A stretch of DNA of 64,000 bases, taken from NCBI RefSeq assembly GCF_032444005.1, contig NC_091290.1, positions 153,636,001 to 153,700,000 of the forward strand. Direction: 5' to 3'. Positions 1 through 64,000 of the stretch are shown piece after piece. This DNA is from Ranitomeya imitator. Lineage: Eukaryota. Position 1 is the stretch's first letter. Each line of letters begins with the position of its first letter. A program made the position numbers and the translations under genes. The notes below the pieces were generated by a model. It saw only the letters and a program-made list of their open reading frames with translations, did not search any database and was not told where the DNA came from.

Positions 1-3000
1 GGGTCCTCTCTCTCTCCTGTAGAGTGTAAGCTCTTATGGTCAGTGGGGTCCTCTCTCTCTCCTGTAGAGTGTAAGCTCTTATGGTCAGTGGGGTCCTCTC
101 TCTCTCCTGTAGAGTGTAAGCTCTTATGGTCAGTGGGGTCCTCTCTCTCTCCTGTAGAGTGTAAGCTCTTATGGTCAGCGGGGTCCTCTCTCTCCTGTAG
201 AGTGTAAGCTCTTATGGTCAGTGGGGTCCTCTCTCTCCTGTAGAGTGTAAGCTCTTATGGTCAGTGGGGTCCTCTCTCTCCTGTATAGTGTAAGATATTA
301 TGGTCAGTGGGGTCCTCTCTCTCCTGTAGAGTGTAAGCTCTTATGGTCAGTGGTGTCCTCTGTCTCCTGTAGAGTGTAAGCTCTTATGGTCAGTGGGGTC
401 CTCTCTCCTGTAGAGTGTAAGCTCTTATGGTCAGTGGGGTCCTCTCTCTCCTGTAGAGTGTAAGCTCTTATGGTCAGTGGGGTCCTCTCTCTCCTGTAGA
501 GTGTAAGGTCTTATGGTCAGTGGTGTCCTCTGTCTCCTGTAGAGTGTAAGCTCTTATGGTCAGTGGGGTCCTCTCTCCTGTAGAGTGTAAGCTCTTATGG
601 TCAGTGGGGTCCTCTCTCTCCTGTAGAGTGTAAGCTCTTATGGTCAGTGGGGTCCTCTCTCTCCTGTAGAGTGTAAGGTCTTATGGTCAGTGGTGTCCTC
701 TGTCTCCTGTAGAGTGTAAGCTCTTATGGTCAGTGGGGTCCTCTCTCTCCTGTAGAGTGTAAGCTCTTATGGTCAGTGGGGTCCTCTCTCTCCTGTAGAG
801 TGTAAGGTCTTATGGTCAGTGGTGTCCTCTGTCTCCTGTAGAGTGTAAGCTCTTATGGTCAGTGGGGTCCTCTCTCCTGTAGAGTGTAAGCTCTTATGAT
901 CAGTGGGGTCCTCTCTCTCCTGTAGAGTGTAAGCTCTTATGGTCAGTGGGGTCCTCTCTCCTGTAGAGTGTAAGCTCTTATGATCAGTGGGGTCCTCTCT
1001 CTCCTGTAGAGTGTAAGTTCTTATGGTCAGTGGGGTCTTCTCTCTCCTGTAGAGTGTAAGCTCTTATGGTCAGTGGGGTCCTCTCTCTCTTTTAGAGTGT
1101 AAGCTCTTATGGTCAGTGAGGTCCTCTCTATCCTGCAGAGTGTAAGCTCTTATGGTCAGTGGGGTCCTCTCTCCTGTAGAGTGTAAGCTCTTATGATCAG
1201 TGGGGTCCTCTCTCTCCTGTAGAGTGTAAGCTCTTATGGTCAGTGGGGTCCTCTCTCTCCTGTAGAGTGTAAGCTCTTATGGTCAGTGGTGTCCTCTGTC
1301 TCCTGTAGAGTGTAAGCTCTTATGGTCAGTGGGGTCCTCTCTCCTGTAGAGTGTAAGCTCTTATGGTCAGTGGGGTCCTCTCTCTCCTGTAGAGTGTAAG
1401 CTCTTATGGTCAGTGGGGTCCTCTCTCTCCTGTAGAGTGTAAGGTCTTATGGTCAGTGGTGTCCTCTGTCTCCTGTAGAGTGTAAGCTCTTATGGTCAGT
1501 GGGGTCCTCTCTCCTGTAGAGTGTAAGCTCTTATGATCAGTGGGGTCCTCTCTCTCCTGTAGAGTGTAAGCTCTTATGGTCAGTGGGGTCCTCTCTCCTG
1601 TAGAGTGTAAGCTCTTATGGTCAGTGGGGTCCTCTCTCCTGTAGAGTGTAAGCTCTTATGGTCAGTGGGGTCCTCTCTCCTGTAGAGTGTAAGCTCTTAT
1701 GGTCAGTGGTGTCCTCTCTCTCCTGTAGAGTGTAAGCTCTTATGGTCAGTGGGGTCCTCTCTCCTGTAGAATGTAAGCTCTTATGGTCAGTGGGGTCCTC
1801 TCTCTCCTGTAGAGTGTAAGCTCTTATGGTCAGTGGGGTCCTCTCTCCTGTAGAGTGTAAGCTCTTATGGTCAGTGGGGTCCTCTCTCCTGTAGAGTGTA
1901 AGCTCTTATGGTCAGTGGGGTCCTCTCTCCTGTAGAGTGTAAGCTCTTATGGTCAGTGGTGTCCTCTCTCTCCTGTAGAGTGTAAGCTCTTATGGTCAGT
2001 GGGGTCCTCTCTCCTGTAGAATGTAAGCTCTTATGGTCAGTGGGGTCCTCTCTCCTGTAGAGTGTAAGCTCTTATGGTCAGTGGGGTCCTCTCTCCTGTA
2101 GAGTGTAAGCTCTTATGGTCAGTGGTGTCCTCTCTCTCCTGTAGAGTGTAAGTTCTTATGGTCAGTGGGGTCCTCTCTCTCCTGTAGAGTGTAAGCTCTT
2201 ATGGTCAGTGGGGTCCTCTCTCTCCTGTAGAGTGTAAGCTCTTATGGTCAGTGGGATCCTCTCTCTCCTGTAGAGTGTAAGCTCTTATGGTCAGCGGGGT
2301 CCTCTCTCTCCTGTAGAGTGTAAGCTCTTATGGTCAGTGGGATCCTCTCTCTCCTGTAGAATGTAAGCTCTTATGGTCAGTGGGGTCCTCTCTCTCCTGT
2401 AGAGTGTGAGCTCTTATGGTCAGTGGGGTCCTCTCTCTCTCTCCTGTAGAGTGTAAGCTCTTATGGTCAGTGAGGTCCTCTCTCTCCTGTAGAGTGTAAG
2501 CTCTTATGGTCAGTGAGGTCCTCTCTCTCCTGTAGAGTGTAAGCTCTTATGGTCAGTGGGGTCCTCTCTCTCTCTCCTGTAGAGTGTAAGCTCTTATGGT
2601 CAGTGGGGTCCTCTCTCTCCTGTAGAATGTAAGCTCTTATGGTCAGTGGGGTCCTCTCTCTCCTGTAGAGTGTAAGCTCTTATGGTCAGTGGGGTCCTCT
2701 CTCTCCTGTAGAGTGTAAGCTCTTATGGTCAGTGGGGTCCTCTCTCTCCTGTGGAGTGTAAGCTCTTATGGTCAGTGGGGTCCTCTCTCTCCTGTAGAGT
2801 GTAAGCTCTTATGATCAGTGGGATCCTCTCTCTCTCCTGTAGAGTGTAAGCTCTTATGATCAGTGGGATCTTCTCTCTCTCCTGTAGAGTGTAAGCTCTT
2901 ATGATCAGTGGGATCCTCTCTCTCTCCTGTGGAGTGTAAGCTCTTATGGTCAGTGAGGTCCTCTCTCCTGTAGAGTGTAAGCTCTTATGGTCAGCAGGGT

Positions 3001-6000
3001 CCTCTCTCTCTCCTGTAGAGTGTAAACTCTTATGATCAGCGGGGTCCTCTCCCTCCTGTAGAGTGTAAGCTCTTATGGTCAGTGGGGTCCTCTCTCTCTC
3101 CTGTAGAGTGTAAGCTCTTATGGTCAGTGGGGTCCTCTCTCTCTCCTGTAGAGTGTAAGCTCTTATGGTCAGTGAGGTCATCTCTCTCCTGTAGAGTGTA
3201 AGCTCTTATGGTCAGTGGAGTCCTCTCTCTCCTGTAGAGTGTAAGCTCTTATGGTCAGTGGGATCCTCTCTCTCCTGTAGAGTGTAAGCTCTTATGGTCA
3301 GTGGGATCCTCTCTCTCCTGTAGAGTGTAAGCTCTTATGGTCAGTGGGATCCGCTCTCTCCTGTAGAGTGTAAGCTCTTATGGTCAGTGGGGTCCTCTCT
3401 CTCCTGTAGAGTGTAAGCTCTTATGATCAGTGGGGTCCTCTCTCTCCTGTAGAGTGTAAGCTCTTATGGTCAGTGAGGTCATCTCTCTCTCCTGTAGAGT
3501 GTAAGCTCTTATGGTCAGTGGAGTCCTCTCTCTCCTGTAGAGTGTAAGCTCTTATGGTCAGTGGGATCCTCTCTCTCTCCTGTAGAGTGTAAGCTCTTAT
3601 GGTCAGTGGGGTCCTCTCTCTCCTGTAGAGTGTAAGCTCTTATGGTCAGTGGGGTCCTCTCTCTACTGTAGAGTGTAAGCTCTTATGATCAGTGGGGTCC
3701 TCTCTCTCCTGTAGAGTGTAAGCTCTTATGGTCAGTGAGGTCATCTCTCTCTCCTGTAGAGTGTAAGCTCTTATGGTCAGTGGGGTCCTCTCTCTCCTGT
3801 AGAGTGTAAGCTCTTATGGTCAGTGGGGTCCTCTCTCTCTCCTGTAGAGTGTAAGCTCTTATGGTCAGTGGAGTCCTCTCTCTCCTGTAGAGTGTAAGCT
3901 CTTATGGTCAGTGGGATCCTCTCTCTCCTGTAGAGTGTAAGCTCTTATGGTCAGTGAGGTCATCTCTCTCTCCTGTAGAGTGTAAGCTCTTATGGTCAGT
4001 GGAGTCCTCTCTCTCCTGTAGAGTGTAAGCTCTTATGGTCAGTGGGATCCTCTCTCTCCTGTAGAGTGTAAGCTCTTATGGTCAGTGGGGTCCTCTCTCT
4101 CCTGTAGAGTGTAAGCTCTTATGGTCAGTGGGTCCTCTCTCTCCTGTAGAGTGTAAGCTCTTATGGTCAGTGGGGTCCTCTCTCTCCTGTAGAGTGTAAG
4201 CTCTTATGGTCAGTGGGGTCCTCTCTCCTGTAGAGTGTAAGCTCTTATGGTCAGTGGGGTCCTCTCTCTCCTGTAGAGTGTAAGCTTTTATGGTCAGTGA
4301 GGTCCTCTCTCTCCTGTAGAGTGTAAGCTCTTATGGTCAGTGGGGTCCTCTCTCTCCTGTAGAGTGTAAGCTCTTATGGTCAGTGGGGTCCTCTCTCTCC
4401 TGTAGAGTGTGAGCTCTTATGGTCAGTGGGGTCCTCTCTCTCCTGTAGAGTGTAAGCTCTTATGGTCAGTGGGGTCCTCTCTCCTGTAGAGTGTAAGCTC
4501 TTATGGTCAGTGGAGTCCTCTCCTGTAGAGTGTAAGCTCTTATGGTCAGTGGGGTCCTCTCTCTCTCCTGTAGAGTGTAAGCTCTTATGGTCAGTGAGGT
4601 CCTCTCTCTCCTGTAGAGTGTAAGCTCTTATGGTCAGTGGGGTCCTCTCTCTCCTGTAGAATGTAAGCTCTTATGGTCAGTGGGGTCCTCTCTCTCTCTC
4701 CTATAGAGTGTAAGCTCTTATGGTCAATGGGGTCCTCTCTCTCCTGTAGAGTGTAAGCTCTTATGGTCAGTGGGGTCCTCTCTCTCCTGTAGAGTGTAAG
4801 CTCTTATGGTCAGTGGGGTCCTCTCTCTCCTGTAGAGTGTAAGCTCTTATGGTCAGTGAGGTCATCTCTCTTCTGTAGAGTGTAAGCTCTTATGGTCAGT
4901 GGGGTCCTCTCTCTCCTGTAGAATGTAAGCTCTTATGTTCAGTGGGGTCCTCTCTCTCCTGTAGAATGTAAGCTCTTATGGTCAGTGGGGTCCTCTCTCT
5001 CTCCTATAGAGTGTAAGCTCTTATGGTCAATGGGGTCCTCTCTCTCCTGTAGAGTGTAAGCTCTTATGGTCAGTGGGGTCCTCTCTCTCCTGTAGAGTGT
5101 AAGCTCTTATGGTCAGTGGGGTCCTCTCTCTCTCCTATAGAGTGTAAGCTCTTATGGTCAATGGGGTCCTCTCTCTCCTGTAGAGTGTAAGCTCTTATGG
5201 TCAGTGGGGTCCTCTCTCTCCTGTAGAGTGTAAGCTCTTATGGTCAGTGGGGTCCTCTCTCTCCTGTAGAGTGTAAGCTCTTATGGTCAGTGGGGTCCTC
5301 TCTCTCCTGTAGAATGTAAGCTCTTATGGTCAGTGGGGTCCTCTCTCTCTCCTATAGAGTGTAAGCTCTTATGGTCAATGGGGTCCTCTCTCTCCTGTAG
5401 AGTGTAAGCTCTTATGGTCAGTGGGGTCCTCTCTCTCCTGTAGAGTGTAAGCTCTTATGGTCAGTGGGGTCCTCTCTCTCCTGTAGAGTGTAAGCTCTTA
5501 TGGTCAGTGGGGTCCTCTCTCTCCTGTAGAGTGTAAGCTCTTATGGTCAGTGAGGTCATCTCTCTCCTGTAGAGTGTAAGCTCTTATGGTCAGTGGGGTC
5601 CTCTCTCTCCTGTAGAGTGTAAGCTCTTATGGTCAGTGGGGTCCTCTCTCCTGTAGAGTGTAAGCTCTTATGGTCAGTGGGGTCCTCTCTCTCCTGTAGA
5701 GTGTAAGCTTTTATGGTCAGTGAGGTCCTCTCTCTCCTGTAGAGTGTAAGCTCTTATGGTCAGTGGGGTCCTCTCTCTCCTGTAGAGTGTAAGCTCTTAT
5801 GGTCAGTGGGGTCCTCTCTCTCCTGTAGAGTGTGAGCTCTTATGGTCAGTGGGGTCCTCTCTCTCCTGTAGAGTGTAAGCTCTTATGGTCAGTGGGGTCC
5901 TCTCTCCTGTAGAGTGTAAGCTCTTATGGTCAGTGGAGTCCTCTCCTGTAGAGTGTAAGCTCTTATGGTCAGTGGGGTCCTCTCTCTCTCCTGTAGAGTG

Positions 6001-9000
6001 TAAGCTCTTATGGTCAGTGAGGTCCTCTCTCTCCTGTAGAGTGTAAGCTCTTATGGTCAGTGGGGTCCTCTCTCTCCTGTAGAATGTAAGCTCTTATGGT
6101 CAGTGGGGTCCTCTCTCTCTCTCCTATAGAGTGTAAGCTCTTATGGTCAATGGGGTCCTCTCTCTCCTGTAGAGTGTAAGCTCTTATGGTCAGTGGGGTC
6201 CTCTCTCTCCTGTAGAGTGTAAGCTCTTATGGTCAGTGGGGTCCTCTCTCTCCTGTAGAGTGTAAGCTCTTATGGTCAGTGAGGTCATCTCTCTTCTGTA
6301 GAGTGTAAGCTCTTATGGTCAGTGGGGTCCTCTCTCTCCTGTAGAATGTAAGCTCTTATGGTCAGTGGGGTCCTCTCTCTCTCCTATAGAGTGTAAGCTC
6401 TTATGGTCAATGGGGTCCTCTCTCTCCTGTAGAGTGTAAGCTCTTATGGTCAGTGGGGTCCTCTCTCTCCTGTAGAGTGTAAGCTCTTATGGTCAGTGGG
6501 GTCCTCTCTCTCTCCTATAGAGTGTAAGCTCTTATGGTCAATGGGGTCCTCTCTCTCCTGTAGAGTGTAAGCTCTTATGGTCAGTGGGGTCCTCTCTCTC
6601 CTGTAGAGTGTAAGCTCTTATGGTCAGTGGGGTCCTCTCTCTCCTGTAGAGTGTAAGCTCTTATGGTCAGTGGGGTCCTCTCTCTCCTGTAGAATGTAAG
6701 CTCTTATGGTCAGTGGGGTCCTCTCTCTCTCCTATAGAGTGTAAGCTCTTATGGTCAATGGGGTCCTCTCTCTCCTGTAGAGTGTAAGCTCTTATGGTCA
6801 GTGGGGTCCTCTCTCTCCTGTAGAGTGTAAGCTCTTATGGTCAGTGGGGTCCTCTCTCTCCTGTAGAGTGTAAGCTCTTATGGTCAGTGGGGTCCTCTCT
6901 CTCCTGTAGAGTGTAAGCTCTTATGGTCAGTGAGGTCATCTCTCTCCTGTAGAGTGTAAGCTCTTATGGTCAGTGGGGTCCTCTCTCTCCTGTAGAGTGT
7001 AAGCTCTTATGGTCAGTGGGGTCCTCTCTCCTGTAGAGTGTAAGCTCTTATGGTCAGTGGAGTCCTCTCCTGTAGAGTGTAAGCTCTTATGATCAGTGGG
7101 GTCCTCTTTCTCCTGTAGAGTGTAAGCTCTTATGGTCAGCGGGGTCCTCTCTCCTGTAGAGTGTAAGCTCTTATGGTCAGCAGGGTCCTCTCTCTCTCCT
7201 GTAGAGTGTAAACTCTTATGATCAGTGGGGTCCTCTCTCTCCTGTAGAGTGTAAGCTCTTATGGTCAGTGGGATCCTCTCTCTCCTGTAGAGTGTAAGCT
7301 CTTATGGTCAGTGGGATCCGCTCTCTCCTGTAGAGTGTAAGCTCTTATGGTCAGTGGGGTCCTCTCTCTCCTGTAGAGTGTAAGCTCTTATGGTCAGTGG
7401 GGTCCTCTCTCTCCTGTAGAGTGTAAGCTCTTATGATCAGTGGGGTCCTCTCTCTCCTGTAGAGTGTAAGCTCTTATGGTCAGAGGGGTCCTCTCTCTCC
7501 TGTAGAGTGTAAGCTCTTATGGTCAGTGGGGTCCTCTCTCCTGTAGAGTGTAAGCTCTTATGGTCAGTGGAGTCCTCTCCTGTAGAGTGTAAGCTCTTAT
7601 GGTCAGTGGGGTCCTCTCTCTCCTGTAGAGTGTAAGCTTTTATGGTCAGTGAGGTCCTCTCTCTCCTGTAGAGTGTAAGCTCTTATGGTCAGAGGGGTCC
7701 TCTCTCTCCTGTAGAGTGTAAGCTCTTATGGTCAGTGGGGTCCTCTCTCTCCTGTAGAGTGTGAGCTCTTATGGTCAGTGGGGTCCTCTCTCTCCTGTAG
7801 AGTGTAAGCTCTTATGGTCAGTGGGGTCCTCTCTCCTGTAGAGTGTAAGCTCTTATGGTCAGTGGAGTCCTCTCCTGTAGAGTGTAAGCTCTTATGGTCA
7901 GTGGGGTCCTCTCTCTCTCCTGTAGAGTGTAAGCTCTTATGGTCAGTGGGTCCTCTCTCTCCTGTAGAGTGTAAGCTCTTATGGTCAGTGGGTCCTCTCT
8001 CTCCTGTAGAGTGTAAGCTCTTATGGTCAGTGGGTCCTCTCTCTCCTGTAGAGTGTAAGCTCTTATGGTCAGTGGGTCCTCTCTCTCCTGTAGAGTGTAA
8101 GCTCTTATGGTCAGTGGTGTCTTCTGTCTCCTGTAGAGTGTAAGCTCTTATAGTCAGTGGGTCCTCTCTCTCCTGTAGAGTGTAAGCTCTTATGGTCAGT
8201 GAGGTCCTCTCTCTCTCCTGTAGAGTGTAAGCTCTTATGGTCAGTGGAGTCCTCTGTCTCCTGTAGAGTGTAAGCTCTTATGATCAGTGGGGTCTTCTCT
8301 CCTGTAGAGTGTAAGCTCTTATGATCAGTGGGGTCCTCTCTCCTGTAGAGTGTAAGCTCTTATGGTCAGTGGGGTCCTCTCTCCTGTAGAGTGTAAGCTC
8401 TTATGATCAGTGGGGTCTTCTCTCCTGTAGAGTGTAAGCTCTTATGATCAGTGGGGTCCTCTCTCCTGTAGAGTGTAAGCTCTTATGGTCAGTGGGGTCC
8501 TCTCTCTACTGTAGAGTGTAAGCTCTTATGGTCAGTGGGTCCTCTCTCTCCTGTAGAGTGTAAGCTCTTATGATCAGTGGTGTCCTCTGTCTCCTGTAGA
8601 GTGTAAGCTCTTATGATCAGTGGGGTCCTCTGTCTCCTGTAGAGTGTAAGCTCTTATGGTCAGTGGGGTCCTCTCTCTCTCTACTGTAGAGTGTAAGCTC
8701 TTATGGTCAGTGGGGTCCTCTCTCTCTCTCCTGTAGAGTGTAAGCTCTTATGATCAGTGGGGTCCTCTCTCTCCTGTAGAGTGTAAGCTCTTATGGTCAG
8801 AGGGGTCCTCTCTCTCCTGTAGAGTGTAAGCTCTTATGGTCAGTGGGGTCCTCTCCTGTAGAGTGTAAGCTCTTATGGTCAGTGGGGTCCTCTCTCTCCT
8901 GTAGAATGTAAGCTCTTATGGTCAGTGGGGTCCTCTCTCTCTCCTATAGAGTGTAAGCTCTTATGGTCAGTGGGGTCCTCTCTCTCCTGTAGAGTGTAAG

Positions 9001-10433
9001 CTCTTATGGTCAGTGGGGTCCTCTCTCTCCTGTAGAGTGTAAGCTCTTATGGTCAGTGAGGTCATCTCTCTTCTGTAGAGTGTAAGCTCTTATGGTCAGT
9101 GGGGTCCTCTCTCTCCTGTAGAATGTAAGCTCTTATGTTCAGTGGGGTCCTCTCTCTCTCCTATAGAGTGTAAGCTCTTATGGTCAGTGGGGTCCTCTCT
9201 CTCCTGTAGAGTGTAAGCTCTTATGGTCAGTGGGGTCCTCTCTCTCCTGTAGAGTGTAAGAGCTTATGGTCAGTGGGGTCCTCTCTCTCCTGTAGAGTGT
9301 AAGCTCTTATGGTCAGTGGGGTCCTCTCTCTCCTGTAGAGTGTAAGCTCTTATGGTCAATGAGGTCCTCTCTCCTGTAGAGTGTAAGCTCTTATGGTCAG
9401 TGGGGTCTTCTCTCTCCTGTAGAGTGTAAGCTCTTATGGTCAGTAGGGTCCTCTCTCTCCTGTAGAGTGTAAGCTCTTATGGTCAGTGGGGTCCTCTCTC
9501 CTGTAGAGTGTAAGCTCTTATGGTCAGTGGGGTCCTCTCTCCTGTAGAGTGTAAGCTCTTATGGTCAGTGGGGTCCTCTCTCTCCTGTAGAGTGTAAGCT
9601 CTTATGGTCAGTGGGGTCCTCTCTCTCCTGTAGAGTGTAAGTTCTTATGGTCAGTGGGATCCTCTCTCTCCTGTAGAGTGTAAGCTCTTATGGTCAGTGG
9701 GGTCCTCTCTCTCCTGTAGAGTGTAAGCTCTTATGGTCAGTGGGGTCCTCTCTCTCCTGTAGAGTGTAAGCTCTTATGGTCAGTGAGGTCCTCTCTCTCC
9801 TGTAGAGTGTAAGCTCTTATGGTCAGTGAGGTCCTCTCTCTCCTGTAGAGTGTAAGCTCTTATGGTCAGTGGGGTCCTCTCTCTCCTGTAGAGTGTAAGC
9901 TCTTATGGTCAGTGAGGTCCTCTCTCTCCTGTAGAGTGTAAGCTCTTATGGTCAGTGGTGTCCTCTCTCCTGTAGAGTGTAAGCTCTTATGGTCAGTGGG
10001 GTCCTCTCTCTCCTGTAGAGTGTAAGCTCTTATGGTCAGTGGGGTCCTCTCTCCTGTAGAGTGTAAGCTCTTATGGTCAGTGGGGTCCTCTCTCTCCTGT
10101 AGAGTGTAAGCTCTTATGGTCAGTGGGGTCCTCTCTCTCCTGTAGAGTGTAAGCTCTTATGGTCAGTGTGGTCCTCTCCCTCCTGTAGAGTGTAAGTTCT
10201 TATGGTCAGTGGGGTCCTCTCTCTCCTGTAGAGTGTAAGCTCTTATGGTCAGTGGGGTCCTCTCTCTCCTGTAGAGTGTAAGCTCTTATGGTCAGTGGGG
10301 TCCTCTCTCTCTCCTGTAGAGTGTAAGCTCTTATGATCAGTGGGGTCCTCTCTCTCTCCTGTAGAGTGTAAGCTCTTATGGTCAGTGGGGTCCTCTCTCC
10401 TGTAGAGTGTAAGCTCTTATGGTCAGTGGGGTC
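1..10433. repeat. Minisatellite array, 41-47 bp unit (GTGGGGTC(CT)nCCTGTAGAGTGTAAGCTCTTATGGTCA), roughly 240 copies, in WTIP intron 1; runs off the left edge
   Basis: Directly visible tandem unit; length varies with the (CT)n tract. Confidence 0.99.
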
Positions 10434-11019
10434 GGTCTTGCACTGGGAAATGACAGTACCCAACTGTGACCCCCGAGCAGGCATGTGGGGTCTTCAGCAC
10501 ATCGATCCCATGCACCCCTCAAGATGCTCCATAATGATGGACATTTCTCACCTCATGCATGACTGCGGCCTGTGTTTGGATTTTGACAGGTCAGCGGGGT
10601 CAATGAGGCAGAACCCCAGATAATCACTAAAGAGACCCCAAAAATCTGCTGTTACAAGATGATGAGTGTTGGAGGGGTCCACAGAAGCCCCCAACAAAAG
10701 AACAAAAAGTCAGTCACATGCACATCACGTCCGGTCACTGCAGCCGGCGTCGCATCAGCTCTGCTCCATCTCTAACGGCGCCGCAAGTAGGACACAAGGG
10801 ACGGAGAGCGTCAGCTCCAGAGCGCAACACCGCGAGACGCTGCAACGAGGGAAACAAGGCCGACCAATCAGATCTGCGCAAGTGGCCACCGCCGGGCAAC
10901 GTCATGTGTCAGATCAGAGCGCAGTCGTCACCAATGACGAGCGAGAGACGACACGGCCGGAGATGAAGCCCGGTGCACAAAGGGTTACACAGGCCGGCGA
11001 CGGGACCCTCCGTCCTCTC

Positions 11020-12383
11020 CCTGCACCCCCCCGTCCCCTCAGTCCTCCGGACACCCCCCGTCCCCTGACAACCCCGTCCCCTGAAACCCCCATCCACTCA
11101 GTCCTCCGGACACCCCCTGTCCCCTGACACCCCCGTCCCCTGAAACCCCATCCCCTGAAACCCCCATCCCCTCAGTCCTCCGGTCCCCCAGACACCACCA
11201 TTTCCCCAGTCCTCTGGACACCCCGGTCCCCCCTGCCCTCCGGACACCCTGGTTCCACAGACACCCCCGTCCCCTCAGTCCTCTGGTCCCCCGGTTACCC
11301 CAGTCCTCCGGTCCCACAGACACCCCCGTCCCCCGGACATCCCTGTCCCCTCAGTCCTCCGTCCCCCCGTCCTTGGGTTTTACCGAAGTACTCTTTCATG
11401 TGTATCTCCAGGGTCAGGGCCTCCAGCCTCCTCCGGTTGCCCCAGTTCTCTGGTCCCCCCTGCCCTCCGTCCCCCGGTTACCCCAGTCCTCCGGTCCCCC
11501 CCGGTTACCCCAGTCCTCCGGCTCCCCCCGGTTACCCCAGTTCTCCGGTCCCCCTGCCCTCCGTCCCCCGGTTACCCCGGTGTCCCCCCCCCTTCCGTCC
11601 CCCGATCCCCTCAGTCCTCCGGTCCCCCCCGCCCCGGCTCTTACCGAAGTACTCCTTCTTCATGTGCATCTCCAGCTCCCGCTCCAGGGTCAGGGCCTCC
11701 AGCCTCCTCCGGTTACCCCCGTCCCCTGGTTACCCCAGTCCTCCGGTCCCCTCAGTCCTCCGGTCCCCCCCGGTTACCCCAGTCCTCCGGTCCCCCCCGG
11801 TTACCCCAGTCCTCCGGTCCCCCCCATCCTCCGGTCCCCGGGCTCTTACCGAAGTACTCCTTCATGTGCATCTCCAGGGTCAGAGCCTCCAGCCTCCTCC
11901 GGTTACCCCCGTCCCCTCAGTCCTCCGGTCCCCCCTGCCCTCCGTCCCCCCCATCCTTCGGTCCCCCTCAGTCCTCCGGTCCCCCCCAGTCCTCCCCCGG
12001 TTACCCCAGTCCTCCGGTCCCCCTGCCCTCCGTCCCCCGGTTACCCCGGTCCCCCCAGTCCTCCGTCCCCCGGTCCTCCGGTCCCCCCTGCCCTCCGTCC
12101 CCCGGTCCCCCCTGCCCTCCGTCCCCCCCATCCTCCGGTCCCCCTCAGTCCTCCGGTCCCCCCCCGCCCCGGCTCTTACCGAAGTACTCCTTCTTCATGT
12201 TTATCTCCAGGGTCAGGGCCTCCAGCCTCCCCCGGTTACCCCAGTCTTCCGGCCCCCCCCGGTTACCCCAGTCCTCCGGTCCCTCCAGCCTCCCCCGGTT
12301 ACCCCAGTCCTCCGGTCCCCCCCAGGTTACCCCAGTCCTCCGGTCCCCCCCAGTCCTCCGGTCCCCCCCGCCCCGGCTCTTAC
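11020..12383. repeat. Compound C-rich repeat (GGTTACCCCAGTCCTCCGGTCCCC-type units) with four extra copies of the WTIP exon-1/intron-1 junction
   Basis: Copies of TTACCGAAGTACTC...CCAGGGTCAGGGCCTCCAGCCTCC at about 11381, 11641, 11846 and 12176, embedded in short C-rich repeats. Confidence 0.95.
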
Positions 12384-13287
12384 CGAAGTACTCCTTCTTC
12401 ATGTGCATCTCCAGCTCCCGCTCCAGCTCCAGGGTCAGGGCCTCCAGCCTCCTCTCCGCCGGGCTCGGGCCGCTCTCCTTCCCGGGGGTCACCTGGTAGG
12501 GCAGCTTGAAGCGGTGCAGGGTGGCGGAGCCGCGGGCCGAGCTGTAGCCGTACGAGGCGGTGGCGGGCTCGGCCGTGAGCTGCTCGTGTCGGGGGGGAGA
12601 GTGCGCCAGCAGCTTGTAGCCGCCGAGCTCCGCGCCCTCCCCCGGCAGCGCCTCCTCCTGCAGCCCCGGCGCCAGCATGGAGGAGCGGGGCGAGGGCCCC
12701 ATGGAGCCGCGGGAGCTCCGGGAGCTGTGGCTGGAGATGCTGGAGCGCGGGCTGGCCAGGGTGTTGGCGCGGCCGTCCTGCAGGCTGCGGCCTCCTCCTC
12801 CTCCTCCCCCGCCGCCGTCCGCCGCCGCCTCCCCGGGGCAGTAGCTGGAGCGCGGGCTGCCGTGCCGCTGGTCGTAGCCCAGGCTGATGCCGCTGGTGCG
12901 GGCGCTGCTCGGCTTGGAGCCGCCGTCGTGCAGGCTGGCCCGCGGGCTCGAGTGCTTGCTGGTGTCGCTGGCGGTGCTGGCGTAGCTGGAGCGCGGGCTG
13001 GGCGCCTCGTACTGGGCCAGGCTGCAGCGGGGGCTGGACAGGCGGCCGAGCTCCGGGCAGGCGGTGCTGGAGCGGGGACTGCTGCCGCCGCTGCTCCCGG
13101 GGTACATGCCCGGCCGGCCCGGGTAGCAGGGCAGCGCCACCTCCGCCTCCTGGCGGCTCCGGTACGGCTCGGCCGGGCAGTGGTAGAGCTGGAGGCCCGC
13201 GCCGTTCAGCCTCCGGGGCCGGCCCTCCTCCAGGCACAGCTCGTCCATCAGCCGGCCCACGTCCTCCTCCTCCGGATACTGCTCCAT
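12384..13287 (-). CDS. WTIP: WTIP (Ajuba/LIMD1/WTIP LIM family) coding exon 1, pre-LIM region; downstream exons are outside the window
   Basis: Translation MEQYPEEED...SPRSS repeats...[17 protein letters not shown]...[29 protein letters not shown] ends at a G|GTAAGA donor (phase 1), matching the known WTIP exon-1 end ([12 protein letters not shown]...YFG). It lies downstream of UBA2 on the same strand, as in human. Confidence 0.9.
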
Positions 13288-13535
13288 GCTGGCGAGGGGG
13301 GAAGCTTCATCCCAGCCCGGGCTGCGAGGTGCGGGGCTCCGGGGGCGGCTGGGACCCCGCCGGGCGGAGGAGAGGGCAGCAGGGAGGAGAGGGCAGCAGG
13401 GAGGAGAGGGCAGCAGGGAGGAGAGGGCAGCAGGGAGGAGAGGGCAGGGGGCGGGCGGACTCTTTTCCTGCTGCCGCCGCTGCTCTTCTGTGTCTGCGGC
13501 TCCCGGACAGGAATGTGCGGAGGGAGACGGCGGTG

Positions 13536-13543
13536 CGACGTCA
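13536..13543 (-). promoter_or_regulatory. CRE-like motif (TGACGTCG) in the GC-rich WTIP upstream/5' UTR region
   Basis: One mismatch to TGACGTCA, about 250 bp upstream of the ATG; motif match only. Confidence 0.25.
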
Positions 13544-13603
13544 CGGAGGAATGTGCTGCGGCGGGATCAGTGCGCCAGAGCGTCGGGACCTGAGAGCAGC
13601 CCC

Positions 13604-15680
13604 AGAGAGACCCCAATGTATCCCCCCACAGAGGAGACCCCAATGTACCCCCCACAGAGGAGACCCCAATGTATCCCCCCACAGAGGAGACCCCAATGTA
13701 CCCCCCACAGAGGAGACCCCAATGTATCCCCCCACAGAGGAGACCCCAATGTATCCCCCCACAGAGGAGACCCCAATGTACCCCCCACAGAGGAGACCCC
13801 AATGTACCCCCCACAGAGGAGACCCCAATGTACCCCCCACAGAGGAGACCCCAATGTATCCCCCCACAGAGGAGACCCCAATGTATCCCCCCACAGAGGA
13901 GACCCCAATGTACCCCCCACAGAGGAGACCCCAATGTACCCCCCACAGAGGAGACCCCAATGTACCCCCCCACAGAGGAGACCCCAATGTATCCCCCACA
14001 GAGGAGACCCCAATGTATCCCCCCACAGAGGAGACCCCAATGTACCCCCCACAGAGGAGACCCCAATGTACCCCCCCACAGAGGAGACCCCAATGTACCC
14101 CCCCACAGAGGAGACCCCAATGTATCCCCCCACAGAGGAGACCCCAATGTACCCCCCACAGAGGAGACCCCAATGTACCCCCCACAGAGGAGACCCCAAT
14201 GTATCCCCCCACAGAGGAGACCCCAATGTATCCCCCACAGAGGACACCCCAATGTATCTCCCACAGAGGAGACCCCAATGTATCCCCCCACAGAGGAGAC
14301 CCCAATGTACCCCCCACAGAGGAGACCCCAATGTACCCCCCACAGAGGAGACCCCAATGTATCCCCCCACAGAGGAGACCCCAATGTATCCCCCACAGAG
14401 GAGACCCCAATGTATCTCCCACAGAGGAGACCCCAATGTACCCCCCACAGAGGAGACCCCAATGTACCCCCCACAGAGGAGACCCCAATGTATCTCCCAC
14501 AGAGGAGACCCCAATGTATCCCCCCACAGAGGAGACCCCAATGTATCCCCCCACAGAGGAGACCCCAATGTATCCCCCGCAGAGGAGACCCCAATGTACC
14601 CCCCGCAGAGGAGACCCCAATGTACCCCCCGCAGAGGAGACCCCAATGTACCCCCCGCAGAGGAGACCCCAATGTACCCCCCGCAGAGGAGACACCAATG
14701 TATCCCCCCACAGAGGAGACCCCAATGTATCCCCCCACAGAGGAGACCCCAATGTACCCCCCCACAGAGGAGACCCCAATGTGTCCCCCCACAGAGGAGA
14801 CCCCAATGTACCCCCCACAGAGGAGACCCCAATGTACCCCCCCACAGAGGAGACCCCAATGTACCCCCCACAGAGGAGACCCCAATGTATCCCCCCACAG
14901 AGGAGACCCCAATGTATCCCCCCACAGAGGAGACCCCAATGTATCCCCCCACAGAGGAGACCCCAATGTACCCCCCACAGAGGAGACCCCAATGTATCCC
15001 CCCACAGAGGAGACCCCAATGTATCCCCCCACAGAGGAGACCCCAATGTATCCCCCCACAGAGGACACCCCAATGTATCCCCCACAGAGGAGACCCCAAT
15101 GTACCCCCCCACAGAGGAGACCCCAATGTACCCCCCCACAGAGGAGACCCCAATGTATCCCCCCACAGAGGAGACCCCAATGTACCCCCCACAGAGGAGA
15201 CCCCAATGTACCCTCCCACAGAGGAGACCCCAATGTACCCCCCCACAGAGGAGACCCCAATGTACCCCCCCACAGAGGAGACCCCAATGTACCCCCCACA
15301 GAGGAGACCCCAATGTATCCCCCCACAGAGGAGACCCCAATGTATCCCCCACAGAGGAGACCCCAATGTATCCCCCACAGAGACCCCAATGTACCCCCCC
15401 ACAGAGGAGACCCCAATGTATCCCCCCACAGAGGAGACACCAATATACCCCCCCCCCCAGAGGAGACCCCAACATGTCCCACCACACACCAGAGGAGACC
15501 CCAATATATCCCCCTCAGAGCAGAGAGGTGACCCCCAGCATGTCCCCCCTGAGCAGAGAGGAGACCCCAATATAACCCCCCACAGAGCAGAGACCCCCAA
15601 CGTGTCCCCCCACAGATCAGAGGAGACCCCAATATAACCCCCCCCACAGAGCAGAGGAGACCCCAACATGTCCCCCCCAC
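13604..15680. repeat. Minisatellite, 26-27 bp unit (CAGAGGAGACCCCAATGTA(C/T)CCCCC(C)A), C-rich on plus
   Basis: Visible tandem array of roughly 75 copies. Confidence 0.98.
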
Positions 15681-15723
15681 AAAGCAGAGACACGCCACCC
15701 CAGAGATCAGTGAGGAGACCACA

Positions 15724-18637
15724 AGGATCTGTACTGGGAGCAGAGGGGGCCGTGGGGATCTGTACTGGGAGCAGTGGGGGCCGTGGGGATCTGTACTGGG
15801 AGCAGTGGGGGCCGCGGGGATCTGTACTGGGAGCAGTGGGGGCCGCGGGGATCTGTACTGGGAGCAGTGGGGGCCGCGGGGATCTGTACTGGGAGCAGTG
15901 GGGGCCGCGGGGATCTGTACTAGGAGCAGTGGGGACCGCGGGGATCTGTACTGGGAGCAGTGGGGACCTCGGGGATCTGTACTGGGAGCAGGGGGGACCG
16001 CGGGGATCTGTACTGGGAGCAGAGGGGGCCACGGGGATCTGTACTGGGAGCAGTGGGGGCCGCGGGGATCTGTACTGGGAGCAGTGGGGGCCGCGGGGAT
16101 CTGTACTGGGAGCAGTGGGGACTGCGGGGATCTGTACTAGGAGCAGTGGGGACCTCGGGGATCTGTACTGGGAGCAGTGGGGACCTCGGGGATCTGTACT
16201 GGGAGCAGGGGGGACCGCGGGGATCTGTACTGGGAGCAGAGGGGGCCACGGGGATCTGTACTGGGAGCAGTGGGGGCCGCGGGGATCTGTACTGGGAGCA
16301 GTGGGGGCCGCGGGGATCTGTACTGGGAGCAGTGGGGGCCGCGGGGATCTGTACTGGGAGCAGTGGGGACTGCGGGGATCTGTACTAGGAGCAGTGGGGA
16401 CCGCGGGGATCTGTACTGGGAGCAGTGGGGACCTCGGGGATCTGTACTGGGAGCAGGGGGGACCGCGGGGATCTGTACTGGGAGCAGAGGGGGCCACGGG
16501 GATCTGTACTGGGAGCAGTGGGGACCTCGGGGATCTGTACTGGGAGCAGGGGGGACCGCGGGGATCTGTACTGGGAGCAGAGGGGGCCACGGGGATCTGT
16601 ACTGGGAGCAGTGGGGGCCGCGGGGATCTGTACTGGGAGCAGTGGGAGCCGCGGGGATCTGTACTGGGAGCAGTGGGGGCCGCGGGGATCTGTACTGGGA
16701 GCAGTGGGGACTGCGGGGATCTGTACTAGGAGCAGTGGGGACCGCGGGGATCTGTACTGGGAGCAGTGGGGACCTCGGGGATCTGTACTGGGAGCAGGGG
16801 GGACCGCGGGGATCTGTACTGGGAGCAGAGGGGGCCACGGGGATCTGTACTGGGAGCAGTGGGGGCCGCGGGGATCTGTACTGGGAGCAGTGGGGGCCGC
16901 GGGGATCTGTACTGGGAGCAGTGGGGGCCGCGGGGATCTGTACTGGGAGCAGTGGGGGCCGCGGGGATCTGTACTGGGAGCAGTGGGGGCCGCGGGGATC
17001 TGTACTGGGAGCAGTGGGGACCGCGGGGATCTGTACTGGGAGCAGTGGGGACCTCGGGGATCTGTACTGGGAGCAGGGGGGACCGCGGGGATCTGTACTG
17101 GGAGCAGAGGGGGCCACGGGGATCTGTACTGGGAGCAGTGGGGGCCGCGGGGATCTGTACTGGGAGCAGTGGGGGTCGCGGGGATCTGTACTGGGAGCAG
17201 AGGGGGCCGTGGGGATCTGTACTGGGAGCAGTGGGGGCCGCGGGGATCTGTACTGGGAGCAGTGGGGGCCGCGGGGATCTGTACTGGGAGCAGTGGGGAC
17301 TGCGGGGATCTGTACTAGGAGCAGTGGGGACCGCGGGGATCTGTACTGGGAGCAGTGGGGACCTCGGGGATCTGTACTGGGAGCAGGGGGGACCGCGGGG
17401 ATCTGTACTGGGAGCAGAGGGGGCCACGGGGATCTGTACTGGGAGCAGTGGGGGCCGCGGGGATCTGTACTGGGAGCAGTGGGGGTCGCAGGGATCTGTA
17501 CTGGGAGCAGTGGGGACCGCGGGGATCTGTACTAGGAGCAGTGGGGACCGCGGGGATCTGTTCTGGGAGCAGTGGGGACCGCGGGGATCTGTACTGGGAG
17601 CAGTGGGGACCTGTACTGGAAGCAGTGGGGACCGCTGGGATCTGTACTGGGAGCAGTGGGGACCGCGGGGATCTGTTCTGGGAGCAGTGGGGACCGCGGG
17701 GATCTGTACTGGGAGCAGTGGGGACCTGTACTGGAAGCAGTGGGGACCGCTGGGATCTGTACCGGGAGCAGTGGGGACCGCGGGGATCTGTACTGGGAGC
17801 AGTGGGGACTGCGGGGATCTGTACTGGGAGCAGTGGGGACCGCGGGGATCTGTACTGGGAGCAGTCGGGACCGCTGGGATCTGCATTGGGGACCGCGGGG
17901 ATCTGTACTGGGAGCAGTGGGGACCGCGGGGATCTGTACTGGGAGCAGTGGGGACGCGGGGATCTATACTGGAAGCAGTGGGGACCTGTACTGGAAGCAG
18001 TGGGGACCGCTGGGATCTGTACCGGGAGCAGTGGGGACCGCGGGGATCTGAACTGGGAGCAGTGGGGACTGCGGGGATCTGTACTGGGAGCAGTGGGGAC
18101 CGCGGGATCTGTACCGGGAGCAGTGGGGACCGCGGGGATCTGTACTGGGAGCAGTGGGGACCGCGGGATCTGTACCGGGAGCAGTGGGGACCGCGGGGAT
18201 CTGTACTGGGAGCAGTGGGGACCGCTGGGATCCGTACCGGGAGCAGTGGGGACCGCGGGATCTGTACCGGGAGCAGTGGGGACCGCGGGGATCTGTACTG
18301 GGAGCAGTGGGGACCGCGGGGATCTGTTCTGGGAGCAGTGGGGACCGTGGGGATCTGTACTGGGAGCAGTGGGGACCTGTACTGGGAGCAGTGGGGACCT
18401 GTACTGGAAGCAGTGGGGACCGCTGGGATCTGTATCGGGAGCAGTGGGGACCGCGGGGATCTGTACTGGGAGCAGTGGGGACTGCGGGGATCTGTACTGG
18501 GAGCAGTGGGGACCGCGGGATCTGTACCGGGAGCAGTGGGGACCGCGGGGATCTGTACTGGGAGCAGTGGGGACCGCTGGGATCTGTACCGGGAGCAGTG
18601 GGGACCGCGGGGATCTGTACTGGGAACAGTGGGGACC
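15724..18637. repeat. Minisatellite, 31 bp unit (GGGGATCTGTACTGGGAGCAGTGGGGGCCGC), G-rich on plus
   Basis: Visible tandem array of roughly 90 copies. Confidence 0.98.
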
Positions 18638-19354
18638 ATACACTGACTTATACTGGATACAGCAGACCTCAGTGTAACATGTCGGCCATTGTTGCCCTCT
18701 CGGTCCGTCCTTGTGGCCCCTTCCCCTCCGGGGCCGCGCGGTGCCAGCGATTACAACACTGCGGGTATATGACACCATGGGGGGCACGGACGGGATACAT
18801 TATATCAGGGTTTCGTCCTGTACCCCTCCCCCATAATCAGATCTGTGCAGTGTAACTTTGGGAAGGCTTTTCGGTCCTTTGGGGGTCTCCGCGGTGCAGG
18901 TCAGGATCAGAGGGGCACGGGGCCGGAGCCATGAACGATGGGCCAGTGTTCACATAGGAAAGTAGCTGATATGACGGAGGAGGCTGGGAAGCGCCGGCCG
19001 GTCCCGGGGGGCCGCTGCATAGTTTGTCTCCTATTTCTAGCTTTTCCCACAAGCCGGTGGTGTTTATAGTGAGGGAAGGGTCCGCACTGCAGCCGATGGA
19101 TTCCCGAGATGCTGCCCCTCCTGGTGGCGAGGCGGTGGTGCCAGGCACAGCTCTGATACTCTGTGCCGCGGATATAAAGACGCGCACTCCGGCTTGGGAG
19201 CTGCTGACTGAACGTGAATATATTCCACTCACCGTAATCCACAGGATAAACAGTCGCACTCAGTCTCATATCATTTAAAAAAAAAAAAGGATTTATTTCA
19301 ATCATCAAATAAAGAAAATTGCTTCACTGCAGTAGAGAAAAGCAAACCTCTATT

Positions 19355-19400
19355 ATAAGGTCTGATGAAGAGCAGGGCCATGGTGGAAACGTTACCTTAT
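19355..19400 (+). ncRNA. Minimal type-I hammerhead ribozyme motif (Penelope-like), stem II degenerate
   Basis: ATAAGGT-CTGATGA-(17 nt)-GAAA-CG-TT-ACCTTAT: perfect 7-bp stem I, intact core and palindromic AACGTT stem III. Confidence 0.6.
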
Positions 19401-20735
19401 GGAATGCCGTAGGCAGGAAATATAACTGCCACTGCCTGCAGGATGCAGCGCAGGGAAATAGCAGCGAAAGTTAACCCCTGACATGACCAGACTGTTTGAA
19501 AACCACAGTCGGTGGCCAGTGTTACTAGTGGACCTGAAGAAATGCCAGATCTAGTGGAACGCAGCCACCAACCAAGACCAACAGATTTGATCCCTGCGGC
19601 CATTGAAGAGCCCGCTGCAGTATGTGCAACCGCGAGACTTGCCCCAACACTGGTGTAGGTCGCCCCTGCGACATCAGGTATCCTGGGCCTCCAAGGCCGG
19701 AGTATACTGTGCAGGATGCCCATGCGGACACATACGTGGCCTTGACCACATGGGAATGAAGAAGTCGCACTAAGTAGCACAGCCGCGGCACTGAGAAAGG
19801 CCTGACCACGGAGGAGCCATCGCTACCGAAACCCTGACCGAGACACTGCCATCAGCGTCATCAAAGCAACGCCAGTCTTCTAAAAGTAACGGCTACAGAC
19901 ATGGCTTCCTTGGGCCCTAGAGGGGTAACTGAATCAGTCTCTTGCCAAAATGGAAAGCAAATAGATCTTTAGAGTAGAGGGCATCACCCCATATGGACTT
20001 AACGAGAAGTTCTGTAATCTTTTCAGGCATCGCGGTTCCATTCTGGTGTTTTAGAGGGATGGATGGAGGGGGCTGGCTGTTTTTTTTGTTCATCTTTTTG
20101 ATTTTCAGATTCCACCGTCACGGCTCTCTCTACCCCCCCCATACTGTCTGCATGCTGGCGGATGTTGTCCTTGGAGCAAACTTTGGCCTTTTTCTCATGG
20201 CCCCGACGATTCATTATGAGAATATCCACAGAAATCATCACACATTTACGTTCTTTGATGATAAATATTAGAACGTCTACGTAACAGATTCACCTACGGT
20301 GAGACAGAAAAGATGCCGTATATCAGGACTGTGGATTAGTTTAGTGCAGCGCCTCCGTACACGCGGATTGTGCCCCTCCCCACATCGGTCTGTTCACGCA
20401 GCCGCACAACTCGCCCAATTTACACGGACAGAATATTCAGCTCAGGATTCAGTCACATTATGCCGATTGCCATTTAGTCCCAGTGCCGGTGTGTCACTGG
20501 TATTGTCATTTCTGTCACTGTCCCTTATTATATCATACCGTTCCTGCAGTAATAAGCTCATTTACATCCACATAAACCACAATCAGGCGGCCCATAGTAC
20601 TAGCACCAATCTCCAGCACTCTCCTCACACTGCACCGCATATTACCCTCCCATTTAGGAAATTTCCTATATTACATCTTCGCACATGATATGGTTCACGT
20701 CTATTAATTGAGCTCACATTTAAGGTACAGTGACG

Positions 20736-20789
20736 CTCTCCTGTGACAAGTCCCCCGAAGTGTGGACGAAACGCGCGTCGGGGAAGAGG
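20736..20789 (+). ncRNA. Degenerate hammerhead ribozyme relic (Penelope-like)
   Basis: CTCTC-CTGTGACAA-GTCC(loop)GGAC-GAAA-CGCGCG-TC-GGGGA: stem II, GAAA, palindromic stem III and GUC are present, but the CUGANGA core is mutated. Confidence 0.45.
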
Positions 20790-21122
20790 GACGCACTACA
20801 CTAATAAGTGGCAGCCTGTATACCGGGCTCTACACTGCTCTCAATTACTCATCTTTACAGCAGACCCCAAATTGGTAACACATGAATATTACGTCCATTC
20901 ATGACCCGAGTATCTCCTGCCCCATCTTACGTCTCAGGTGCTCGCGCTATTCTCGCTCTTCGCCTCCTCCCCGCAGGATGTCGTCCCCTCACTAGATGAC
21001 AGTTATCACCTGGACGCACGTTACCTGATCGCTGCACAGGACGGCAGGCGGCTATTCCCTCTATACAGATCAGTGATTGGGGAGACTGTCACATCGGATC
21101 TTCAGTGGGCGGCATCCTCGTC

Positions 21123-21903
21123 TGTTATGTTTGCTAATGACAGGTGTTATGAAGGCAATCCAGAAACACAGTGTGCTTAGCGATCAGAGCGCACACAGTG
21201 ATCTCACAAATACCCAAAAATACAAGAACGAGCTCTGAGACGTGGAAACTCTGTAGACTGCACACCTGATCCTATCCTAAACACAACTAAAAGCGGCTGT
21301 GGATTGCGCCTAACAACTACCTAGGCAACTCGGCACAGCCTAAGAAACTAGCTAGCCTGAAGATAGAAAAATAGGCCTGACTTGCCCCAGAGAAATTCCC
21401 CAAAGGAAAAGGCAGCCCCCCACATATAATGACTGTGAGTAAGATGAAAAGACAAAACGTAGGAATGAAATAGATTCAGCAAAGTGGGGCCCGATATTCT
21501 AGGACAGAGCGAGGACAGTAAAGCGAACTTTGCAGTCTACAAAAAACCCTAAAGCAAAACCACACAAAGGGGGCAAAAAAAACCCACCGTGCCGAACTAA
21601 CGGCACGGCGGTACACCCTTTGCGTCTCAGAGCTTCCAGCAAAACAAAAGCCAAGCTGGACAGAAAAAAAAACAACAAAAAAGCAAAAAGCACTTAGCTA
21701 TACAGAGCAGCAGGTCACAGGAACAATCAGGAGAAGCTCAGATCCAACACTGAAACATTGACAAGGAGCAAGGATAGCAGCATCAGGCGGAGTTAAGTAA
21801 TGAAGCAGTTAACGAGCTCACCAGAACACCTGAGGGAGGAAGCTCAGAAGCTGCAGTACCACTTGTGACCACAGGAGTGAATTCAGCCACAGAATTCACA
21901 ACA
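21123..21903 (-). mobile_element. Solo LTR, 781 bp, TGTT...AACA termini, 6-bp TSD CTCGTC
   Basis: CTCGTC at 21117-21122 and 21904-21909 flank TGTT/AACA ends; no coding sequence. Orientation is tentative. Confidence 0.8.
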
Positions 21904-22191
21904 CTCGTCCCTCTCTGCAGGCGCCATATTGATCTCCATCATCTGTGTATGTTAAATATGTGCAAACAATGACATCTAGGTTTCCTGTGTGTAGTGGTCG
22001 CGGCGTTCAGCGAGTCCCCGGGGTCCGCACCCGGCGAGGCGACTGTGCCACTATTGGATGGGGACAATTACACTGCGAATCAACAAATGTCAGGGACGTT
22101 CTTGTCCCCTGAGAAAACGTCACTGTATCTTGTAGATTTTGATCTGCTGAACACGAATGTTTGCTCCAAAAGTCTGTGTCACGTAAGGTTT

Positions 22192-22480
22192 TTAACTCCT
22201 ACATGACCGGAGCTTTTTTCGATTTTTTGCTCACCTTTTTCCAGAGCCATAATGTTTTTATTTTTCCGTCAATATGTCCGTGTGAGGTCTTATTTTTTGT
22301 GGGACGAGCTGACATTTTTAATGATACCACTTTTGAGCAAATACGTTCTTTTGATCGCCCGTTATTGCATTTTAATGCAATGTCGCGGTGACCCAAAAAA
22401 AAAAACGTAATTCTGGAGCTTTGATTTTTTTTATCCTTACGCCGTTTAGCGATCAGGTAAATTTTTTTTATTGATAGATC
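22192..22480. mobile_element. Fragment of a non-autonomous TTAA-type (piggyBac/Kolobok-like) DNA transposon
   Basis: Starts TTAA-CTCCTACATGACCGG, resembling frog TTAACCCCTTCATGACC-type ends; the other end was not found. Confidence 0.4.
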
Positions 22481-22489
22481 AATTAGTGA

Positions 22490-23850
22490 CTTATTGCAGC
22501 TGCGAGCATGTTGGCCACAAGTTGTTCACAGTTCGGTGCTGTGGCCACGGAAGCTGAAGGTCACATCTCTGAAGGCTTCTCCATGCCACTTGTTCAGCAC
22601 CTTGGAAAAGTCCATCAAAGCCACCGTCATTCATTAGATCTGTGGGCCAATAAAAATACCGGCTTTCATCTTTGCATCACTTATTTTTGGAAACTTCTGT
22701 CGCAAGTAAGAAAAGGCTTCCGATTCTTTGTTCATCGCTTTGACAAAATTCTTCATAAGCCCAAGTTTAATATGCAAAGCGGGGAGAAATATCTTTGCTG
22801 GATCAACGAGACGATTATGTTTAACAATCTTCTGTCCAGCAGCCAGGTTTTCGCGGAGCGGCCAGTCCTTTCTGAAATGGTGGCTTTCTCGTGCCCGACT
22901 GTCCCACTCACAAAAAACAACAACACTTGGTATATCCAAGAAGTGCAACAACTTCTAGATCACCACGTTATAATTTCTATAATTAATGTGGGTCAACAGT
23001 TACTCCATATTCTCCTACATTGCTTCCATGTGTATGGCCTGTCCAGTACGTATAGAAGGATAGATATTTCCGTTGTGTGGTGAAGCAGCCTTCAGACTTA
23101 AAACTGATGAGTCAATGAACAGTCGCCATTCCTTCTGGTCATGTTCGCATCCAAGAGAATCGAACAACCCCGAGACGTCGCTGCAAAAGGTTAAACTGTC
23201 AACATGGTTGAAAAATTGATTAAGGTCTTCTTGACGACTGCAAAAAACAGAAACTCTTGTTCCTGGTAATAAGAGATTCCGTTCTTGTAGCCTTGATCCC
23301 AATAATTCCACCTCTTGGACAATTTCATATCTCTGACCAAGTCCCTCCGATCAGCTCGGCCAATGTGGATTAGATGTAGAAGGCTCAAAGTCTGGGTCTG
23401 CAGCAGCTTCATTATCCACAGACGTTGCTAGTTCTTCGTCGTCCTCCATTGTCCATACTTTGGAACATGAAGACTTTAATCGGGTGGCACCGGTCTTATG
23501 GCTGAAGGAAGATTAGGATATTCTATTGATTTCTTGTTCTTTGCTGAAGATCCTGTCACATTTGTGAGGCAGAAGTAGCAATGATCTCTGCTCTCTCCAT
23601 ATCATTGGGACAGCGGACGGCATTGAAGGTTGTGATCCATTCCGCCAGCTCTAAGGCTTCTAGAGGAAAACGCACAACGTATATGAGGGGCCGGTGTTTG
23701 TCCTGATCTCCAATTCAAAATTCAAAGAATAGTTCCTACGCTTTCTCAACAAGTAGAGTCATTTCCTTTTGGGCTTTCATTGTATATTCTCCACAGTTGG
23801 AGCAGAAATTATCGCTGCTGTTGAGACACCGACGCGACGTTTCAAAATAA
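22490..23850 (-). pseudogene. Decayed DNA transposase, Chapaev3/CMC-like
   Basis: Minus-strand pieces RRCLNSSDNFCSNCGEYTMKAQR, IGDQDK, DHCYFCLTNV...YPNLPSAIRPVP, CEWDSRAR...WPLR, LPALHIKLGLMKNFVKAM...FPKISDAKMKAGIFIGPQI, with multiple stops and frameshifts. Confidence 0.8.
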
Positions 23851-23874
23851 ATCTTCAGTTTTTACAATGAAAAG

Positions 23875-25139
23875 TGTGATGAATAAAGTTCCTTTTAGCA
23901 TGGTAATGAAGTTAAGCTCAGTGTAGCAGGCAGAAGGTACTTCAAAGCTTAAAGGGACACTGTCACCTGAATTTGGAGGGAACAATTTTCCATAGGGGCG
24001 GGGTTTTCAGGTGTTTGATTCACCCTTTCCTTACCCGCTGGCTGCATTATTGGATTGAAGTTCATTCTCTGTCCTCCGTAGTACATATGACTGCACAAGG
24101 TAATCTTGCACAGCGCAGGAGTGTACTATGGAGGACAGAGAATGAACTTCAATCCAATAATGCAGCCAGCGGTTAAGGAAAGGGTGAATCAAACACCCGA
24201 AAACCCCACCCCTATGGCTGAAAATTGTTCCCTCCAAATTCAGGTGACAGAGTCCCTTTAATGAGAAAGTCACACCAGCAGGGGGCATGGAGAAACCTGA
24301 GGGATCAATTAAAGCACGCATGTCAGGTGGCTCCAGGAGCCTAAGTCTATTATCTGCCCAGCCGGACTGTCTCCGCCATGAAATTATGAACGCGTCATCC
24401 GAGGTACAGGCTCATAAAAAATATCCTCATGGCCCTGAAGAAATTGCGCATCTGACCGTGCAACTCCCGGGTCCGTGGGAGTTCTGAAACCTGAGATATG
24501 GAGATCAGCCTCCCACAGCGACTGAATGAGTCCAGGTTTGATCCCTTTACGACTGGCAGAACAAACCTCATGTGCTGGTACTGCCCGTATACTGACCCGA
24601 CCACCCTGAGAGCAGCTATTCCATATATTAGATACTGGGCACAGATTTTGCAGTTAAGCTGAGGGGTGGAGATTGCTAGCCCACCCAGTTACAGTCATAG
24701 AAGGTTTAAGAGCTGAGGACACTGGAACTCACAACAGAAGAAGATGATGATAAACTAAGGAACAGGGTACGCCAGCCAGAGGGGAGCAAGCACACGCTTT
24801 CTGGGGGCTGCCCGGCAACTAAGTCTTGGACCTGCGGAAGGCTGCGCCCCCCCGGCTTCCACAAGCGACCTTCAACCTGGTAAATTGACTTCCAGCTGTA
24901 TACCTTTAAGCCCTGTATTGTGATTGTTATATTTTACTGACTGTAACTCTTGATATATTTTGTCTGTATATTACTTGTAATTACCTAGTGCGCCCTTAAG
25001 GCAATTAAATCATAAATTAATTTTGGGCTGATCCTTTTACTCTGATTGCGAATCTTAGAATACCCAGTATGGGTAACAGGGCAGTCTCCCTGGCGGCCAC
25101 TTGCTTGGTGACGTGGGAGGAACCTGGGTTTCCTTCACA
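23875..25139 (+). mobile_element. Solo LTR (about 0.96 kb plus nested MITE), TGTGA...TCACA termini, 5-bp TSD AAAAG
   Basis: AAAAG at 23870-23874 and 25140-25144; 5-bp inverted termini; AATTAAA near the 3' end. Confidence 0.7.
23953..24257. mobile_element. Palindromic T2/Kolobok-type MITE with TTAA TSD
   Basis: TTAA|AGGGACACTGTCACC...GGTGACAGAGTCCCT|TTAA; almost the whole 305 bp is self-complementary. Confidence 0.92.
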
Positions 25140-25176
25140 AAAAGTATTCAGGCGAATCGCATATATGATAGTAACT

Positions 25177-28100
25177 AGATGGAGGCCCAGTGCTATCACA
25201 TCGGGAGGGCGGTAATGTCACGATAGAGGCCCAGTGTTATCACATCGGGAGGGCGGAAATGTCGCGATGGGGGCCCAGTGCTATCACATCGGGAGGGCGG
25301 TAATGTCACAATGAGGCCCAGTGCTATCACATCGGGAGGGCGGAAATGTCACAATGAGGCCCAGTGCTATCACATCGGGAGGGCGGTAATGTCACAATGA
25401 GGCCCAGTGCTATCACATCGGGAGGGCGGTAATGTCACAATGAGGCCCAGTGCTATCACATCAGGAGGGCGGTAATGTCACGATAGAGGCCCAGTGCTAT
25501 CACATCGGGAGGGCGGTAATGTCACGATGGAGGCCCAGTGCTATCACATCGGGAGGGCGGTAATGTCACGATGGAGGCCCAGTGCTATCACATCGGGAGG
25601 GCGGTAATGTCACGATGGGGGCCCAGTGCTATCACATCGGGAGGGCGGTAATGTCACGATGGAGGCCCAGTGCTATCACATCGGGAGGGCGGTAATGTCA
25701 CGATGGGGGCCCAGTGCTATCACATCGGGAGGGCGGTAATGTCACGATGGGGGCCCAGTGCTATCACATCAGGAGGGCGGTAATGTCACAATGAGGCCCA
25801 GTGCTATCACATCGGGAGGGCGGTAATGTCACGATGGAGGCCCAGTGCTATCACATCGGGAGGGCGGTAATGTCACGATGGGGGCCCAGTGCTATCACAT
25901 CAGGAGGGCGGTAATGTCACAATGAGGCCCAGTGCTATCACATCGGGAGGGCGGTAATGTCACAATGAGGCCCAGTGCTATCACATCAGGAGGGCGGTAA
26001 TGTCACGATAGAGGCCCAGTGCTATCACATCGGGAGGGCGGTAATGTCGCGATGGGGGCCCAGTGCTATCACATCGGGAGGGCGGTAATGTCACAATGAG
26101 GCCCAGTGCTATCACATCGGGAGGGCGGTAATGTCACGATAGAGGCCCAGTGCTATCACATCGGGAGGGCGGTAATGTCACGATGGAGGCCCAGTGCTAT
26201 CACATCGGGAGGGCGGTAATGTCACGATGGAGGCCCAGTGCTATCACATCGGGAGGGCGGTAATGTCACGATGGAGGCCCAGTGCTATCACATCGGGAGG
26301 GCGGTAATGTCACGATGGAGGCCCAGTGCTATCACATCGGGAGGGCGGTAATGTCACGATAGAGGCCCAGTGCTATCACATCGGGAGGGTGGAAATGTCG
26401 CGATGGGGGCCCAGTGCTATCACATCGGGAGGGCGGTAATGTCACAATGAGGCCCAGAGCTATCACATCGGGAGGGCGGTAATGTCACGATGGAGACCCA
26501 GTGCTATCACATCGGGAGGGCGGTAATGTCACAATGAGGCCCAGTGCTATCACATCAGGAGGGCGGTAATGTCACGATAGAGGCCCAGTGCTATCACATC
26601 AGGAGGGCGGTAATGTCACGATAGAGGCCCAGTGCTATCACATCGGGAGGGCGGTAATGTCACGATGGAGGCCCAGTGCTATCACATCGGGAGGGCGGTA
26701 ATGTCACAATGAGGCCCAGTGCTATCACATCGGGAGGGCGGTAATGTCACGATAGAGGCCCAGTGCTATCACATCGGGAGGGCGGTAATGTCACGATGGA
26801 GGCCCAGTGCTATCACGTCGGGAGGGTGGTAATGTCACGATGGAGGCCCAGTGCTATCACATCGGGAGGGCGGTAATGTCACGATAGAGGCCCAGTGCTA
26901 TCACATCGGGAGGGCGGTAATGTCACGATGGAGGCCCAGTGCTATCACATCGGGAGGGCGGTAATGTCACGATGGAGGCCCAGTGCTATCACATCGGGAG
27001 GGCGGTAATGTCGCGATGGGGGCCCAGTGCTATCACATCGGGAGGGCGGTAATGTCACGATAGAGGCTCAGTGCTATCACATCGGGAGGGCGGTAATGTC
27101 ACAATGAGGCCCAGTGCTATCACATCAGGAGGGCGGTAATGTCGCGATGGGGGCCCAGTGCTATCACTTCGGGAGGGCGGTAATGTCACGATGGAGGCCC
27201 AGTGCTATCACTTCGGGAGGGCGGTAATGTCACGATGGAGGCCCAGTGCTATCACATCGGGAGGGTGGTAATGTCACGATGGAGGCCCAGTGCTATCACT
27301 TCGGGAGGGCGGTAATGTCACGATGGAGGCTCAGTGCTATCACATCGGGAGGGCGGTAATGTCACGATGGAGGCCCAGTGCTATCACATCGGGAGGGCGG
27401 TAATGTCACGATGGAGGCCCAGTGCCATCACATCGGGAGGGCGGTAATGTCGCGATGGGGGCCCAGTGCTATCACATCGGGAGGGCGGTAATGTCACGAT
27501 GGGGGCCCAGTGCTATCACATCGGGAGGGCGGTAATGTCACGATGGAGGCCCAGTGCTATCACATCGGGAGGGCGGTAATGTCGCGATGGGGGCCCAGTG
27601 CTATCACATCTGGAGGGCGGTAATGTCACGATGGGGGCCCAGTGCTATCACATCGGGAGGGCGGTAATGTCACGATGGGGGCCCAGTGCTATCACATCGG
27701 GAGGACGGTAATGTCACGATGGAGGCCCAGTGCTATCACATCGGGAGGGCGGTAATGTCACGATGGGGGCCCAGTGCTATCACATCGGGAGGGCGGTAAT
27801 GTCACGATGGAGGCCCAGTGCTATCACATCGGGAGGGCGGTAATGTCGCGATGGAGGCCCAGTGCTATCACATCGGGAGGGCGGTAATGTCGCGATGGGG
27901 GCCCAGTGCTATCACATCGGGAGGGCGGTAATGTCACGATGGGGGCCCAGTGCTATCACATCGGGAGGGCGGTAATGTCACGATGGAGGCCCAGTGCTAT
28001 CACATCGGGAGGGCGGTAATGTCACGATGGAGACCCAGTGCTATCACATCGGGAGGGCGGTAATGTCACGATGGAGGCCCAGTGCTATCACATCGGGAGG

Positions 28101-30190
28101 GCGGTAATGTCACGATGGAGGCCCAGTGCTATCACATCGGGAGGGCGGTAATGTCACGATGGAGGCCCAGTGCTATCACATCGGGAGGGCGGTAATGTCG
28201 CGATGGGGGCCCAGTGCTATCACATCGGGAGGGCGGTAATGTCACGATGGAGGCCCAGTGCTATCACATCGGGAGGGCGGTAATGTCACGATGGAGGCCC
28301 AGTGCTATCACATCGGGAGGGCGGTAATGTCACGATGGAGGCCCAGTGCTATCACATCGGGAGGGCGGTAATGTCACGATGGAGGCCCAGTGCTATCACA
28401 TCAGGAGGGCGGTAATGTCACGATGGAGGCCCAGTGCTATCACATCGGGAGGGCGGTAATGTCGCGATGGAGGCCCAGTGCTATCACATCGGGAGGGCGG
28501 TAATGTCGCGATGGGGGCCCAGTGCTATCACATCGGGAGGGCGGTAATGTCACGATGGGGGCCCAGTGCTATCACATCGGGAGGGCGGTAATGTCACGAT
28601 AGAGGCCCAGTGCTATCACATCGGGAGGGCGGTAATGTCGCGATGGAGGCCCAGTGCTATCACATCGGGAGGGCGGTAATGTCACGATGGAGGCCCAGTG
28701 CTATCACATCGGGAGGGCGGTAATGTCGCGATGGGGGCCCAGTGCTATCACATCGGGAGGGCGGTAATGTCGCGATGGGGGCCCAGTGCTATCACATCGG
28801 GAGGGCGGTAATGTCACGATGGGGGCCCAGTGCTATCACATCGGGAGGGCGGTAATGTCACGATAGAGGCCCAGTGCTATCACATCGGGAGGGCGGTAAT
28901 GTCGCGATGGAGGCCCAGTGCTATCACATCGGGAGGGCGGTAATGTCACGATGGAGGCCCAGTGCTATCACATCGGGAGGGCGGTAATGTCGCGATGGGG
29001 GCCCAGTGCTATCACATCGGGAGGGCGGTAATGTCACGATGGGGGCCCAGTGCTATCACATCGGGAGGGCGGTAATGTCGCGATGGGGGCCCAGTGCTAT
29101 CACATCGGGAGGGCGGTAATGTCACGATGGAGGCCCAGTGCTATCACATCAGGAGGGCGGTAATGTCACGATGGAGGCCCAGTGCTATCACATCGGGAGG
29201 GCGGTAATGTCACGATGGAGGCCCAGTGCTATCACATCAGGAGGGCGGTAATGTCACGATGGAGGCCCAGTGCTATCACATCGGGAGGGCGGTAATGTCG
29301 CGATGGAGGCTCAGTGCTATCACATCGGGAGGGCGGTAATGTCACGATGGAGGCCCAGTGCTATCACATCGGGAGGGCGGTAATGTCGCGATAGAGGCCC
29401 AGTGCTATCACATCGGGAGGGTGGTAATGTCGCGATGGGGGCCCAGTGCTATCACATCGGGAGGGTGGTAATGTCGCGATGGGGGCCCAGTGCTATCACA
29501 TCAGGAGGGCGGTAATGTCGCGATGGGGGCCCAGTGCTATCACATCGGGAGGGCGGTAATGTCACGATGGAGGCCCAGTGCTATCACATCGGGAGGGCGG
29601 TAATGTCGCGATGGGGGCCCAGTGCTATCACATCGGGAGGGCGGTAATGTCACGATGGGGGCCCAGTGCTATCACATCGGGAGGGCGGTAATGTCACGAT
29701 AGAGGCCCAGTGCTATCACATCGGGAGGGCGGTAATGTCGCGATGGAGGCCCAGTGCTATCACATCGGGAGGGCGGTAATGTCGCGATGGAGGCCCAGTG
29801 CTATCACATCGGGAGGGCGGTAATGTCACGATGGAGGCCCAGTGCTATCACATCGGGAGGGTGGTAATGTCGCGATGGGGGCCCAGTGCTATCACATCGG
29901 GAGGGTGGTAATGTCGCGATGGGGGCCCAGTGCTATCACATCGGGAGGGCGGTAATGTCGCGATGGGGGCCCAGTGCTATCACATCGGGAGGGCGGTAAT
30001 GTCACGATGGGGGCCCAGTGCTATCACATCGGGAGGGCGGTAATGTCGCGATGGGGGCCCAGTGCTATCACATCGGGAGGGCGGTAATGTCACGATGGGG
30101 GCCCAGTGCTATCACATCGGGAGGGCGGTAATGTCACGATGGGGGCCCAGTGCTATCACATCGGGAGGGCGGTAATGTCGCGATGGGGGC
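25177..30190. repeat. Minisatellite, 43-44 bp unit (GGCCCAGTGCTATCACATCGGGAGGGCGGTAATGTCACGATGGA), about 114 copies
   Basis: Visible tandem array between UBA2 and WTIP. Confidence 0.99.
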
Positions 30191-31135
30191 TGGCTTTGCA
30201 GCGCTGAATCTCTCCCCTGTCAATTCTCTTTCCCCATGTGCTGACTTCTCCTGCCTGTGCTCTCTTGAGATCGCCGAAGATTCATTTTGAGAGGTAAAAT
30301 ATTGTTGAACAGTCAGTGAAATATTTTCTCCCCAATGTCTCCTCTGCGATCCCGTGCTGTAATGTCGTTGGTTTCTTCGCTCAGCAGAATCATTCACATA
30401 ATAAATGCCTGCAGATGTGTAGATGAGCGATTTATGATATTTCAGTGGAAAATTCAGAATATTCTGTTTTAGAATAAGTTCATATATGAGTTTTTAGAAT
30501 TATAAACAGATTATTATAATGTTTTGTATTATTTCTCAAATACCTTACGTGATCGGAAAAATCAGAATTAATTTCTAAAATCAGCACAAAAAAAATCTAT
30601 CATGAACATTCAAAATTGTCCGAGGGACAAAACCTTTGTAACAGTGTGATCTATGGATTTAATATGGCGCCAGGTGGAGGTTTCATGGCAGCACGGTGGT
30701 CCCTGCCCGGCGGCGCGTCACTGGACGTGGGTACAAGATGGCGTTTATTTGGTCCGTTCAGCTACAGGAGGAATCGGCCATTTTACAAAAGATGAAATAT
30801 AAATAACCTGGGAAGACGCAGACGGTGGAGCGCAGAGATGGCGGCCGAGCGCTGCGGTCACTGCTGCGGCCCCCGCAGGGAGGAGCGGACGTCTGACGTG
30901 GCACTTAGTAGAAATCAGCCATTACTTAACATTCGGGTGTGAGAACAACCCTAGGGACATAAATACAGAGAACAGGGGCCGGGACTGCCCCAAACACATG
31001 ACCCGATGGACAGACATGGCTTCCATCCCCGGGGCAGAACAGCGGGGGCCACAGCAGTGTTGTGGGGGGCCGCGGGTGACAACATTTATCACATAACAGA
31101 AAATATAAAAATACATTAGTGAGCGGCTCGGAGCC

Positions 31136-31305
31136 TCAGTCCAGCGCGATCACGTCCTCGTCCGGCTCCAGGCGCTTCCTCTTGTTGCTCACGGCCTCCT
31201 CTTCGGACAGCTTCCTCTTCAGCGTCACGGCCTCCATGTTGACGTCGCTGCCGCTCGGACTATCCTCCTCCGAGTCCACGATTAACACGTCGTCTGCTTC
31301 TTGCG
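31136..31305 (-). CDS. UBA2: UBA2 exon 17 (last)
   Basis: AQEADDVLIVDSEED...KRKRLEPDEDVIALD*. Confidence 0.95.
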
Positions 31306-31570
31306 CTGTAGAAACAGAAACGCCGCCATAAAGTGTCACAGCAAAACCCAGCCGGGATCCCACACAGAATTGCATGTCCGGCCTGCTGCTGGTCTCCGCC
31401 TGTTCACAGCTGAGGGGTTGTTACAGTCCTGCCCACTCTGCATACAGCCTGACCTCCAGACTGACACAATGTAACAATCCCTCAGCACAGATGAGCGATT
31501 TCCACACCCGTCCTATCAGGAAGCAGAGACGCTAAACAATCAGACATGGCGTATGCCTGCAGCTCGCTAC

Positions 31571-31707
31571 CTGCGGATGTTGACGGTTGTGCTCCGTCGT
31601 CGCTGCCGTTGGTGATACTTTTCCCACTATCCTCCGGGGATTTCTGAGGGGCTTTTTCTGGAGCGTCGCCGACAACCTCAAACTCCACATCCTTCTCCAA
31701 ATCTTCA
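31571..31707 (-). CDS. UBA2: UBA2 exon 16
   Basis: EDLEKDVEFEVVGDAPEK...ITNGSDDGAQPSTSA; AG/GT bounded. Confidence 0.95.
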
Positions 31708-31808
31708 CTGTAGAGTTCAATATACAAAGGTGAAGATGGCCGACCCCAAGCTCACGGGGTGCATACAAGCCCCCCAATCACTGCCTGCGGACCCCCAATG
31801 GTGCTCAC

Positions 31809-31914
31809 CTCTGTAGCACATTGATCAGCAGGGTGTAGTCCTGCAAAAAGTCGTCCGCCTGCAGCCGGGTGCCGTTCCGGATGCCAAAATCTGACAACTG
31901 TCGACTGTTGTTTG
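31809..31914 (-). CDS. UBA2: UBA2 exon 15
   Basis: NNSRQLSDFGIRNGTRLQADDFLQDYTLLINVLQ. Confidence 0.95.
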
Positions 31915-31964
31915 CTGGAAAAAAAAAAAGATTTAAAAATTCTGTGAGTGAAGACCAAGAGCAA

Positions 31965-32730
31965 GAGAAAGTGTGAACGGGGCAGAAGGAGGTCGCGGGG
32001 GCACGAGAGGGTGTGAACCGGGCAGGAGGTGGTCGCGGGGCACGAGAGGGTGTGAACCGGGCAGAAGGAGGTCGCGGGGCACGAGAGGGTGTGAACCGGG
32101 CAGAAGGAGGTCGCAGGGCACGAGAGGGTGTGAACGAGGCAGAAGAAGGTCGCAGGGCACGAGAGGGTGTGAACAAGGCAGAAGGAGGTCGCAGGGCACG
32201 AGAGGGTGTGAACGAGGCAGAAAGAGGTCGCGGGGCACGAGAGGGTGTGAACGAGGCAGAAGGAGGTCGCGGGGCACGAGAGGGTGTGAACCGGGTAGAA
32301 GGAGGTCGCAGGGCACGAGAGGGTGTGAACGAGGCAGAAGAAGGTCGCAGGGCACGAGAGGGTGTGAACAAGGCAGAAGGAGGTCGCAGGGCACGAGAGG
32401 GTGTGAACGAGGCAGAAAGAGGTCGCGGGGCACGAGAGGGTGTGAATGAGGCAGAAAGGTCGCGGGGCACGAGAGGGTGTGAACGAGGCAGAAGGAGGTC
32501 GCGGGGCACGAGAGGGTGTGAACGAGGCAGAAGGAGGTCGCGGGGCACGAGAGGGTGTGAGCGGGGCAGAAGGAGGTCGCGGGTCACGAGAGGGTGTGAG
32601 CGGGGCAGAAGGAGGTCGCGGGTCACGAGAGGGTGTGAACGGGGCAGAAGGAGGTCGCAGGGCACGAGAGGGTGTGAACGAGGCAGAAGGAGGTCACGGG
32701 AGCATGAGAGGGTGTGAGCGAGGCAGGAGG
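31965..32730. repeat. Minisatellite, 39 bp unit (GGGCACGAGAGGGTGTGAACGAGGCAGAAGGAGGTCGCR), UBA2 intron 14
   Basis: About 19 visible copies. Confidence 0.97.
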
Positions 32731-32925
32731 TGACGGGAACACGAGATGGGTTCACTAGAGGAGGAGAATATTGGGGGTACATATTACAGGATCACCGGTT
32801 GCACCCCATGTCCAGGCAGCGTTTGTGTGAAGGGGGCGGCAGAACATACAGAACCACCAACCACTTAGCGCAGTCACCTGGTCCACTAGAGACCAATCCC
32901 TGCTGCCGCCATCACTGACAGCACG

Positions 32926-32939
32926 GCGCCCTCTACTGG
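32926..32939 (-). promoter_or_regulatory. CTCF-like motif CCAGTAGAGGGCGC in UBA2 intron 14
   Basis: Matches CCASYAGRKGGCRS; motif only. Confidence 0.4.
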
Positions 32940-33127
32940 TGCACATCAGGGACACATTTCCTGACTCCCTCCAACACATCTGAACACAATGAAGCCATTT
33001 GCAAATAATGATTGCAAATTTCGTCAAGTTTTGTGTCTCCAGCACCTTCTGCGCTTCCATAGTTACAGATAAACCCACCCTGCGCCGCCCACTCTGCAGT
33101 CGTCTCCCTCATGTTGGCGTCACTCAC

Positions 33128-33224
33128 CTTCCGTCTCTCCCTCCTCCGAGGAGATGAGGATGGTGCCTTTCCCGTCTTCAATCTGCACGTCGGGGGCCAC
33201 CATGCCGAACTTCTCCTTTATTAT
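33128..33224 (-). CDS. UBA2: UBA2 exon 14
   Basis: IIKEKFGMVAPDVQIEDGKGTILISSEEGETE. Confidence 0.95.
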
Positions 33225-33345
33225 CTGGAAGACGTAAAACATCCATTACTGTGAGTCGCTGTGGGGCTGACCTACAGGGCGGCTCATCTCCACCTCGGAC
33301 ACCCTACGGAGACCGGCCTTGTGAGGGCTCGCCGTGGGCACCAAC

Positions 33346-33501
33346 CTTGTCCTGCAGAGTCTGCACAGTCACTTTGTGAACATTTAACTTGACGGTGACC
33401 TCGGGCCGGCTGGCGCACACGTAGCAGTTGGTGTTGGGGGGGTCCAGCACGCACGGCACCAGCAGCTTCTTGCGGGGGTTCGGCTGCTTGTTCAGAAACA
33501 C
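33346..33501 (-). CDS. UBA2: UBA2 exon 13
   Basis: VFLNKQPNPRKKLLVPCVLDPPNTNCYVCASRPEVTVKLNVHKVTVQTLQDK. Confidence 0.95.
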
Positions 33502-33578
33502 CTAGAAGATGGAGCACGGGTCAGGGTCTCACCCCCAATCTGAAGCCAGACCTCCAGGATGAAAGACAAGCCCCGCAC

Positions 33579-33691
33579 CGTTCTACACTGCTCCAGGTTC
33601 CCCGCCAGGATCTTCAGCCCCTCCAGCACGATCAGCCCCGATATGACGGCGTTGGTTGTGGCGATCGCTGGAATGATGTTCCCGGCCATTG
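33579..33691 (-). CDS. UBA2: UBA2 exon 12
   Basis: MAGNIIPAIATTNAVISGLIVLEGLKILAGNLEQCRT. Confidence 0.95.
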
Positions 33692-33792
33692 CTGTGTGAA
33701 CAAGACACGTCCTTTACTGACGGCATCTATAAGGAAACACTGGGGGAGCTGAGCGGACGCCCAGCACACTAGGAGCGGGCACAAGAGCTTAC

Positions 33793-33886
33793 ACTTTATA
33801 TCAAACCGGCTCTTCATGGCCATACTGAAGATGTACATCCGGAGGTTAGCAGCGGAGGTGACGAAGTCCATCGCTGGGGGGTCGTC
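33793..33886 (-). CDS. UBA2: UBA2 exon 11
   Basis: DDPPAMDFVTSAANLRMYIFSMAMKSRFDIK. Confidence 0.95.
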
Positions 33887-34240
33887 CTACAGAAGGGAAC
33901 CCTGGGATTAGATGGGGGGGTGACACTATCATAGCGTTATATCACACTTCTATAGCGGATCTGATGGCGGCTCACATGCAGCGTAATGGACGCACGTACA
34001 CTCCGACAGAAGAATAATTTATACAACCAATGGATGAAAGTTACGTCAGGTTATAAGATTTTATTTACATAACATGGATAAGCCACATCACTTCTGTCAG
34101 GGAGGGTATTCACCTGCGTTTCTGCTACATACGGACTTCCACCGATCCATAGTAAAGGGGCCGCTTTCTCAGGATCAGGTGGGGCCGTGTCAGCAGCACA
34201 TATAACAATATGGATGGTCAATCAGAAAAGACAGACGCAC

Positions 34241-34404
34241 CTTGTCCCAGACGAGCTCACCGCCGTCTCCCTTTTTCGATATCTGATCCCTTAAAGTCTC
34301 AACACTATGAGAAAACAGCTGAGCGTAGCCAGTGACGTCCAGAACCTGCTGGTCCTTCAGGCCGACCCCTGAGGACGTCGTCCTCTGATCTGCAGAATCG
34401 TTCT
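34241..34404 (-). CDS. UBA2: UBA2 exon 10
   Basis: NDSADQRTTSSGVGLKDQQVLDVTGYAQLFSHSVETLRDQISKKGDGGELVWDK. Confidence 0.9.
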
Positions 34405-34425
34405 CTACGGAAGAAAGTAATGATA

Positions 34426-36197
34426 AAAGGGAAAACTGCGGAAGAGACTGGACGCATCAGAAGAGAAAACTGCGGAAGAGACCGGAAGCATCAGAAGGGA
34501 AAACTGCGGAAGAGACCGGACGCATCAGAGAGAAAACTGCGGAAGAGACCGGACACATGAGAAGAGAAAACTGCGGAAGAGACCGGACACATCAGAAGAG
34601 AAAACTGCGAAAGAGACCGGAAGCATCAGAAGGGAAAACTGCGGAAGAGACCGGACGCATCAGAAGAGAAAACTGCAGAAGAGACCGGACGCATCAGAAG
34701 GGAAAACTGCGGAAGAGACCGGACGCATCAGAAGAGAAAACTGCAGAAGAGACTGGACGCATCAGAAGAGAAAACTGCGAAAGAGACCGGAAGCATCAGA
34801 AGGGAAAACTGCGGAAGAGACCGGACGCATCAGAAGGGAAAACTGCGGAAGAGACCGGACGCATCAGAAGAGAAAACTGCAGAAGAGACCGGACGCATCA
34901 GAAGGGAAAACTGCGGAAGAGACCGGACGCATCAGAAGAGAAAACTGCAGAAGAGACTGGACGCATCAGAAGAGAAAACTGCGAAAGAGACCGGAAGCAT
35001 CAGAAGGGAAAACTGCGGAAGAGACCGGACGCATCAGAAGGGAAAACTGCGGAAGAGACTGGACGCATCAGAGAGAAAACTGCGAAAGAGACCGGAAGCA
35101 TCAGAAGGGAAAACTGCAGAAGAGACCGGACGCATCAGAAGAGAAAACTGCAGAAGAGACCGGACGCATCAGAAGAGAAAACTGCAGAAGAGACCGGACG
35201 CATCAGAAGGGAAAACTGCGGAAGAGACCGGACGCATCAGAAGAGAAAACTGCGAAAGAGACCGGAAGCATCAGAAGGGAAAACTGCAGAAGAGACCGGA
35301 CGCATCAGAAGGGAAAACTGCGGAAGAGACCGGAAGCATCAGAAGGGAAAACTGCGGAAGAGACCGGACGCATCAGAAGAGAAAACTGCAGAAAAGACCG
35401 GACGCATCAGAAGAGAAAACTGCAGAAGAGACCGGACGCATCAGAAGAGAAAACTGCGAAAGAGACCGGAAGCATCAGAAGGGAAAACTGCGGAAGAGAC
35501 CGGAAGCATCAGAAGGGAAAACTGCGGAAGAGACCGGACGCATCAGAAGAGAAAACTGCAGAAAAGACCGGACGCATCAGAAGAGAAAACTGCAGAAGAG
35601 ACCGGACGCATCAGAAGAGAAAACTGCGAAAGAGACCGGAAGCATCAGAAGGGAAAACTGCGGAAGAGACCGGAAGCATCAGAAGGGAAAACTGCGGAAG
35701 AGACCGGACGCATCAGAAGAGAAAACTGCAGAAGAGACCGGACGCATCAGAAGAGAAAACTGCAGAAGAGACCGGACGCATCAGAAGGGAAAACTGCGGA
35801 AGAGACCGGACGCATCAGAGAGAAAACTGCGGAAGAGACCGGACGTATCAGAAGAGAAAACTGCAGAAGAGACCGGACGCATCAGAAGAGAAAACTGCGG
35901 AAGAGACCGGACGCATCAGAAGAGAAAACTGCGGAAGAGACCGGACGTATCAGAAGAGAAAACTGCAGAAGAGACCGGACGCATCAGAGAGAAAACTGCG
36001 GAAGAGACCGGACGCATCAGAAGAGAAAACTGCAGAAGAGACCGGACGCATCAGAAGAGAAAACTGCAGAAGAGACCGGACGCATCAGAAGGGAAAACTG
36101 CGGAAGAGACCGGACGTATCAGAAGAGAAAACTGCGGAAGAGACCGGACGCATCAGAAGGGAAAACTGCGGAAGAGACCGGACGCATCAGAAGGAAA
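34426..36197. repeat. Minisatellite, 34 bp unit (GAAGAGAAAACTGCGGAAGAGACCGGACGCATCA), fills UBA2 intron 9
   Basis: About 50 visible copies. Confidence 0.98.
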
Positions 36198-36230
36198 ATA
36201 CCTGAGACCAGTACTAAGTGTGATCATTAC

Positions 36231-36330
36231 CGCTGCTCTGCAGGCCGGCCCAGTCCAGGGGCACCGGGGGCTTCCTCTTCCTCCACAACTTGTCCATAGT
36301 CAGAAGATAGCGAATATCATCTTTGAAAAG
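36231..36330 (-). CDS. UBA2: UBA2 exon 9
   Basis: LFKDDIRYLLTMDKLWRKRKPPVPLDWAGLQSS. Confidence 0.95.
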
Positions 36331-36662
36331 CTGTAAGAAGGGACGTCATGATCAGAACAGCACACGTCACCCGCCGCCTCTTACCAAGGAACAGTGGCCG
36401 ATACAGCACCTGTCACCCCCAAACGGCAACTGCTATCCCCCCAAGAAACAGTACCTTGAAACCCCCCCCAAACAGCGCCCCCTTCATTCTCCAAATAGCA
36501 CCCAGTCCTTCACTCCAGACAGCCCCCAGCACCCCATCTCTGCTCAAAGAGTCCTCGTAAAAAACCCTGCTCACTTCCTCAAACAGCACCCGACACCTCC
36601 TCTAACAGCTCCCAGCACCCCTCCCCCCAGGAAAAGACCCCAACAGCACAGGAGCTAATTAC

Positions 36663-36784
36663 CTTGTTAAAGAGCTTGACGGGGTCGTAGCCGGTGGACT
36701 TGGCCCACTGCTTGGTGGAGACGCGTTTGATGTCCCCGTCCTCGCTGGAGGCGTTGGCCCTCTGTGCGGCCTCCGTGGGCTCCC
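36663..36784 (-). CDS. UBA2: UBA2 exon 8
   Basis: EPTEAAQRANASSEDGDIKRVSTKQWAKSTGYDPVKLFNK. Confidence 0.95.
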
Positions 36785-36887
36785 CTGGAGGACAGAATGA
36801 GAACAGTCGTCTCCTGGGGATGGTCGCCCCCCGGGGATGGTCGCCCCCCAGATATGCTGGTATTGGGGGCGAGCGCTGGATACTCAC

Positions 36888-36955
36888 AGGAGGCCTCCGG
36901 GTCAGCAGTGTCTGGGGAAACTTCCTGATCTGCATCCTCCTCCCCGAATAACTGG
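36888..36955 (-). CDS. UBA2: UBA2 exon 7
   Basis: QLFGEEDADQEVSPDTADPEAS. Confidence 0.95.
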
Positions 36956-37095
36956 CTGCAGAGGAGACAACAGAAGACATCAGTGCCGCCCCCCAGAGTG
37001 GTACACCAGGCACCGAGCCCGGCCATGGGGGCTCCCAGCACACAAGGATGTGTGGCCTCGAGCTCAGGCTCCAATCATGGTGGGGGGCATCTTAC

Positions 37096-37217
37096 TTGAA
37101 CAGGTACTTTGCCCACACGATGCAGTGGATGGGCTCGGAGGGAGTGTTGCGGATTGTGCAGCCGGGGAAGGTCTTCTGGGTGGGTTTGGGCTGACATTCG
37201 TAGCACTCTGTGACCCC
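37096..37217 (-). CDS. UBA2: UBA2 exon 6 (catalytic Cys)
   Basis: [40 protein letters not shown]. Confidence 0.97.
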
Positions 37218-37297
37218 CTGATGAAAGAATAAACCATGAGGAGTGTGATGGGCCGCGCTACGTGCCCCGGGTCAGCCGTCACATGGGAGCTACAAAC

Positions 37298-37398
37298 CTT
37301 CTTGATGACGGTGACCTGGCCAAGGTACCCGGCTGTGCCGCTCTCTATCAGGGGGACGTCTGCCGCCAGACACATCCGGTTCACGTGGTTCCGTGCAG
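37298..37398 (-). CDS. UBA2: UBA2 exon 5
   Basis: [33 protein letters not shown]. Confidence 0.97.
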
Positions 37399-37540
37399 CT
37401 GAAACCAACAGGATAGAAACTCAGCAGTGACTAAAGATGGCGCCCACCGCATGGCACACAGCCTGTCCGGGAGGGCCACAATGGACCGTCCCCCACAGCT
37501 GCAGCCCACTGGCACGGACCCTCAGCACACCAGACCGCAC

Positions 37541-37605
37541 CTCTGTTATCCAGGGCGTTCATCACCAGCGTGAACTTCTTGAAAAACTCAACATCGTATT
37601 CGGCA
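37541..37605 (-). CDS. UBA2: UBA2 exon 4
   Basis: AEYDVEFFKKFTLVMNALDNR. Confidence 0.95.
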
Positions 37606-37938
37606 CTGAGGAGACAAAAACCCAGGAGGCCGATGACTCCGGCACAAGATGGAGGGCGGCTGATAACACAGACAATAGCTCGCAATCACTGCCTAATGCT
37701 GACGAGCGTGCTCAATCACAGCGTCGGGGCCACAGCATCGGGGCCACAGCGTCGGGGCCACAGCATGCACCCACCGCCCGACTCTCCCCCTCTTATGTGC
37801 AGTATTGGGGCCCCCACCAGGCGCCTCTGATGGACCCAGAGGACGATGGATCACATGGGAGATGAGGGGGTCACATGACTGCTGGGGGTCACATGACTGC
37901 TGGGGGTCACAGGGGGCGCAGTAATGGCTCGTGCTCAC

Positions 37939-38009
37939 TTCATGATGCTGTCATGGTAGGCGGTGATACCGGCCCCCGGGCAGAACTGCAGGACGCTCTC
38001 CTTGGCCAC
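37939..38009 (-). CDS. UBA2: UBA2 exon 3
   Basis: VAKESVLQFCPGAGITAYHDSIM. Confidence 0.95.
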
Positions 38010-38040
38010 CTAAGAAGGAAACAGAAGGAAACCGGTCACG

Positions 38041-38660
38041 GAGCGCGGCGGTCACAGAGCGCGGCGGAGTCCGCGGGTCACAGAGCGCGGCGGAGTCCGC
38101 GGGTCACAGAGCGCGGCGGAGTCCGCGGGTCACAGAGCGCGGCGGAGTCCGCGGGTCACAGAGCGCGGCGGAGTCCGCGGGTCACAGAGCGCGGCGGAGT
38201 CCGCGGGTCACAGAGCGCGGCGGAGTCCGCGGGTCACAGAGCGCGGCGGAGTCCGCGGGTCACAGAGCGCGGCGGAGTCCGCGGGTCACAGAGCGCGGCG
38301 GAGTCCGCGGGTCACAGAGCGCGGCGGAGTCCGCGGGTCACAGAGCGCGGCGGAGTCCGCGGGTCACAGAGCGCGGCGGAGTCCGCGGGTCACAGAGCGC
38401 GGCGGAGTCCGCGGGTCACAGAGCGCGGCGGAGTCCGCGGGTCACAGAGCGCGGCGGAGTCCGCGGGTCACAGAGCGCGGCGGAGTCCGCGGGTCACAGA
38501 GCGCGGCGGAGTCCGCGGGTCACAGAGCGCGGCGGAGTCCGCGGGTCACAGAGCGCGGCGGAGTCCGCGGGTCACAGAGCGCGGCGGAGTCCGCGGGTCA
38601 CAGAGCGCGGCGGAGTCCGCGGGTCACAGAGCGCGGCGGAGTCCGCGGGTCACAGAGCGC
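38041..38660. repeat. Near-perfect CpG-rich minisatellite, 26 bp unit (GAGCGCGGCGGAGTCCGCGGGTCACA), UBA2 intron 2
   Basis: About 23 essentially identical copies. Confidence 0.99.
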
Positions 38661-38688
38661 ATTACCCCACAGATAGCGCGGACCGTAC

Positions 38689-38772
38689 CTGCGCCTTTGA
38701 TCTTCCCACATGTTTCTTCTGGAACAGAAATTGCCGGTTGAGGTTACTGACGTCAATTGTGTCCAAATCAAT
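38689..38772 (-). CDS. UBA2: UBA2 exon 2
   Basis: [28 protein letters not shown]. Confidence 0.97.
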
Positions 38773-38898
38773 CTAGAAAACACAAAAACAACAGAATTAG
38801 GGAGGGAACGCCGAGAGAAGCAACGCTCTGCAGAAGAAACGGGGGGGAAGGGGCAGATATATACATTGTTCTGAAGAGACCCCACCTGCCCATAATGC

Positions 38899-41800
38899 CC
38901 TGCAGAGATGGAGCCCCCTCCCCGGCTGCGATGCTCTGCAGAAATGGAGTCCCCTCCCCGGCTGCAATGCTCTGCAGATTTGGAGCCCCCTCCCCCGGCT
39001 GCAATGCTCTGCAGAGATGGAGCCTCCCTCCCCCGGCTGCAATGCTCTGCAGAGATGGAGCCCCCCTCCCCCGGCTGCGATGCTCTGCAGAGAAGGAGCC
39101 CCCTACCCCGGCTGCGATGCTCTGGAGATGGAGCCCCCTCCCCGGCTGCGATGCTCTGCAGAAATGGAGTCCCCTCCCCGGCTGCAATGCTCTGCAGATT
39201 TGGAGCCCCCTCCCCCGGCTGCAATGCTCTGCAGAGATGGAGCCTCCCTCCCCCGGCTGCAATGCTCTGCAGAGATGGAGCCCCCCTCCCCCGGCTGCGA
39301 TGTTCTGCAGAGAAGGAGCCCCCTCCCCCGGCTGCAATGCTCTGCAGAGATGGAGCCTCCCTCCCCCGGCTGCAATGCTCTGCAGAGGAGCCCCCTACCC
39401 CGGCTGCAATGCTCTGCAGAGATGGAGCCCCCCTCCCCCGGCTGCGATGCTCTGCAGAGATGGAGCCCCCTACCCCGGCTGCGATGCTCTGGAGATGGAG
39501 CCCCCTCCCCGGCTGCGATGCTCTGCAGAGAAGGAGCCCCCTACCCCGGCTGCGATGCTCTGGAGATGGAGCCCCCCTCCACCGGCTGCGATGCTCTGCA
39601 GAGAAGGAGCCCCCTACCCCGGCTGCGATGCTCTGCAGAGAAGGAGCCCCCTACCCCGGCTGCAATGCTCTGGAGATGGAGCCCCCTCCCCGGCTGCGAT
39701 GCCCTGCAGAGATGGAGCCCTCTCCCCGGCTGCGATGCTCTGCAGAGAAGGAGCCCCCTACCCCGGCTGCAATGCTCTGGAGATGGAGCCCCCTCCACCG
39801 GCTGCGATGCTCTGCAGAGATGGAGCCCCCTCCCCGGCTGCGATGCTCTGCAGAGAAGGAGCCCCCTACCCCGGCTGCGATGCTCTGGAGATGGAGCCCC
39901 CTCCCCCGGCTGCGATGCTCTGGAGATGGAGCCCCCTCCCCGGCTGCGATGCTCTGCAGAGATGGAGCCCCCTCCCCCGGCTGCGATGCTCTTCAGAGAT
40001 GGAGCCCCCCTCCCCCGGCTGCGATGCTCTGCAGAGATGGAGCCCCCCTCCACCGGCTGCGATGCTCTTCAGAGATGGAGCCCCCCTCCCCCGGCTGCGA
40101 TGTTCTGCAGAGATGGAGCCCCCTCCCCCGGCTGCGATGCTCTGCAGAGATGGAGCCTCTCCCCGGCTGCGATGCTCTGCAAAGATGGAGCCCCCTCCCC
40201 GGCTGCGATGCTCTGCAGAGAAGGAGCCCCCTACCCCGGCTGCGATGCTCTGGAGATGGAGCCCCCTCCCCCGGCTGCGATGCTCTGGAGATGGAGCCCC
40301 CTCCCCGGCTGCGATGCTCTGCAGAGATGGAGCCCCCTCCCCCGGCTGCGATGCTCTTCAGAGATGGAGCCTCCTCCCCCGGCTGCGATGCTCTGCAGAG
40401 ATGGAGCCCCCCTCCCCCGGCTGCGATGCTCTGCAGAGATGGAGCCTCCTCCCCCGGCTGCGATGCTCTGCAGTGATGGAGCCCCCTCCCCCGGCTGCGA
40501 TGCTCTGCAGAGATGGAGCCTCTCCCCGGCTGCGATGCTCTGCAGAGATGGAGCCCCCTCCCCCGATGCTCTGCAGAGATGGAGCCCCCTCCCCCGGCTG
40601 CGATGCTCTAAAGAGATGGAGCCCCCTCCCCCGGCTGCGATGCTCTGCAGAGATGGAGCCCCCTCCCCCGGCTGCGATGCTCTGCAGAGATGGAGCCTCC
40701 TCCCCCGGCTGCAATGCTCTGCAGAGATGGAGCCCCCTCCCCCGGCTGCGATGTTCTGCAGAGATGGAGCCCCCTCCCCCGGCTGCGATGCTCTGCAGAG
40801 ATGGAGCCCCCTCCCCCGATGCTCTGCAGAGATGGAGCCCCCCCCTCCCCCCGGCTGCGATGCTCTGCAGAGATGGAGCCCCCTCCCCCGGCTGCGATGT
40901 TCTGCAGAGATGGAGCCCCCTCCCCCGGCTGCGATGCTCTGCAGAGATGGAGCCCCCTCCCCCGGCTGCGATGCTCTGCAGAGATGGAGCCCCCTCCCCC
41001 GGCTGCGATGTTCTGCAGAGATGGAGCCCCCTCCCCCGGCTGCGATGCTCTGCAGAGATGGAGCCCCCTCCCCCGATGCTCTGCAGAGATGGAGCCCCCC
41101 CTCCCCCGGCTGCGATGCTCTGCAGAGATGGAGCCCCCTCCCCCGGCTGCGATGTTCTGCAGAGATGGAGCCCCCTCCCCCGGCTGCGATGCTCTGCAGA
41201 GATGGAGCCCCCTCCCCCGGCTGCGATGTTCTGCAGAGATGGAGCCCCCTCCCCCGGCTGCGATGCTCTGCAGAGATGGAGCCCCCTCCCCCGGCTGCGA
41301 TGTTCTGCAGAGATGGAGCCTCTCCCCGGCTGCGATGCTCTGGAGAGATGGAGCCCCCTCCCCCGATGCTCTGCAGAGATGGAGCCCCCTCCCCCGGCTG
41401 CGATGCTCTGCAGAGATGGAGCCCCCTCCCCCGGCTGCGATGCTCTGCAGAGATGGAGCCCCCTCCCCCGGCTGCGATGCTCTGCAGAGATGGAGCCCCC
41501 TCCCCCGGCTGCGATGCTCTGCAGAGATGGAGCCCCCTCCCCCGGCTGCGATGCTCTGCAGAGATGGAGCCCCCCTCCCCCCGGCTGCGATGCTCTGCAG
41601 AGATGGAGCCCCCTCCCCCGGCTGCGATGCTCTGCAGAGATGGAGCCCCCTCCCCCGGCTGCGATGCTCTGCAGAGATGGAGCCCCCTCCCCCGGCTGCG
41701 ATGCTCTGCAGAGATGGAGCCTCCTCCCCCGGCTGCGATGCTCTGCAGAGATGGAGCCCCCTCCCCCGGCTGCGATGCTCTGCAGAGATGGAGCCCCCTC

Positions 41801-42634
41801 CCCCCGGCTGCGATGCTCTGCAGAGATGGAGCCCCCCTCCCCCGGCTGCGATGCTCTGCAGAGATGGAGCCCCCTCCCCCGGCTGCGATGCTCTGCAGAG
41901 ATGGAGCCCCCTCCCCCGGCTGCGATGCTCTGCAGAGATGGAGCCCCCTCCCCCGGCTGCGATGCTCTGCAGAGATGGAGCCCCCTCCCCCGGCTGCGAT
42001 GCTCTGCAGAGATGGAGCCCCCTCCCCGGCTGCGATGTTCTGCAGAGATGGAGCCCCCTCCCCCGGCTGCGATGCTCTGCAGAGATGGAGCCCCCTCCCC
42101 GGCTGCGATGTTCTGCAGAGATGGAGCCCCCTCCCCCGGCTGCGATGCTCTGCAGAGATGGAGCCCCCTCCCCCGGCTGCGATGCTCTGCAGAGATGGAG
42201 CCCCCTCCCCCGGCTGCGATGCTCTGCAGAGATGGAGCCCCCTCCCCCGGCTGCGATGCTCTGCAGAGATGGAGCCTCCTCCCCCGGCTGCGATGTTCTG
42301 CAGAGATGGAGCCCCCTCCCCGGCTGCGATGTTCTGCAGAGATGGAGCCCCCTCCCCCGGCTGCGATGCTCTGCAGAGATGGAGCCCCCTCCCCCGGCTG
42401 CGATGCTCTGCAGAGATGGAGCCCCCTCCCCCGGCTGCGATGCTCTGCAGAGATGGAGCCCCCTCCCCGGCTGCGATGTTCTGCAGAGATGGAGCCCCCT
42501 CCCCCGGCTGCGATGCTCTGCAGAGATGGAGCCCCCTCCCCCGGCTGCGATGCTCTGCAGAGATGGAGCCCCCTCCCCCGGCTGCGATGCTCTGCAGAGA
42601 TGGAGCCTCCTCCCCCGGCTGCGATGCTCTGCAG
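38899..42634. repeat. Minisatellite, about 37 bp unit (CTGCAGAGATGGAGCCCCCTCCCCCGGCTGCGATGCT), UBA2 intron 1
   Basis: About 100 visible copies. Confidence 0.98.
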
Positions 42635-42680
42635 TGAGGACACTGATCCCCGGGGTCCCCGCTCCCTCCCGGCTCCGCAC

Positions 42681-42818
42681 CACGTCCAGGTTGGTGAATC
42701 CGGTGAGTAGAAGGTTCTTCAGTAACTCGCAACCGATCCCTCCGGCCCCGACCACCAGCACCCGGCAGCCGGACACCGCCTCCGCCAGCTCCGTGCGCAG
42801 CGCCCCGGTCACCGCCAT
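42681..42818 (-). CDS. UBA2: UBA2 exon 1
   Basis: MAVTGALRTELAEAVSGCRVLVVGAGGIGCELLKNLLLTGFTNLDV, then GTGCGG donor. Confidence 0.97.
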
Positions 42819-42988
42819 CCTCAGCCACCGCCGCCTGCCTCACAGCGCGGGAGACAAAACAGAGAACCTGCCGGAGAGGACGGCGACCACAGCGACCCCT
42901 GCAGGCCGGAGGACCCCGGAGGAGCCGCGTGACAAGACAGCGGCACCTGGCGGCCGGAGGGTGTACTGCACCGCGAGCATCGGAATCC

Positions 42989-43002
42989 GCGCCCTCTGGT
43001 GG
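42989..43002 (-). promoter_or_regulatory. CTCF-like motif CCACCAGAGGGCGC at the UBA2 promoter
   Basis: Near-consensus match about 170 bp upstream of the UBA2 ATG; motif only. Confidence 0.45.
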
Positions 43003-43016
43003 TCAATGTCCGTACT

Positions 43017-46000
43017 ACAGCCTAAACTAAGGCACAACCCGAGCTACAGCCTAAACTAAGGCACAACCCGAGCTACAGCCTAAACTAAGGAACAACCCGA
43101 GCTACAGCCTAAACTAAGGCACAACCCGAGCTACAGCCTAAACTGAGGCACAACCTGAGCTACAGCCTAAACCGAGGTACAACCCGAGCTACAGCCTAAA
43201 CTAAAGCACAACCCGAGCTACAGCCTAAACTAAGGCATAACCCGAGCTACAGCCTAAACCAAGGCACAACCCGAGCTACAGCCTAAACTAAGGCACAACC
43301 CGAGCTACAGCCTAAACTAAGGCACAACCCGAGCTACAGCCTAAACTAAGGCACAACCCGAGCTACAGCCTAAACTAAGGCACAACCCGAGCTACAGCCT
43401 AAACTAAGGCACAACCCGAGCTACAGCCTAAACTAAGGAACAACCCGAGCTACAGCCTAAACTAAGGCACAACCCGAGCTACAGCCTAAACTAAGGCACA
43501 ACCCGAGCTACAGCCTAAACTAAGGCACAACCCGAGCTACAGCCTAAACTAAGGCACAACCCGAGCTACAGCCTAAACTAAGGCACAACCCGAGCTACAG
43601 CCTAAACTAAGGCACAACCCGAGCTACAGCCTAATCTAAGACACAACCCGAGCTACAGCCTAATCTAAGGCACAACCCGAGCTACAGCCTAATCTAAGAC
43701 ACAACCCGAGCTACAGCCTAATCTAAGGCACAACCCGAGCTACAGCCTAATCTAAGACACAACCCGAGCTACAGCCTAATCTAAGGCACAACCCGAGCTA
43801 CAGCCTAAACTAAGGCACAACCCGAGCTACAGCCTAAACTAAGGAACAACCCGAGCTACAGCCTAAACTAAGGCACAACCCGAGCTACAGCCTAATCTAA
43901 GGCACAACCCGAGCTACAGTCTAATCTAAGGCACAACCCGAGCTACAGCCTAAACTAAGGCACAACCCGAGCTACAGCCTAAACTAAGGCACAACCCGAG
44001 CTACAGCCTAAACTAAGGCACAACCCGAGCTACAGCCTAAACTAAGGCACAACCCGAGCTACAGCCTAAACTAAGGTACAACCCGAGCTACAGCCTAAAC
44101 TAAGGAACAACCCGAGCTACAGCCTAAACTAAGGCACAACCCGAGCTACAGCCTAAACTAAGGCACAACCCGAGCTACAGCCTAAACTAAGGCACAACCC
44201 GAGCTACAGCCTAAACTAAGGCACAACCCGAGCTACAGCCTAAACTAAGGCACCACCCGAGCTACAGCCTAAACTAAGGCACCACCCGAGCTACAGCCTA
44301 AACTAAGGCACAACCCGAGCTACAGCCTAAACTAAGGCACAAACCGAGCTACAGCCTAAACTAAGGCACAACCCGAGCTACAGCCTAATCTAAGACACAA
44401 CCCGAGCTACAGCCTAATCTAAGGCACAACCCGAGCTACAGCCTAATCTAAGACACAACCCGAGCTACAGCCTAATCTAAGGCACAACCCGAGCTACAGC
44501 CTAATCTAAGACACAACCCGAGCTACAACCTAATCTAAGGCACAACCCGAGCTACAGCCTAAACTAAGGCACAACCCGAGCTACAGCCTAAACTAAGGAA
44601 CAACCCGAGCTACAGCCTAAACTAAGGCACAACCCGAGCTACAGCCTAATCTAAGACACAACCCGAGCTACAGCCTAAACCAAGGCACAACCCGAGCTAC
44701 AGCCTAATCTAAGGCACAACCCGAGCTACAGCCTAATCTAAGACACAACCCGAGCTACAGCCTAATCTAAGGCACAACCCGAGCTACAGCCTAATCTAAG
44801 ACACAACCTGAGCTACAGCCTAATCTAAGGCACAACCCGAGCTACAGCCTAAACTAAGGTACATTTTTATTACCCAAAATAAGTATTCAAAGATAACCGA
44901 ATAAAAATATATTGACGTTTATTAAAAATACATGATTATACACAAGAATACCAAAAAAAAAAATCTTTGACTACAAGGAAATTAACATAAAAGAATCTTT
45001 GTTAAAAATTGATAGTAATGACAACCTATGTGTTCCAGGGGGCAAAGAACGTCAGGCATACCATACAGGTATACAAACAGATAGCCTTGCTGGTAAAATT
45101 CATATGATAAAAAATTGTGACAGGAAAAGCTACTAAAAAAATTGGTGAAAAGTATGATGCACGGAAAATTAGAAAATGATGTGATAAAATAATAATAAAT
45201 AATTACCCAGTGGTAACCAAACAATCCCAAAAAGTGCATCCAAAAACTAATAAAAATCAATATATCAATTATAAAATAAAAAATATAGAAATTATGATAT
45301 CAAAAATCAATTTCACCAAAAGTGTGAAATAGTGCACATTAAAGGGAGATAGCCGTAATAAGCATTATAAAAACCCTAGTGGCCAGCGCAAGGAAAACAC
45401 TACCTGCAGTGAAGGTAATAATAATCCATAGGTCACATAGCAGGCGGCCTGACTCTCATCTGCCCCTGCACACACCACTCCAACACACGTTTCGCTTCCG
45501 CTTCCTTAGTCTTTGGATGCACTTTTTGTGATTATTTGGTTACCACTGGGTAATTATTTATTCATTATTATTTTATATATTACATCATTTTCTAATTTTT
45601 CGTGCATCATACTTTTCATCGTTTTTTTGGAGTAGCTTTTCATGTCACAATTTTTATCATTATAGGAATTTTACAAGCAAGGCTATCTGTTTGTATACTT
45701 GTATGGTATGCCTGACATTCTTTGCCCCCTGGTACACATAGGTTGTCATTACTATCAATTTTTAACAAAAATTCTTTTATGTCAATTTCCTTGTAGTCAA
45801 ATATTTTTTTTTTGGTATTCTTGTGTATAATCATGTATTTTTAATAAACGTCAATATATTTTTATTCCGTTATCTTTGAATACTTCTTTTTGGTAATATA
45901 TTAGGTTTGGTATTCTTTGATTTTTTTTATGAACAATATATTTATGGTATTTCTTTTCTATGTAGGTGTTTTGTTTAATCTAAGGTACAACCCGAGCTAA

Positions 46001-46548
46001 AGCCTAAACTAAGGTACAACCAAAGTACAGCTTAAACTAAGGCACAACCCGAGCTATAGCCTAAACTAAGGTACAACCCAAGTACAGCTTAAACTAAGGC
46101 ACAACCCGAGCTATAGCCTAAACTAAAGTACAACCCGAGCTACAGCTTAAACTAAGGCACAACACGAGCTACAGCCTAATCTAAGGTACAAACCGAGCTA
46201 CAGCTTAAACTAAGGCTCACCCCAAGCTACAGCCTAATTAATCTAAGGTAGAACCAGAGCTACAGCCTAAGCTAAGGTACAACCCCAGCTACAGCCTAAA
46301 CTAAGGCACAACCCAAGCTACAGCCTAAGCTAAGGTACAACCCGAGCTACAGCCTAAACTAAGGCACAACCCAAGCTACAGCCTAATCTAAGGTACAACC
46401 CGAGCTACAGCCTAATCTAAGGTACAACCCGAGCTACAGCCTAAACTAAGGTACAACCCGAGCTACAGCCTAATCTAAAAAACAACCCGAGCTACAGCCT
46501 AATCTAAGGCACCACCCAAGCTACAGCCTAAACTAAGGCACAACCCGG
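43017..46548. repeat. Minisatellite, 29 bp unit (TACAGCCTAAACTAAGGCACAACCCGAGC), interrupted at 44863-45976
   Basis: Visible tandem array; homogeneous left of the insertion and more diverged right of it. Confidence 0.98.
44863..45976. mobile_element. AT-rich insertion with about 380-bp imperfect inverted repeats and a hammerhead-like relic (probable Penelope-like pLTR fragment)
   Basis: About 44867-45250 is the reverse complement of about 45505-45898; the minus-strand CTAAGGA-AGCGGAAGC-GAAA-CGTGTG-TT motif is at 45476-45509. Confidence 0.6.
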
Positions 46549-46792
46549 GACCTGACGGTATGTATGAGTTATGCATAGTCCCGGGCTGTGGGCATGGTCT
46601 CGCTCTATACAAGTGTACAGTTTTAACTGGACAACCCCATTAGTATCATGGCTGCCTGTCCCTGCACCGTCTGAGAGGTTTACTCCGTCTTGTTGTGCTT
46701 TTGTGGACTTGATCAGAGCTTAAACACAACTCGGCTTTCAGTTGACGTCTGTGAAGTCTCTTTTCCTTCCAGTTATCAGCTATGACCGCAGT

Positions 46793-46794
<2 letters not shown>

Positions 46795-46825
<31 letters not shown>

Positions 46826-46966
46826 CTTTATTTATATAGCGCCAACATATTCCGCAGCGCTTTACAGTTTAACAGTTTCAAACACAACAGTCATAAGTAA
46901 CAATGTTAACAATACAATAATTAAAGCAAAATAAGACGACCCTGCTCGTGAGAGCTTACAATCTAA
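46795..46966 (-). mobile_element. 5'-truncated L2/CR1-clade LINE 3' tail ending in (ATT)n
   Basis: Minus strand TAGATTGTAAGCTCTCACGAGCAGGG...GTAAAGCGCTGCGGAATATGTTGGCGCTATATAAATAAAG(ATT)n, the typical L2-type 3' end. Confidence 0.75.
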
Positions 46967-47199
46967 AATCTACATACAGTATTGTATGATAATGCCCATT
47001 TTCTGTGGTACATCTGCAGTGAGCGGACTCCTGGATGCCTTAACGTTTGTATTTCCATCTGGACCTTTTCTTGGTGCTGGCGAAACTATGAATGAGTTGA
47101 TTCTGCAGTTTCTCCAAGGTTCTGTAGCAGAGGCGTTGTGAATGATGAGAGTTGTAGGTGATCTGGCTCTTTAAGCTTCATCCTTTGATTTATTCTCAG

Positions 47200-47535
47200 A
47201 CATAACTTTTTCTGTTTCAGTCAGGAGCTACATCTACAAAGTACTGGAACTGCAATGGGCTCCACAACCGCCCCCGGTATGCCAGCTTTTCCATAGCTAA
47301 ACTGGAAAATGACCTTTTAGCTTCCTGCTCCATCAAACCCTCGGCCTATTTCCGTTACATTAATTACATCTTAATATTCTGGACAGAATCTGAACAAGAA
47401 CTTACCAAATCTCATAAAAGATTCAATACCTTACATCCCACCATAAACTTGGCATTAAACTACTCAAATACAGAAATTGACTTTCTGGACACCACCGTAA
47501 AAATTCAAAATGGTTCAATGCAAACATCCATGTGC
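47200..47535 (+). pseudogene. Penelope-like element reverse transcriptase fragment (decayed)
   Basis: Translation GTAMGSTTAP.YAS...KLENDLL...KPSAYFRYINYILIFWTESEQEL...FNTLHPTINL.LNYSNTEIDFLDTTVKIQNG; the PLE motif GTAMG / RYIDD has decayed to RYINY. Confidence 0.85.
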
Positions 47536-47739
47536 AGTGTAATTGGAAAACAACTGACCGTCCACAGACCTCAGAGGGGACCGTGCTCACCCGAAGCATA
47601 TAACAACGTCCAATGTCTTCAGTCAGACCCCTGGATAGAATCGCATCTGCTCCAGCCCAACAGGCGGACAATACAGGAACGATCTTACAGAAACCGATCC
47701 GAGCAATGTGAGGACCTGCAAAACCTGCATTCATGTAAA

Positions 47740-47905
47740 GACCACAGACCGGATACAGATCCCATGGCACAGACTGGATACAGATTCCACCACACAGACT
47801 GGATACAGATCTCACCGCACAGACTGGACACAGATCCTACCGCACAGACAGGATACAGATCCCACTGCACAGACCGTATACAGATCCCACCGCACAGACA
47901 GAATA
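47740..47905. repeat. Short tandem repeat, about 25 bp (CACAGACTGGATACAGATCCCACCG), about 6 copies
   Basis: Visible. Confidence 0.8.
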
Positions 47906-48435
47906 CAGGAGGGCATCGGGTCTGTGATCTCACATGGATATTGGGACAATAGCGCTTTCCCACCACTTTTCTGCGCTGATTATGGAATCTGTCTCTATCA
48001 TCTCTGTTCAGTCTCTTTCCTCCCTTTCTTCCACCTGATGACGAGACCTCCACAGTGTGGTGTCACATATTTGTCGTCCATTTGGTATCATATTAATAGG
48101 ACGATTATTTTCAGTATAATGTTGGGGTGATGAGTGTGGCGGACTGTGATGGAGGGCTCTTGTGATGGACGGCTAGTTTGTGAGCTCTTGGGGACATAGA
48201 GCGATGATGACCCCGTGATCTGCAGCATGACTGTGCAGTATGGTGGCGTCCTCGTTGTGTCCAGGAGGGCATTGTCCTTGCAGCCTCCAGGATATTCACT
48301 TTCCTGACCCAGATCCGTGATTGCAGCAGAGAGCAAAGTGTGAATTGTGTAGAGATCTCGTCCTGAGCAGACGTGGCCCCAGCTGGACCTGACACAACGG
48401 ACAGTAAAGCCTCACTCCTCGGATATAATCCCCCC

Positions 48436-48487
48436 ATGGATCTCCTGCTCCTCACGCTGCTCCTGACACCTCTCGTACTGGGATCAG
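48436..48487 (+). CDS. Carboxylesterase exon 1 (signal peptide)
   Basis: MDLLLLTLLLTPLVLGS|GTGAAG; 52 bp, the same size as human CES1 exon 1. Confidence 0.85.
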
Positions 48488-48826
48488 GTGAAGTAAAATA
48501 GTCAGGAGAGGGCTCTGCTGTGACTACTGGGGTCTCTGGAATCTAATATAGAGCTGCCAAGCTAAAATCCCCCAAAGAGCTCTGGCAGTCAATGTTTGCT
48601 CTTGGGGTCTTCATTAGGGGAGGTGGACAGAAGAAGAGGCGCTGTATTACAGGTGCTCAGCTGAGGTGTAGGGGTCTTTCCACCAGCTAGACAAAGGTTC
48701 CAAATAAAACCAAGCAGAACAGTGAGTGCAGCTCCGGAGTATAAGGTCACACATGCACAATATTTTTCACAATTTGAATCCACATATAAAGTATGAAGTT
48801 TACTTTTTGACCTCCACCGTTTCCAG

Positions 48827-49031
48827 GCCAGGAGGACGTTCAGCCGCAGGTGGAGACACAATATGGGAAGCTTCGGGGGAAGATCCTGTCAGTGAAGGAG
48901 ACAAGCAAGAAGGTCCATGGCTTCTATGGAGTCCCCTTCGCCAAACCTCCAGTGGGGTCATTGAGATTTGCATCCCCAGAACCCCCCGAGTCCTGGAGCT
49001 TCGTGCGAGAGGCGCAGGAGCATGCTGCCCT
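48827..49031 (+). CDS. Carboxylesterase exon 2
   Basis: QEDVQPQVETQYGKLRGK...FYGVPFAKPPVGSLRFASPEPPESWSFVREA. Confidence 0.95.
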
Positions 49032-49224
49032 GTGAGTTACTAATAATCCAATCATCTCTTCCATTTTATAAATGCTATTATTCTATAACTAGGAATATGC
49101 TCAGCTACACCTGATGACATTGTGAGGGGCACAGGGATCCCAGGCAGCGGAGACTTTCCCACAGTGACCTGTTGGTGGCGCTATACCTGAACGACATTAC
49201 TCCTGACTAATCATTATCTCCTAG

Positions 49225-49363
49225 ATGTCTACAAAGCCTCAGAGTCCTTGAGCAAATGGCACGCGTCTTCAAAACTTCTCCGGCGCTACCCCCATTGTCA
49301 GAAGATTGCCTGTACCTGAATATCTTCACCCCTGCGGACAGAGAGAAGGACACCAAACTGCCT
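49225..49363 (+). CDS. Carboxylesterase exon 3
   Basis: CLQS...PLSEDCLYLNIFTPADREKDTKLP. Confidence 0.95.
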
Positions 49364-49444
49364 GTAAGTAATTGTCAGAAAACCTGTCCATCGTACAAAG
49401 AGGAACAAGATAATGATGAGTAACTCGTATATACGGAGCAGAAT

Positions 49445-52400
49445 AGACCGAGGCGACTCGTATCTCTCTGGCTGTTCTGGGACTATAGACAGAGGTGACC
49501 CACGTCTCTCCGGCTGTTCTGGGACTATAGACAGAGGTGACCCGCGTCTCTCCGGCTCTTGTGGGACTATAGACAGAGGTGACCCATGTCTTTTCGGCTG
49601 TTCTGGGACTATAGACAGAAGTGACCCACGTCTCTCCGGCTGTTCTGGGACTATAGACAGAGGTGACCCGCGTCTCTCCGGCTGTTGTGGGACTATAGAC
49701 AGAGGTGACCCACGTCTCTCCGGCTGTTCTGGGACTATAGACAGAGGTGACCCGCGTCTCTCCGGCTGTTGTGGGACTATAGACAGAGGTGACCCATGTC
49801 TTTTCGGCTGTTCTGGGACTATAGACAGAGGTGACCCACGTCTCTCCGGATGTTCTGGGACTATAGACAGAGGTGACCCGCGTCTCTCCGGCTGTTGTGG
49901 GACTATAGACAGAGGTGACCCGCGTCTCTCTGGCTGTTCTGGGACTAGAGACAGAGGTGACCCGCATATCTCCGGGTGTTGTGGGAGGACAGACAGAGGT
50001 GACCCGCGTCTCTCCGGCTGTTGTGGGAATATAGACAGAGGTGACCCGCGTCTCTCTGGCTGTTCTGGGACTATAGACAGAAATGACCCGCGTCTCTCCG
50101 GCTGTTGTGGGACTATAGACAGAGGTGACCCGCATATCTCCGGGTGTTGTGGGAGGACAGACAGAGGTGACCCGCGTCTCTCCGGCTTTTATTGGACTAT
50201 AGACAGAGGTGTCCCGCGGCTCTCCGGCTGTTGTGGGAGAACAGACAGAGGTGACCTGCATCTCTCCGGCTGTTGTGGGACTATAGACAGAGGTGACCCG
50301 CGTCTCTCCGGCTGTTGTGGGACTATAGACAGAGGTGACCCGCATCTCTCCGGCTGTTGTGGGACTATAGACAGAGGTGACCCGCGTCTCTTCGACTGTT
50401 GTGGGACTAAAGACAGAGGTGACCGCGTCTCTCTGGCTGTTGTGGGACTATAGACAGAGGTGACCCGTTTCTGTTTTTCTGTTGTGGGAATATAGACAGA
50501 GGTGTCCTGCGTTTCTCCGGCTGTTGTGGGTCTATAGACAGAGGTGTCCTGCGTTTCTCCGGCTGTTGTGGGTCTATAGACAGAGGTGTCCTGTGTTTCT
50601 CCGGCTGTTGTGGGACTATAGACAGAGGTGACGCGTGTCTCTCTGGCTCTTGTGGGACTATAGACAGAGGTGACCCGCGACTCTCTGGCTGTTCTGGGAC
50701 TATAGACAGAGGTGACCCACGTCTCTCCGGCTGTTGTGGGAGAACAGACAGAGGTGACCTGCATCTCTCCGGCTGTTGTGGGACTATAGACAGAGGTGAC
50801 CCGCGTCTCTCCGGCTGTTGTGGGACTATAGACAGAGGTGTCCTGCGTCTCTTCGGCTTTTGTGGGACTATAGAGAGAGGTGTCCCGCGTCTCTCCGGCT
50901 GTTGTGGGACTATAGACAGAGGTGACCCGCATCTCTCCGGCTGTTGTGGGACTATAGACAGAGGTGTCCCGCGTCTCTTCGGCTTTTGTGGGACTATAGA
51001 GAGAGGTGTCCCGCGTCTCTCCGGCTGTTGTGGGACTATAGACAGAGGTGACCCGCGTCTCTCCGGCTGTTGTGGGACTATAGACAGAGGTGACCCGCGT
51101 CTCTTCGGCTGTTGTGGGACTAAAGACAGAGGTGACCTGCGTCTCTCTGGCTGTTGTGGGGCTATAGACAGAGGTGTCCTGTGTCTCTCCGGCTCTTGTG
51201 GGACTATAGACAGAGGTGTCATGCTTCTCTCCGGGTGCTGTGGGACTATAGACAGAGGTGACGCGTGTCTCTCTGGCTCTTGTGGGAATATAGACAGAGG
51301 TGACCCACGTCTCTCCGGCAGTTGTGGGAATATAGACAGAGGTGACCCATGTCTCTCAGGCTGTTCTGGGTCTATAGACAGAGGTGACATGCGTTTCTTC
51401 AGCTGTTGTGGGAATATAGACAGAGGTGACCCACGTCTTTCCGGCTGTTGTGGGACTAAAGACAGAGGTGACCCACGTCTCTCCGGCTGTTGTGGGACTA
51501 AAGACAGAGGTGACCCGCGTCTCTGTGGCTGTTGTGGGACTCTAGACAGAGGTGACCCATTTCTGTTTTGGGACTATAGACAGAGGTGAAGCGTGTCTCT
51601 CCGATTGTGGTGGGGCTATAGACAGAGGTGACACGTGTCTCTCCGGCTGTTGTGGGAATATAGACAGAGGTGACCCACGTCTCTCCGGCTGTTGTGGGAC
51701 TAAAGTCAGAGGTTACCCGCGTCTCTCTGGCTGTTGTGGGAATATAAACAGAGGTGACCCATTTCTGTTTTGGGACTATAGACAGAGGTGACCCGCGTCT
51801 CTCCGACTGTGGTGGGGCTATAGACAGAGGTGACGCGTGTCTCTCCGGCTGTTGTGGGACAATACTGTACACAGAGGTGTCCTGCGTCTCTCTGGCTGTT
51901 GTGGGTCTATAGACAGAGGTGACATGCATCTCTTCAGCTGTTGTGGGAATATAGACAGAGGTGACCCACGTCTCTCCGGCTGTTGTGGGACTAAAGACAG
52001 AGGTGACCCGCGTCTCTCTGGCTGTTGTGGGACTATAGACAGAGGTGACCCATTTCTGTTATGGGACTATAGACAGAGGTGAAGCGTGTCTCTCCGACTG
52101 TGGTGGGGCTATAGACAGAGGACGTGTGTCTCGCCGGCTGTTGTGGGACTATAGACAGAGGTGTCCTGCGTCTCTCCGGCTGTTGTGGGTCTATAGACAG
52201 AGGTGACCTGCGTCTCTCCAGCTGTTGTGGGAATATAGACAGAGGTGACCCACGTCTCTCCGGCTGTTGTGGGACTATAGACACAGGTGACCCGTTTCTG
52301 TTTTTCTGTTGTGGGACTATAGATAGAGGTGACGCGTGTCTCTCCGACTGTTGTGGGGCTTTAGACAGAGGTGACGCGTGTCTCTCCGACTGTTGTGGGG

Positions 52401-55185
52401 CGATAGACAGAGGTGACGTGTGTCTCTCCGACTGTTGTGGGAATATAAACAGAGGTGACCCGCGTCTCTCTGGCTGTTGTGGGACTATAGACAGAGGTGA
52501 CCCGTTTCTGTTTTTCTGTTGTAGGACTATAGACAGATGTGTCCTGCGTCTCTCCGGCTGTTGTGGGTCTATAGACAGAGGTGACCCGCGTCTCTCCAGC
52601 TGTTGTGGGAATATAGACAGAGGTGATGCACGTCTCTTCGGCTGTTGTGGGACTAAAGACAGAGGTGATCCACGTCTCTCCGGCTGTTGTGGGAATATAG
52701 ACAGAGGTGATGCACGTCTCTTCGGCTGTTGTGGGACTAAAGACAGAGGTGACCCACGTCTCTCTGGCTGTTGTGGGACTATAGACAGAGGTGACCCATT
52801 TCTGTTTTTCTGTTGTAGGACTATAGACAGAAGTGTCCTGCGTCTCTCCGGCTGTTGTGGGTCTATAGACAGAGGTGTCCTGCGTCTCTCCGGCTGTTGT
52901 GGGTCTATAGACAGAGGTGACCCGCGTCTCTCCGGCTCTTGTGGGACTAAAGACAGAGGTGACCTGCGTCTCTCTGGCTGTTGTGGGACTATAGACAGAG
53001 GTGACCTGCGTCTCTCTGGCTGTTGTGGGACTATAGACAGAGGTGACCTGCGTCTCTCCTGCTGTTGTGGGAATATAGACAGAGGTGATCCACGTCTCTC
53101 CAGCTGTTGTGGGACTATAGACAGAGGTGACCCGCGTCTCTCCGGCTCTTGTGGGACTATAGACAGAGGTGACCCACGTCTCTCTGGCTGTTGTGGGACT
53201 ATAGACAGAGGTGACCCATTTCTGTTTTTCTGTTGTAGGACTATAGACAGAAGTGTCCTGCGTCTCTCCGGCTGTTGTGGGTCTATAGACAGAGGTGTCC
53301 TGCGTCTCTCCGGCTGTTGTGGGTCTATAGACAGAGGTGACCCGCGTCTCTCCGGCTCTTGTAGGACTATAGACAGAGGTGTCCTACGTCTCTCCGGGTG
53401 CTGTGGGACTATAGACAGAGGTGACGCGTGTCTCTCCGGCTCTTGTGGGACTATAGACAGAGGTGACCCACGTCTCTTCAGCTGTTGTGGGAATATAGAC
53501 AGAGGTGACCCACGTCTCTCTGGCTGTTGTGGGACTAAAGACAGAGGTGACCTGCGTCTCTCTGGCTGTTGTGGGACTATAGACAGAGGTGACCTGTTTC
53601 TGTTTTTCTGTTGTGGGACTATAGACAGAGGTGACGCGTGTCTCTCCGACTGTTGTGGGGCTATAGACAGAGGTGACGCGTGTCTCTCCGACTGTTGTGG
53701 GAATATAGACAGAGGTGACCCATTTCTGTTTTGGGACTATAGACAGAGGTGACCCGCGTCTCTCCGACTGTGGTGGGGCTATAGACAGAGGTGACGCGTG
53801 TCTCTCCGGCTGTTGTGGGACTATACTGTAGACAGAGGTGTCCTGCGTCTCTCCAGCTGTTGTGGGAATATAGACAGAGGTGACCCACGTCTCTCTGGCT
53901 GTTGTGGGTCTATAGACAGAGGTGACATGCGTCTCTTCAGCTGTTGTGGGAATATAGACAGAGGTGACCCACGTCTCTCCAGCTGTTGTGGGACTATACT
54001 GTAGACAGAGGTGTCCTGTGTCTCTCCAGCTGTTGTGGGAATATAGACAGAGGTGGCCCACGTCTCTCTGGCTGTTGTGGGTCTATAGACATAGGTGACC
54101 CGCGTCTATCTGGCTGTTGTGGGACTATAGACAGAGGTGACCCATTTCTGTTATGGGACTATAGACAAAGGTGAAGCGTGTCTCTCCGACTGTGGTGGGG
54201 CTATAGACAGAGGACGTGTGTCTCTCCGGCTGTTGTGGGACTATAGACAGAGGTGTCCTGCGTCTCTCCGGCTGTTGTGGGTCTATAGACAGAGGTGTCC
54301 TGCGTCTCTCCAGCTGTTGTGGGAATATAGACAGAAGTGACCCACGTCTCTTCGGCTGTTGTGGGACTAAAGACAGAGGTGACCCGCGTCTCTCTGGCTG
54401 TTGTGGGACTATAGACAGAGGTGACCGGTTTCTGTTTTGCTGTTGTGGGACTATAGACAGAGGTGACGCGTGTCTCTCTGACTGTTGTGGGAATATAGAC
54501 AGAGGTGACCCATTTCTGTTTTGGGACTATAGACAGAGGTGACGCGTGTCTCTCTGGCTGTTGTGGGACTATAGACAGAGGTGTCCTGCGTCTCTCCAGC
54601 TGTTGTGGGAATATAGACAGAGGTGACCCACGTCTCTCCGGCTTTTGTGGGACTAAAGACAGAGGTGACCCGCGTCTCTCTGGCTGTTGTGGAACTATAG
54701 ACAGAGGTGACCCGTTTCTGTTTTTCTGTTGTGGGACTATAGACAGAGGTGACGCGTGTCTCTCCGACTGTTGTGGGGCTATAGACAGAGGTGACGCGTG
54801 TCTCTCCGACTGTTGTGGGGCTATAGACAGAGGTGACGCGTGTCTCTCCGACTGTTGTGGGGCTATAGACTGAGGTGACGTGTGTCTGACTGTTGTGAGA
54901 CTATAGACAGAGGTGACACGTGTCTCTCCGACTGTAATGGGGCTATAGACAGAGGTGACGCGTGTCTCTCCGACTGTTGTGGGGCTATAGACTGAGGTGA
55001 CGTGTGTCTGACTGTTGTGAGACTATAGACAGAGGTGACACGTGTCTCTCCGACTGTTGTGGGGCTATAGACAGAGGGGACGCGTGTCTCTCTGACTGTT
55101 GTGGGACTATAGACGGAGGTGACGCATGTCTCTCCGACTGTTGTGAGACTATAGACAGATGTGACGCGCGTTTCTCCGGCTGTCA
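49445..55185. repeat. Minisatellite, 42 bp unit (CTATAGACAGAGGTGACCCGCGTCTCTCCGGCTGTTGTGGGA), CES intron 3
   Basis: About 135 variably diverged copies. Confidence 0.98.
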
Positions 55186-55248
55186 TGTGTCCCCACACAA
55201 GCTTATTGTGTGCTTTGGTGATACCCTGTCTGTGACGTTTCTTTCCAG

Positions 55249-55382
55249 GTGATGGTATTTATTCATGGAGGAGGACTACGGTCAGGAGGAGCCGGGATGT
55301 TTGAGGGGTCAGCACTGAGTGCGTTTGAGAATGTGGTTGTAGTATCCATGCAGTACAGACTGGGATTCCTGGGATTTTTCAG
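55249..55382 (+). CDS. Carboxylesterase exon 4 (oxyanion hole)
   Basis: [44 protein letters not shown]. Confidence 0.97.
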
Positions 55383-55620
55383 GTGAGTGCTTTCCGAATG
55401 ACAGGCGGTAATCTTACTGTTGAGATGAGGGGTCCGTGCCAGTGTCAAAATCAGCTGCTGTGGACTCCAGGGTAAAATCTACCACTGTGTCCCCAACTGT
55501 ATCCTCTCATTGATAGTATTGGGTATCTCACTATAGTAACAACCTGGAGGGATGCAAAGGCGGACGGCGCCATCTAGAGGCTGTCTTCTAATATAGTAAA
55601 AACCAGAGAGGCGCCGCTGA

Positions 55621-55905
<285 letters not shown>

Positions 55906-55941
55906 TGACGCCACTACATTCTTTACTCCCTCTCACTGCAG

Positions 55942-56055
55942 CTCCTGTCCCCAATGTCCAAAGGTCTGTTCCACCGAGCAATCGCCGAGAGCGGAGTCGC
56001 CCTGAACCCTCATCTCATGGACGGAAAGCACAAAGATCTCACCAACACCCAGAAG
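55942..56055 (+). CDS. Carboxylesterase exon 6
   Basis: LLSPMSKGLFHRAIAESGVALNPHLMDGKHKDLTNTQK. Confidence 0.95.
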
Positions 56056-56137
56056 GTAAGAGATCCAAAGGTACCCCATATATCACCCATAACGGGTCCC
56101 TGGAAGTCAGCGCAACTGAATGGATAAGCGGCATTCT

Positions 56138-58150
56138 CAATGATGTCACCGCTGATCTCTGGTGATGGATAGGAGACATTCTCAGTGATGTCACCTCTGA
56201 TCTCTGGTGATGGATAGGAGACATTCTCAGTGATGTCACCTCTGATCTCTGGTGATGGATAGGAGACATTCTCAGTGATGTCACCGCTGATCTCTGGTGA
56301 TGGATAGGAGACATTCTCAGTGATGTCACCTCTGATCTCTGGTGATGGATAGGAGACATTCTCAGTGATGTCACCTCTGATCTCTGGTGATGGATAGGAG
56401 ACATTCTCAGTGATGTCACCTCTGATCTCTGGTGATGGATAGGAGACATTCTCAGTGATGTCACCGCTGATCTCTAGTGATGGATAGGAGACATTCTCAG
56501 TGATGTCACCTCTGATCTCTGGTGATGGATAGGAGGCATTCTCAGTGATGTCACCTCTGATCTCTGGTGATGGATAGGAGACATTCTCAGTGATGTCACC
56601 TCTGATCTCTGGTGATGGATAGGAGACATTCTCAGTGATGTCACCTCTGATCTCTGGTGATGGATAGGAGACATTCTCAGTGATGTCACCTCTGATCTCT
56701 GGTGATGAATAGGAGACATGCTCAGTGATGTCACCTCTGATCTCTGGTGATGGATAGGAGGCATTCTCAGTGATGTCACCGCTGATCTCTGGTGATGGAT
56801 AGGAGACATTCTCAGTGATGTCACCGCTGATCTCTGGTGATGGATAGGAGACATTCTCAGTGATGTCACCGCTGATCTCTGGTGATGGATAGGAGGCATT
56901 CTCAGTGATGTCACCTCTGATCTCTGGTGATGGATAGGAGACATTCTCAGTGATGTCACCTCTGATCTCTGGTGATGGATAGGAGATATTCTCAGTGATG
57001 TCACCTCTGATCTCTGGTGATGGATAGGAGACATTCTCAGTGATGTCACCTCTGATCTCTGGTGATGGATAGGAGATATTCTCAGTGATGTCACCACTGA
57101 TCTCTGGTGATGGATAGGAGGCATTCTCAGTGATGTCACCTCTGATCTCTGGTGATGGATAGGAGACATTCTCAGTGATGTCACCTCTGATCTCTGGTGA
57201 TGGATTGGAGACATTCTCAGTGATGTCACCTCTGATCTCTGGTGATGGATTGGAGACATTCTCAGTGATGTCACCTCTGATCTCTGGTGATGGATAGGAG
57301 GCATTCTCAGTGATGTCACCACTGATCTCTGGTGATGGATAGGAGACATTTTCAGTGATGTCACCTCTGATCTCTGGTGATGGATAGGAGGCATTCTCAG
57401 TGATGTCACCACTGATCTCTGGTGATGGATAGGAGGCATTCTCAGTGATGTCACCTCTGATCTCTGGTGATGGATAGGAGACATTCTCAGTGATGTCACC
57501 TCTGATCTCTGGTGATGGATAGGAGGCATTCTCAGTGATGTCACCACTGATCTCTGGTGATGGATAGGAGGCATTCTCAGTGATGTCACCTCTGATCTCT
57601 GGTGATGGATAGGAGACATTCTCAGTGATGTCACCGCTGATCTCTGGTGATGGATAGGAGGCATTCTCAGTGATGTCACCTCTGATCTCTGGTGATGGAC
57701 AGGAGGCATTCTCAGTGATGTCACCGCTGATCTCTGGTGATGGATAGGAGGCATTCTCAGTGATGTCACCGCTGATCTCTGGTGATGGATAGGAGGCATT
57801 CTTAGTGATGTCACCTCTGATCTCTGGTGATGGATAGGAGGCATTCTCAGTGATGTCACCGCTTATCTCTGGTGATGGATAGGAGGCATTCTCAGTGATG
57901 TCACCTCTGATCTCTGGTGATGGATAGGAGGCATTCTCAGTGATGTCACCGCTGATCTCTGGTGATGGATAGGAGGCATTCTCAGTGATGTCACCGCTGA
58001 TCTCTGGTGATGGATAGGAGGCATTCTTAGTGATGTCACCTCTGATCTCTGGTGATGGATAGGAGGCATTCTCAGTGATGTCACCGCTTATCTCTGGTGA
58101 TGGATAGGAGGCATTCTCAGTGATGTCACCGCTTATCTCTGGTGATGGCG
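56138..58150. repeat. Minisatellite, 45 bp unit (TGATCTCTGGTGATGGATAGGAG(A/G)CATTCTCAGTGATGTCACC(T/G)C), CES intron 6
   Basis: About 44 copies. Confidence 0.98.
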
Positions 58151-58197
58151 CCGCTGATCTCTTCCTGCATATACTTACATGCCCCTTATTTCTTCAG

Positions 58198-58293
58198 GTT
58201 GTCAGTGACGCTTCCTCCTGTGATTCGCCTTCGCTCTTGGATTGTCTGAGGGACAAGACTGAGGACGAGATGTCCGTGCTCTCCGGCTCTCTG
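58198..58293 (+). CDS. Carboxylesterase exon 7
   Basis: VVSDASSCDSPSLLDCLRDKTEDEMSVLSGSL. Confidence 0.92.
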
Positions 58294-58389
58294 GTGCGAG
58301 CTCCATATTATTTGGGCCCTTTGCTATAGTGATGGTGGCTGCCGATGGGTCGGTGATGCAGTACTAGCCGTTTATTTCCTCGCTCGCAG

Positions 58390-58530
58390 GGTCACCTGTA
58401 TTTTCCTGGACGCGTTGATGGGAGGTTTCTCAGCAGAACGGCTCTGGAGCTGCTAACTAACGGCACCGTGAACCCTGTTCCCTTCATTATCGGGATCAAT
58501 AATCAGGAGTTTGGATACTTGATCCCGCAG
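58390..58530 (+). CDS. Carboxylesterase exon 8 (catalytic Glu)
   Basis: GHLYFPGRVDGRFLSRTALELLTNGTVNPVPFIIGINNQEFGYLIPQ. Confidence 0.95.
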
Positions 58531-58635
58531 GTACTGATCGCACTTGTGTTGGGTGTGGACTGGCGGGGTGGGTTATGCGGACTGCCGGTGCGGGGAAGGA
58601 CTTGCCGCCATTAGTGATCTGTACTTCGTGTCCAG

Positions 58636-58713
58636 GGCTTAAACATTACTGGACTGAAAGAAGGGATGTCGCGAGACCACGTGCAGCAGATCCTGGGCAG
58701 CGTGCAGCTTCTG
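58636..58713 (+). CDS. Carboxylesterase exon 9
   Basis: GLNITGLKEGMSRDHVQQILGSVQLL; AG/GT bounded, phase 0. Confidence 0.85.
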
Positions 58714-58779
58714 GTGAGTGCGGTGCCCTCCGCTGGGGCAGTGACGGTCGCCTGGTGTCACTGAATGTCTGTGTTGTAG

Positions 58780-58927
58780 AATGTCCGGCCGGAGATCGTC
58801 TCCCTCGTGATGGACGAGTATTTCGGGAACAGCAGCAACCCCCTGACAATCAGAGACGGCTTCCTGGACTTATGTGGGGACATGATGTTTGTCATCCCGG
58901 CTCTGAGAACGGCGGCTCATCACCGAG
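58780..58927 (+). CDS. Carboxylesterase exon 10
   Basis: NVRPEIVSLVMDEYFGNSSNPLTIRDGFLDLCGDMMFVIPALRTAAHHR. Confidence 0.95.
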
Positions 58928-58957
58928 GTACGAGGGTCCGACACCTGCAATCGTGGG

Positions 58958-60140
58958 TAGTCACCCCCAGAGCTGCCGAGCCACGTCCTCTAGTCACCCC
59001 CAGTGCTGTCGAGTCATATCCTCTAGTCACCCCCAGTGCTGCCAAGCCACGTCCTCTAGTCACCCTCAGTGCTGCCGAGTCACGTCCTCTAGTCACCTCC
59101 AGTACTGCTGAGTCACACCCTCTAGTCACCCCCAGTGTTGCCGAGTCACGTCCTCTAGTCACCCCCAGTGCTGCCAAGCCACGTCCTCTACCCTAGTCAC
59201 CCCCAGTGCTGCCAAGCCACGTCCTCTAGTCACCCCCAGTGCTGCCGAGTCACATCCTCTAGTCACCCCCAGTGCTGCCGAGCCGTGTCCTCTACTCTAG
59301 TCACCCCCAGTGCTGCCGAGCCATGTCCTCTACTCTAGTCACCCCCAGTGCTGCTGAGCCATGTCCTCTACCCTAGTCACCCCCAGTGCTGCCGAGCCAT
59401 GTCCTCTACTTTAGTCACCCCCAGACCTGCTGAGTCATGTCCTCTACTCTAGTCACCCCCAGTGCTGCTGAGCCATGTCCTCTACTCTAGTCACCCCCAG
59501 TGCTCCTGAGCCATGTCCTCTACCCTAGTCACCCCCAGTGCTGCCAAGCCACGTCCTCTACTCTAGTCACCCCCAGTGCTGCCGAGCCACATCATCTAGT
59601 CACCCCCAGTGCTGCCGAACCACATCCTCTACTCTAGTCACCCCCAGACCTGCTGAGTCATGTCCTCTACTCTAGTCACCCCCAGTGCTGCTGAGCCATG
59701 TCCTCTACTCTAGTCATCCCCAGTGCTCCTGAGCCATGTCCTCTACCCTAGTCACCCCCAGTGCTGCCAAGCCACGTCCTCTACTCTAGTCACCCCCAGT
59801 GCTGCCGAGCCACATCATCTAGTCACCCCCAGTGCTGCCGAGCCACGTCCTCTACTCTAGTTTCCCCCAGACCTGCTGAGTCACGTTTTTTTCTCTTTTC
59901 ACCCCCAGTGCTGCCGAACCACATCCTCTACTCTAGTCACCCCCAGACCTCCTGAGTCATGTCCTCTACTCTAGTCACCCCCTGTGCTGCTGAGCCATGT
60001 CCTCTACTCTAGTCACCCCCAGTGCTCCTGAGCCATGTCCTCTACCCTAGTCACCCCTAGTGCTGCCAAGCCACGTCCTCTACTCTAGTCACCCCCAGAC
60101 CTGCTGAGTCACGTTTTTTTCTCTTGTCACCCCCAGTGCT
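58958..60140. repeat. Minisatellite, 32-38 bp unit (CTAGTCACCCCCAGTGCTGCCGAGCCACGTCCT[CTACT]), CES intron 10
   Basis: Visible tandem array. Confidence 0.96.
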
Positions 60141-60237
60141 GCTGCCTTCCATCTGCCATTTATAGCCTGCAAACCTCACACCTCCCGGGTCATACATACA
60201 TCATGAAGTTTGCAGACTCGATGATTTTTCTCTGCAG

Positions 60238-60387
60238 ACTCCGGGGCTCCCGTCTACTTCTATGAATTTCAGCACCGACCCTCAACCTTCAAAGATCTAA
60301 AACCCGACTACGTGAAGGCCGATCATGTAGATGAGCTCTTCTTCGTGGTTGGAGGACCCTTCCTCGATAAAGGTTTCATGTTTTCTG
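60238..60387 (+). CDS. Carboxylesterase exon 11 (catalytic His)
   Basis: [49 protein letters not shown]. Confidence 0.96.
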
Positions 60388-61189
60388 GTGAGCCTATATA
60401 TAAGCAATAGGACCCAGCACTTAGGTATGGCCTAGAGCACCAGACTATGGCCCCCCATCTATACCCTATAATACAAGAACACATACAGGGTCTTTAGGGG
60501 TTGTAGTATTTCTCCTCTATCCGTGGACGAGGAGTACTCACGAGGCTGGTCCTTGAGGTAGATACTGGGACACTTAGGGTTAAAAAGTCCATTTGGTTTA
60601 CTGGAGTACAGCATAAACCGCTCCCCAGGAACTCGGCAGCAGCCAGTCCACTGTCCTCACACATTGGGCTCTATAGCGTAACACAGATTACTGTCCGGTA
60701 ACTGTTGGCGTCCACCACACAGGTTCCCAGACACCTCTTACCCTCAGAAGTATCCTATAACCACTCCTCACTGACCCCCAGTCAGTACCTCTCACGGTTG
60801 TCCGGCCGTCCTCTCCGGAGGGCTCTCACAGGCCTCCTTCCTCTGGCTCACACTAGCCAGCAATGCAACATGTGCCAAACACACAGGTTCCATCTTGGGT
60901 GGTCAGACACGCCCGCTTGGGTGGGTATGTAGGCGACTGGACCCCCCATCTCTCCAAGTCAGCTGGAAGCCTTCCCAATGTATAGTAATCCTCAGCAGTA
61001 GATCTGCTGAGCAAAACAAGCCCAGGCTTCCATCACAGGGCCACCCACCTCTGCGATACATACTGCCCATCAATCACAGGGTTAATCACTGTGTTACATC
61101 CTGTATTATACCCCAGAGCTGCGCTCACTATTCTGCTAGTTGTTAGTGACTCTTGGCCTTCACACTTCTCGCTGTTTCTGATTTCTTAG

Positions 61190-61262
61190 GTCCCGACACA
61201 GAGGAGGAGAAGACTTTGAGTAAATCAGTGATGAAGTATTGGGCGACCTTTGCTCGGGATGG
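61190..61262 (+). CDS. Carboxylesterase exon 12
   Basis: PDTEEEKTLSKSVMKYWATFARD. Confidence 0.95.
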
Positions 61263-61900
61263 GTAAGATATCAGTGTTTAGGGTGGTGTTTCCAGTGTGG
61301 ATTCCTGGCAGATCCCCCTCGTGTACATGGATCCTTCCCACTGCCCCACTGTGACGCTCCCTGCAGTGCTGTAACCTGGGAACCAACCACTGCGGCTGGA
61401 GGGAGAGGTCGGGGTGCGGTGCAGGATCCGTCAGGGGTCTGGGCGCAGTCCGTGCAGAGTTCTCTGGCGGGTGACGATGAGAACTGCTCCTACCAGACTG
61501 GCCGCGTCTTTCCTCAGTCGGGGACTTGGGTTTACATCCGTGGTCACTTCTGTCACCTTTGCACATTACAATGAATTTGATGACGTGCTCAGCCGCCCAT
61601 CACAATGACGCTCGACCCCTTTTCAAAAAGTTGGCGGTTTTTCCAAGACCGGAGGGAAAGCCGCAAAAGTCACAAAATTGGCGGCAAGAATCCAAGTTGT
61701 GCCAACATTTTGTAACATTTCAAACAGTTTCCGCAGAATTCTGCTGAGACCCTGATGCTGGAGCGGACCCCCGAGCTTCAGTCCTCTACTGCCTACAGAT
61801 TCTCCAAAGTGGCACAAAATGCTGCCACATTGTGGAGCGCGGTCTGTTCATAGGACAGAAGGGTCTGTAGAGTAATTGCGCCATTTCTCATCTTCTGCAG

Positions 61901-62069
61901 AGACCCAAACGTGCCGGGCCTGGTGCACTGGCCGCGATACGACCAGCAGGAGGGCTACCTCCAGATTAATGTGAACCCCCGCGCCGCTCACAAACTGAAA
62001 GCAGAGAAGTATGAATTCTGGACGAAGACCCTCCGAGAGAAATTGCGATCTCTGTCCGGGGACGGCTGA
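61901..62069 (+). CDS. Carboxylesterase exon 13 (last)
   Basis: DPNVPGLVHWPRYDQQEGYLQINVNPRAAHKLKAEKYEFWTKTLREKLRSLSGDG*. Confidence 0.95.
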
Positions 62070-62109
62070 GCGTTCACAGTCGGCCCCCCAGCTCGGAGTA
62101 ATACTGCTC

Positions 62110-62115
62110 AATAAA
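62110..62115 (+). terminator. Polyadenylation signal AATAAA of the carboxylesterase
   Basis: AATAAA 41 nt after the stop codon. Confidence 0.6.
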
Positions 62116-62546
62116 GTGCCTTTCCTCTGATTTTTCGGCTCCTGATGATTTTCATAACAGGAGGAAAATAATCCCATGACCTCTGCAGAGAAGGGCGAGG
62201 ACGAAACTGCGGCTGTGACCAGGGGCCCTCTTAGAGGGTGCGACAGCGACCTGGCCCGTGCGTGAGGAGCTCGCCAATCCCAATTTTACCTGGATGTTCA
62301 TCTCTGGGCGCACATTTTGGTGAAATGTATTATGGCACAGAGACCTGCTGGCTCCCTGCGCTGCAAAACACGCCGCCGGCCTATCAGAGGCTGCCGCCAG
62401 ATGGCCAGTGATGCCCGACACATGGCAAAGATGTCATTCTGGCACGCTGAAGTCAGCTGCCGGCTAATGGGCTGACTACAGAAGAGGACACCGCACAGGG
62501 TAGGAGTGGGGGAAGGCTAGTAGAAAAACAGCAGGGGCCCAGGATG

Positions 62547-62968
62547 GAGGGCATTATACCAGGATGTAGGGCGTTATACTAGGATGTGGGGCGTTATACC
62601 AAGATGGAGGGCGTTATACCAGGATGGGGGGCGTTATACCAGGATGGGGGGGCGTTACACCAGGATGGGGGGCGTTACACCAGGATGGAGGGCATTGTAC
62701 CAGGATGGGGACATATATACTAGGATGGGGGCATTATACCAGGATGGGGGGGCGTTATACCAGGATGTGGGGCATTATACGAGGATGTGTGGCGTTATAC
62801 CAGGATAGAGGGCATTATACCAGGATGTGGGGCATTATACCAGGATGTGGGGCGTTATACCAGGATGGAGTGCGTTATACCAGGATGGAGTGCGTTATAC
62901 CAGGATGGAGGGTGTTATACCAGGATGGGGGCATTATACCAGGATGTGGGGAATTATACCAGGATAGG
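62547..62968. repeat. Minisatellite, 19-21 bp unit (GGCGTTATACCAGGATG(G/T)GG)
   Basis: About 20 visible copies. Confidence 0.93.
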
Positions 62969-63124
62969 GGACATATCAGTGATGCTGGAGTATGGGCAGA
63001 GTCCCCCCACATCCACACCTCAATGATGCTAGATTATGGAGAGATTACCCCCACATCTGCACCTCAGTGATGCTGGAGTGTGTCAGAGTTCCCCTACATA
63101 TGCACCTCAGTGATGCAACAGATA

Positions 63125-64000
63125 AATCCACCAAACGCCTTCTCCAATAATAAACACCAACAACGTCCAGCCATGCAGTATAAGCTAGCTCTGACAATGA
63201 GTGCTAGCCAGGACCCAGATTATATAGGAGATGAGAGTGGCTAACAGTGAACAGCTGAGAGCCTTAATGTAGGAAACCTTTCAGGAGCAGATTAACCCCT
63301 GCACTGCCAAAATAATCCTGCCCCATTCAATAAGAAGGTCAAGTGCTTCTAACCAGTGCAGGAGTAAGAGAAATCAGATGCTGCAGTTTTCTGGCTCCTG
63401 TCTATTGCGGTAAACCCGTGACAGTACCCCCCTTCTACGAGGGACCTCCAGAATCTCAGAACTGGGTTAATCAGGGTGTGCCACGTGAAAAGACCGGATC
63501 GGCCTGGCTGCATGAACATCAAATGCTGGTACCCATTTCAGGACCGTATCCCTTCCAATGTACCAGATACTGAAGCAACCGACGAACTAAGCGAGAAGCA
63601 ACGATTTTTGCTATCTGAAATTCTAAATTTCCATGCACCATAACTGAAGATGGCGGTAGCGGTGATGGTACAGAGGACGCAACGTATTTCTTGAGCAGAG
63701 ATCGATGAAACATTATGGATCCTAAAAGTGGGCGTCAAAGCAAGGAGAATTGTTACGGGATTGACGATGACCACAATCTTATAAGGACTGATGAACCTGG
63801 GACCCAGTTTCCAAGAGGGAATCTTCATCTTAATGTTCCTTGAGGACAACCACACCAAAGTCACCAACACACAGGTCCTATCAGGATCCTGTCAGCATCG
63901 GCTAACTGCCACGGCTGAGCAGGGTGACTCAACCACACTGCGGGAGATCCCAGGGTCAGATGCTGCGGGGAAAGCTCAATCAGACGTGACCTGAGCAGCG
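63125..64000 (-). mobile_element. Gypsy (chromodomain-type) LTR retrotransposon 3' remnant: integrase C-term/chromodomain, PPT and partial 3' LTR
   Basis: Minus-strand WKLGPRFISPYKIV...FHRSLLKKYV...FQIAKIVASR...LQYLVHWKGYGPE; PPT AGAAGGGGGGTAC followed by TGTCA (LTR start at 63423). Frameshifted; the left LTR limit is approximate. Confidence 0.85.

What the first reader, a model, noticed from the sequence alone, without database searches (positions are those of the whole stretch)
11381..12430. WTIP exon-1 splice donor amplified five-fold; the second copy gives an in-frame +68 aa isoform
Seen: the last 50-70 nt of exon 1 plus the donor (...LEALTLE..MKKEYFG|GTAA) occur five times, with exon ends at 12384 (original), 12180, 11850, 11645 and 11384, separated by a G-rich (sense) minisatellite. 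The gap 12384-12180 is 204 nt (68 codons) with no stop (the ORF runs to 12145) and keeps phase 1. Using donor 2 would therefore insert a Gly/Arg-rich segment and a second [17 protein letters not shown] motif just before LIM1. Donor 3 is also a multiple of 3 away but follows a stop; donors 4-5 shift frame. Inference: a minisatellite that captured a coding exon end creates competing 5' splice sites, giving a productive new isoform plus NMD isoforms whose ratio could depend on VNTR length.
Basis: partly seen in the sequence, partly recalled or inferred. Interest (0 to 1): 0.72.

Follow-up and report, generated by a model that had tools for sequence, protein, structure and literature searches.

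The report
Splice-donor repeat in frog WTIP intron
The end of the first exon of the mimic poison frog's WTIP gene, with its splice signal, really is copied four more times inside a G-rich repeat at the start of intron 1, but this layout is already known from human genes such as F7, the annotated frog protein uses only the first signal, and I could get no RNA reads to see whether the copies are ever used.

Summary
On the minus strand, WTIP exon 1 (ATG 13287, last base 12384, phase 1) is followed by four more copies of its last 48-63 nt plus the donor. These end at 12180, 11850, 11645 and 11384, inside a 1.35-kb G-rich minisatellite.

- **Donors:** donors 1-4 are identical (TCG|GTAAGA). Copy 5 is degraded (GTAAAA).
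- **Frame:** the 204-nt gap to donor 2 is open and in frame (+68 aa). The first stop is at 12147-12145, so donors 3-5 would give premature stops.
- **Indirect evidence favours the first donor:**
  - The NCBI Ranitomeya imitator WTIP protein matches all 301 exon-1 codons and joins 12384 to LIM1.
  - Two other dendrobatids show the same junction.
  - No +68 aa isoform is on record.
  - In the F7 model, the most upstream of identical donors wins.
- **Context:** 63% of the window is minisatellite arrays, so the copies look like a by-product of local unequal exchange.

The scan has already reported this kind of repeat at eight or more other genes of this genome (EMC1, FLVCR1, NECAP1, STT3A, GALNS, ZNRF1, MFN2, PIF1). 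Verdict: a new member of a known kind, of low to moderate interest.

The parts
12384..13287 (-). WTIP exon 1 coding part (301 codons plus the first base of a split codon; phase 1 at the donor)
   Evidence: Translation. Exact match of all 301 residues to the start of P0052, NCBI WTIP homolog isoform X1 of Ranitomeya imitator.
12375..12383 (-). Authentic donor 1, GTAAGAGCC, after exon end TCG
   Evidence: P0052 continues from here into LIM1 (EYFG then ICIKCG). It matches 6 of 9 consensus positions and has a U1 duplex of -8.2 kcal/mol.
12171..12233 (-). Copy 2 of the exon end plus donor (exon-like end at 12180). It is in frame, 204 nt after donor 1. It carries an 18-nt deletion and reads [11 protein letters not shown].
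   Evidence: Its donor is identical to donor 1 over 21 nt on each side.
12145..12147 (-). First in-frame stop (TGA) of the read-through frame, 33 nt after donor 2
11841..11900 (-). Copy 3 of the exon end plus donor (end at 11850). It carries the 18-nt and 3-nt deletions, and its donor core is identical to donor 1.
11636..11710 (-). Copy 4 of the exon end plus donor (end at 11645). It is the copy closest to the original: 43 nt on the exon side and 33 nt on the intron side are identical, with only a 6-nt deletion upstream.
   Evidence: (family D7, 96%).
11375..11434 (-). Copy 5 of the exon end plus a weakened donor (end at 11384, GTAAAACCC)
   Evidence: It matches 5 of 9 consensus positions and has a U1 duplex of -5.5 kcal/mol.
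12282..12293 (-). Truncated 12-nt start-of-copy (GGAGGCTGGAGG) that runs straight into the minisatellite unit, without a donor
11028..12383 (-). G-rich (sense strand) minisatellite at the start of intron 1. It has 17/27-nt units such as GGACCGGAGGACTGGGGTAACC, carries the exon-end copies as a higher-order repeat, and contains 16 weaker GGG|GTAACC donor-like sites.
   Evidence: TRF, repeat families, unit search with 14 hits against 0 expected, composition and G-runs.

Best explanation
This is a splice-donor minisatellite. Intron 1 of the mimic poison frog's WTIP gene opens with a 1.35-kb G-rich tandem repeat. Rounds of unequal exchange or slippage within it have copied the last 48-63 nt of exon 1, together with the donor and the first 10-35 nt of the intron, four more times.

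Shown:
- The copies exist and have decayed unevenly.
- Donors 1-4 are identical.
- The annotated mRNA product uses donor 1.
- The locus lies in a stretch of DNA that is 63% minisatellite arrays.

Inferred:
- The copies are a neutral by-product of a recombination-prone, GC-rich, tandem-repeat-rich region.
- The spliceosome picks the first, authentic donor for nearly all transcripts, as in human F7.
- Use of a later donor is at most minor: +68 aa from donor 2, and premature stops leading to NMD from donors 3-5.
For: Structure:
- establish the copies, their frames and their sequence differences.
- Shared indels (18 nt in copies 2, 3 and 5; 3 nt in copies 3 and 5; 6 nt only in copy 4) and unit similarities (U1~U3, U2~U4) show several rounds of duplication followed by decay. 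Nothing is preserved for coding: the spacers carry stops in the exon frame from 12147 on.

Use of donor 1:
- P0052 (R. imitator WTIP X1) equals exon 1 over 301/301 residues and continues into LIM1.
- The junction is the same in R. variabilis and P. terribilis.
- It is also the same in 176 of 206 fetched WTIP-family proteins, and none of them has two EYFG motifs.
- No +68 form was found among proteins of 284-905 aa that match the exon-1 C-terminal part.

Precedent:
- F7 IVS7 pseudo-sites are functional but silent because the most upstream site is chosen. LMNB2 and PDGF behave likewise (PMC1557585).

Context:
- Long tandem arrays cover 63% of the window. They include a 43-nt x 243-copy array further down intron 1 and a 27-nt x 75-copy array just upstream of exon 1.
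- Frog subtelomeres are GC-rich, recombine often and expand tandem repeats by unequal crossing over (PMC10794172).
Against: - No RNA reads or transcript contigs of this locus were seen. The annotated model may rest partly on protein homology, so it cannot exclude minor isoforms.
- In 6-16/IFI6 and CBS the next two pseudo-sites are used as well.
- The decoys here lie 204-1000 nt away, not 37 nt as in F7, and the F7 paper itself reports that the effect depends on distance.
- Classical duplicated-site experiments gave conflicting answers on which of two strong donors wins (discussed).
- All four donors sit in the same G-run-rich context, so context alone does not single out donor 1.
Confidence: 0.7

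Rival explanations
1. One reading: the extra donors compete in vivo. Donor 2 gives a real 581-aa WTIP isoform with a Gly/Arg-rich 68-aa insert and a second [15 protein letters not shown] motif in front of LIM1. Donors 3-5 give NMD substrates, and repeat length tunes the ratio.
For: Donors 1-4 are identical from -4 to +8 or further. The 204-nt gap is open and in phase. Splicing from donor 2 would restore MKKEYFG directly before LIM1. The second and third sites are used constitutively in 6-16/IFI6 and CBS.
Against: No such protein is on record among proteins of 284-905 aa that match exon 1. The annotated R. imitator, R. variabilis and P. terribilis proteins use the canonical junction. No fetched vertebrate WTIP has an insert between EYFG and LIM1. 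The copies show indels and substitutions without regard to coding, and the spacer after donor 2 stops the frame within 33 nt. F7, LMNB2 and PDGF use only the first site.
Confidence: 0.15
2. Assembly artefact: the five copies come from mis-assembly of a repeat, and the real allele has one donor.
For: The region is highly repetitive and GC-rich. I could not lay reads on it.
Against: The copies differ from one another by specific substitutions and by 3-, 6- and 18-nt indels, and the spacers are of unequal length (204, 330, 205, 261 nt). Artefactual expansion of a repeat gives near-identical units. The window has no N. The whole array is 1.35 kb, which single long reads should span.
Confidence: 0.04
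3. The downstream donors win (the rule that the site nearest the 3' splice site is chosen when several strong sites are occupied). Most WTIP pre-mRNA in this frog would then be spliced from a decoy and degraded, and the array would act as a constitutive brake on WTIP output.
For: The donors are identical and strong. The older duplicated-site literature is divided on which site wins (discussed in PMC1557585).
Against: The pre-LIM and LIM parts of WTIP are highly conserved, and the annotated product uses donor 1. With an intron of more than 11 kb (no LIM exon in window 1-11380), 0.2-1 kb makes little difference to distance from the acceptor. The earlier notes from this scan report only first-donor use at NECAP1, STT3A, GALNS and PIF1 in this genome (not checked by me).
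Confidence: 0.04

Closest known systems
Human F7 intron 7 37-bp VNTR (Borensztajn et al. 2006, PMC1557585)
   Same: The tandem repeat starts inside the exon, so the authentic donor is followed by identical pseudo-donors. Some pseudo-sites would keep the frame. Only the most upstream site is expected to be used.
   Different: In F7 every 37-bp monomer carries a donor, and only 4 nt of exon are copied. Here 48-63 nt of exon are copied, the donor-bearing copies are 204-330 nt apart as a higher-order repeat, and shorter 17/27-nt G-rich units fill the gaps. Here it is a first exon, so there is no upstream 3' splice site for exon definition. Use of the copies is untested.
Human 6-16 (IFI6/G1P3) intron 2 minisatellite and CBS intron 13 VNTR (cited in PMC1557585: Turri et al. 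1995; Yang et al. 2000)
   Same: The donor is reiterated at an exon/intron border. In these genes the next two sites are used as well, giving small in-frame additions.
   Different: The units in those genes are short, so the additions are a few residues. Here the only in-frame option adds 68 residues, and the rest hit a stop. No transcript evidence is available for the frog.
Human LMNB2 (100-bp unit) and PDGF intron 4 (81-bp unit) border minisatellites (cited in PMC1557585)
   Same: The units are longer and carry the donor, and only the authentic donor is used.
   Different: Those are regular arrays of one unit, not a nested repeat. Different genes and a different lineage.
Other splice-donor minisatellites noted by this scan in the same genome (EMC1, FLVCR1, NECAP1, STT3A, GALNS, ZNRF1, MFN2, PIF1)
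   Same: Same genome and same layout (exon end plus donor amplified into the intron). ZNRF1 and FLVCR1 are also at the exon 1/intron 1 border.
   Different: WTIP has few copies (4 extra) at wide and unequal spacing, and one copy is in frame with a long (68 aa) open spacer. Those notes are AI notes that I did not re-test.

Membership tests
Splice-donor (exon/intron border) minisatellite, F7 / 6-16 / CBS / LMNB2 type | A tandem repeat whose first unit spans the exon-intron boundary | tested here: met
   The copies begin at the RRLEALT codons of exon 1 and run through the donor into the first 10-35 nt of the intron. Caveat: the repeat is nested, with donor-bearing units 204-330 nt apart separated by 17/27-nt units.
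Splice-donor (exon/intron border) minisatellite, F7 / 6-16 / CBS / LMNB2 type | The authentic donor sequence is reiterated in the intron | tested here: met
   TCG|GTAAGA occurs at 12384, 12180, 11850 and 11645, and TCG|GTAAAA at 11384. The 14-nt core occurs 5 times against 0 expected.
Splice-donor (exon/intron border) minisatellite, F7 / 6-16 / CBS / LMNB2 type | The first donor is used physiologically, and the pseudo-sites are silent or minor | tested here: inconclusive
   The annotated protein P0052 uses donor 1, and no +68 form is on record.
Splice-donor (exon/intron border) minisatellite, F7 / 6-16 / CBS / LMNB2 type | Copy number varies between individuals (VNTR) | not testable with these tools
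   Only one assembly is in hand.
WTIP (Ajuba/LIMD1/WTIP subfamily of LIM proteins) | Pre-LIM region orthologous to WTIP, ending in the conserved [17 protein letters not shown] motif at the exon 1 border | tested here: met
   301/301 identity to NCBI R. imitator WTIP X1. The best hits are WTIP of frogs, birds and reptiles.
WTIP (Ajuba/LIMD1/WTIP subfamily of LIM proteins) | Three C-terminal LIM domains | tested here: met
   They are present in P0052 (PF00412 precomputed; sequence). The exons encoding them are not in this window: there is no LIM-like ORF in 1-11380.

The most novel reading that the evidence does not exclude
Donor 2 (12180) is used in a measurable share of transcripts. This would give a frog-specific 581-aa WTIP with a duplicated pre-LIM helix separated by a Gly/Arg-rich linker. 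Together with the eight or more other border repeats in this genome, the locus would form a natural series of identical donors at spacings of 200-1000 nt. That series could test how far the 5'-to-3' 'first site wins' rule of F7 reaches.
Probability: 0.12. Interest if true: 0.5.

Novelty: new member of a known kind. Interest (0 to 1): 0.25.

Why it matters
Reiterated identical donors are rare natural experiments on how the spliceosome chooses a 5' splice site. The human cases have short spacing (12-100 nt). The WTIP array offers identical donors 204, 534 and 739 nt downstream of a first-exon donor, in a uniform G-run context. One donor is in frame and the others are nonsense, so junction counts with and without NMD block would test the distance dependence of the F7 scanning rule. 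For the frog itself the finding is probably a harmless by-product of a repeat-rich region. It also warns annotators and RNA-seq aligners: reads with less than about 45 nt on the exon side cannot tell donor 1 from donor 4.

Tried and rejected
**Laying RNA reads**
  - The window query starts at 12846.
  - Searches used database proteins of other frogs (Mantella P0006, R. variabilis P0053), given by id. The search was confined to residues outside the homologous motif.
  - looked up P0053 by id.
  - P0052, which is the window's own product, was sent to no search.

**Sequencing runs**
- Twelve runs hold 0.36-0.45 of the sampled words of 11000-13400. Exon 1 makes up about 0.42 of that stretch.
- This fits RNA that stops at the first donor. 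The run type is only guessed, however, and unassembled repeats would give the same figure, so I give it no weight.

**Other attempts**
- The look-up of encoding contigs on the R. variabilis orthologue, to compare intron 1 across species, was closed. No other tool reaches frog genomes.
- The search for exon 2 in the window found no LIM-like ORF on either strand, so intron 1 is longer than 11.4 kb and no junction could be modelled.
- I tried to order the duplications from pairwise unit alignments. The scores suggest U1~U3 and U2~U4, but the shared indels pair copy 1 with copy 4 and copy 3 with copy 5, so the history is reticulate and I did not force a tree.
- The long ORFs on other frames and on the plus strand are what GC-rich, stop-poor repeats give. 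I rejected them as genes.
- I did not run the large HMMER search, because a low-complexity 68-aa query would not be informative.

Full report
**What is there.**
- Read on the minus strand, the window holds the first coding exon of WTIP.
- An ATG at 13287 opens a frame of 301 codons that ends with the first base of a split codon at 12384. The donor GTAAGAGCC follows.
- These 301 residues are identical to the start of P0052, the NCBI protein 'Wilms tumor protein 1-interacting protein homolog isoform X1 [Ranitomeya imitator]'. P0052 then continues ...MKKEYFG-ICIKCGKG into the first LIM domain.
- So the gene, the species and the authentic donor are settled.
- No LIM-like ORF lies in window 1-11380 on either strand. 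Exon 2 is therefore outside the window, and intron 1 is longer than 11.4 kb.

**The observation.**
- The 14-nt core GAGTACTTCGGTAA occurs five times, all on the minus strand. None is expected by chance.
- The alignment and one search show that each extra copy starts at the codons for RRLEALT and carries 48-63 nt of exon, the donor and 10-35 nt of intron.
- Copy 4 is nearly intact, with 43 nt on the exon side and 33 nt on the intron side identical to the original.
- Copies 2, 3 and 5 share an 18-nt deletion, and copies 3 and 5 share a further 3-nt deletion.
- Copy 5 has lost the +4/+5 donor match (GTAAAA).
- A 12-nt stump of a further copy lies at 12282-12293.
- Between the copies lies a minisatellite of 17/27-nt units. 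The 22-nt unit occurs 14 times against none expected, and only here in the window.
- On the sense strand this minisatellite is 53% G and has 98 runs of three or more G. GC skew switches exactly at the exon border.

**The frame arithmetic.**
- Translation through donor 1 stays open for 68 codons to donor 2, and the phase is kept.
- The frame stops at 12147-12145, 33 nt after donor 2.
- Donor 3 is 534 nt from donor 1 (a multiple of three). Donors 4 and 5 are 739 and 1000 nt away (frame +1). All three lie behind that stop.

**Strength of the sites.**
- Donors 1-4 read TCG|GTAAGA. They match 6 of 9 consensus positions and have a computed U1 duplex of -8.2 kcal/mol.
- Copy 5 scores 5 of 9 and -5.5 kcal/mol.
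- The minisatellite adds 16 weaker GGG|GTAACC sites (5 of 9, -6.2 kcal/mol).
- Sequence alone therefore does not favour donor 1 over donors 2-4.

**Are the extra donors used?** I could not test this directly.
- I then worked beside those places and sent none of their letters to any search tool.

The evidence that remains is indirect:
- (a) The annotated R. imitator protein uses donor 1.
- (b) The R. variabilis and Phyllobates terribilis orthologues have the same junction.
- (c) I searched with the exon-1 C-terminal part of the R. variabilis protein among proteins of 284-905 aa. It returned only one R. imitator protein, the 513-aa form, in a cluster of one member. No 581-aa form appeared.
- (d) Of 206 WTIP-family proteins fetched, 176 run from EYFG straight into LIM1 and none has two EYFG motifs. 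The rest are exon-2-skipped forms or genomic read-through fragments.
- (e) The sequencing-run index shows runs holding 0.36-0.45 of the words of 11000-13400, and exon 1 is 0.42 of that stretch. The run type is only guessed and repeats may simply be unassembled, so I give this no weight.

**What is known about such layouts.**
- Borensztajn et al. (PMC1557585) describe minisatellites whose first unit spans an exon-intron border, and they list several human genes:
  - F7 intron 7: 37-bp units, and only the first donor is used.
  - LMNB2 (100-bp units) and PDGF (81-bp units): only the authentic donor is used.
  - 6-16/IFI6 and CBS: the authentic donor plus the next two are used.
- Their 50-construct study shows that the F7 pseudo-sites are functional but lose to the most upstream site. 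They interpret this as a 5'-to-3' search.
- In-frame pseudo-sites are not preferred in F7. The effect weakens with distance.
- The WTIP array fits this class.
- It differs in three ways. The repeat is nested, with donor-bearing units 204-330 nt apart. It copies much more exon. It sits behind a first exon.

**Why it is there.**
- The window is 63% long tandem arrays:
  - a 43-nt unit repeated 243 times fills 8-10433, further down the same intron;
  - 27-nt and 31-nt arrays fill 13603-18637, just upstream of exon 1;
  - ten more arrays follow.
- Exon 1 is a roughly 1.1-kb island between arrays. GC content is 50-76%.
- Frog subtelomeric regions are described as GC-rich, highly recombining and enriched in tandem repeats that expand by unequal crossing over. 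G-rich tetramers are over-represented in them (PMC10794172).
- The exon motif GGAGGCTGGAGG resembles the minisatellite core GGAGGACTGGGG. That resemblance could have let the repeat mispair with the exon end (inference).
- The shared indels and unequal spacers point to several rounds of duplication and exchange followed by decay, not to selection for a coding product.

**Verdict.**
- The feature is real and correctly described.
- It is a further example of a known kind of repeat. The same scan has already reported this kind at eight or more other genes of this genome (EMC1, FLVCR1, NECAP1, STT3A, GALNS, ZNRF1, MFN2, PIF1). I used those notes only as leads and checked the literature behind them myself.
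- The proposed isoform and NMD switch is possible but unsupported.
- I put about 0.7 on 'first donor used, copies silent or minor', about 0.15 on appreciable use of donor 2, and a few percent each on an assembly artefact or on the decoys dominating.

Noticed in passing
window 8-10433: A 43-nt minisatellite of 243 copies (93% matches) fills at least 10.4 kb of WTIP intron 1 and runs to the window edge. On the plus strand (antisense to WTIP) each unit has a pyrimidine tract ending in TAG, followed 5 nt later by GTAAGC. On the sense strand each unit has a weak ...CTCTACAG|G acceptor-like site.
   Followed up: partly
window 13603-18637, 25178-30190, 31971-32730, 34427-36198, 38050-38660, 38895-42634, 43015-44863, 45976-46547, 49443-55183, 56120-58148, 58958-60144, 62539-62970: There are many unrelated minisatellite arrays with units of 20-45 nt (one also shows a 223-nt higher-order period) and up to 138 copies. 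Together with the two intron arrays they cover 63% of the 64-kb window. The region looks like the GC-rich, tandem-repeat-rich subtelomeric DNA described for frogs.
   Followed up: partly
window 13366-13447: A perfect 17-nt repeat (4.8 copies, 100% matches; sense strand CTGCTGCCCTCTCCTCC) lies 80-160 nt upstream of the WTIP start codon, in the 5' UTR or core promoter.
   Followed up: no
window about 12795-12830 (exon 1): A GGN/GGA run encodes nine consecutive glycines in R. imitator WTIP. R. variabilis has no such run at this place, and P. terribilis has five. This is a coding repeat that varies between close species.
   Followed up: no
P0209 (Phyllobates terribilis WTIP X1): A 14-residue tandem duplication (PGEGAEVGGYKLL-type) sits inside the exon-1 coding part. 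It shows that tandem duplication also reaches the coding sequence of this gene in dendrobatids.
   Followed up: no
P0053 (Ranitomeya variabilis): NCBI names this protein 'LIM domain-containing protein ajuba isoform X1'. It is 98% identical to R. imitator WTIP over the region compared (residues 173-306, the exon-1 C-terminal part) and clusters with Phyllobates WTIP, so this is probably a naming slip.
   Followed up: partly
proteins P0007, P0008, P0009, P0013, P0191, P0196, P0202, P0203: Annotated WTIP isoforms of birds, reptiles, fish and a caecilian join EYFG directly to RRLRGKAF. That is, they skip exon 2 (the first half of LIM1) while using the same exon-1 donor.
   Followed up: no
They encode the conserved [14 protein letters not shown] motif of WTIP.
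   Followed up: no
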